Both the position numbers and the translations under genes were made by a program. Of a stretch of DNA of 64,000 nt, positions 1 through 64,000 are shown in pieces. The stretch spans positions 10,761,465 to 10,825,464 of the forward strand of contig CAJINV010000002.1 in NCBI GenBank assembly GCA_905178155.1, written 5' to 3'. The notes beneath the pieces are model-generated. The model had not been told where the DNA came from. It did no database searches and saw only the letters and a list, made by a program, of their open reading frames with translations. Numbering within the stretch: position 1 is the first letter of the stretch; each line of letters starts with the position of its first letter. This stretch comes from Amoebophrya sp. A120 (lineage: Eukaryota; Protista; Dinoflagellata).

Positions 1-2704
1 GCTCTCGTGGAACGCTGTGGCCAGCGACGCAATTGATTTCCCGACAGGCTTCTTTCCATGGTCCTTCCATGCCTTTGAGCACGGGCTCATTGTCACAACG
101 AGCGACCTTGGGGACCCCGACCTGTGTCGCAAAGTCCCGAAGGACCTTGCCACATTGCGCTTTGTCTGTAATGCCCCAAGGTTCGAGCCAGTCTGTGGCT
201 GAGTCCCGGAGCGTAATGCAGATTGTGTTCCCATCCATGGAAGCGGGTAATCCTCCGGAGAAGAAATCCGTCTCAACTTGGTCCATCCACTCCTTGTGGA
301 GATAGGTCGCGGGGCGGACCTTTCGATGCTGTTGAGAACCATAGGACTTAGAAACAGCGCAGTCAGGGCAATGAACCTTGATGCCTTGAACTCCTAAATG
401 CCCAAGCCTTTGGTGTAACCGCAAGGCGGAGCAGGAGTTCTGGTTTCCAATCACGTTCGCCAACGCCTCGCCTTCCAAGAGGTAGAAACCCACGCAAGGA
501 AGCTTTTGACGTATTTTGACCGTGTGACGATAGCCCGAAGCGTCCTGGATCCATCGTTCTTCTTTCGCGTGGTAGTACGATCCACCATCCTGCGCCATCG
601 TTTCGACAGAAAGCAGGCAAACCTGCAACGCAGGGTGGTACAACGCAACCCGGGCACCCAAGTTATTGGGCTTAAGAATTCCGATTTTCGCAGGCTCAGA
701 GCATTCGCCGTCAGCTGTTGCGAGACTCACGGTTTCTCCGGTAAAGCTCTCAAACATTGACTCATGCGGGAACATGTGGTGCGTAGCACCACTGTCCGTG
801 ATGACTTTCAAAACTCGAAGTCCATCCTTGGCTTTCGGCTGCTGCACGAAGTGCGCGCGCGCGTGCCTGGAGGAGTTAAGGACGTTCGGAAGACTCGTAT
901 ACGCGGCACAACCGGCGGCATACGAGGGAAGTCGTAGCAACCTCCTGGAATTCAATTTCTTGAAAGAATTCCGGGGGAGTGAGATTCCGAATTTCTTCAA
1001 AATCTTGGGGGGGCAGGGACCGAAAAGATTCCAGATTTGCATCGCAGCTCTCACAAGACACGATGTAAATCGGTAGATTGGACTTCCAATCACGAGGGTG
1101 GGGCAGTTCAAAAACGTAAAACACACAAACACGAAGAACCACAAAACCGACAGAAGCAGAGCGAGCAGAACACTGGCCAAGTAAAAATTGACTGTTTTTA
1201 GGTGCGGAGAACGCACACCGAGCGGAGCACGCTCGCAGTATCCCTGGTTCACACTGTTCTTGTTTTGCTGTGGTTGACGCGTTTCGTAGAACTTTCGAAC
1301 TTGTTCCGCCTTTTCTCCTGCAAGAGTGTAAGGCAACTCGACCGCCTTTCTCGCATAGTTCTCATCGGTGGCCATCCGATGCTCGTGCTCGCGCACAAAC
1401 ATGGGCAGGGTATCCGACAAGCCCCAAGGCGTGTTTTTCTTCTTTCCCACCGTGACGCCGTTGGTGATCCCATTCAGCTCCGGAAGCTGGACGGGGGCGG
1501 TCGCGGTCTTCTTTTCGGCGGTGTGGACGACAACAGCGGCGGCGCTGTTGGTGTTTGCCTTCTTGGTGTTGCTCGCGGTCGTCTGCTCCTGGGATTCCGA
1601 GGAGGAGAGCAGGGAGGCAACAGAAGACAAAGAACCCGACCGGGCGCGCGGGCGCTTGTTGGTGGTTTCGTCCTCGGCGGTGACCTGCAGCGGGAAAACG
1701 CGCGCGCAGTTCGCTCCTGCCTTCTTGTTCTTACCGGTGCCGGGCGGGGTTCCGCTCGCGGTCTTCTTCGCGTCGGCGGCCTTCTTCTTGCGGCACTCGC
1801 TCACGTCGTGGCCCTTGTGCCGGCAAAATTGGCAGCGCTTAGCCTTCTGGGTGTCCTCCGGCTTCTGCGTTTTGCCTTTGCCTTTGTTGGCGATCGCCTT
1901 AACGCTTGCCAACTCCTTCCGCAATTTTTCCTGGCTCTTCTCCAAGGCGACAACCTTGGCGCTGTTGGCCTTGCTGTCTTCGGTCTTGGTTTCGCCGGCA
2001 ACGCGCTGGAACTCGCGGAGGGTGGTGGTGATGCGATCGGCGTCGGTCACCTCGTTGGCCATGAGCGTGGCAACGGTCGGGGCGAAGTTGTCGGGAAGTC
2101 CGGACAAAATGCAGCCGGCTAAGAACTCAGGCAGCAAAATTTTTCCGCCAAGCTTCTCGCGGAAGACAGCGCGCACGCGGTTAGCGTATTCGTCCGCAAA
2201 CTCGCCGGGGTTCATCCGCATGCGGATAAGTTCCACGACAGCAGCGAAGCGGGTGGCCATCTTCTGACTGGCGTACTTATTTTCGAGCGCCCAAACCATG
2301 CGAAGCAGGTGCGTAGGCTGCGGGCCGGTGATCGCGCGCAAAATTTGGTGGGGGTCCGGTCCACAACTTTGCGAAATCATGGCGGCGAGCGGTTTCGCGG
2401 TCCAGCTGTTCCAACTGGGAGCGGTTTCGATTTTCGCCAAGGCGGTCGGGATATCCGTGCCGCTAGCGATATCCTTCCGGTAATCCGCATAAAGTTCGGC
2501 CCAATCCTTCCAGGCTGTACCAGCTCCCGAGGACGGGGCGGAGGAAGAAGAGGAGGCGCCGACGGCGGTGGAGGTCGGGGGCGGGTTGCGCGGGTACCCT
2601 TCCAAGATGCGGAAGAGGTCAAAACTCCAGCGCGCCCAATCTTCCGCCGCCTCCAACTTCGTGGCCATCTTCGGCGGGGGATCCTTCTCGTTGCCGGTGG
2701 CCAT
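1..2704 (-). CDS. Copia gag-pol polyprotein (partial: gag, CCHC knuckle, aspartic protease, integrase core)
   Basis: Manual translation from ATG at 2704 (MATGNEKDPPPK...). No stop seen to the window edge, which explains its absence from the ORF track. Motifs: ILSGLPDNF (copia gag), CQFCRHKGHDVSEC (~1793-1834), ITDSGATHH (~776-802), LYHPAL..LLSV, HQRLGH..CPDC, VETDFF and RCDNE (integrase D,D). Confidence 0.93.
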   Translation of the reverse strand, partial: MATGNEKDPPPKMATKLEAAEDWARWSFDLFRILEGYPRNPPPTSTAVGASSSSSAPSSGAGTAWKDWAELYADYRKDIASGTDIPTALAKIETAPSWNSWTAKPLAAMISQSCGPDPHQILRAITGPQPTHLLRMVWALENKYASQKMATRFAAVVELIRMRMNPGEFADEYANRVRAVFREKLGGKILLPEFLAGCILSGLPDNFAPTVATLMANEVTDADRITTTLREFQRVAGETKTEDSKANSAKVVALEKSQEKLRKELASVKAIANKGKGKTQKPEDTQKAKRCQFCRHKGHDVSECRKKKAADAKKTASGTPPGTGKNKKAGANCARVFPLQVTAEDETTNKRPRARSGSLSSVASLLSSSESQEQTTASNTKKANTNSAAAVVVHTAEKKTATAPVQLPELNGITNGVTVGKKKNTPWGLSDTLPMFVREHEHRMATDENYARKAVELPYTLAGEKAEQVRKFYETRQPQQNKNSVNQGYCERAPLGVRSPHLKTVNFYLASVLLALLLSVLWFFVFVCFTFLNCPTLVIGSPIYRFTSCLVRAAMQIWNLFGPCPPKILKKFGISLPRNSFKKLNSRRLLRLPSYAAGCAAYTSLPNVLNSSRHARAHFVQQPKAKDGLRVLKVITDSGATHHMFPHESMFESFTGETVSLATADGECSEPAKIGILKPNNLGARVALYHPALQVCLLSVETMAQDGGSYYHAKEERWIQDASGYRHTVKIRQKLPCVGFYLLEGEALANVIGNQNSCSALRLHQRLGHLGVQGIKVHCPDCAVSKSYGSQQHRKVRPATYLHKEWMDQVETDFFSGGLPASMDGNTICITLRDSATDWLEPWGITDKAQCGKVLRDFATQVGVPKVARCDNEPVLKGMEGPWKEACREINCVAGHSVPRE

Positions 2705-2839
2705 GTTTGTGGTTCCTAGTTTTTCGAAATTTTTCAAAGTCTAAAACTAGGCGCGTCCAAGTGTAAAACTCAAGGGGATAAACAAAAAAATTATAACTAA
2801 ACCCGGGGGGTTTAGCTCTCTAAGCACAGGGCTCAAGAT

Positions 2840-3336
2840 TGTTAGAACACTAAAACTACCACGTAGGCCGGTAGACAACCTACAAGTTCTAGCATCCACG
2901 TTACTGTTGCATTCGGGGAAAGGAACAAGTTCATCATCATCATCATTTCGTCATCGCTCTGTACCATCGCTCTTCGCTCATGATGTGATTTCAGATCGTG
3001 GATTTCGAGTGGGATTTGCATCGTGTCATGAGATCTACATGGTAATTTGATCTGCATGCCTACATAAACAAAGAAGCAGAGTTAAGCTTGTAAATGACTT
3101 TCAAAGTTTCAGCAGCAAGTAGTACTGATTCAAATCATAAATGCTTACCTGACAATGAAAGTGAAACGATCGAAGTGTGCTAGTAGTTTTCAGTGGTTTC
3201 ATCTTTTATCTTTTATTCAACGACAGGGCTACTTTTAGCAAACACCGACAAGCAAACTTAGAGAAAAAACCTTTTGCCCCCTTTCATACTTTGTCTTACA
3301 GTTCCTCTTAGAGTTTTGAAGTACCCTCTTCTGACA
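2840..3336 (-). repeat. Candidate 5' LTR (~497 bp)
   Basis: Ends TGTTAGAA (2840) and TTCTGACA (3336) form a 7/8 inverted repeat and lie just upstream of gag. The partner LTR is outside the window, so the outer boundary is unverified. Confidence 0.55.
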
Positions 3337-3399
3337 CGACTTGGAAAGGAATAAGCTGTGGACAAAGGCGCAGAACCTGCTCGCATCGCGCCCTAGATA

Positions 3400-5517
3400 C
3401 GAACGGATACTACAACAAACACAAAAATCACAACAACAGCACCACGGGGGGCGTCGCCTGGGGGAAACGGCTGGCGACGCCCCCGACCCGGAACGCAAGC
3501 GCGAGCGCCAACAACGTCCCCGAGGAGTGGTTCCACACGTTACAGCGGCGGGGGGCGGTCGGGGACGTCGGAAGAACTATCCAAAACAAGATGGAAATCC
3601 GAGCTGCCCGGTTTGTGGCGCATTTCTGCCAATTTTCATATGAAGGCCACCCGGCCGGCCTGTGGAGCCCGCTAGGTTTGAGGAGCCCAGCACCCTGGGC
3701 GCGGTTTTGCATGCCCCCACAGCTCGGTCACAGGTTTATCCAAGGAAATTTGCATGCAAAATCCTCGCTCGCACTAGGATGAGATCGCCCCCATTGATTC
3801 AACAAGGATGTGATCGCCCCCATTGATTCCAAAAACCGATGATGATCGGCCCCATTGATTCACTGCGCCGGATACGCACCTGATCAATTAGCGTTTGTTA
3901 GCTGCCGGGCTTCCTGCTGGGCTCTTGATCTTCGGGTCTTCCCGGTGGGCTCTTGCCAGGTGGGCCGTACACAATCTGTGCGTGTGCGGTTTCTCAGCGT
4001 GAAAAGTCGGGCCCGCACACTGGTCGCGCGTTCCGTCGTGAGAGTTAGAGAAATCTTCCGCTCGTGATAGACAAAGGCTAGTGCATTAAAGAACGATTGA
4101 TTGATTGATTCGCGCTTTGATTGATTGTTTTTGTCATGATCCCCTCCTCATTTTTACACTAGGATGCGATCGCCCCCATTGATTCCAACTAGGAGATGAT
4201 CGCCCCCATTGACTCCGAGCGACGGATCAGCCCCTGACAAATTACCCCAGTACTCTTCGGAGTCCGGTCCTCCGGGACATATCGGCTACAACGTGGAAGT
4301 TGATAGGTGAAATGTCGGGCCCCCACACGGATTCGCGCTTTTACATGAGAGAAGATTTTTCGGAGTTTTCGCTCGTGTTCTAGCATAAGGCCGCGCAATG
4401 TAGATTGATTGATTGATTGATTTTGTCACCGTCGTGTTTCGTCCCCCTCTCTGCTTCAGCGTACATCAGGCCAGGGAAGAGTGCGAGACCGGGACGTGGG
4501 GGAGGGACGGCAGAAGCAGTTCCTCCGCGCCACGCTGACTGCTGCCTGCAGGAGATCAGGGACAAAAATTTTCTTTTTGCTAGTGCTAGTTTGACTTTGT
4601 CATGCGGAATTAGAGTCGGTCCTTGCATGCTCGTCGTTGTCCCATGCCTCGCCCAGGAGGCAGGAAGCCTCTTTCTTGCATGCAGGGGACCGCGCGCTCG
4701 GTCTCGGGCAGGCAAAAGAGCATGCGTAAACACATGGGATACACGGTAAGACAGATACTGCAACGACACAAAAACAACAACAACAGCACCACGGGGGGCG
4801 TCGCCCGGGGACAAGGCCGGCGGCGCCCCTGGCCTGGAGTACAAGCAGAAGCGCCGAGGAGTGTTTCCACACGCCCCGGAATACAAGCCTTCCCGAGGAG
4901 TGGTTCCACATGTGACAGCGGCGGAGGGCGGTCGGGGGCGACAGCAAGACTTATCCGAAACAAGATGAAAATCCGAGCTGCCCAAAAATTCGGCGGCTAG
5001 ATTGTTGCCAGTTTCCATACAAAGGCCACCCGGCCGGCCTGTGGTGCATGCTGAGTTTGAGGAGCTCGGCACCCTTGGCACATTTTTTGTATGCCCCCCA
5101 GCTCGGTCACAGGTTTATCCGCGATTTTTGTCATGATCCCCTCCTCATTTTTACACTAGGATGCGATCGCCCCCATTGATTCCAACTAGGAGATGATCGC
5201 CCCCATTGACTCCGAGCGACGGATCAGCCCCTGACAAATTACCCCAGCGCTCTTCGGAGCCCGGTCCTTCGGGACATATCGGCTACAACGTGGTAGTTGA
5301 TAGGTGAAATGTCGGGCCCCCACACGGATTCGCGCTTTTAACATGAGAGACTTCGCAAGATTTCCTTCGTGTTTTAGCATAAGGCCGTGCAATGTAGATT
5401 GATTGATTGATTGATTGGCACGGATTCGCGCTTTTACATGAGAGAAGATTTTTCGGAGTTTTCGCTCGTGTTTTAGCATAAGGCCGTGCAATGTAGATTG
5501 ATTGATTGATTGATTTT
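3400..5517. repeat. Composite interspersed/tandem repeat block
   Basis: ~3400-3741 resembles ~4750-5121. ~4129-4420 is nearly identical to ~5126-5415 and partly repeated again at ~5419-5515. The motif GATCGCCCCCATTGA occurs about 7 times, with (TTGA)n tracts. Confidence 0.85.
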
Positions 5518-6069
5518 CCACCAGATGATCCCGAATTCTAATTCTTATCGTGGCTTTTTGCGTAAACCGCTTTCCCTCGGACGCAACAAGGGGCTTTGTT
5601 TTCGCTAAGTACTTTTTTCGGGTGAAAATTTTGGAAATGCTCTTTTCAATTTCCAAAAAAAAAACACAGCCGCTTTTTGTGAGATTGCAACCCCGAAACT
5701 CCTATGTGAATTTCTACTTGTTGGAAAAAAGAGTTTGCAGTTGTCGTGGCGGAGCCAGCGCAGATGAATAGGCCACGTGGCAAACCGGGTGTTCGGTGAT
5801 GTAGACGTTTGTTCCTCGGTTTCATTTTTCAGTTACACGTTCTAGACAGAAGATCGAAAAAATCTCGTTTTGGCTGTGCTATTTCATCTGTCAGAGATCT
5901 CCTGTGTTTGCGTCTGCCCCATCTTGCTTTATCGTCGGTTACTCCACCACTGCTCCCCTGTCACTCTATCGTTGGTCAACATCACAGTATGCAAATGTGC
6001 TAACCACTACCACACAAGACAAAACTCTGATAAAATTAAAATCAACACAAATACTAGCACATCAACATC

Positions 6070-6626
6070 ATGCTCGCTCTCTCGCGGCAGCTTTACGGTG
6101 GACTTTGCTTGACTTCGATGGTCAAATGCGCAGACAATTGTGGAATTGTCAAGGCGCGAATATCGGCAGTCGGGGTAAAATTTTTTTTGTAAAAGCTGTG
6201 TAGCCGTTTTTATTTTTTCTGAGTCAGGTGCATTTGATTATGATTTTGATATTGATTCTGACCCCGAATTCTTGCTTGCTCAGCGTGCTGTCATTGCGAT
6301 GACAGGGAGCTTTCGACTTGCCTGTATCAGTTTGTGCCTTTCTTTCGACAAAACAGCGGCAGAAAAAGGGGAATGGGGCGATGGGGCAGCGGTGCGCCTG
6401 TCACGTGCGCGACAAGAACGAAGCCTACTGGGGACCGCGCAAGGTCAAGGGGTTGATTGTGCGACGACGCGCACCCTCGATGCGAAAAGATGGATCAGTC
6501 ATTTCTTTTGACGACAATGCAATCGTGATCATCAAGAAGAATAAGTGCCTGGGGACCAAAATAAAAGGTCCCGTAGGCTACGAAACTCGCCACACTTGCA
6601 AGTCTCTCGCGAGATGGATCTTTTGA
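6070..6626 (+). CDS. rpl14: Ribosomal protein uL14, probably mitochondrial (2 exons; intron 6175-6356)
   Basis: Exon 1 MLALSRQLYGG...VKCADNCGIVKARI matches the uL14 ADNSG motif. Exon 2 VKGLIVRRR...RKDGSVISFDDNAIVII...GTKIKGPV. A phase-0 GT-AG intron joins them. The short N-terminal extension resembles a targeting peptide. Confidence 0.9.
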
Positions 6627-8969
6627 ATAATTGCTCAACTACATCTACTTGCAGATCAGTATATGTACAACAGACGGACAAAACTTCATTTTGTCACGAT
6701 CATGACGAAGATTAACGAACACGAAATAAGTGCTTGATTTTGAGAAATTGAACGTTGGACAAATAGTTTGTTCAGCTCGTACCCAGTGTCAATGCAAGCA
6801 ACATGCCGCCGAGGTCTATGCTATTCAGGCGACCTAGATTTTCATTTTCTTTATCGGCTGGTTCGCTGCACAGTATTGGTTTAGCTCCGGTTGATCATGC
6901 ATCCGTATTTAGGATCCACGTCGACGCTATCACCACCTAACTTTTGTTCACAATCGCCTGCTCCTAGGACTGGAAGATGGAAATGCCAATCTAAACTTGG
7001 ATGAACTGCCTAGACTGCCATCTTAGATAGAACGATTCTGACAACAACAGCAGTCAGATACCGGCAGTGACTCGCCTGTTGTGACAACACACCATCAACA
7101 GGAGCGCTTGCATGTGTGCTGTTTCATAGCTGTCAAGTTTTTCATATATGATCCCGCGTCAGTAAATGGACTTCCGAAGCTTGGTCAGATCCTCCTATCC
7201 AGATGAAGATGAAAGCTAAACGCACTAGTCATTTGATTCATGCAGAAAAAATTAATTATCTGTGAAGCGATGAAAGCACTTTTTCATCGCGATCTTGATT
7301 TTTTTCCAGTTTTTCGTGCCTTAAGAGGAACACACACCATTTCTCCATTTGTTCGCACCACAAACAACAAATCCAATGAATCATCATACCTACAGGAGGC
7401 GGGTCGGAAGTACTAGATGTAGAAAACGTAGTTCGTAGTTTTTAGGGATTACCTTTTTAGTTTTAGAAAACTTTCCATTCGCCCAATGGAGGCCGGCAAT
7501 ACGGCTCCTTTTAGAAAAACTTGGTATGGTCACTACCATATTTGCATGTGCTGCTCGACGTGTCTATTTAAACTCCATCGAAATTAAGAACAAAAAATAT
7601 TATTTTTCTGTGCTAGCTCCTGAGGCGGAGAAACAAGGAAGTGCATAGAAATCGGCTGGTAGTACAAAGAGACGAGGCCGTATGTTTGACTTGACGGACG
7701 GAAACGGATCAAACCATATCTACAGCAAATACGATACAACTGCTCGCGTGGGTGCGCGACCGCTAGGATCTGCAGTTCTAGTTTCCATGAAACAAGAAGT
7801 GTTTGATTTTTTTCACATCCAAGAGCATTCTTTCGTGCAGGCTACAGTTTGACCTTGACGCCGCTCTTAAGCCGTCTAGACGACTCTCGAAGTTATATTT
7901 ATTGATTCCCCCATTGGGTAAACATAGAACATTGATTGTTACTGTTTAGTCATTTCAAATATAATTTTTCTTCCCTACTTCTCTTTCGTCCCGGCAGTTT
8001 TCAGAGCCTACGGACGGCATGCTTCTTTCGCTTTGGTGTACGAGTTTGTACGCCACGTTAGGGGGAGCGCTATGATCATGTGTGAAAATATAGCATAAAA
8101 TACTACTACAGGGATATCTACTAGATTTCATTGGGAATCTCTACTGATCGGATTCCAGTCGTCGTCACTTCCGCATCCTGTGACAGACACTAGTTACTAT
8201 AGGTAAGTACGTCCTTACGAGGGAGAGCGCGGCTCGTACATTTTTTATGGGAAGATAGAAGTAACAGTAACTGTTGGTATCCTGCTCCGGTACACAAGAT
8301 TCAGCAAGACTGTTACAGAAGCAGAGCGGTTTCCTAACTAAGACGCACGTATGGACAACTCGACTTTGAGATGAACAAAGTCTAGGACGACTTACAATCG
8401 GAGTACGGCGGTGTGCTAGAATACAAAGTAAAGCTTAGAAAAGAAGCATGTAACGTAGAATACTGACATTTTCCCCCGCATTTTCGTCATGAAAGGCAGA
8501 AAGAAGAAAGAAAACTGACATCCCGGAGGAGGTTTTTTCGAGAAGAAAAGGAGGATCAGGATCACAGCAAACACTTTGGTAGCACTAGCGACCTAGTATG
8601 GGAAAGAGCATCACCATACGCGAGGCCAGCAGAGGTTGAGACAAGAGTTTTTACTCCTCGCAGCAGGCTAGGAATATTTTTAGTGGAGCTGAAGCAGAAT
8701 TTCCGGAGTGAAGACGCAAAGAAGTAGTACAGCAGTCACATTCCGTAAAAATAGAAGTACCAACATCGCGACTCGAGTTACAGTTCACCGACACTACTTC
8801 TACTACACGTCCTCGGGCGACAGGAGCCGGGGGTTTGGACGCAGTCACAGGCACACCCGATCTTCTCTTTTCTTCTCCTCTACTGCGCGACGTTGTCCAG
8901 GGTTTGGATTTCGTCGAGTCGTGGAGGCTGAAAGAGGTACGAGAAGAAGAACAGACGAAAGGCAGTATC

Positions 8970-11731
8970 ATGAGCCTCCTCCCAGGAAGTAGCTCTAGCG
9001 ACAACACTGGCGGTGCACTGCTGCAGCAGCAGCAGTTCGGTGCGCAGCAACAACATCATCAACAGCACTTGAATACTTTTTGGCCAGGTAGTTGCCCGAG
9101 CGGCGGCACAGCAAGTGCCAACGGTCATCTCCACACAGGCTTGCAGCAACCGCCGTCCGCCGTATTGCAGCACCGACAGCCCCCGGCAGGCATTTACGCG
9201 AGGAGTTTTGGAGTAGCTGGACCCCCGGGAGGACCCGGAGTTGCACCGCCAGTGTTTGCCTTTCCACAACAATCGAACGCCCACAACCATCTGCAACCAG
9301 CACACCGACAGCACGACCACGTGCAACCAGGCGGAGGGCGACTGTCGTATTCGACCAACACGTCAGGACAATTTGCCGCTCAGCACCAGCCGCAACAGCA
9401 GCAGCAGCAGCAGACATCACAGGTGCTGCCGCCCCCGCCCTCGAATAGGCTGATGGCGAAGCCGAAGGTTCGGATAACGCGGCCAGGAGCTGGTGGAGAG
9501 CACAACACCGCGTCCACGCACCCGAAGGCTTCGATTGCCGGTGCGGCGAACAGCGACCCCTTGCACAAGCAGGTGATCAAACCAGAGAAGGACAAAAAGC
9601 CGGACAAACCGAAGCCGGTGAAGCCGGACAAGCCCAAACTGGTCAAGCCCGACAAACCCCGCTGTTCCGCGATGAAGACAACCTGTCGCCCGGACAAAAT
9701 TGACATGTGCGGGGGCGCCGGCCGGGGAGCCGCCGCGATGACAGGGCAGCAGCAGGTGGTCTTTCACCACCACCAGCAGTCGGCGGCAAGCAGTGTCAAC
9801 AAAACCTGCGGCGCAGGACCAGCCGCGGCGGAAGACTCCGACGTGGAGATGAACGTGGAGTCTTCGCAGGAAGACGTCGAGATGGCAGACGAGAACGCCA
9901 ACAACGAGGGAAGTGAGCAACAGCTTGTAATGAAGAAAGGAAGAAGTTGCAACAACAAAAGCGCCACTTCCTCATCTGCACCAGGCGGTACTATCAAAAA
10001 CGTCGCTCAACAGCAGCATCCAAGTTTTGCTGTCACAACAAATGATAACTCTACTTTCGGTGGTGCGGGCGCTTTATTCCCGCGAAGCACCAGCACGGTA
10101 TCGACGCACATCGACTCCACGAGGCCGTCAACGAGGGAGAGCTCCGTGCAGTCGGTCGACGGGGCGGCATTGGAAGTGTTGACCACAGGGATGAAAAAGA
10201 GTTCAGCTGCATCGACGAGCAGCAAAGCGGCCACGCAGCAGAGAGGTCGGAGTCCGCCGGCTGCGCAGACGGCGCAGAGCGGTTTTCAACAGCAGCCCCC
10301 TCAGCAGACGGCACAGACAAGCATGAAGGTTGCTCGAGGGAAAGCCAAGGCCAAAGCAAAGGCAGTTGCCTCAACGGGGGGAGGCAGCAGTTCTTCTGCC
10401 TCTTCATCATCCTCAGCAACGACCGCGAAGACGGTCGGAGGACCAGCTGCTGCGGCGCCAGTAGCAAAAAGTACGTTCCAGATACCAGGGGATCCGTTTT
10501 TCGCAGGCGCCAGTGGATCCTTTGCAGTACAGTCCGTACGGAAACCACAACCGCCGGCCGTCACAACGACGCCGCACTCGGGAGGCAAAGGGAAGGGCCG
10601 GCGGCCCGGCGGGAAACCGGCCGTGGCGCAGATCGTTGATCCGGACAGTCACAAAACGGTAGTGGAGCGCGACATCGACGAGATGATGAAGCAAGGTCTG
10701 ATCTTGGACTTCGAGAAGCCGGACATTCTGCCCTACCTCGTCGAACAGCCTCACGCAAATTTGGACCAGTTTGATCGCGACCGACTAGATGCGGCCAAGA
10801 CGAAAGAATACGGTATAGTACCTGAGTAAAATTCTCGAAGAACTTCTGCGATTTCCAATAAATGCTACGAGGTTGGTTGTTTTACCGTGTGCAGGTGAGT
10901 TTTATGTTGCTGATACAATGATGCTTCTGCTGTTGCCTACTGTAAAAAAAAAACTCCAGATCTGGACAACTACACCATGGAGAGAGTGCGAGACAGCATG
11001 AAACGGGGCAGCTACATCAACCGGTACCGATGGCCGAAGATTACCGCCAATGTGGACATTCAGTTCGAGCGGGTCCGGGAAAACGTCCCGAAGGGTAAGC
11101 GCAATCTCCAGCCCGAATACTTTCACACAGTAATTGTCTCTTTCTTGCAAATTCAAGACGAAGAATTTCGCGGAATGGGGCTCGCGCGGCCAATTTTGTT
11201 GCGCGCGATCCGCGCTGCAATGCAGGAAAGCGATCAGGTACTTCATATACTTGATTTTGGACTTTTTATTTCTCTCCCCTTGCTGGGAATTATATACTAG
11301 TATGCACTTACTCAGAGGGGCTGGAGTGTGTGATAACAGGTCACCCAGCACGTTTTTGGACGTTCCTCCATAATATCACGCCAAGAGAATGCTCTGTGGT
11401 CAGATCGAAGTTGCGTTGAAGGCGCTCCGCTTGCGCAGGTTATCCGGCGTGGGATTGACATCTTCCGACTCCATGGGCTCGGGACCGAATGAAACTCTAT
11501 CCAAATAAACTCTTTCAGGCCATCCAGGCGTTGCGGTTTAGAATACGGCCTTCGGACACGAGCGGAAGCGCGACTCTGGCGGCCGAACACGCGCGCCTTG
11601 CTTATCTGTACTGTAAAACGGGCCAGACGCTGGATTACGTGCATCGCGACTCGCAGTTTTCTCGGACTGGGAACCGGGCAATCGAGATCGTGTTGACCAA
11701 GCACCGCTGTGTGCTAGACAAAATCAAGTAG
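8970..11731 (+). CDS. Q/P/S-rich disordered protein with C-terminal GNAT-like acetyltransferase domain (introns 10813-10959, 11238-11518)
   Basis: Both GT-AG introns restore frame. The spliced C-terminus has EEFRGMGLARPILLRAI (GNAT motif A) and ARLAYLYCKTG (motif B-like). Confidence 0.7.
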
Positions 11732-14700
11732 CGCATTGCAAAGTGGAACTACGCGTGAAAACGAGAATGATGTAGTTGACAACCATAAAACTGGAATTCA
11801 GCTGCAGGAGCACAGATAGACATAGAATGATGTTACGGCAGGAAGTCCACGCTTACGCATTCTGATATGTTTGATTGTTGACCAAGAAAAAAGCACGGCA
11901 AATCGATGTCAATGTTGCCGGAAGTTATTTGCCCAGGTGAAAAATAGTAGAGAACACATTACATGTAGGAAAATCAGCATCGCTAGTACTGTGCGCAAGC
12001 AACGCTATCATTAACAACTTTACAACATTCCGACGCAACTTGATACGGCAGCCCGACATTCTAAGCTATGACGCAACGCAATTGAAACGATATCACTCAC
12101 CAACTGAGATAACTATCCGCTGGATGGAAAAACAAAAAGAATGGCTACAGAAACTGATGCCAAAAACATATTGCCCCGGCTTTGTACCGCTTTACTCGTT
12201 TGCTTTCTTGATGTTACAAGCGTTGCCATTAATATTTCTGACATCGGCTACTTCTAGGCGTACGATGATATTAAGAGAGCTGTATCTAGGTAAGTAGCTC
12301 GGTGTGGCGCGAATTTGTTTGAAGCATTTCGAGGGTACTAGTTTTGTAGTTCCGAGAGCTAGTAAGTGCCTTGTGTAAAATAAAGGGCTTTGCCGTTCCC
12401 TCCGTTCGTTTTCAAGCTCAGCACAAGGTTGTTGTTTGCGCTGCAGTTTTGCATCTAGTCCTCAACATCGATTTCATGCGACTGCGTCTCTGGTGCCACT
12501 GCTGTCGCGCAACAGGGGCCTACTTTGTGTAGCTTTTCCTAGCGGCGCGGGTACGTTTTGTTGCTGCGTTTGGCCACTAAAGCTATTCTTGTCCGCTTTC
12601 CTTCTCGTCCTCGTCCTGTCGCGAATATAGCCAAGTACTTCTTCCATTTCTACGCACGTTTTCATCAAATATAGTTGTTGTTTGCGTTTCTGCGTAGCAG
12701 GAGCTGCTACGCGTCTGTTAATTTTGGCAAGGATTGTGACGTTATGGCAAAAAGGAAGAAGTACCCCCTCCTTGTTCAGGAGGGACTCTGTTGCTCAGCG
12801 GAGAAACGGAGAAATCAATTCGGAAAAGATCGAGAAACAGCGAGTCGATAGTCACTCGAAAGTGAAGCGTTGCTTGCGCCTATCGATCAATAGCGAGAAT
12901 TAGCGCGATATGTTTGCCACTAATACTGCGCGGAAAGTGAACCAGAAGAACAAGAAGTCTTGTTTTGATGCTAGAATCTCCATGCTAGCTGCAAAGATAA
13001 TCAGTAAGTTTAGTTCTGTTCTCAAACGTTTTTACTCATTGTCACACCACCGAGACAAGCCACTTGATGGATAGACTTGACATATTCCATAGAGCAATTT
13101 GCTATGTCACTACACCCAACAAAGGTAACTGAAACCGGTTGCTGGATATCGAACTAGTATTCGAGATATGAAATGCAATTGACATCATGATGTTGATCCT
13201 ACTATCATCGACGTCGCCGACCTTTATAGAGGCGCGACTTAGCAGGCTGAAGATTTCTTGCCTTTGCAGTACTAGCGCAAGTTAGGAGGTTTAGTCGATA
13301 GTGGTGCAACTAAAATTCTGATGTAATTGCAGTTCAGACTGAGGAGGCAGGGTGATAATCGAATACCATGAATTCCGAAATCTACTATCGCCGGTGAAAT
13401 TTTAGTTCGATGCTGGGGCTGAATGAGACTGGTCTCGCATGGAATGAAAGCCTAGGTTTGAGTATCGGTCTGCGATAACGAATGATCTCGACTTCGAGAT
13501 CAACCTTCTCCTGCCTATCTCAGCGCATGAAAGATGAAACTTATCACCGAGAAGGTCGCTGAGTACAACTGTAGTTCAGAGTCTAGTAGTACCTTGTTTA
13601 TCTTCTTCAAAATTGTGCGTAAAAAGAGACTTGGATCTCTTGCCAAGTTGCTTTTATGCATGCATGCAAAACACAAAGAAACCAAGGATTCAGAATAGTC
13701 AGATTTCCATTATGTTGATTTGTCCTGCAAAATGAATGAACTGATAGGTGAAGTTGAAAATATGCGCACCACGAGCAGAAGCCACTTCCGCTTTTGGTGA
13801 GTCTTCGATGGCAAACAAGTAGGGTTCGTAAGAACTTCGTCGGACGAAGATCCCCGTAATTAAGTATATTGCATGAAACAGTGTCCTCGGCCTCACTATT
13901 TCATATTTTTTCTCAAGGCGTGCGTGTTTTGAAAGATCAACTTCTGCGACTGGACAAACGCGTGAAAAAGACAGATCTACATAACCCCATACTCAGTACC
14001 GCTTTTCATTATGACGCACACAAAAGATCCTTTTAGTTTTACCTTTTCGTATTCTTGCTCTTACGCAGCTGCAGCGCTGGAACGGAAGGATCAAACGCGT
14101 CGGACATAGAGCAGTGCCCTTTTCTGTGCAGCTGGGAGCACCGACAGAAGAAAACGATATACTGCAAGTTTTACAACATGCTTTTTCAGATTTGTCTCCC
14201 TTATCCACCATCTTCAACAGCGTCGCTGTGTTCTTTTTTTTTTAGATAGTGTAAGCGCCAATGCTCAATAGCAACCTGGATAATCTACTTTTTTTTGCGC
14301 CTCAATCGAATGATTTTAGAACAAAAGCCGGCGACTGTAGAAGTTTTGCTGGTGGATGTTTGCTACAACCTGCACTGCAACAGGGATGACGGACGTCTAA
14401 CCCTTCGAAATCACAGAAGAAAATCTTCACCTCCGCTGATATACTACCTGTCAATACAAGAAGCAAAGCGAAAGATAAAAACAGGGTAGGGAGGCCCCAC
14501 TGCACCTGTAAATTGGATACGTGCCCACGAGGACCGCTGCTCTACTTTCCCCTACACAACATTGAAGTTTTTCTTCCAGATCCATCTCCAGCGACAAAGA
14601 AGTTACGAACATGAGTACCGTACTTTCAAAGGCCAGCGGGTTTTACTTGATATTCTTGACGACGAATGTACAAAGCAGCAATTCTGTGGCTTGTTTCCGG

Positions 14701-14891
14701 CACCGAAACTCCTGTGGCTGCGCAGTCACTCAGGAGCAACATCTACGCTTCGAGAGCCGCTCCGACGCCTCGGCCGGCGGATGAGGATCACGAGGATCAT
14801 GCTGGAACGAGGAGGGCGACGAGAGGAGCACGCGAAGAGGCAGTCAGTGTCGAAGATGGAGATGCGTTCAGCGCCCGGGAGGGCAATGTAG

Positions 14892-17800
14892 ATGGACGAC
14901 GCGTTTCGTGTAGCAGGCCCTGGTGCGGCTGCAGTGCCAGTAGAAGGGCACGAGGACTCGTCGGAGTTTCTAGCGCACCCAGGTGCAGCGGGCGCCCCCA
15001 TCGTGTTGGAGACGCGCCGAGTGCGGTCGGGTTTGGAAGAAGAGCCGGGAACCGCTCCGAGAGTCCCGCTGGAGCACCACAGCAGTTGCTCGCCAACAAC
15101 GTCACCGGACGAAGATGTCGGAGCTGACAGCAGTAGCTGTAATGTCACCACGGCGACGCGCGGCGATGCTTTTGCTTACAGCGACCACCCGCATCAAAAA
15201 GGGGCGAGAATCAACAACGGCACAACTAATACTCACACGCAGCAGCAGCCCGATAGTGGCGGCTTCTTCTACCGGGGAGCTGGAGCTGGCCCCCATCCAC
15301 CGCATCAAGTTTCTTCTTGCGCGCAGGCGCAATATCAGCTGCCTGGCGCACTTACCACGTCGTCTTTGTCGCACCATATTAAACATGGTGCCGGCAGCAT
15401 CGACGCACCGCCAGGTTCGACTTCTGCAAGCTGGTCCTCGATGCAGAAATCTACAGGAGCACCGGACACGCGGCAACAGGCCGCGGCGCCGGACAACTTC
15501 TTCTCTCAGCCCAGCACGACGAACTGCTCGGCCTATGTCGATCAGTGGCGGGGCGGGCGGCCACAGTTGTCCTCACTGAGAGGTGATAAGAAAGCGACCA
15601 TGCTGGGAGACGGTACAGGCGGGTATCGATGCGGAACTAGAACGACTGATCATCCAGAGATAAATGTTCTTGCAAACACAGCGAATCCTCCGCCTGCAGC
15701 CCTGCAGCAGACTGGGGAGGGACGCGGCGTTCAGATGCTGCACAACTTTTCGGCAACGCAAAACGGGCTCAATTATGATACCGAAGCAAACCCAAACGAG
15801 GCCCAACAACTCTCGGCGGCAGGACATAAGTCGCGTTCTTCCGACCAATTGCCGGTCTGGCGGGGTAGTGGTAAGCAGCGACATCAGCAACACAACGGCT
15901 TCTACAAAGGTGCCTCAATCATGACGTCCGGCGTGGCACCGCATGCGAATGGCACTGGGCCCGGAGCAGCGATTGGAGTAGTGAGTTCAGTCGCTGCTCC
16001 TGCAGTGAATGATGGCGAGTTTGGAAAGATAAACAATGGCCTGACGACGAATGGTAGAAACGCATCGCCGGGCGCCACTGGTGGAGGCTCTGCTCCTACG
16101 TCGTTCGTGCAGCAGCAGCAGCGGCACAGGTATAATAACAAGACCACTTCTACTTCCTCGTCGCATAAGATGCAACACACGCGTTACAAAGGCAGCAACT
16201 TCGCCGCCCCTCTGGGGACCGGTTGTCGTCGTCTGTACCCCTCGTTCTCGCCGACCAACACCACGCCCGCAGCGGTTGACACCGGTGCCGTGCTGAATCG
16301 GCGGGGCGGCCGGTACAGCATGTCATCCTCCCCACTGCTCGCGCCGCGTCCACGGCCGCACGTTTATCACGCACAGGATGTCATCCCACAGGATTCGCAG
16401 TTTCTTGAGCGTTCGAATCACGACAATGAGCTCCATCACGATACTAAGCACGACGACCTCGACCATCGAGGGTATTCCAAAGACGACTTGACTGGCACGG
16501 ACTTGTTCGGAAACGGATCTTCCGCGGCAAACGCGCAGGAGTTGAGCAGGTCGTCGTTGCGCGGGCACAGCAAAAATGGGTGTGCTGCCGTAATAAAGCT
16601 GGTCGCGACCTCCTCACACGACCCGACCTTGAGTTGTTCTAGTTCGCACCTCCAGAACTCTAGTAGGGGAGCAGGAGTCGGCGGAATAAAAGGTGGGAAC
16701 CGGTATCCGCCGGTACTGCCGTCGACCCGGCATGGCCGGCGGATGCGGCAGCACGTCCGGGGAGGTGCCGCAGGAAATGCAGCAGCAAACGCAACAGCAG
16801 CGCGGGTCGTCGGTGCGAACTCACAAAACCTTCGCGGCCTTTGTGGAGGAGATGGTACATCAGGGGGTGCCGCAGCAAATAACGGAATGACGTCGAACAG
16901 CTGTGGCGGCGCAGCAACAGCCACAACGGGGCTGGAGCAGCTGCTGAACTACCACGGTGTCGTCGACTACACGTCCAGTAGTACGACGACAACTCCGAAC
17001 TCTGCTACCCCGGCGAACAGCGCGACGCCAACTCTGGCGATGTCTTCTACGCCCAACTCCACCGCCTCGCCGGCACTCCTTGCACCCGCCCAGCCCCCGC
17101 AGTTCTATCACCTGCTTCCCGCCGTGTCAGAGGGCGCCTGGAGCGCGGAACAGGAGGACAGTGCGTTGCAGGCCCAGGAAACTACACAGCAGCACACGGT
17201 CTTGACGAGCCGCACTTCGCACGGACAGCACACGCCACAGACGGAGCACCGCCGCATGATGCGTCCGCACTCGCAGCAGTCTGCGAACGGGGGTGGTGGC
17301 GACAGCGACGCGGCCGCTCTGCTCGGCGCGCTGGCGTGCCGATCGGTGCGCGCGGATCGGCGTTTCGGGGATCGTCGAAACTCGTCGTCCAACGGTTCTG
17401 TCTGCGTTACCTCCTCGTCCAATTCGAACAAGACGAAGGGAGCTGCAATGTTGAACCGCAGTTCTCCGTGCTACAACTCCTGCCCTTCGGACGTAGACGG
17501 TCCGCGCTCCCGCCCGCTTGCGTCGACACCGGGCGCGGTGCTACAGAGGGGGAAGACGGGGCGCGGTCGATTCGGCAACGCGGCCAACGGCAACACAACA
17601 AAAGAGGACGCAAGCGAAGTGACCGTCCCGTCGCCGCAGCTGCGGCCGGCAGCACACCTGAAGCGCGCCTCGTTCCCCGGCGGAGGGGGCACGAACAACC
17701 TCTCTGGAACGCAATCCTCAACGTCCTCCTCCGCGTCTCGTGCGCTCGCGTCCACACGGCCGTCCTGCGATCGACTGCAGCACATCTCGCTGGGTCCGCG

Positions 17801-20800
17801 CGCGGCTGCTGCGGGTGGGATGTCTGCCACGACAGCGTCGACAGCGTCCGTGCTACCGGGCACAATGTCCCTTGGGAAGTTGCCTGCGACGTCCAGCAAC
17901 ACATCGCCGCAGTACAACAATGCAAACGGAAATAATCCCACTGCCATCGGGTTCGTGGCCTACAATCCTAGCCTGGCGAAGCAGCATAGTCCGTGTTGCC
18001 TAACGGCGGGAAGCAGTCCGCACAGCTCCTCCGAGTTTTCGGGCGGGACACCCATTGGCACGACGAGCAGTACGAACCTGGTGCAGCGCTACAAGTACCC
18101 AACGCTGCCGCCGATCTCGTCCATGGACCTGCGCGACCGGGGCTGGCTCCCTTCTGAGGATGACACCCGGTTTGCGAACTTCGACGCCGCCTCCGACGAG
18201 GCCCAGCACACGTCTGGATACACCAATCAGGAGGGCAAGTCGGGCGGCCAGGGGGCAGTGCTACATTCCACCGATGAGACCGAAAGCGCGAACAACACTC
18301 ATTCGACGGAGCGTGTTGCCGAACGTAACAGGTGGGGGTCCTCCGCATTGCGCGGCCCGGTAAAGACCCTTCTGGCTTTGCCTCCAGCGAGTAACAGCAC
18401 GGCGCACCCACTACCACCCGGTGCAAAGGAGCCCGTGGGCGGCAGTTGCCACATTGACGAACGGCGCGAGACGCCGGTGAGAGGGGCCCGGGGTGCGATC
18501 GGACTCGCCGACGCGGTTCCTTCACCTGACCGTGATGTGGCCGGAGCTGTCGCCCCCGTGGAGGGTGCTCCCTCAAACTCTAAGTCCATCGGGGAGCTAA
18601 ACGAGTATAGCCAGAAAGTGATGGACCTGACGAGCGACGACCGCATGATGCATGACCGGGGAGCTGGGGACAGCGGCGAGGGTTTTGGCCCGAGTCTGCG
18701 TCCCACGTGCGCGCAGGCGTCTTCCTTTCATCTACCCGCGACCAGGCAGGAGGAGGGGTGCGGGACCGATCGGTCCGTCGGGCGCGTCAAGGGGACTACA
18801 CTAAACGAGCACCAAACCAGTACTCCGGTAGCGCACCAGAACGGCAGCGATGGGTCGGACGTGCAGCGTGCCGGTTTGTTTCCAGTTTTGAACGGCGACG
18901 GAAGCAGTGGCGCAAATGGGCGCACGCGGGGCAGTTACCCGGTCGTTTGGAAAAGTGAGGAGATGAACCAGCCGACGTGGCAAAACTTGCAAAAGCCCAG
19001 CAGTGTCGACGAGTACCCGTCTATTGTGGCCCAGTATCAGAGCCAGATCCACCTGGAGCACGGCTTCGTCATCTCTTCGTCCGCGAACAACCCCGGAGGC
19101 GGTGGGCAGGCCTCGGGGCGTGGAGGTTTGCCACACAAGCCTGCAAACACCGTAGTGGCGTGGCAGCCAGAACCAGAGACCCAAGTTGTGGAGCACTTAC
19201 CTCCGCCGCGGTTCGGGAGGGACAGCCCGCAAGTTGCACGGACCGCGTCGCTCCGGTCTCCGCGGTCCCCGCGCTCGCCTGCGGGTATCACGCCCGAAGG
19301 CGACGACCGTTTTCGATCCTGCAGGAAGCACCAGCTTGGGGGGCCTCCAGAGTGCGACCCGGAGAGTCTCATGGGTGCTGAAGGTACGGAATTTAATATA
19401 GATAGATGCTTGTTGTTGTTCTACTGTAGCAAGAGGTCGTTACATCCCCACTGCTGATGTTTATAGCAGTTTGGTTTGGATTTGTAGTTGCAGCAAGTTT
19501 TATAATTGAATTTGTCGGTCGTCCTTTTCGCATTGAAAGTATTTACCTGATTACACCAGCCTGCTCTGTGCTCCACCCGGGAGGTGTACCAGATCCGAGC
19601 GACGGAGTAATCACGGCGTTCTCATGCGGCCTGGCACCAAGCGCGCTTTGGGTGATAGTTCTGGTTGGTGTTGTGGTGGTGTCGTGCGCGGGCCTTGCTT
19701 GCAGTGTCGGGTTTTATGCCTATTTCAACACTGGCTCAGCGCACATTGAAAATCCGCACCACTGGATCCTTACGAATGATGACCACTGGTGGTCAGTTCC
19801 CGGACCCGGTACCGATACTAACGAGGGTCCTGGTACAACTGTCGAGCCTCCGAGTAGTGGCGGAGGTGCAGAATCCGGTGGTCCTCCACCACCACCTCCT
19901 CCTCCCCCGCCGCCCCCACCGCCCGGGGGTGGCGGCGGAGGAGGTGGTGGTGGACCTCCAAACCTTCCTGGAGGCCCAGTTCCAGCAGTAGCAGCTGCAC
20001 CCGCTCCGCAGGCGGCAGGACTTGGCGCGGGCGCCGTGCCGCCGGCTGCCGTCGTAGTGAATGCGGGTGGAGGGCCCCCTCCGAGTTCGATCGTCGTACC
20101 TGTAAATCAGCCAGGTTCATCCTCGTCAACAGCCCAGCCGCCAGTCGTGGGGTCGAGTACACAGCACGTGTCGTCGCACCCGAGTCAACTACCCGTACTT
20201 GTCAACACGAATGCGCCACCTCAACTACCCGCGGCGACACCACCCACAAGTTTCGTTGCTGCCGGGGCACAGCAAGCACATGCGGAGCCAACACCTGCGG
20301 CGGAGCCGCATCTGACCGACGCTCCAGCAACATCAGTGCTCACTACACCGCAGCCACCCGCACCGGGCGGCGAGTCCGCTCCGCCGTCACGCGGGGCGGT
20401 TTTGCTCGGTGAGCCGCCTCCGGTGACTCCGTCGCTGCGGCCGGCGCTCGAACCGGGGACCCCGCAGCTCTTACCTGCTGCGCCTGGGTCCCGTGGCGGG
20501 ATTGCAAATGCGCCAGCGTCGCCGGGCAGCAACAGCTTCCTCGCCACCAATAATCCCTCGTGGGTGCGCAACACTTCAGCGGGTGCGGGTGCAAACTCGG
20601 TCTCGTCCCCGCAGGGCAGATCTTCGGGTGGGCCGCCGAGGTCGCACGGCCGATCGTCATCCAGTCGAACGGAGCACGGCACGCACATCCATTCGCCCAG
20701 GACGAACAATCCCGCAGCGCCGCCAGGGCATCAAGGGGCAAGCCATCAAAGCGGAGGATTGTCTCAGCATCATTCGCAAAGGGGGTCTAGTAGTAGTGGG

Positions 20801-21733
20801 CACGGAGGAGCGGCGAATGCAAACTACAGCCAGCACAGTCACAGCCGCAGTGGCGGCGGAGGCCCCCCCGGCTCCCAAACACAGTCTGCAACAAGAGGAC
20901 CTACTAGCAATTTCGTCTCCAGCCCTCTGCTGCTCGCGAGTTCGAATCCACCATCAAACAATCCCCCACAGAGTCCGCCATTGTTAGTCGAAGGTACTGC
21001 GACACCGGGAGTAGATCCCCATGCCCAGCAGCACGCTTTCAACTCCGGCAGTAGAAGCGGCAGGTCCGGCTCGGTGCAGCCGCACCGTCCTTCGCAGCGC
21101 CGGTCGCCAAGCCCGGCAGCAGCCGATACGTCCAGTCATGACCACCACTCCTCGCAACGCGGCCATTCCCGCTATCCTCCGCGAGCGATTCCGGCACCGC
21201 GCCCGCCACCGCGACACGCACAGGCGGAGCAGCCACCGCCTGCCGGTACAATGGGCCCCCGGCCGCCGGCGGCGCCGCGTGCGCGTCCGTATGACCACCC
21301 GCTGCAGCCGCCTCCCGCCGCCCCCGGACCGACGCCCAATCTGCAACACGCGGCAGACCCACCACCTCCCATGGGGGAAGTCGGTGGTTCGGATCTCATG
21401 GACCTCCTTGTCGACTTCCAACTTCCCGAAGCCGCAGTGCCCGCGGCCGCGGAGCGCAGAATAAGTTCCGGGTCCCCGGCGCGGGCTCAACCGGACGGGT
21501 CGCCTCCCTCTTCAGCGGGGGCAACGAGCGGCGACGATGCGGAAGGAGAAGCACGGGAAGCCGCACTTAGCGAGTTCAGGCGACGTTTCAAGCCGGAGTA
21601 CTATGCGGCGCAGCTGCGCGCCAACCAGGAGATACGCCAGTCACCGTCGTTGGGGCCGCAAGCGGATCCTCCACCAACTGCAGCCGCAGCAAGTAACCCC
21701 GCTGCCGCGTCATCAAGTAGTGGCCAGCAATGA
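14892..21733 (+). CDS. ~2200-aa low-complexity protein with one transmembrane helix and Pro-rich tail (intron 19384-19592 or 19384-19559)
   Basis: ORFs 14892-19457 and 19457-21733 join in frame through a phase-1 GT-AG intron. TM segment ALWVIVLVGVVVVSCAGLACSVGFYAYF; poly-Pro and poly-Gly run at ~19880-19955. Confidence 0.6.
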
Positions 21734-21883
21734 CAACACAGAATTCCCCTCCCCCGATAGCATACACTGGAGTAGATGGATTTTAGACGTACATGCTTTT
21801 TATGCTCCCTCGTACTCCCTCTCCCCCATGGTTTGTATTTGTTTATGTTAATCTATCGAGTGAGCATCACCCTTGCGTTATCC

Positions 21884-22122
21884 GCTGTAATAAATAAACA
21901 TTGAACTGGCTGCTATTCGTATGATCCTGCTCTCTCGTGATTGTGTTTCTTTCTCTAGCTATTCGTCTCCCCGGGGAAAATAGCTATTCGTCATCGTAAA
22001 ACTACGTAAAGCTTTCCACGATCTACGTATGTCGCGTCCCCGGACGCTTTCGGGCTTCACACCTGACTACTCCGCTCCGGCGGATACGTCATCAGGAATT
22101 TGATTTTCCGAAATCTTTTTCC
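21884..22122 (+). repeat. Split direct repeat A1 (239 bp)
   Basis: Identical by eye to 35927-36165. Confidence 0.95.
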
Positions 22123-22753
22123 GGCATCGGGCCTGTCGTCCTTGTATTCTTGCTGGTCCTGTCTCAGGTTCCCGCTAAGAACACAACGTCTTCAGGTTGT
22201 CTCGGAGGGGACGTCACGATCTCAGCCTCCTCCCCTTCTTGCGCTGCAAGTCGGGTCGAGCTGGCTGTGTGCCATCCGTGGTAGCTTTCTTGTGTGTGAT
22301 CTATGATAAATCTCCGGAGCCCTCTCGTTCACTTCAAGCGTTTCTCTTCGCATGCATCAGTCGTTTCGAGACCGACTAGATTTTCTCGCCGGGGTGTTCG
22401 AACCCGCCGGGCGCAGGGCCTTTGCACGCCCCCTTTACGCTTACAGTCGATGTTGCCAAAGATCATTACTACTAACGACGTCTCCACGCGCACCACCACC
22501 GGCACGATGAGGTGGCTTGTTCCATGCGACCTTCCCGGATCCCACGTTCATTTTCACTTTCTGTCCCAGCGCTCGCAGCGCCGCGTTGGTTTTTCACCAC
22601 ATGATCGGACTTGTCTCCTGTACTCTCAGCTCTATGGCACCGTAGTGTTGTTGATCTTCTAGCCGGTAGCTCACTCTGGTAGTATCGCGATCCAATTAGC
22701 AGACGTGTCTTCCTTTTTCCTAAGCATTTCTGTCTCTCTATCGCCGGGACACC

Positions 22754-23722
22754 ATGACGTTAGCCTTCGAGGATATTGCGATGCTGGCAGTCGCATACTG
22801 CGCGGTGCTATTCATCCAGCATTTGATCGAACGCTCTAAGATCCTAGAGCCGCGGACGACTAGGGCGGCCAGCACGCAGGCACCGGTTTCCAAGCCGACC
22901 GCCCTCAGCTTTTTCGGAGTCAACCAGCTAGTAGAGGGACGCCAGTTTTACCGGACGTCGTCCGTCCGCCATTACACAAGCCAGGGACGTTTCGAGTACT
23001 TCGATTTTTATTTTAGTAAGCCGAGTACTGCTCGAGCACCTGTCGTCACCTCCACATGAATATCATGATTCCCCGATAGTACATCGACGCACTTCAATTT
23101 TATATTGCACCTACATCACAGGTTCAACATCGAAGCGAAGCACGGATTCAAGCCGGGCTGCCGGATCGAGCTTACCAGGAAGCAGGTCCAGAACGTTATT
23201 GAAGGACTTTGGTCCGATCTCGTATCGCACTTCTGCGATCGCGCGTCCGATACCGTCGAACGGAGACTGATGTATTATTTACCTTTTCTCTCTCATTCGG
23301 TTGACTGCTTATGCTGATCACGCATGCCTTTTGCTCCACCCTGTAGTTTCGCTAACCCCATGATCTTCGCATTGAGATAACGATCTCTTCACCACACCAC
23401 CAGGCGGGTGCTGATCCTGCGCAAAATGGTGTACTCGAAGCCCATCCACACACCGCTCATTGTGCTAGTCCTCACCGAATTCATTCGCAGCGAGAATTTC
23501 AAGCGCACCTGCTTACCGCAGATGTCGATCCCGCAGCTTTCCGGGGACGTGTTGCAAGGTGACGGTGACTCGCAGCTGGTCAAGAAGCGCCCGATCACGG
23601 TGGATTTGTTGTACGGGGAAGTGCACAAGATTAAGAAGGAAATCAGCCTCTTCTTCTTAACTTTTCGGAGCGACAACGAAGAGGTGGAAGAGCAAACCAC
23701 CGCGGACTACGAGTCTGATTGA
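22754..23722 (+). CDS. Element-borne accessory protein of unknown function, hydrophobic N-terminus (predicted introns 22996-23121, 23272-23403)
   Basis: Two phase-2 GT-AG introns of 126 and 132 nt join ORF-track fragments 22754, 23105 and 23408 into one reading frame. Confidence 0.55.
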
Positions 23723-24373
23723 GGTGCAGATGTGCATCTGTTTCTCCCTAGTGATAGCTAGGCTCTTCGCCTGACCGCAGAGTCAGCTCACATTGACGTC
23801 ACCGATGTTGTCAAGCTATTTTACACGATATATGAAACTCGAGACAGATTTTGACACACGCCACTACCAGCTCCTTGATCATACTTTTCAGGCCAGTCGA
23901 TATATGTGTATCCTGACCATCCTCCCGATATTGAAAGAACCTTGAGCACGACAGCGATCGGCGCCTTTTGATTGCATCCGAGTTCTAGTTCTTCGCGTTT
24001 GCGTCCCATTTGGGTTTTTGCACATTTCCACCGAGAGATCTCAGTTGCAGCAAGCGGGCATGTTGAGACCATGGAGCGGTTTTCTTGAGAGTGTGTATGT
24101 GAGCAACGCGAGAGAAACAGCTTCCTGGCTGTAGAGTGCACAACAGAATTTTTGTGTTTCAGATAACATTGCACTTTCGACAATTTGATATAATGTATTT
24201 CTTAGCAGAATATAGTAGACTTCAGCAAAAGCACATGCCGCGCGCGCGTTCTTCCTCACTCCATTTCAGCCATCACCGCAGCCAAGATTTATCGAGTGCT
24301 CTTGCGCAGGTATCGACCACCGCCCGCGTCAGCACGACCAGCGTCATTCATGATTGCTACTATTTTCTCGTAG

Positions 24374-24733
24374 ATGTCGCAGCTGTATACGTTCGAAGCT
24401 CAGGCAGGCGCAACGTCTATTATTAGTTGCAAAGGACCGTGTAACAACTCTTTTCGCATCAGGGTCGTCACTTCAGATCTAGAAAAAAGGATCACGTACC
24501 TCGGTGGGGAACTAGCCAAATGGCAAGCAAAATCTCTTGAGTTAGAAGAATTAGTAGCTGAATTGCGTGACCAGATAGAAAGCCTAGAGTTTAGCCTGCA
24601 GTGTAAAAACGAAGCCATCACAGCTCTTAAGGACCGAAACTCTCGCCTCCATAACATTCGACTTAACGGGGTAAAACCGGTTAGAATTGAGAACCCGCCA
24701 AAGGTGCCCATCCCAGACGACAGAGATTTTTGA
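24374..24733 (+). CDS. Element-borne small coiled-coil ORF
   Basis: 119-aa ORF with heptad stretch LEKRITYLGGELAKWQAKSLELEELVAELRDQIESLE. Confidence 0.45.
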   Translation: MSQLYTFEAQAGATSIISCKGPCNNSFRIRVVTSDLEKRITYLGGELAKWQAKSLELEELVAELRDQIESLEFSLQCKNEAITALKDRNSRLHNIRLNGVKPVRIENPPKVPIPDDRDF

Positions 24734-24786
24734 TTTTGTAAGTCAGGCTCTACTGCGATTATTCAGCTTTGTTTCTCTCGTGCGTC

Positions 24787-25371
24787 ATGGACTACTACGA
24801 CCCTCCAGATACGACATTTTACAGATCTGATCTTCCACAGTTCGGGCAGAACGTGGCCGTATGGCCAAGTAGCCACGTTAGACGTGACGGCTCCCTGCAG
24901 GCACCAACTTCATTGCCATATTTTTCACAGCCTACCCCTGTATTACGCCCATCGCGAGCAGAGTATCTTCGCAATCCGTTTCGAGTCACGCCGTTCTTAG
25001 TTAGCGTTAATCCAGACGCGAGAGTTTATTACACGCAGTTTGGAATTTGGGTCGTTCTCGATCTTTACATCTTAGACAGCAGATTAGCCTACGAACTCGT
25101 GTTTGAATTCTCTGGAGAGGGATACCTTCGCGGTTTCCACGGATCCCGCGAGCACCACAGAGACCACACTTCCTACCGGTACGAGAGCCGAGGGGAAAGT
25201 TACACGCAGCTGAACTACCACCCCACCGAGCCCTACCCCTACCGCGAACCCGACCAGCATCCGCCGGGACCCGCCGAGCGTGATTTCGCACACGTAGCGT
25301 GGCAGCGCGAGCGCGCGAACTTCTTCCCTCTCCCATTCGGTCTTCCTTCTTCCAGTTCGACCTCAGAATAG
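24787..25371 (+). CDS. Element-borne ORF of unknown function
   Basis: ~194-aa ORF ending 21 nt before the gag-like start. No motif recognised. Confidence 0.4.
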   Translation: MDYYDPPDTTFYRSDLPQFGQNVAVWPSSHVRRDGSLQAPTSLPYFSQPTPVLRPSRAEYLRNPFRVTPFLVSVNPDARVYYTQFGIWVVLDLYILDSRLAYELVFEFSGEGYLRGFHGSREHHRDHTSYRYESRGESYTQLNYHPTEPYPYREPDQHPPGPAERDFAHVAWQRERANFFPLPFGLPSSSSTSE

Positions 25372-25392
25372 CCACGTCGCATTGGCTCCAGC

Positions 25393-28300
25393 ATGACTAA
25401 GCCAGCAGCAGGCATAAGTAGCGCAGGGCCTGCCCCCAAAGCTACCCCTTCCTCATCCAGGCAAAAAGGAGGATCCGGCCCCGCACCCGCCCCCCAAGCG
25501 AGCAAGGGAAATCTTGCAGGTGCTGATGCAGGCGCCGCCAGCAGTAGTAGCGCATCGGCGAGCAGTAGCATCCTTCCCGCCCCGAAATCCGGAAACCAGG
25601 ACACCGCCACGGCCAACCAGCCGGGACCAGCCCCCCGAAACAAGCTGGACTCTATCACGGAGGTCTTGCACATGGACCAAGGTACCCTTGATTGGGACAC
25701 CATCGCCGCACCCAAGGCAACGACGCTGCAGTCGCCGAGCGCCAAAATTGCAGCTTTCGTCGGCTACTCCATCTTACCCGCGCTCGAGTTGCGGGCGGGC
25801 GGCGAAAACTTCGGACAGGAAGATATTGAGGAGTTGTTGCAGTTCACGAACGAAGAGCTGGAAAAGCTCAGCACAAGCATGAACATTGATCGGGAACAAC
25901 TCCCCCTCGGGCTGCGGAATGGCCGGCCCGAGCAAACCCCCGCCAACTGGAACGTGTTCAAAGCGTTCAACGACGCCATAAGCGCCATCCAGGATACGAG
26001 CCAGCTGTTCCAGAACGAGCCGAAAAATACGTTCATGACAACGTCAAAGCTGCTAGTGCACGCGATGTTTGCGCTGGGCCGGTTCGCCACCAAATCGGGC
26101 TGGAAGGACATCCCGCAGGACGTGTTGCTTGACGCGGCCATGTTTACTTTTCACCTGCCGGGGGCAGGACTCGAGTTCTGCAAGATCATCTACAAAGTAT
26201 TTATTTTCCCCTCATTTTTTCCACGATTCCATGACGCCCATCATGCCTAGACACACACGCCACACAAGATGTTATTCATACTTTCCCCTCTCCTTCATAC
26301 AGGTAACGTGTGCGCTCAACGCCACGCGCGAGCCGCACCTCCAGGGATACGATTTCTGGCATCCAGTGCTGAAGGCTGCGTTCTCCACTTCGGGACCAGC
26401 GCCTGGCGACCTGAGGACGTTCAAGCTCGCGAAGCTCAACTTGCGCCTCACGCTGTTGCAGTGGTACGGGCCCATCAAGATGGACCTGTATTCCGACCAT
26501 TTGCACCACTACCTGCAGAAAACCCTGAAAGCGATCTTCCAGACGATCCCGGACAATTTTGTATTGCAAGAGAACCCAACACCACCCAACGCGGCGGACA
26601 TAGCCGAGAAGTGGCCTTTCACCGAGACAGCTACTATCGCGGATGTGAGGAAAATAGTACGAACGGAAGCCGCGAACAAACGCACCGAGGCAGAAGCGAA
26701 AGCTCGGTCCGCGGCCGCAACCAGCATCGCGAATGTCCGCGCACACCGCGACCGGCTACAGCATGAGTTGACAGCGGAAAGGGTGCACATCGAGTCGTAC
26801 CAGGGAATGGTGGCTCGGATGGAGAAAGAGCAGGACAGCAAGCAGCTACAGCTCACGGAGGCCTTGCTGAAGACCGCCGAGCTCGAGCGCGACATCGCTC
26901 AGCAACAGCCGCCCACGCGGCTCGATACCGGCGCACCGCCACCCCAGCTGCATTCGCCACTGCGGCGTGCACCGCGCGGGAAGGACACGCTAATCGGTGC
27001 GGTACCCCGACCCGACCTGAGCCGTGTCTCGCAGGACCCGCAGGGCGAGTTGTTTTCCGCGGAGTGCGGGCACTCCTTCAAGCGCGGAGGACCGCCTTCG
27101 AGCTCACCCAGCTCTGACTCGTCGAACCTTCGTGACGTTGCTTTCGGTTACAAAGACGACCAGCACGCGTCCGTACCACGGCCGACCAAGCACAGGAGGA
27201 ACAGCGCCCCTAGCGCCTCCCCAGTGCACGACGATCCACTGAACCATTTCAACGACACTCGGTTCCAAGGATTAGGAGCTGAAGATACGAATTGCAGATG
27301 GTATGAGCGGGAGGATCCATTCGAGCCGGCGCAGAGAGCCACCGGCGGCGACGACCGGCGAACGAGGTCGGGGGACCCCCGCCCCGCCCCGCGCGGATTC
27401 ATGCCCTTCTTCGGGTTCCCGGGCGCCCCCATATGGGGGAGCATGCCAAGCTTCGCTTCCATGTTTGGTAGCCGCTCTCGGTACGCGGACGATACGCGAG
27501 ACGCGAGCGCTCTTAGCCTGGCCGCCCGGGATAAAATCAGGGATAAGATGCCGCACCACGAGATTGAGAATAACTTGACTAACAACCACGGCGAGCAGTC
27601 ACCATGGGCTTTTCGCGAGCTGCGGTACCTGATCCATCAGGACTTCAAGCAGCACCGATCGCGCAAACACGACGGTATATTTCTAGCTTGGTTCTTCTAT
27701 TTTTCTGATGCATGAATGCTTTTGACTTTCAAGTCGCGTGCGCTCTATTTATTCATCCATCTCATTCCCTCTCGCCACCAGATACCTGGGAAGACAGCAG
27801 GGTAGCCGCGTCACACACGCTCTTGTACGGCATTACAACCCGCGAGCTTCTCATCGAGGCAGGGCAGAGATCAGATGGTGCTGACCTCACGCAGTTTGAG
27901 GCCCTAGTTACCAGCTTAGCAGCGAACAAGCTGTTGGTGAAGGAGCGCTGGGATAAGATGACTGAAGACAGGGCTAAAATCCCGACCGACCCAGCGAAGC
28001 TAACTTGGCCTTTCGGCTTCTCGGCCGCCGACAAAGCGGACGCCCTGGAGCTGCTAGACGACATCATCTCTAAAGCAAGTTCCACAACTTCCACACAAAT
28101 GAGCATCCTCTTTACGCAGCACACCGCCACGCTGCACGATCTACAGGTGCTGGTGCGCAAGCTAGGAAAGGAGATCGGGAAGCATAAGAAGTCCCACCCG
28201 CACGACATTCAGTCGTACGATTCTAAGGAGCTACGGGCCCTCGCATCGACCGAATTCCTCCACACGTTGCTGCTGATCATCCCGTTCACGCTGACCGATT

Positions 28301-29628
28301 TGTACAAAAATAGGACGTGCGAGCTCTACGCGCTATTGAAGAATAAGATCCAGGACGCCGGTCTCTGCGAAAAGTTCACTAGCAAAGATACTTCGAAAGC
28401 GTTGCTCTTGTACTTCGAGTACTGTTTGGATTGGCAGAAAGAGATCAAAGAATTCGCGAATAAGCCCAAACCGGAGGAACGCAAAACAGCCGAGCAAATC
28501 CAGCCGCCGATCGACCGCTTTATTAAAGGTGCTTATTTGTAGTTTTCCCTCCAGATGATTTTTGCTGCTATCAGTACGCCATGACCTCTGTTAATTATTC
28601 TCATTATTCTTCGCAATCCCCCCCTACAGTTCGTTCTCGATTTTCCCACTTCTCAGATGTGGGCCAACTCCCGGACGCCGCCAAAAGTTGGACCGAAGAA
28701 GCAGTTGCGGGTGTGGAAAAAACGAAGTCCTCCAAAGGATGGACGACGTCGATTCGTGCCATCGCGCACAGACACAACCCGAAAGTCAAGGAGCACGCAC
28801 CCAACCCAGGCGGCAGCCGCAGCCAGGGGAAGGGTCATAAAACCGCACAGAACCAGACCCGAGGTGACCGACCTACCAACCGGGGTGATCGCGACTTCCC
28901 GTACAACCCGCGTCCGCGGTTCGGTGCGAATGGAAAAGGTTTCGGCAATCAGTTCCGCGACTGGGATTGGTACGGCGGAGGCGGAGGCGGCGGCAGAAGC
29001 CGCCAGCTGTTCAGCGCCAACTACCAGAGCCAGTACGGAGGGGGCTGCGATTTACCCACTTTCCACCAGGGTCACAATCACCGCATTCGTCCAGACCGCG
29101 CATCGTATCGGGATTACGACTACCGCGATCGCGCGTGGCAAGACCACCACTACGGCAGGGACCAGGAGCGACAGCAGCCGCCCCCACCCGCCGCCCCAGG
29201 AGGGGGAGAAAACAGAACCCTCCCTCCGGGCTCGAAGGGCGCCACGAAGGGCGACCTTGATGCCAAAGGTACACTTTTTCTTTGTCATGTAGTTGTCACA
29301 GCGACATTTGTCGCCGAGCATGCGACATCTCGATCCCCATAGCATTCGCATTGTTCATTTTTCATCTTGATTATTATCAGGCGGGGGAGGTAAAGGCAAC
29401 ATCCCAGTCTTCCGGCAGAAGCTGATCACCGGTGTCTACAAGAACAAGGCTACGCTCGAGGAACTCAAGGCAGACAACAAGCTGTGCACATACCATTTGT
29501 GTTGTATCAACAAAGTCAAGAACGATAGGGGAGCGATCATCTTCTGCCAACCCACAGGGAACAACAAGTGCACGAAAGACCACTCGTATACAGAAACTAA
29601 GAACGCCGAATACCTGAAGAGAGCGTAG
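25393..29628 (+). CDS. Gag-like protein of the YR retrotransposon, 5 exons (introns 26197-26302, 27675-27781, 28529-28656, 29269-29380)
   Basis: Four T-rich GT-AG introns of 106-128 nt each restore frame. The product has a coiled coil, an R/G-rich region and a terminal Cys/His cluster (CTYHLCC...FCQPTGNNKCTKDH). The gag assignment rests on position and this cluster. Confidence 0.78.
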
Positions 29629-30456
29629 TGTTAAATTAAAAAATTTCTCGAAAATATGAGCTATATTTACTTCTCTCGAGCTGGAAGCCGTATCGTTCCA
29701 GCTTTAGTATTACGAACGATCGCGACCACCTAGACACGCTTCCCCACACGAACATCAGTCGTGTGGTCTCGTCAATGCAGATTATCAGACATTTTTATTT
29801 TTGTATTTTTCTTCGCTCTATGAACTATATTTGTTGACTGCATTACAGATTCTGGTCGTAGTAAGCGTTCGAGCTGAAGACCCAATACCTACCCCGAACG
29901 AGCACTACAATCCAAGATTTGTTATTGATTTGTGATTTTTCATCACGTAAATATCTTGTATCGCAGCTGTGAGCATGGCTTTCGTCTACCAGCTACGAAT
30001 AGCTATCAATTGAAAGGATGACAGGGACGTCATTTAGGCACTCGTAGCATGCATTGCACGCATGTGCAGGCTCTCCGTTCTCAAATATGCGTGTTCACGT
30101 CGTCTAGCAATTCGTTCTAACTTTCTCCTCGGACACTCTACCTTGCACTAGAGTCATCGTAGTAGTTCGGACCGCCTCAGTCGTCAATCCACCGGATTCT
30201 ATCGCATTTCTGTCGTTGCTGTGTCGTACGCATTCGTTCGGGGTCGTAGGGGCATCGCATTGACGATTCTAAACACACCTCGTAGACTTAGCATAGTCGT
30301 ATCCAAGCTACACTACCCCCGCATAGTAAAAGCCTACTCACCCTTAGAACATCTAATACAAACCATTTCACTAGGCCGTACTCTAAGCCGCTGTTTTTTG
30401 CTTGTTCTACATCTTTTGTATCATGCAGTTGGATCACGCCGTGATTTCTTCCTAGA

Positions 30457-31167
30457 ATGGCACAGCGTAGCGTCATCTTTCGCCGCCGCATTCCCAATTC
30501 TCAGAGGGTCAAAGACCTCATCGTCGACGAAGAGGTGATAGTCGAGGCGCGGGACACCGAGGGCAATACAGTCTGGGATACCAGCCTCGCGGAGCCAGTC
30601 CTTACTGACAACCCGCTGCACATACCGAAACCGCTACAGCCGCGAACTCGCGTCCACCCGTTCGCGGCGAAGCAGCAAGACGCTCGTAAGAGCGGTCCGA
30701 ACGGACGGCGGGCGGGTACCCCGTCCCCAACCAAGGAATCGCGCGAGAGGTGGATTCTGCAGGAACATCCCACCTTCTCCCCGCCAGGGTGGCGAGAGCG
30801 GGAGCGAGCCCGGAAAGGCGTCGCAACGCTCCTCTGGACCAGCGAAGCCCCTCCTCCGAGGAGAGAAGCACCGGAGTATTCACCGGACACCGTGAAGTTG
30901 TGGAGCGAGTGGCAGAACAGAAAGGCAGCAAAGCCTCAGGCTAAATCCTTCACTGACCCCGGCATTTCTACTGTTGGCAACGTCTCATCTGCTTCCGACC
31001 ACCAGTTGCAGCGTCCAGCTAAAGTCAGGAGGACATCGGAACAGCAGTCCCAGCCGGGCCCGTGGAACACGATCTTTCTGTGCGTTAGCGATGCCGCGCA
31101 AGCGGGTGCGAAAGAGCAACAGCAAGAAGCAGGGGGAGCCAAGAGCTCCTCCGCCCGCCAAGCGTGA
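30457..31167 (+). CDS. ORF overlapping the pol 5' end; possible first exon of pol
   Basis: 236-aa ORF. A hypothetical GC-AG intron at 30940-31018 would fuse it in frame to the RT ORF. Confidence 0.4.
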   Translation: MAQRSVIFRRRIPNSQRVKDLIVDEEVIVEARDTEGNTVWDTSLAEPVLTDNPLHIPKPLQPRTRVHPFAAKQQDARKSGPNGRRAGTPSPTKESRERWILQEHPTFSPPGWRERERARKGVATLLWTSEAPPPRREAPEYSPDTVKLWSEWQNRKAAKPQAKSFTDPGISTVGNVSSASDHQLQRPAKVRRTSEQQSQPGPWNTIFLCVSDAAQAGAKEQQQEAGGAKSSSARQA

Positions 31168-33571
31168 ATGCGCTTCATGGGACGAATGCGACCTTCTGAC
31201 GCCCGAGCGGAGAGCCGCGCTGGATCATCTGCGGAAGCTGCAGCAGTGGGATGCTGCCACCAGGATCGCCATGGAGGAGCAGCGAATTCAGGGGATACTT
31301 GACGACCTAGAAGCCCACCTGTTAGCAAACGAAATCGAGATTCAGAAATATGAAGATGAGAAACCTGTGCACATTCACCAGATAAACAACTCCTACCTAG
31401 GCACCGACCCGGGCTTTCCAACGCGCAAACTGAACGTATTCGCGTTGAACTACTTAGCCGAAAAAAGCGATTACTTGGACGCCGAGAAGCGGTCCATGTT
31501 ATATGGACTTTCCGGGTTCTGCAACACAGGCTTCCCTTCGGAAGGCCTAGTTCCGGTGTATGGCGCCTGGCCAGGCGGCAGGAAGCTATCACCAAGCGAG
31601 CTGCAGCGGGTGCAAGACTTCAGCTTCCACGACCCGCTGCGCCACGCGAAGGTGCAAGCAGCCCGAGCAGCGCAGAAAGCGCCTAGCTGCGACGATGATC
31701 TCGACATACACGAGAGGTGCTACCAGGCCTACGAGAAGCTCCAGAAGAGCGGCCTCGCAGAGCCTATCGACTCGTCGACGGCGGAACAGATGATGGGGAA
31801 AGGGGCCTACTTTGTGGACGTTTTTGGTTTAGGTCAACGGCCAGACGACACGGGCCGGTTTCAGAAGGTCCGTCCGATTTCAGACGAGTCCGTGCGAAAC
31901 GAGGAGCTGTCACCCGCAACGGAGCACATGACTCTCCCAGGCATCCCGACAGTGATGCAGGCGGCGTTATACGCGCTTAACCCGCAATTCTCGTCCCAGT
32001 TCGCACAGGACAAGAGAGACGTCTTGAAATCCATCAACGAAGGCAGAGCAAAAGCAGCAGCATTGGGGAACAAGAAGATGGCATGGACAGACTTGACAAC
32101 TCTTCCCGAACCGGAGAAGGCGTTCGGGGGCCGTTCCTTCATGCCGACGTTCTGCAAAAATGATTTGCAGCAAGCATACTTTCAATTCGGCGTGCACTCG
32201 CCGGACAGAAATATGTACCGGATCTTCAACTATGGTTTGCAAAAGTATCGCACTCGCATTACATTTTTCTTCAGCATGAGAAACTATTTTTGTAGCGCGG
32301 CTTTGACTTGACATGGCTTTTGTAATGCACATTTGCATCGCGAGTGCGATACTTTTGCACAAGATATTAACCCGTCGACCATGAGCTTCGAATACGGTAA
32401 ACTTCTCACCTTGAACTTCGGAAACGTGCATTCGGTGTTTGGATTCGTGGGGGGAATCAGCGAGCTGTTGAACTGCTTCCTGAACAAAGTGCTGCTCGTG
32501 CCATCCATGGTGTACATAGATGACATCATTACCGTCTCCGACGGAGTTTTGGACACGGTGTACAGCAATGCAGTCCGAAGACTGTGCCAGATAGTGGGCA
32601 TCGCGGTGGCACCCGACAAAGTCGAGTTCGCTAATTTCTCGGAGAGCTGCGAAATCCTCGGAGTTTTGTGCGAGGTGTCTAAGGAGCAAATTTCTTTCTC
32701 CCTATCGAAGAAGAAAGTCGCGCTCATCTGCGACGAGATCGACAAGGTACTACGCAGCCTCGCGAAGCGCAACCCGCACTCCCACTTCAAGAAGTTGCAG
32801 AAACTGCAGGGAGTGCTCATGTATGGGCTCTTTTCGAGAAAGTACAAGAAGGGGATCCCTTGTGTCAAGCACCTGTACGACCTGACCGATACCGCCGCCA
32901 AATTCCATGAGAAAATAGCGCAGCCGAAGGTAGTCGAGAATCTAGTAGTCATGCTAACCAAGGCCAGGGCGATCATCGCCGCCAACGAGAAGACCACCAT
33001 CAAGGCCGAAGCCGCCACTAGAGCGCGAGTACACCTGATGACAGACGCCTCCGCCGACGCGGGGCGAGTGGCCTACGGAGGAGTTTTGTTTACCGCCCCG
33101 GGCAAGTCCATCGGGTACACATTGCATCGAACCGAGAAGCAGTTGCCGGACTTTGTCAAGCGATCGTGCATTCTTACGCACGAGTTGATAGCAGTGGCGC
33201 TCGGTGAACGCCTTTTTCGCGATTACCTGCGGGGGCGGAACTGCATTTCGCATGTGGATAATGCCGCCGCGACTTTCGGCATCATCAAAGGAGATTTAAA
33301 AGGAGCCAAGCCAGCAGCTGCCGCCTCGTCGCTTTGTGCCCGGCTGCACAGCGCCGATTCGTGGTTCTACCACGGCTACATAAACACGCATCTCAACGTT
33401 TCGGATGCGTGTACGAGGAAGGATATGTTCGACGAATTGTTGAGCAAGTACGGAACCGAATTCCCGTTTTCTGAACAAGAAGTTCTCAGCACTTTGAGCG
33501 ACTTTGTTAGTGAGATGGAATGTTTGTACAATGATTGCAATTTGGACGCGTTTCGAAAGACGAAAGTATAG
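31091..33571 (+). CDS. Reverse transcriptase-RNase H (pol), interrupted by an introner at 32231-32371
   Basis: KVRPISD, KNDLQQAYFQ, LNFGNVHSVFGF, VYIDD (YIDD 32513-32524), EILGV; RNase H MTDAS, HELIAV, HVDN, NVSDACTR. Confidence 0.92.
32231..32366. mobile_element. 136-bp TIR introner/MITE inside the RT gene
   Basis: Perfect inverted repeat GCAAAAGTATCGCACTCGC / GCGAGTGCGATACTTTTGC; ends TAT...ATA; flanks TCAAC and TTAAC. It contains the in-frame TGA that splits the RT. Removing 141 nt gives YRIFNPSTMSFEYG. Confidence 0.85.
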
Positions 33572-34006
33572 TTTCTTCATCATCTACATTACGTTTTATT
33601 TTTCTTTCATGGCGATCTACCGACCGGACCAGCGCTCGCTGTACGTAGCTTTTTGTTTCTTCTTGGCACATTCAAATGATTCTAACACATCTACAGGCTT
33701 CAGTTGCATGCTCAGCATCTAGATGAGCACCTGCCACGCACACAGAGCGCAGGTGCATCGCTTGAGCACAGTCATCAATGTGTTCTTGCCGACATCGGAG
33801 CGCTTCGCTCGGACAAGAACGAGAGATATCAGGTCCCCGAGAGTAAGATTCGCCCGTGTGCAATAAGATCAGAGCCCTCGATCGATCGAAATAATAACAA
33901 ATCTACTTCCTGTTTCCAGTATGAACCCTTAAAGATCAGCACTATTCCCACGGTGTTGTAAGCAGCAGTATGATCATCCAAATTCCACAATAATAGGCAA
34001 TAGGAG

Positions 34007-35433
34007 ATGTTGCTAAGTCACGAATTGAAAAAGGCGCGGATACGCGCAGTCCCGCCCAAGGACTTAGCAGGCCTTAGTCGCGGTAATCAAAACAATTACT
34101 ATAACGGTCCGCGAGAGAGACTAGACAACTGGGCCACCGCGATAAGAAACAAAAGAACCCCACCCGTAGTCTCTAGATATTACAGCAATTTATGGGCCAT
34201 GCCCGACGATTTGGTGCTGGCTATTTGGCCGGAAGAGGAGATCTTTCTCTCTACGGAGTACGGACTCAGCAACCGCAATTCAAAGTGGCGGGTCTGGATG
34301 TTTTGGTGCATGAAGTTTGAGCCGAGGCTTTTTATGAACCTCGCGCACGTGCCGCGAGACCGCGACGGACTAGCCACCTTACGACGGAAACACCCAAATG
34401 TCCTCTGGTCGGATCTGCAGAGATTCGGCCAATTTTTGGTGGATCACGACTACGGCGACCCACTAGTGTACCTGTCGCTAGCGGGGCAGCGTCTGAGATC
34501 TCTCAATGGACTCGAGAAGACCAACGGATGGAGAGGATCGCTCCAGACGCTCACATTCGAAAATGTGAAGCGCATGTTGGAACCGATGTTACGGGCCAAG
34601 GCCATCCCGCCCGACTTTTCCCGCACCAAGTCGCTGGCACCTAGGGACCTGCGGATATTCCTACAGTGGTGGGTTACAGGACTGCGGCCCAAATCGTTCA
34701 TATCCATCAACCCGCAGATCGCCCGGGTCGACCCAGACGATGCGAGCCTGATGCTGATCACCATCCCCAGCATGAAATGCTTACCCACGCCGGGAGAAAC
34801 ATTTCAGGTATGTCTATCATATTCTTGTTTTCTTTTTTGCAAATGCATCACCAGTAACGACACACGGTATCAACTCATGCGAAGTATTCTTTTACTAGAA
34901 CTGTCCTACTCCATCCCCTCCTACCCACCACACAGGTACGAATACCCTCGAACATCTGGCACCCGGACGTCTTTCCGGTATCAGTACGCGACATTAATCG
35001 CGTAGCAAAACAGATGGGCACAACGCCGTATGGCCCCAGAAGAGGTCTAGCGATAGCCCTGAGGATCCGTGCCCTCCACTTCAACTACCTCCCAGGTGGA
35101 TCCAAGCGCCAGCGCGAAGCTTACGACCGCTACAAAACCAAAGTGAGCCGGTGGATGGGCTGGTCGCCCAAGTCCATGATGTGGGAAAAGGAGTACAGCG
35201 TGGATGTCATAGACTACCTTGAACACTCCTTCCTCATGCACCCAGATCTAGAACGATTTTTCACCGTGCACCCAGCCGAGCTCGAGATGCCGCCAAGCGA
35301 TGACGTCCCCTCCGACGACGAGCAAGAGCTGGAAATGAACGATGAGAAGTACGCGCTTCTAGACTCTGACATACTAGATTTCTTCAACGATGTGGGACCA
35401 GCTAGAGATGCCGCCACGCTCGAAATCCAGTAA
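34007..35433 (+). CDS. Tyrosine recombinase (2 exons; intron 34808-34935)
   Basis: Box I WVTGLRPKS, box II YGPRRGLA (H replaced by Y in HxxR), MGWS...EKEYS with the candidate catalytic Tyr. A phase-0 GT-AG intron joins ORFs 34007 and 35014. Confidence 0.85.
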
Positions 35434-35651
35434 AGAAAAGCGAATCGAGATCTTCACTTTTTCTTTTGAACACCATTGGCTCGACAGCATGCACAATCAA
35501 ATCACTACTCGCAATCAGGACTCAGTGGATCCAGGCACACTAGAAGTCTCGTCCTGGTTTTCTCGTAGCGCTACGCTAGTGCACGCTTCACATGCTCATG
35601 ATCTGTACCAGCTAATGATCAAATCTCGTGCCCAGAATGTCTCGCCAAAAT

Positions 35652-35926
35652 TGGGTTCAGAGTGCATTGCCATAGACTCAGTAAGCCCTTGCGCGCCCGC
35701 GCCAAGGGCCTGTCGATGATCGTTCGCGTGCTCAACGAGATCAGCCTCGATCGCAGCTCGATCATACCGGAATCCGTTCTACTGAGTTTGCGCTTCCTCT
35801 TGTCCAATTGTTATTGGCGTTCGAGTTCAGCGCGGTCTAGTTCGACTGCTATCTAGAAACTAGAAACCAAATGTATTCGAGACCAGTATCTCATAGCAAG
35901 AGTTGCAGCTAAGTTCAAGTTTATTT
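35652..35926 (+). repeat. Split direct repeat B1 (275 bp)
   Basis: Identical by eye to 36232-36506. Confidence 0.95.
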
Positions 35927-35956
35927 GCTGTAATAAATAAACATTGAACTGGCTGC
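35905..35956. other. Candidate YR recombination (att/lox-like) site at the B1/A2 junction
   Basis: 22-bp imperfect inverted arms GCAGCTAAGTTCAAGTTTATTT and AAATAAACATTGAACTGGCTGC flank an 8-bp spacer GCTGTAAT. Confidence 0.7.
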
Positions 35957-36165
35957 TATTCGTATGATCCTGCTCTCTCGTGATTGTGTTTCTTTCTCTA
36001 GCTATTCGTCTCCCCGGGGAAAATAGCTATTCGTCATCGTAAAACTACGTAAAGCTTTCCACGATCTACGTATGTCGCGTCCCCGGACGCTTTCGGGCTT
36101 CACACCTGACTACTCCGCTCCGGCGGATACGTCATCAGGAATTTGATTTTCCGAAATCTTTTTCC
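35927..36165 (+). repeat. Split direct repeat A2 (239 bp)
   Basis: Copy of 21884-22122, directly abutting B1. Confidence 0.95.
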
Positions 36166-36231
36166 CACCCGCTGCTATTCACGCCACCTCATCGCAGCTT
36201 TCCCTCGCCTTTTTCCTGGGGACGCGTGTGA

Positions 36232-36506
36232 TGGGTTCAGAGTGCATTGCCATAGACTCAGTAAGCCCTTGCGCGCCCGCGCCAAGGGCCTGTCGATGAT
36301 CGTTCGCGTGCTCAACGAGATCAGCCTCGATCGCAGCTCGATCATACCGGAATCCGTTCTACTGAGTTTGCGCTTCCTCTTGTCCAATTGTTATTGGCGT
36401 TCGAGTTCAGCGCGGTCTAGTTCGACTGCTATCTAGAAACTAGAAACCAAATGTATTCGAGACCAGTATCTCATAGCAAGAGTTGCAGCTAAGTTCAAGT
36501 TTATTT
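36232..36506 (+). repeat. Split direct repeat B2 (275 bp)
   Basis: Copy of 35652-35926; right end of the element. Confidence 0.95.
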
Positions 36507-37226
36507 ATACCCCTGAAAATTCAGCGATTTGATGAACATTGAATTAACAAAAAGCTGCAGCTCTTCATGTTTGATCACATAGAAAGGGGCCTTGGTTGCC
36601 AGTCGTGAATGATTGACCCAGCGTCTCAACAGATAAAGAGTCGTCGAGTCTTTCGACTGACATCGCGAAGGCTTTAAAAAGCTAAACGCAGTTCCATGTT
36701 CAGTACCGCGATATTCAGCGTCGTCAACTGTTCCCGATTTCGTTTCCATCGGTAGTTCACAGCGGTACTTCTAGACTTTATTTTTCCCGTCTAAGTTTTT
36801 GTGAGACAACTAGAGCAACAAGATCGGAAAGCCTAGAGTTTTGTTGTCTTTAAGTATCTTGTTGTCTTGCACGTTCTGGGGTTCCAAAGACCACCGATGT
36901 TGTACACTTGGTCTTCCGAAGTGTTGCCTCCGCGAATGCGATGTGGTATTCGTCTTCTGCTCAGATCCAGACAGCGTGCGCCCCGCGCAGCCTGCACATT
37001 ACCTTCTCGCACTCAAGTGTTGTCGGTAGAGTAGAGGTACTAGTCGCGAGGCCCAGCAATGTTTGGTTGCGCGGTTGCCACCTCCTAGAAGATTTTTGTC
37101 TTTTTTCTACGGACTGATCGATGTGCGAAATACAGCAGGAAAAACATGTTGTGAAGATTCTTTCCTCGCGCGGAACCCCCGGGAGCGAGTTTTTCCGTGC
37201 CCCCGCGTCGTTCGGGGGCCCTCGGA

Positions 37227-40200
37227 ATGCTTGTTCGATCTGGCCTGCGCCGCTTTGACCGAAGCGAGGCTTTTCTGTACCTGCAGCACTTCCATCGATT
37301 TGCAGAGGAGACGTGCCAGGCCTCGGGTCCCGGCCGTGTCGCCGTGAAACGTGCAGTGCTGTTTGCTGCACAGGATTTGCCATTGTCTCGTCTCGTGGAC
37401 GCCATGACGGGTGTCGACAAGAAAAATGGTACACAACAACAGCAGCGAGAGCGGCTTGGGGCGCTGCTGCGAATCTCGAAAAGTGAATGTCCCGTTGTGC
37501 TGCCCAGCAAGAAGCGGTCGCGCAAGAGCACGGAGCTGAATCTACCCGACGCGGAGGTGAAGGAAAATATGAGCGTGCGCATCGTCTATGCGTGCAAGCG
37601 GCTCCGACGTTTTTTCCAACAGCCCGAGACCTTGACCTGTCGCGGGTGCTCAAAGAGAACAACCTGTGCGCTGTTCAAAAAGCCCGCGCCCCCGGAGCCG
37701 ACGACGGCGGACTGCGTGGACGTGGTGAAAGTGCTGTATGGTCTGGCGCAATACTGTAGGGGCTACTTGGAGGAGCAGACGAGGAGCAATACTGCTTCGA
37801 CCCCCGCAAGCGCGGACAAGAAAAAGAGGCCGAACTTCGTACCTCTGGACCGAGCACCAAAAGACATCACAGGAACGCCGGAAAGTTCCGCGACGGAGCA
37901 GGGACGAGAGTCCGGGTCAGTGTCGGATGGACCAAGCCCTCAAACGCTGCTCTCTTCCGCTATCGTGTTGCTGGACAGCTTGGGGAAAATTATCCTCGAA
38001 CAGCAACAGCTAGAGGTGGCGAAGTTCGGGAAAAGTTCCAAACTCCTCCCGGACGTGCCCATCGCGGATCCGCAAACGGCGAAGCAGCTCGCGGAAGAGA
38101 TCAGTTTGAAGAAGGAGCAGATGAAGCTGGACCGGAAAGAGGAGCAGATTCTGAAACTGCCTCCGTGGCTGCGGGATTCCCTGCGGCCGGTCATGAGCAA
38201 ACACATGAACGCTCGCCAGAAGTTTCTGCTGAAGCAACGCGAGAAAGCCGACATGGAGGCCAAGAGCGCTGCGGAGTCGCAGTTCGAGGGCAACTTCGTA
38301 CCGGAACTGGATGTTGTGGACGAAAATGGGATGGCGAGGGTGAGTGCAAACGCTGCTGGGAGCAGCACACTTCCTGCAGCAAATTTCGCTTCAAACTACA
38401 GCTCGCCCTCAAATAGTAATTCCGTCCAGGACCTGAACTCTGATCTGAGCCGCATGCGGATTCCGAAGCGGTTCGAGGAGATCCAGAAGCCCTGTAAGGT
38501 GGACACAATTATCCAGTTCAACGCGACATACCAGCGGTACGTGGAGGGCTTGACACGAAAGCGCAGCCGAGTGAACACGCGGGAACAGGAGGACGTGATG
38601 ATAGATTTGGACAAGTATTGGGAGTCGTGCACAGCAGACGTTGCCAGTCGACGGGATGATGCTGCTACAATTGAGTGCGAGGAAGATCTTCATGCAAGTC
38701 CCGAAGCCGAATCCGAAAAGGGTGCACGTGATGCTGCAACTACAGCAACGGAAAGCAGAACAAACAGTTCGGCAGCTGCAACTGGGAGTGATATTACGCC
38801 TGGTCAGGTGGACGGAAACAAAGACAACCAACATTTGGGTTCTTCGAACATTTCCATGGATGCACAATGCCTGAACACTCCGATCGAAAGCAGTACACCG
38901 AGCGGCACAGAAGCAGAGCCGTTCGTGGGAAAGAACACAGAGAGTAAAGACAGTCCTTCCGGTGGTCCGCTCTCCCCCGTGGATGCGTTGTTTGCGTCTT
39001 TGGAGCGCGCGCACCAGGAAAAAATGACACAAAATGCGAGGCGGAACGATCATCCTGCCGCTGGTCGTGAGAGCGACTCATCTTCCGGTAAAGAAGATCA
39101 TACCGTACTGACTGCGGACAACGATCTATCAAAAGGAAAAATCCCCCCTCCCCATATCGAAATGGAAATCTGTGATGCAGGATTTGGGTACACAAATCGG
39201 ATCTGTCTTGCAGTAAGGCATCGCAGCCAGCTCCTCGGCCTAGGCAGGGGCGTATAGGTCTAGTTGCTTAGCATTGCAAACGGGTGCCCCCTAGGCGCAA
39301 CAGCGTGCCAAATCGCTTCCATAATGGTGCGGAAGCCTCTGCGCCTGTCTTCTTGCAAGACAGACGTGATTTGTGACCTCAAATCAGCAACGCAAATTTT
39401 CGGAAACATACCTTTTCGATATGGGGAGGGGGGATTTTTCCTCTCAATACGATCCTGATAGCCGATTCGTGGAGCAGCGAGGTGGCTACGCGAGCCTGGA
39501 TCTCTCCAACCCGGACGAGTTTCGACAGAGCGCGCTCGTTCCAGCCGAGGCGCTGGACGCAGTTTCCCCATCGAAGCGCGCGTTGGAGGGGGTCCACGTT
39601 TACCGCAACGCGAGCGACGACCCGGCGTTGGCGAAGCAGCTCCGGGAAATTCTCGCAGAGAAGCGAAGTGCCTCAGGTAGTCGTCTTTCAGATGACGATG
39701 AGGAACACTTCGCAGCAACTTCGTCCTCGGTGAAGACGCGGAACGGCCGACTCAACCACCAGGAAATCACACAGGACGAGCGTTTGCAGGTGTTCTCGCA
39801 GGCGGATTTCGGGCAGCTGCTTTCGACGGGCGGTAGCGACAGTGGGAACGATTTGAAGTTTCTGAGGCGAGTTCCCTTCGACGAGCCAGCATCGCGTTCG
39901 GGCGGGACAGTGCCCGATAAGACACTGGCACTGGCTCTGCGCCACCACGACGTGCAAAAATCGGGACTGGTGTCTTTGCCGGATTTCGATGCGCTGATGG
40001 CGACTGCGCACGCGGAGCAAGAAGCTTTTTCTAGTTCAGAGCGGGAACGTGAGCGCAACAGCACCGGCAGCCACGTCCGAGGAAATGTAGGGAGGAATAC
40101 CACAAGCGTGATTGAGAGCACGGAGACGGCAAGTGAAAGCCACTTAGCAGCGGACGACGAGGACTTTGTGGAAGATGAAGACGACGTGGAAGACGACGAA

Positions 40201-41043
40201 AGCCGGATTGACGCAGCGATAAATCTCGCCGATTTAGCCAGCACGTCCTCGAGCAGTACAGGCGCAAAAAAACATGATTTTAAGGTAGACGAAGAAGACA
40301 TCGATCTCCTGCCCGATTCTGCCGAGGAACTGGATCGAAAAATGGAACAGTGGCAACAAAAAGAGGCGAAGAACGATTACTCAGATCTTGCAGAGTTCGG
40401 ATTTGGGCGTCGTGCTGGTTCACGTGGTTCTTCAGGTGGACAGAAGCAATGCACAAGCGCAAGTCCTCTGGAGCGGGAAGCAAAAGACCCAGCCCGAACG
40501 AAATCGTTTCCGGAGCAAGACGATCAACATCCCTTCCGCCGGGACTGGCGGAAGGACGGGCAGGGAGGTGAAGACGAGGCTAGTTTTGAAGAGAGCGAAG
40601 ATTTGTCTTCCGACGGCAACACGAGCAAAAAGCGCACGATGATTTTTCCGGAGCTTCCCGATGTGGAGGCCGATTGGGTCGCGAACCGGGCGAACACCTT
40701 GCGCGCCAGCGGGAAGAACTCTGCTTTCGTGCCGAAGAAGGCCCAGCATGGCCTGAAGCAAGCGCGGTTGCCCGACACGTTGCGCCGGTTCTACAAACCA
40801 CCGCCGGCGCATCAAGGCGCTTCGCAGCGGGGCGGAGGTGCTTACGAGGCCAGAAGCAGGTTTGCCGAAGGAGCGTCCTCTTTCGCCGCGACAAATTTGT
40901 CCACCGACACCGCTGCGGCGCAGTCTGAGAAGAAATCCACAGCGGTGCAGTTGCAACGTATTCTGAACAAGCATCTGAAGGAGCGAAACAAGAAACAACA
41001 CGGGAAAATTGGAAGATACAGAGCCGACACTTCCTTTGCTTGA
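37227..41043 (+). CDS. Hypothetical protein (~1160 aa) interrupted by a non-canonical introner intron (328 nt)
   Basis: ORFs 37197 and 39373 fuse as ...TADN-DPDSRFVEQ when 39127-39454 is removed. Contains CRGCSKRTTC. Confidence 0.8.
39127..39449 (+). mobile_element. 323-bp TIR introner element
   Basis: TIR TATCAAAAGGAAAAATCCCCCCTCCCCATAT...ATATGGGGAGGGGGGATTTTTCCTCTCAATA; 5-bp TSD CGATC (39122-39126 and 39450-39454); homologous to 57772-60071. Confidence 0.93.
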
Positions 41044-41777
41044 AAGAAATCTTCGCGAAGTACACATCTAATGAACAAGCCTTCTTGGAGTTGGAGAGAC
41101 TCTGAAAAAATGTACATAAGATCAATGCACTTTCACTGAATTTCGACGAAGGTGAAGCCCAAGAAAGACATGCTTTTGGGACAAAGTCAAAGTGGTCGTT
41201 CACTTTGCACCAAAATTAATTAGAACGGCTTGAATGAAGAAATGCTCGTTCATCTGTTTACGCGCTGCCACAAATAAAGCAGCTACATGCATGCCTCTCA
41301 GTCGGTTTTGTATACTTCTTTCGGCCTCGTGTGTACCAGAAGCAGATCGGTTTGAAGTCGCTCACTGCCAAATTAGCGCCACGCTATCTCGTCGGTCCGT
41401 GCGCTTTTTTTTCTGCTGCAACACTTCGCGCATGGCATTGGTTCGGTCTTTCGTTCGTTTTTTCACCACCAAGTTTTTTGCTTCGTCCACACTCGTGCAA
41501 TCACATTCTCGTTGAAATCGCAACTTGAGTAAGTTTCAACAAAACTTTTTTTTTGTCATTCCCCTCCAGTTCCCCGTTGAGTGTTGGTTCCAACCTTTGG
41601 ACGGCCAAACACACCCCGAATTCAGGAACGATTTCAATCGATTTTGCTACATTGCTATACACTTACTTTATCATCAAAACTCGCACTTTTCTCGACCTGC
41701 TCGACACACAACACAACACGTCGGCATTTGCCTTTAGGCTTTGATCCTGATAGAAAAGAGAGCATCCAAGTCGCAAT

Positions 41778-42310
41778 ATGGGTGGAGGCAAAGCAGTTGA
41801 AACGCCGTCGCCGAAATCGCTCGGCTCGCCGCGGCAGAAATTCCCGACGGCTTTTTGGGAGCTGCATCCCTTTGATGCCAAGGCAGACAAGCACTCCATG
41901 CCACTGGAGGTCGGCATGATGAAGTCCAAGAGCTTCAAGGTACTAAGTAACTTTATCTCAAATTACGACTCAACTCGCAATTTAGAGTTTGCATTATCTT
42001 GACGGCATATTCAGGCCCATAGCGAAGAGAGTCTTGAATTTTCTCTCGAAGCAGGTTTCCGTAATCACATTCATTTTCATCTATCAAATCAATTCCACAC
42101 CAGGATCTGAAGCGACCTTCGCACGGGGAGAAATCCGTGGAGCGACCGGTGCAGAGGTCATCGCCGAAAAGCAGTCCGAGGAACAAGCACTCGCAGGAGG
42201 CGCAGCTGATTACCAATATGAGCATCTGCTCCCTGACGAACTGGTACAAGGAGCACCCGCAACAGTCGGCGTCCAGGAAAAAACCCATGCCTTCGAGCGT
42301 GAAAAAGTAG
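41778..42310 (+). CDS. Small basic hypothetical protein (intron 41940-42103)
   Basis: A phase-0 GT-AG intron gives a continuous ~122-aa S/K/P-rich ORF. No homology recognised. Confidence 0.45.
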
Positions 42311-43119
42311 AAGGGATATTGGTCATGGTCACTTGATCGTGAGTGTCGACTTTCTTCACTTTGTTTTCGGGAAATATCAGCAGTCGTTTCTCTGTCATAT
42401 TGCACTGTATACAATTTTTCGCGCAAAAGACGAGGAACTTTTACCACTTCACTTTACGGTTTACTTGCAAAAAATACACTATTCTTACATTACATCATCC
42501 TTCTACATTCGTGATATGGTGGTTTGCCATCATTTGAAATCGCTCGCTATTGTACCCCATAAGCGCAGCTGAATATACTAAACTTGTTTGAAAAATTTGT
42601 TAAACGAACAACCCACGCATACAACTTTTCCATCCGGTGAGGTGGCAACTGGTCCACCGAGAAAAGAGTCTGTTGCTTCCTTCCCCGGCAACGGCTCTGT
42701 AGGATTCGAAACGCGTCATTCCAAATTACAGGGTGAATATTTAGGATGGAACGTTTGAGAAAAACATAAACAGCATAAAAATCTCATCAACCAGACCTGG
42801 GTAAATCACCACTGTTCTTGGTCGGGGTACGAATAAGTCTTGTTTTCGACCGGGAGACGGGGAGTTTCGTTAGTCGTTAGGGGCGGAATCGAATTTTCTC
42901 TGGAATCGAAATCGTGATCGCCTTTTCGCGCTCAGACAACAGATCACGAAAGACAGTTAAGTTTATCTGTTGAAGTTGTCCGCTCGAAGTGGAATTCAGG
43001 ATCGCCCCTAGTGAACTCTAGACGACGATGAAACAAACCGTATCGAAGCAAGAAACCCTCACATAGAGAAGCAAGAGTATATTGTAATCTTGTTCTAACT
43101 ATAGATACCGACAGAATCA

Positions 43120-44106
43120 ATGAGAATGACGCCGAGCAGGAGAGGGCAGGTGTGGTTCCGCTGCGTTCTTGCGTTTGCTCGTTTTTTCGCCAGCGGAGCA
43201 ATTCAGGCTGCTGACGCAAAAATCGCGAATGAGGATTCACAGCCCTGTTGCGATTATGCAGCGAAAAACGAAAAAGAGACGGAGACAATTGCTCCTGCCA
43301 CTGCGGCTGGTGCCGCGACGGAGAGCACTGCAATCGGAAGTGCACAGTCGGCTGCTGGGCAAAGTACTGGAATGATCTCTACGAACATCAATCTGGACCA
43401 CATTCCCCAATCTGCCTTGCTGCCAGTCGAGACGTTGCCGCAGGCCCACATGCTGCCCGTGGCGAAACCGGACGAAACCAGGCCCGCGTCTACAGGCATG
43501 CCGCAGGAGAAGCAAAAGCAAGACGCGAAGGATGTTTCCGAGCCGAATGTGCACCACGCAGCGACGAACATCGTGTCGGAGTCGTTCATGAAGGAATCCA
43601 TGACGGTGGGGAAGCAACCAAGCATGGCGGCAGCCTGTCAAGCGGCGCGGAGCATGCTCTTTGGTGGTAAGCAGGAGGGAGCAGAGGTGGAAGAGGCTTG
43701 CGTCGCATACGAAGAAACAGAACCGATGAAAACTTATCCCTGCAAATTGGAGGACGTTGTGAACTTACCGCCGGAAAAATCACCGCCATCAGCCTGGGCT
43801 GCCACTTGCACGAGAACAGCATCGGATGCACAGTCGTTTGCGACGAAGCCGGAGAAAGCGCCGAGCGTGGTCGAAAGCTCGGGTCCTGTTGGCCCACCGC
43901 CCGGCTCGAGCGCATCTTCTACTGCCACTGGTAATGTACAACCAGCGTCCTCTCCGATGAGCACCAGGACGCGACTACAAGAGGCCTCCCCGCCAACTGC
44001 CTTCATGGAATTGGGTCCACAAATCAAGCGGCGGCTCCGCGGAGGCTACAATTTGTATCATCTGCAACGCACCACCACCAGTATTCGGGAGGCGGAAAAA
44101 ATATAA
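43120..44106 (+). CDS. Hypothetical, possibly secreted protein
   Basis: 328-aa ORF with an N-terminal hydrophobic signal-like segment ending ...GAIQA. Confidence 0.6.
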   Translation: MRMTPSRRGQVWFRCVLAFARFFASGAIQAADAKIANEDSQPCCDYAAKNEKETETIAPATAAGAATESTAIGSAQSAAGQSTGMISTNINLDHIPQSALLPVETLPQAHMLPVAKPDETRPASTGMPQEKQKQDAKDVSEPNVHHAATNIVSESFMKESMTVGKQPSMAAACQAARSMLFGGKQEGAEVEEACVAYEETEPMKTYPCKLEDVVNLPPEKSPPSAWAATCTRTASDAQSFATKPEKAPSVVESSGPVGPPPGSSASSTATGNVQPASSPMSTRTRLQEASPPTAFMELGPQIKRRLRGGYNLYHLQRTTTSIREAEKI

Positions 44107-44731
44107 AACCAGAAGACTCTGAACACGTACACGATGTACCGCCTCGGCGCTTGATGTGTAGAGCAGTTGCTTGAAATCACTTTCATTTGAAACTTTACTA
44201 CCTGTAATCATTAGTTGATTGACTCATCAAACAATGATTCATTGACACTTTGGGTTTGGCTCTACTTTGCAGCAACACCTTGTAACAAAAAGGAAATGAA
44301 CCGAGCCAGACACAACAGTAAAACGAGCAATATTTTCAACAGGACATTGTCCTGCCCATCAATCTTGTCCGACGACGAGATGGGCAGGCTGATGCGCTGC
44401 AGCTTGGGCAGCAGGTAAAGCACTGCCGGGTCTTCGCAGAACAAGAGAGCAAGAGTAGCACACTTCCAAAGTGCTTAGAACAGACTGTGTTTGTAGATGG
44501 GCAATACACACATTTTTTTCAAATATCTTTCTTTGTAGAAGTGCACCTATGTTGTGATCTTCGAGCGATGTGATGTGGTTCAAGCATGTCGGCGTTGCCC
44601 TTGATGCAAGCGAAATGTGCTTCTAGCAGACTGCTGCGCGCTGCCTGCGAAGCTTCGCAGTACCAGGCTAAGCCACCATTATCACGACCGGCCTTTTAGC
44701 AGACGACAAGGGTGCTGCAGAGGCACGTGAA

Positions 44732-45940
44732 ATGCACGTGTACCACGCGCGGGCGGTAAGCACGAGGGATGCCCAGCGCGCTCCCTGGAATTTGCTGCGC
44801 CATCTTCGTGGTGCGGCCCACGTCGGGGAAGACAAGCTTTGTTCGATTACGGCTTCGAATGGTGCAATGCCGCTGGATGCTTCAATTGCAACCTCGCTTT
44901 CTAGAAGTGCGAATCGAACGCACTTGATCAACTGCCAGGGGCTTGGCTACTTCTGTAACGCAGTCCGGGACATCGATTCGGGCTTTGAATTCTACAACGT
45001 GCCGTTCCGATGGCCAGCTACGGTGCTCTTTCGTTACGGCACACAGAAGGATCGCTGGTTACCACTTGTAGTGAAAACAAGCCTGCAGGAGGGGCGGCCA
45101 CTACGCCGTTCCGGTGATTCGGAGTTTCGATACCGACTCGGACAGATCCACGAGCAAATAGCTCTTCCGCTAATCCTTGTGGCGCCGACCGTGCAAACAT
45201 TTTTTACGAAAAACCTTGTCGCAACGGAAGATCCTAAGAGAAACTTGCGGCTCCGCGAATCAGAAGGGATCACCAGTCTGACGTTGGTGGATCAGCTTCG
45301 ATCTCACTGGAAATCCTCGCCGGCGCAATCACTGCACGAATGCTTCAGGGGCGTGATGTTGGATGAGCGGTTGTGTGCGACTGGGAACCGCGAGCTTGCG
45401 ATCGCGGATGCGCTTGTCCTCCTTGACACTGTTCTGTATCGACCTGCCGGTCTAAAGCTGTCGTTTCCCCTCCCAACCGGTGGCACTGCGCACAATGCAC
45501 TGCTGAACGACTTCAATGTGATGCACAAAATAGCCTCCTCGACGCCCCGGTTTTCGGGAAAGAAGGTAAAACTAAGCTCATACAACGAGCACAAACGTCA
45601 TGAGGAATCCACGCAAGAACGGCCGTTGACGGAGCAAGAGGTGCAAGCCTTGCATTTTCTTTGTGTTGTAGATCTCTGTCCGGATTCCCACGATTTGCTG
45701 GGTCTTTTTATGCTGCCGAAGGCAGAGCTAAGTGACTGCTTTCTGTCAAGTACTGACTCAGAGAAGAAGGGTAGACAGACCTACATTGTCTACCCACCAT
45801 ATGCCGTGCCAAAAGTACCTCGTGGGCAACGGTCGAAATGGAAAGCAGACCGACACGCGTTTTTTTACGTTGATGCGCGCAAGCCAGATGGGCCGCAAAA
45901 ACTGTTGCAAATTCTCAATGGCTGCAAATTATCAAGCTGA
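44732..45940 (+). CDS. Hypothetical protein with MepB-like C-terminal region
   Basis: 402-aa intronless ORF. LGLFMLPKAEL...EKKGRQTYIVYPPY...KW resembles the MepB family pattern GxFxFPK...GKRAFRVYPPW as recalled, not searched. Confidence 0.5.
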   Translation: MHVYHARAVSTRDAQRAPWNLLRHLRGAAHVGEDKLCSITASNGAMPLDASIATSLSRSANRTHLINCQGLGYFCNAVRDIDSGFEFYNVPFRWPATVLFRYGTQKDRWLPLVVKTSLQEGRPLRRSGDSEFRYRLGQIHEQIALPLILVAPTVQTFFTKNLVATEDPKRNLRLRESEGITSLTLVDQLRSHWKSSPAQSLHECFRGVMLDERLCATGNRELAIADALVLLDTVLYRPAGLKLSFPLPTGGTAHNALLNDFNVMHKIASSTPRFSGKKVKLSSYNEHKRHEESTQERPLTEQEVQALHFLCVVDLCPDSHDLLGLFMLPKAELSDCFLSSTDSEKKGRQTYIVYPPYAVPKVPRGQRSKWKADRHAFFYVDARKPDGPQKLLQILNGCKLSS

Positions 45941-46046
45941 AGCGCAAGCTAGTCCAGTTACTCGACTTTTATAAAAACATGCGCTACTTGCGCACGGACA
46001 CGGAGGCGCTAAGCCTGCGCCAGACTCTGCTAACCTTGCCCAAACA

Positions 46047-49000
46047 CCGCCGCGCACGATCTGGCGCCACTTGCGCGCGGACCGCCATGCTGGTCTGGGC
46101 GCAAAAAGGGGGCCGAGCTGCGGAAGCGGCGGCCGCGCACGATCTGGCGCCACTTGCGCGCGGACTTCCATGCTGGTCTGGGCGCAAAAAGGTGGGCGAG
46201 CTGGGGAGGCGGCGGCCGCGCACAATCTGGCGCCACTTGCGCGCGGGCTTCCATGCTGGTCCGGGCGCGAAAAGCGGGCCGAGCTGGGGAGGCGGCGGCC
46301 GCGCACAGTCGGGCGCCTGCCACTTGCGCGCGGGCTTCCATGCTGGTCTGGGCGCAAAAACGGGGCCGGGCTGGGGAGGCGACGGCCGCGCACGATTTGG
46401 CGCCGCTTGCGCGTGGACTGCCATGCTGGTCTGGGCGCAAAAAGGCGGCCGAGCTGGGGAGGCGGCAGCCGCGCACAATCTGGCGCCACTAGCGCGCGGA
46501 CTTCCATGCTGGTCTGGGCGCAAAAAGGGGGCCGAGCTGGGGAGGCGGCCGCCGCGCACAATCTGGCGCCACGCACTTGCGCGCGGGCCCCCATGCTGGT
46601 CTGGGCGCAAAAAGGGGGCCGAGCAGGGGAGGCGGCGGCCGCGCACGATTTGCCGCCATTTGCGCGCGGACTCCCATGCTTGTCCGGGCGCAAAAACGGG
46701 GCCGAGCTGGGGAGGCGGCAGCCGCGCACGATTTGGGGCCACTTGCGCGCGGGCCCCCATGCTGGTCTGGGCGCAAAAACGGGGCCGAGCTGGAAAGGCG
46801 GCCGCCGCGCACAGTCCGGCGCCACTTGCGCGCGGGCATCCATGCTGGTCTGGGCGCAAAAAGGGGGCCGATCTGCGGGGGCGACGGCCGCGCACGATTT
46901 GGCGCCGCTTGCGCGCGGACCTCCATGCTGGCCTGGGCGCAAAAAGGGGGGCCGGGCTTGGGAGGCGGCGGCCGCGCACGGTGTCGCGCCTGCCACTTGC
47001 GCGCGGACCTCCATGCTGGTCTGGGCGCAAAAAGGTGGACGAGCTGGGGGGCGGCGGCCGCGCACAATCTGGCGCCACTTGCGCGCGGGCTTCCATGCTG
47101 TTCCATTCGCAAAAAGCGGGCCGAGCTTGGGAGACGGCGGCCGCGCACAGTCGGGCGCCTGCCACTTGCGCGCGGACTTCCATGCTGGTCTGGGCGCAAA
47201 AACGGGGCCGAGCTTGGGAGGCGACGGTCGCGCACGATTTGGCGCCACTTGCGCGCGGACTTCCATGCTGGTCTGGGCGCAAAAAGGGGGCCGAGCTGGG
47301 GAGGCGGCGGCCGCGCGCGATTTGGCGCCACTTGCGCGCGGACTTCCGTGCTGGTCTGGGCGCAAAAAGGGGGCCGAGCTGGGGAGGCGGCAGCCGCGCA
47401 CAGTCTGGCGCCACTTGCGCGCGGGCTTCCGTGCTGGTCTGGGCGCAAAAAGGGGGCCGAGCTGGGGAGGCGGCAGCCGCGCACAATCTGGCGCCACTTG
47501 CGCGCGGACCCCCGTGCTGGCCTCGGCGCAAGAAGGGGGCCGAGCTGAGGAGGCGGCGGCCGCGCACGATTTGGCGCCATTTGCGCGCGGGCTCCCATGC
47601 TGGTCCGGGCGCCAAAACGGGGCCGAGCTTGGGAGGCGGCAGCCGCGCACGATTTGGAGCCACTTGCGCGCGGGCTTCCATGCTGGTCTGGGCGCAAAAA
47701 CGGGGTCGAGCTGGGAAGGCGGCAGCCGCGCACAATCCGGCGCCACTTGCGCGCGGACTTCCACGCTGGTCTGGGCGCAAAAACGGGGCCGAGCTGGGGA
47801 GGCGACGGCCGCGCACGATTTGGCGCCACTTGGGCGCGGGCTTCCGTGCTGGTCTCGGCGCAAAAAGGGGGCCGAGCTGGGGAGGCGGCGGCCGCGCGCG
47901 ATGTGGCGCCACTTGCGCGCGGGCTTCCATGCTGGTCTGGGCGCAAAAAGGGGGCCGAGCTTTGGAGGCGGTGGCCGCGCACAATCTGGCGCCACTTGCG
48001 CGCGGACATCCATGCTGGTCTGGGCGCAAAAAGGCGGCCGAGCTTGGGAGGCGGCAGCCGCGCACAATCTGGCGCCACTTGCGCGCGGACTTCCATGCTG
48101 GTCTGGGCGCAAAAAGGGGGCCGGGCTGGGGAGGCGGCAGCCGCGCACAATCTGGCGCCACTTGCGCGCGGACTCCCATGCTGGTAGGTCTCGGCGCAAA
48201 AAGGGGGCCGAGCTAGGGAGGCGGCGGTCGCGCACGATTTGGCGCCATTTGCGCGCGGGCTCCCATGCTTGTCCGGGCGCAAAAACGGGGCCGAGCTTGG
48301 GAGGCGGCAGCCGCGCGCGATTTGGAGCCACTTGCGCGCGGGCTCCCATGCTGGTCTGGGCGCAAAAACGGGGCCGAGCTGGGAAGGCGGCAGCCGCGCA
48401 CAATCCCGCGCCACTTGCGCGCGGGCATCCGTGCTGGTCTGGGCGCAAAAAGGGGACCGATCTGTGGGGGCGACGTCCGCGCACGATTTGGCGCCGCTTG
48501 CGCGCGGACTTCCATGTTGGTCTGGGCGCAAAAAGGGGGCCGGGCTGGGGAGGCGGCGGCCGCGCACGGCGCCGCGCCACTTGCGCGCGGGCTTCCATGC
48601 TGGTCTGGGTGCAAAAAGGTGGACGAGTTGGGGAGGCGGCGGCCGCGCACAATCTGGCGCCACTTGCGCGCGGACTTCCATGCTGGTCCAGGCGCAAAAA
48701 GCGGGCCGAGCTTGGGGGGCGGCGGCCGCGCACAGCCGGGCGCGCGCCTGCCACTTGCGCGCGGACTTCTGGTCTGGGCGCAAAAACGGGGCCGAGCTGG
48801 GAAGGCGACGGCCGCGCACGATTTGGCGCCACTTGCGCGCGGACTCCCATCCTGGTCGGGGCGCAAAAAGGGGGCCGGGCTGGGGAGGCGGCGGCCGCGC
48901 GCGATGTGGCGCCACTTGCGCGCGGTCTCCCATGCTGGTCTGGGCGCAAAAAGGGGGCCGAGCGGGGGAGGCGGTGGCCGCGCACGATCTGGCGCCACTT

Positions 49001-50100
49001 GCGCGCGGGCTTCCATGCTGGTCTGGGCGCAAAAAGGCGGCCGGGCTGGGGAGGCGACAGCCGCGCACAACCTGGCGCCACTTGCGCGCGGACTTCCATG
49101 CTGGTCTGGGCGCAAAAAGGGGGCCGAGCTGGGGAGGCGGCAGCCGCGCACAATCTGGCGCCACTTGCGCGCGGACCCCCATACTGGTCTGGGCGCAAAA
49201 AGGGGGCCTTGCTGGGGAGGCGGCGGCCGCGCACGATTTGGCGCCATTTGCGCGCGGACTCCCATGCTGGTCCGGGCGCAAAAACGGGGCCGAGCTGGGG
49301 AGGCGGCAGCCGCGCACGATTTGGAGCCACTTGCGCGCGGGCTTCCATGCTGGTCTGGGCGCAAAAACGGGGCCGAGCTTGGAAGGCGGCAGCCGCTTAC
49401 AATCCGGCGCCACTTGCGCGCGGGCTTCCATGCTGGTCTGGGCGCAAAAACGGGGCCGAGCTGGGGAGGCGACGGCCGCGCACGATTTGGCGCCACTTGC
49501 GCGCGGACTTCCATGCTGGTCTGGGCGCAAAAAGGGGGCCGAGCTGGGGAGGCGGCGGCCGCGCGCGATGTGGCGCCACTTGCGCGCGGACTTCCGTGCT
49601 GGTCTTGGCGCAAAAAGGGGGCCGAGCTTGGGAGGCGGTGGCCGCGCACAATCTGGCGCCACTTGCGCGCGGACTTCCATGCTGGTCTGGGCGCAAAAAG
49701 GCGGCCGAGCTGGGGAGGCGGCAGCCGCGCACAATCTGGCGCCACTTGCGCGCGGACCCCCGTGCTGGTCTGGGCGCAAAAAGGGGGCCGAGCTGGGGAG
49801 GCGGCAGCCGCGCGCAATCTGGCGCCACTTGCGCGTGGGCCCCCATGCTGGTCCGGGCGCAAAAAGGGGGCCGAGCTGGGGAGGCGGCGGCCGCGCACGA
49901 TTTGGCGCCATTTGCGCGCGGACTCCCATGCTGGTCCGGGCGCAAAAACGGGGCCGAGCTGGGGAGGCGGCAGCCGCGCACGATTTGGAGCCACTTGCGC
50001 GCGGGCTTCCGTGCTGGTCTTCGCGCAAAAACGGGGCCGAGCTGGGAAGGCGGCAGCCGCGCACAATCCGGCGCCACTTGCGCGTGGGCATCCATGCTGG
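46047..50100. repeat. GC-rich satellite, ~83-bp unit, ~49 copies
   Basis: Unit GCCACTTGCGCGCGGACTTCCATGCTGGTCTGGGCGCAAAAAGGGGGCCGAGCTGGGGAGGCGGCGGCCGCGCACAATCTGGC; period seen at 46067 and 46150. Confidence 0.97.
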
Positions 50101-62070: not shown

Positions 62071-63039
62071 CAAACCAAGCAGATAAAGACTCTGAGCCAA
62101 GAAGAAGTGATGCTCTTGCGTTGCGGTGCATTTTGATTTGTTGAGCGGCCGCTTCTTCCTCTTTGCCCTCCTTGAAAACGAAAGTTTCGGAATAGCAGAA
62201 GATACAGATAGTCCGCTTGCGGAACAGATTTTAGGAATAGAGACAGACCACACAAGAATGACCGACATGGAGGTGGACTCGCCCCCACCCACCGCCGCCG
62301 AGCTTGCGGAGGCCGAAAAGTTGAGTTCGCTCCCAAAGCCGGCGCTGACAGAGAGAACGAAAAAAAAGGAACGGACTTTGCTGCCACAAGAGGCCTCTGT
62401 TTGCACCTCGGAAACAGTAGGCACGGAGGAGAAAGGTATGATAGAGTGTAGCACGGTCGTGCTCCTGCGCTTTGTTTCTCTGGACACCAGTGACGACACG
62501 TTACAGCTTGGGCACCTGTTAAATAAGCGGCCGCGTAAGCTCTTTGTAATTGGTGCGTATTTCGCGTCTCGGATAATTTCACGAACAGTGCAGTGCACAC
62601 CCTGAAACTTTCCCCAGGGTCGCAATATTTGGCAGCTTTCGCGCCCGCCGGTCGCAAGAACAAAAGCGGGCCAGCGATCCATCGTGGGTTGGCGCAGCTT
62701 TTGTGGCAGCGCCTTTCCCGCGGATCAGACGGGCGCGCGAACGCGATTGCGTGGGCGACGCCTCTGGCACTCCGGGCCGGGTTGGGGAGGAGGTAGGAGG
62801 ACGGCGGGCAAAGCCGCTCCGAGAACGCGTTCTCGAGCCGATTTGGCCGGGGGGCGCAGGCGTTCTCGAGCCGGTTTGGTCGCTCGCGGATGGGCCAGAG
62901 GTCGGAGCGGCCGAAGTCGGCCCGGAGTGGCGGTTTGGTCGGGAAGCGATGCTGGGGCCCGGCACGCCGGGCCGGGTTGGGGACGAGGCGGGAGGGCGGC
63001 GGGGCAGGTCGGATGGGCGACTGGCTCTGGCACTTCGGG

Positions 63040-64000
63040 CCGGGTTGGAGAGGGCGACCAAATCGGCGTGAGGTCGCGTTCTCGAGCCGGTTTGGTGGGG
63101 CTGCTGACCAAATCGCCTCGAGATCGCGGTCTCGCGCCGATTTGGTCGCCCGATGGTGGACGCCCCAGGACGGGTTGGGGAGGGCGACCAAATCGGCGCG
63201 AGACCGCGACTTGGTGAGGCCGCTGACCAAATCGTCTCGAGATCGCGGTCTCGCGCCGATTTGGTCCACCTTTGGTGAGGCTGCTGACCAAATCGGCCCG
63301 AGATCGCGGTCTCGAGCCGATTTGGTCGGCCGCGGTTGGACGGGTTGGAGAGGCCGATGGCCAAATCGTCCCGAGATCGCGGTCTCGAGCCGATTTGGTC
63401 GGCCGCGGATGGACGGGTTGGAGAGGCCGATGACCAAACCGTCCCGAGATCGCGGTCTCGAGCCGATTTGGTCGGCCGCGGGTGGACGGGTTGGAGAGGC
63501 CGATGGCCAAATCGCCCCGAGATCGCGATCTCGAGCCGATTTGGTCGGCCGCGGTTGGACGGGTTGGAGAGGCCGATGGCCAAATCGTCCCGAGATCGCG
63601 GTCTCGAGCCGATTTGGTCGGCCGCGGATGGACGGGTTGGAGAGGCCGATGACCAAACCGTCCCGAGATCGCGGTCTCGAGCCGATTTGGTCGGCCGCGG
63701 GTGGACGGGAGGGTTGGAGAGGCCGATGACCAAATCGTCCCGAGATCGCGACCTCGAGCCGATTTGGTCGGCCGCGGTTGGACGGGTTCGAGAGGCCAAT
63801 GGCCAAATCGTCCCGAGATCGCGATCTCGAGCCGATTTGGTCGGCCGCGGGTGGACGGGTTGGAGAGGCCGATGGCCAAAGCGTCCCGAGATCGCGGTCT
63901 CGAGCCGATTTGGCCGGCCGCGGGTGGACGGTTTGGAGAGGCCGATGACCAAATCGTCCCGAGATCGCGATCTCGAGCCGATTTGGTCGGCCGCGGGGGG
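63040..64000. repeat. GC-rich palindromic satellite, 73-bp unit (degenerate from ~62770; runs off the window)
   Basis: Unit CCAAATCGTCCCGAGATCGCGGTCTCGAGCCGATTTGGTCGGCCGCGGTTGGACGGGTTGGAGAGGCCGATGG; period seen at 63288 and 63361. Confidence 0.96.

Follow-up and report, generated by a model that had tools for sequence, protein, structure and literature searches.

An intact, intron-bearing retrotransposon of the DIRS order in Amoebophrya sp. A120 with a probable unspliced RNA template

Analysis of a 64,000-nucleotide stretch of Amoebophrya sp. A120 DNA (the window) identified a complete tyrosine recombinase (YR) retrotransposon, which we interpret, with a probability of roughly 0.6, as an intact and recent member of an Amoebophrya-restricted clade of the DIRS order, Ngaro-type in layout, that would be propagated via unspliced RNA and a YR-integrated circle. 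Passage through RNA normally strips introns, yet the genes of this element keep at least five GT-AG introns and, in addition, one introner.

As depicted in Table 1, the element is organized in the order A1-gag-RT/RNaseH-YR-B1A2-spacer-B2, and its two repeat pairs show 0 differences in 514 bp, which bears out the identity of both pairs already reported in the first-pass annotation of this DNA. Together with the RT/RNase H and YR domains, these identical repeats also support the view, expressed there, of an intact and recently integrated YR retrotransposon. The annotation had further listed open gag, RT/RNase H and YR frames; the gag and YR frames can indeed be followed across their exons, whereas the RT/RNase H frame is split by a 141-nt insertion bearing a TGA codon. 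The repeats of the element are direct, and no long inverted repeats were found in 20000-39000. Two mismatches near the A repeats sit in the 6 flank bases immediately outside A.

Table 1. Features of the Amoebophrya sp. A120 element (positions in the window).
Feature	Position	Strand	Details
Complete YR retrotransposon	21884-36506	+	14.6 kb
A1, left-hand copy of the split direct repeat A	21884-22122	+	239 bp, 100% identical to A2
Putative accessory ORF	22754-23722	+	three open segments, one frame
Accessory candidate introns, in-frame GT-AG	22996-23121, 23272-23403	+	126 nt, 132 nt; favoured by composition
gag-like gene	25393-29628	+	five exons, CDS 3783 nt, 1260 aa
gag exons	25393-26196, 26303-27674, 27782-28528, 28657-29268, 29381-29628	+	frame continuous across four candidate introns
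gag intron 1 (candidate)	26197-26302	+	106 nt, GT-AG, phase 0; GC 0.43 vs 0.57; recovered by frame-blind scan
gag intron 2 (candidate)	27675-27781	+	107 nt, GT-AG, phase 1; GC 0.41; recovered by frame-blind scan
gag intron 3 (candidate)	28529-28656	+	128 nt, GT-AG, phase 1; GC 0.42
gag intron 4 (candidate)	29269-29380	+	112 nt, GT-AG, phase 1; GC 0.41; recovered by frame-blind scan
pol gene, RT and RNase H	31091-33571	+	coding parts 31091-32230 and 32372-33571; starts MPRKRVRK
Introner in RT palm	32231-32371	+	141 nt = 136 nt + one 5-nt target duplication
Tyrosine recombinase gene	34007-35433	+	exons 34007-34807 and 34936-35433
YR intron (candidate)	34808-34935	+	128 nt, GT-AG, phase 0
B1, internal copy of repeat B	35652-35926	+	275 bp, 100% identical to B2
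Recombination-site-like palindrome across the B1/A2 junction	35920-35941	+	TTTATTT-GCTGTAAT-AAATAAA
A2, internal repeat A copy, immediately next to B1	35927-36165	+	239 bp, identical to A1
Spacer between A2 and B2	36166-36231		66 nt
B2, copy of repeat B at the right end	36232-36506	+	275 bp, after the 66-nt spacer

By layout and domain content, the element belongs to the DIRS order, with a layout of Ngaro type. An RT of the LTR/DIRS type is combined with RNase H, a YR takes the place of a DDE integrase and target duplication is absent; the split direct repeats (A1-genes-B1 A2 B2) and a pol without detected Dam-like methyltransferase agree with the definition of Ngaro elements (split direct repeats, gag-RT/RNase H-YR, no methyltransferase, DDE integrase, protease or target duplication; PMC3783388). 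Layout, gene order, missing domains and absent target duplication are thus held in common with Ngaro-type retrotransposons, from which the Amoebophrya element differs by its length of 14.6 kb, a gag-like gene of 1260 aa in five exons, an own ATG for each gene, at least five candidate spliceosomal introns plus one introner, and an RT and a YR too divergent for Pfam models. Pfam searches of the element ORFs yielded no methyltransferase, protease or DDE integrase, and pol shows nothing beyond RT and RNase H. Two other assignments were considered and rejected: a PAT-like element would share the split direct repeats, but the methyltransferase domain in pol was not detected, and a DIRS1-like element would have terminal repeats in inverted orientation as well as an internal complementary region, which are missing here, the repeats being direct.

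The identity of RT and RNase H was confirmed by profile, predicted fold and catalytic residues. Direct Pfam matches of pol were weak (RVT_1, E 0.014; RT_RNaseH_2, E 0.081); the family profile matched a group II intron RT in the PDB at E 4e-5, and the RT of related elements reaches the RVT_1 gathering score. An AF2 model of 32372-33568 (pLDDT 76) recovered the CaMV, MMLV and Ty3 RTs with a probability of 1.00, and RNase H1 with a TM of 0.75. Moreover, pol contains YIDD and the DAS...E...DN...D signature of a DEDD-type RNase H, ending ~50 aa past this domain, and the catalytic motifs of both activities are retained in all lineages compared.

Similarly, a Cre-like YR was confirmed by profile, modelled fold and catalytic residues. 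A profile of 53 YR sequences, in which R, K, RR, W and Y are conserved columns, gave matches to Cre, XerA and XerD with E values of 1e-3, YRs making up 21 of the 22 matches. The AF2 model of the YR orthologue of the sister element C13 (71% identical, pLDDT 84) adopts a two-domain Cre-like fold matching Cre/Tre at probability 1.00 over ~360 columns, followed by XerH and lambda Int. No target-site duplication was found at the ends of the window element or of the related elements C7, C1, C8 and C12. The window element is flanked by ...gttatcc on the left and atacccc on the right, and the left flank carries a partial copy of the B end (TATTT in C7, ATCTTT in C1, TTAT in the window). The palindrome across the B1/A2 junction has 7-nt inverted arms and an 8-nt spacer, a lox-like plan; the B/A junctions of C7, C1 and C12 follow an equivalent plan (ATATTT, 8-9 nt spacer, AAATAT), in which the altered arms remain complementary.

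The gag label is based on where the gene lies, on a coiled coil and on a Cys/His motif common to C13 rather than on family homology, no Pfam family having matched the protein; its exons share 25-49% amino acid identity with C13. The first-pass annotation had proposed at least seven frame-restoring GT-AG introns of 106-132 nt. Five of these, four in gag and one in the YR gene, are supported as candidate spliceosomal introns by their composition, by the reading frame and by comparison to related elements: they have GT-AG borders, restore the frame and give continuity with intron-free homologues, are pyrimidine-rich with stops in most frames, and have a GC content of 0.41-0.43 compared to 0.55-0.58 in their flanks. 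A frame-blind scan recovered four of the five and only one other place in the 14.6 kb. The other two proposed introns, in the accessory ORF, are plausible on composition alone (GC 0.42-0.45 vs 0.56-0.59), this ORF having no homologue in the related elements and no Pfam match. That count had missed the introner in RT, an eighth interruption and one without GT-AG borders.

Besides a single full copy, the family of the window element comprises a 5' fragment of 548 bp, so that transmission of introns within the family is not directly visible. Single-copy or domesticated status had been named in the first-pass annotation as refuting its reading; the family is indeed single-copy, but the element is not domesticated, because it has a clade of relatives around it, most of them low in copy number. 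This clade holds at least six related elements with equal layout, and the A...B-A-B arrangement is found in C7, C1, C8, C12, C9 and C2b with repeat identities of 97.5-100%; repeat pairs are homogenised inside each lineage, the lineages themselves being >30% apart. Between the window element and C13, RT and YR differ at 70-83% of synonymous and 20-34% of non-synonymous sites, pN being far below pS. Relatives retrieved from databases were Amoebophrya A120 and AT5.2 proteins, plus contigs, and no others.

Alignment with these relatives shows that several of the putative interruptions predate insertion of the window element, recurring in other lineages or copies. Gag introns 1 and 3 coincide with C13 introns in residue position and phase (intron 1, LEFCKIIYK/VTCAL in the window and TDFCQVLFT/QLQAY in C13, with a similar donor, GTATTT; intron 3, PPIDRFIK/DVGQLPDAAKSWTEEAVA and PSLDEFVA/GVADLHRIAEEWSEEAVA, the slash marking the intron), and for gag intron 2 a phase-1 intron of C13 lies about equally far upstream of the conserved LAANKLL block (43 vs 45 aa). 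Gag intron 4 is absent from C13, in which a single ORF runs through the site. The YR exons abut flush (PGETFQ/VRIPSNIW) on C13, P0002, P0003 and 10 AT5.2 proteins, and the site and phase of the YR intron equal those of a 118-nt GT-AG intron in the annotated A120 gene P0001 of C12 (PGELNM/VHLPAGIF), which is spliced out in the annotated protein. On the RT tree, the YR intron is present in the window element and C12 and absent from C13, C7 and C1/C9, a distribution explained equally well by two losses or two gains. Finally, C1 and C9, sibling copies at different loci that are 96% identical over 10.1 kb with homology stopping at the end of B2, carry an identical intron set.

Since gag introns 1-3 are kept in the synonymous-saturated C13, the YR intron is common to C12 and the introns of C1 and C9 are shared, the introns appear to travel with the element; the introner, too, appears older than the insertion, its target duplication being already substituted while the 514 bp of repeats have no change. 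The earlier proposal that introns are retained as heritable parts of the element thus stands. The contrary scenario, in which introns were not transmitted and instead entered the resident copy, or each copy separately, amid massive introner spread, is in our view improbable. It draws on the ~30,000 introner-type introns of A120 (PMC7789003), on the membership of the RT interruption in such a family and on the extra interruptions that each related element bears of its own. However, the five GT-AG introns are devoid of terminal inverted repeats, direct repeats and genomic copies, three match C13 and one C12, C1 and C9 have theirs in common, the duplication of the introner has itself aged, and eight insertions within a time leaving 0 changes in 514 bp are implausible.

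The RT interruption shows the hallmarks published for A120 introners, which have inverted repeats of TAT, ~7 nt and an A run as well as a 3-5 nt direct repeat, are non-GT-AG and occur in many copies (PMC7789003): it has TAT...AAAA termini with a 20-nt exact inverted repeat and more than 40 genomic copies of ~75% identity, and 5-nt duplications were seen in 8 of 10 aligned copies. It differs from the published cases in that the interrupted host gene is here the RT domain of a retrotransposon, a situation for which no example was found in the literature searched. The RT of every paralogue and of the AT5.2 proteins is without the introner and reads RIFN/P....

The introner is in-frame and places a TGA (32309-32311) upstream of YIDD. 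If it were left unremoved, RT would be truncated and the copy would be dead on arrival or non-autonomous, a reading we consider unlikely. In line with it, no GT-AG pair restoring the ancestral RT frame was found, the family is single-copy, and 0 RNA reads fell on 27000-32999, a stretch short of the YR intron, in three shallow runs and one contig set in which the presence of Amoebophrya is not established. On the other hand, A120 excises such introners precisely without GT-AG, according to RNA-seq (PMC7789003), and in P0001 of C12 a 249-nt introner of like kind is removed in-frame along with a single copy of its CAGCC direct repeat. Moreover, the sole substitution between the duplication copies TCAAC and TTAAC is synonymous (TTC to TTT) whichever copy is kept.

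The copied template of the element is most likely unspliced RNA, as judged from sequence comparison. A full-length transcript, extending from inside A1 to inside B2, would escape splicing and serve as template for reverse transcription; the internal B1/A2 junction would supply the missing ends, yielding a circular DNA whose B/A junction would act as the lox-like site. The YR would then insert this circle without target duplication at T-rich sites partly matching the B end. The gag, pol and YR genes all have an ATG of their own and would be translated from spliced mRNAs that are processed separately; RT function would depend on precise removal of the introner by the host, and occasional copying of partly spliced RNA could account for the clean loss of single introns in sister lineages.

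In weighing this RNA route, we counted in its favour the RT/RNase H motifs kept everywhere, a pN far below pS and the homogenised repeat pairs, and counted against it that intron retention is equally expected under DNA movement, that the family has a single full copy, that 0 RNA reads fell on 27000-32999, that the YR intron pattern fits losses as well as gains, and that Dictyostelium DIRS-1 loses a marker intron. Movement as DNA only, with the YR excising and reintegrating a double-stranded circle at the lox-like B/A junction in a Crypton-like manner, would keep introns trivially and make RT unnecessary for movement. The persistence of introns and introner across copies, the palindromic recombination-like site kept at the B/A junction, the Cre-like YR and the absent target duplication are all compatible with such a mode. 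We nevertheless regard it as unlikely, as RT and RNase H motifs are kept under purifying selection in every lineage and spliced RNA offers the easiest way for sister lineages to lack single introns cleanly. Furthermore, a copying step that regenerates both repeats from one template predicts near-identical pairs, which cut-and-paste does not, and the pairs are near-identical in each lineage although synonymous sites are saturated between lineages.

The first-pass annotation had also raised copying of an antisense RNA, in which the sense splice signals are meaningless, so that retention would require no escape from splicing. We hold this to be very improbable: the idea comes from that annotation alone, neither an ORF or promoter on the antisense strand nor reads in its support were found, and the split-repeat logic, in which ends are restored from the B1/A2 junction, works for a sense transcript under the standard model (PMC7192593).

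The description of the element as an undescribed system proved overstated, both its layout and its introns having precedents. SymbioDIRS elements of Symbiodinium, compared here by description, likewise have a dinoflagellate host, an "A-coding region-B-A-B" plan and an RT missed by Pfam seeds, and differ in that the DNMT-bearing ones carry a cytosine methyltransferase in pol, none being seen here; the portion of the article consulted makes no mention of introns (PMC5890265). Intron retention is likewise known from Penelope-like elements after retrotransposition (PMC8557442), which differ in having an unrelated RT clade, a GIY-YIG endonuclease and target-primed copying, and in lacking a YR, a gag and split direct repeats.

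In the Amoebophrya element, the coding sequences are themselves broken up by many small introns, and translation of each protein would therefore require splicing. The kangaroo element has split direct repeats. An earlier intron-bearing YR retroelement is kangaroo-1 from Volvox carteri (Duncan et al. 2002), whose transcripts were found to contain introns according to PMC1636488.

The proposed division of labour resembles that of retroviruses and env-bearing LTR elements. In these, the unspliced full-length RNA is copied while spliced RNAs are translated; splicing there removes whole upstream genes so that downstream ORFs are reached, whereas the introns of the Amoebophrya element are small and lie inside coding sequences. 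A bolder extension, which we advance tentatively and think doubtful, is that such a split holds clade-wide and has been stable enough for intron positions to be conserved over saturating divergence, with the unspliced full-length RNA as genome, cis-spliced (perhaps spliced-leader trans-spliced) mRNAs giving rise to the proteins, and introners landing inside being co-copied by reverse transcription. If true, a DNA-type mobile intron, the introner, would gain a second, RNA-based route of spread.

Dictyostelium DIRS-1 shares YR, RT/RNase H and gag with the Amoebophrya element and likewise regains its ends by way of a junction sequence inside the element (PMC7192593), and differs by its inverted terminal repeats, internal complementary region and methyltransferase domain. 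Opposite to the Amoebophrya clade, DIRS-1 splices out an engineered, sense-oriented marker intron, which is lost in new copies (PMC7192593); intron retention is thus not general to the DIRS order.

The tyrosine-recombinase (YR) retrotransposon located between positions 21884 and 36506 of the window carries two direct-repeat pairs arranged as A1 ... B1 A2 - spacer - B2, in which B1 adjoins A2 directly and a gap of 66 nt separates A2 from B2. Both pairs are free of differences, the two mismatches of the initial repeat comparison falling in six flanking bases outside A. The coordinates which the first-pass annotation had assigned to the element are exact. According to these repeats the element integrated very recently; no target-site duplication was found at its ends.

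Positions of the repeats, genes and introns of the element (window coordinates)
Feature	Position	Length	Remark
A1	21884-22122	239 bp	0 differences to A2
Accessory GT-AG candidate	22996-23121		plus strand
Accessory GT-AG candidate	23272-23403		plus strand
gag intron 1	26197-26302		plus strand
gag intron 2	27675-27781		plus strand
gag intron 3	28529-28656		plus strand
gag intron 4	29269-29380		plus strand
RT/RNase H gene	31091-33571		YIDD and RNase H motifs
Introner in RT	32231-32371	141 nt	non-GT-AG
Recombinase gene	34007-35433		profile, conserved columns, fold of C13 orthologue
YR intron	34808-34935		plus strand
B1	35652-35926	275 bp	0 differences to B2
A2	35927-36165	239 bp	0 differences to A1
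B2	36232-36506	275 bp	0 differences to B1

The B1|A2 junction forms a palindrome, TTTATTT-GCTGTAAT-AAATAAA (window 35920-35941). The B|A junctions of three related elements of the same genome, named after their contigs C7, C1 and C12, follow the same plan, with arms that vary by lineage (TTTATTT versus ATATTT) and complementarity that is kept. Across these junctions the AT-rich arms measure 6-7 nt and the spacer 8-9 nt, with the element terminus at the border between arm and spacer. Outside A1, the left flank partly repeats the B end (window 21878-21883, TTATcc versus TTATtt), and partial copies of the B end are likewise present in the left flanks of C7 (region 2297-2301, TATTT versus TATTT) and C1 (region 1427-1432, ATCTTT versus ATATTT). 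These partial copies suggest T-rich integration sites that share a short homology with the circle junction, and together with the palindrome they fit a circle junction serving as recombination site.

Using Pfam at standard thresholds, no match was obtained for any of the 18 ORF pieces, and at loose thresholds these pieces gave weak matches to RVT_1 (E 0.014) and RT_RNaseH_2 (E 0.081) and no others; Symbiodinium DIRS-like RTs are likewise missed by Pfam (PMC5890265). A profile of the RT paralogues matches group II intron RT (E 4e-5), relatives from Amoebophrya AT5.2 attain the RVT_1 gathering score, and the AF2 model of 32372-33568 (pLDDT 76) retrieves the CaMV, MMLV and Ty3 RTs at probability 1.00 and RNase H1 at TM 0.75. 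For the recombinase, a profile of 53 sequences taken from a full database scan shows conserved R, K, RR, W and Y columns and matches Cre, XerA and XerD at E 1e-3, recombinases accounting for 21 of its 22 matches; a smaller profile of six sequences matched no recombinase in PDB and Pfam. The orthologue in the sister element C13, which is uninterrupted and 71% identical in exon 1, yields an AF2 model (pLDDT 84) matching Cre/Tre over ~360 columns, then XerH and lambda integrase, and solely this fold and the 53-sequence profile retrieved known recombinases. The gag-like protein comprises 1260 aa over five exons and contains a coiled coil, together with a Cys/His motif that C13 also has; it matches no protein family. 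The element showed no methyltransferase, protease or DDE integrase, and word-based homologue searches retrieved almost nothing outside Amoebophrya. In structure the element matches the definition of Ngaro-type elements (PMC3783388); it fails the definitions of DIRS1-like elements, which have inverted repeats, and of PAT-like elements, which have a methyltransferase.

Within the 115.5-Mb A120 assembly, where the element lies on contig C2, its family is represented at the DNA level by one full copy and a 548-bp 5' fragment on C4 (89% identity). This truncated 5' remnant (C4:3635823-3636369) begins exactly at the A start and contains A1 and the next 309 bp. Protein-level searches revealed many RT+YR elements in the genome, and the A...B-A-B layout was found in 6 of the 10 that were fetched, with repeats 97.5-100% identical and lengths of 11-13 kb. 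The RT tree resolves a clade I, (window, C13), (C12, (C7, (C9, C1))) plus AT5.2 proteins, and a clade II with long uninterrupted ORFs, formed by C2b (elsewhere on contig C2), C8, C21 and C5. The C13 element is probably decayed, no A/B repeat pairs being detectable in it save for a 28-nt match to the B end.

The clade II loci (C8 4127-4141 kb, C2 9867-9883 kb, C21 246-258 kb, C5 2877-2890 kb) have few or no introns, and the ORFs that precede RT, uninterrupted and 1098-1229 aa long, showed no HMM homology to clade I gag when tried as intron-free gag references; C21 and C5 are 99.8% identical over the compared parts. In the AT5.2 models P0005-P0010, P0018 and P0085 (EukProt EP00392, 926-2155 aa), RT/RH and YR are fused in one protein, and the N-terminal parts of 1000-1200 aa of these fused proteins show no similarity to the window gag.

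The first-pass annotation had claimed at least seven GT-AG introns. Five of these, on the plus strand, are backed by composition, frame and homologues; the other two, accessory candidates also on the plus strand, agree in size with that annotation and have composition as their sole support. For this analysis exons were searched singly, or natural uninterrupted paralogues were used, and exons were joined only for the stop test and the junction peptides. The five candidates measure 106-128 nt, are pyrimidine-rich, show a GC content of 0.41-0.43 versus 0.55-0.58 in their flanks and contain no inverted repeats. A frame-blind scan of the element recovered four of the five and one other place only, near 30300-30455; at window 30299-30455, between gag and pol and in no assigned gene, there is an intron-like GT...AG segment of 103-130 nt that is poor in GC and rich in pyrimidines. 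When aligned to the intron-free C13 ORF, to the homologous proteins P0002 and P0003 and to ten proteins of AT5.2, the two YR exons join without gap or overlap (PGETFQ|VRIPSNIW). Among RNA data, three shallow runs and one contig set, of uncertain content of the organism, gave zero reads over 27000-32999; the run X7 contains ~2% of the sequence words of 26000-35999. An assignment of the gag introns to the introners, the mobile non-GT-AG introns of A120, was ruled out, as a 9-kb genome search gave no further copies and inverted repeats are lacking.

Gag introns 1 and 3 are equal to those of C13 in residue position and phase, and gag intron 2 is equal in phase and within ~2 residues in position. 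In RT and YR, these two elements differ at 70-83% of synonymous sites and at no more than 20-34% of non-synonymous ones. P0001, an annotated A120 protein, maps to the C12 element, where a 118-nt GT-AG intron occupies the exact site and phase of the window's YR intron; the annotation published with the genome relied on transcripts (PMC7789003), which lends indirect RNA support. C1 and C9, which are 96% identical over 10.1 kb and have the same introns, represent separate insertions because their homology ends at the B2 end. The YR introns of C1 and C9, at first sight homologous to the window's YR intron, were not scored as shared, as they lie 8 codons downstream and in phase 2.

C13 cleanly lacks both the YR intron and gag intron 4, and an intron present only in C13 sits in gag exon 3. 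On the tree, two losses explain the distribution of the YR intron as well as two gains do. As a means of polarising gag intron 4, further lineages were searched for the Cys/His motif, which occurred in the window element and C13 only. No intron-free copies were obtained with the spliced protein P0001, the C12 family being single-copy.

Retrotransposition is expected to strip introns, and an RNA intermediate is conventionally demonstrated with marker introns, for DIRS-1 too. DIRS-1 itself loses a sense intron when transposing (PMC7192593). RT/RH are conserved under purifying selection, and the repeat pairs are homogenised in each lineage; both observations speak for an RNA-based copying step, whereby both repeat copies would be regenerated from one template, as in the standard model of split-repeat YR elements (PMC7192593). 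Movement by a DNA-circle route is possible, and the B|A circle junction may act as a recombination site. For copying through RNA, the inherited sense-strand introns suggest a template which is usually unspliced, with the proteins translated from spliced mRNAs; partly spliced templates may then yield the precise intron losses. A YR clade retaining several coding introns through copying implies that the genomic RNA is somehow kept away from the spliceosome. Splicing in this host is unusual in any case, with >60% of introns non-canonical (PMC7789003) and trans-splicing in use.

An in-frame insertion of 141 nt containing a TGA interrupts the RT gene at a site where all paralogues read uninterrupted (RIFN|P...). 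Of its length, 136 nt are an introner from a multicopy family, with inverted repeats of 20 nt, and the remainder is one copy of a 5-nt duplication. Introner elements form many introns in A120, have a TAT start followed by ~7 bases and an A run, inverted repeats and direct repeats of 3-5 nt, and are excised precisely according to RNA-seq (PMC7789003). A canonical GT...AG pair within the RT introner was rejected, as 22-23 extra nt remain and the frame is broken; since no GT-AG pair restores the frame, RT depends on precise non-canonical introner removal by the host. The duplication reads TCAAC/TTAAC, a change that is synonymous whichever copy is retained, and perfect 5-nt duplications were found in 8 of 10 family members. 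As the element repeats show 0 changes in 514 bp, the duplication is unlikely to have changed after integration (estimated at roughly 1-3%).

A second introner, of 249 nt and in frame (TATCCAGAGTGAAAA...), is located in the annotated YR gene of C12 (C12 ~1,157,391-1,157,639, minus strand; fetched C12 region 9391-9639), and its removal in P0001 includes one direct-repeat copy (CAGCC). Mobile introners enter catalytic domains of another mobile element and are tolerated there. The C13 RT contains a ~720-nt insertion (C13 region 1518-2239), situated 15 codons further downstream than the site that holds the introner in the window, and changes frame close to its end (C13 region ~2973-2987).

The element had been put forward as a candidate for an undescribed system, a view that the precedents for layout and for intron-bearing YR transcripts do not sustain: dinoflagellate DIRS-like elements with an A-...-B-A-B order are known (PMC5890265), and PMC1636488 cites a report of introns in the transcripts of kangaroo-1, a YR element. 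Penelope-like elements also keep introns (PMC8557442). Our literature search found no paper on multi-intron YR retrotransposons with conserved intron positions, nor on introners within them, and the A120 genome paper makes no mention of DIRS-type elements (PMC7789003); the clade is missing from the published Amoebophrya repeat description and overlooked by current Pfam models. It offers a natural system for studying how unspliced and spliced fates of one transcript are separated outside retroviruses, how frequently precise intron loss occurs via reverse-transcribed spliced RNA, and whether a DIRS-type circle integrates at a lox-like site.

On the same strand, the element is directly flanked by ORFs of 758 and 686 aa (window 19457-21733 and 37197-39257) belonging to no Pfam family. 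Further downstream, a 4-kb region (window 46001-50000) has a GC content of 72%, far above the rest of the window, and a strong positive GC skew.
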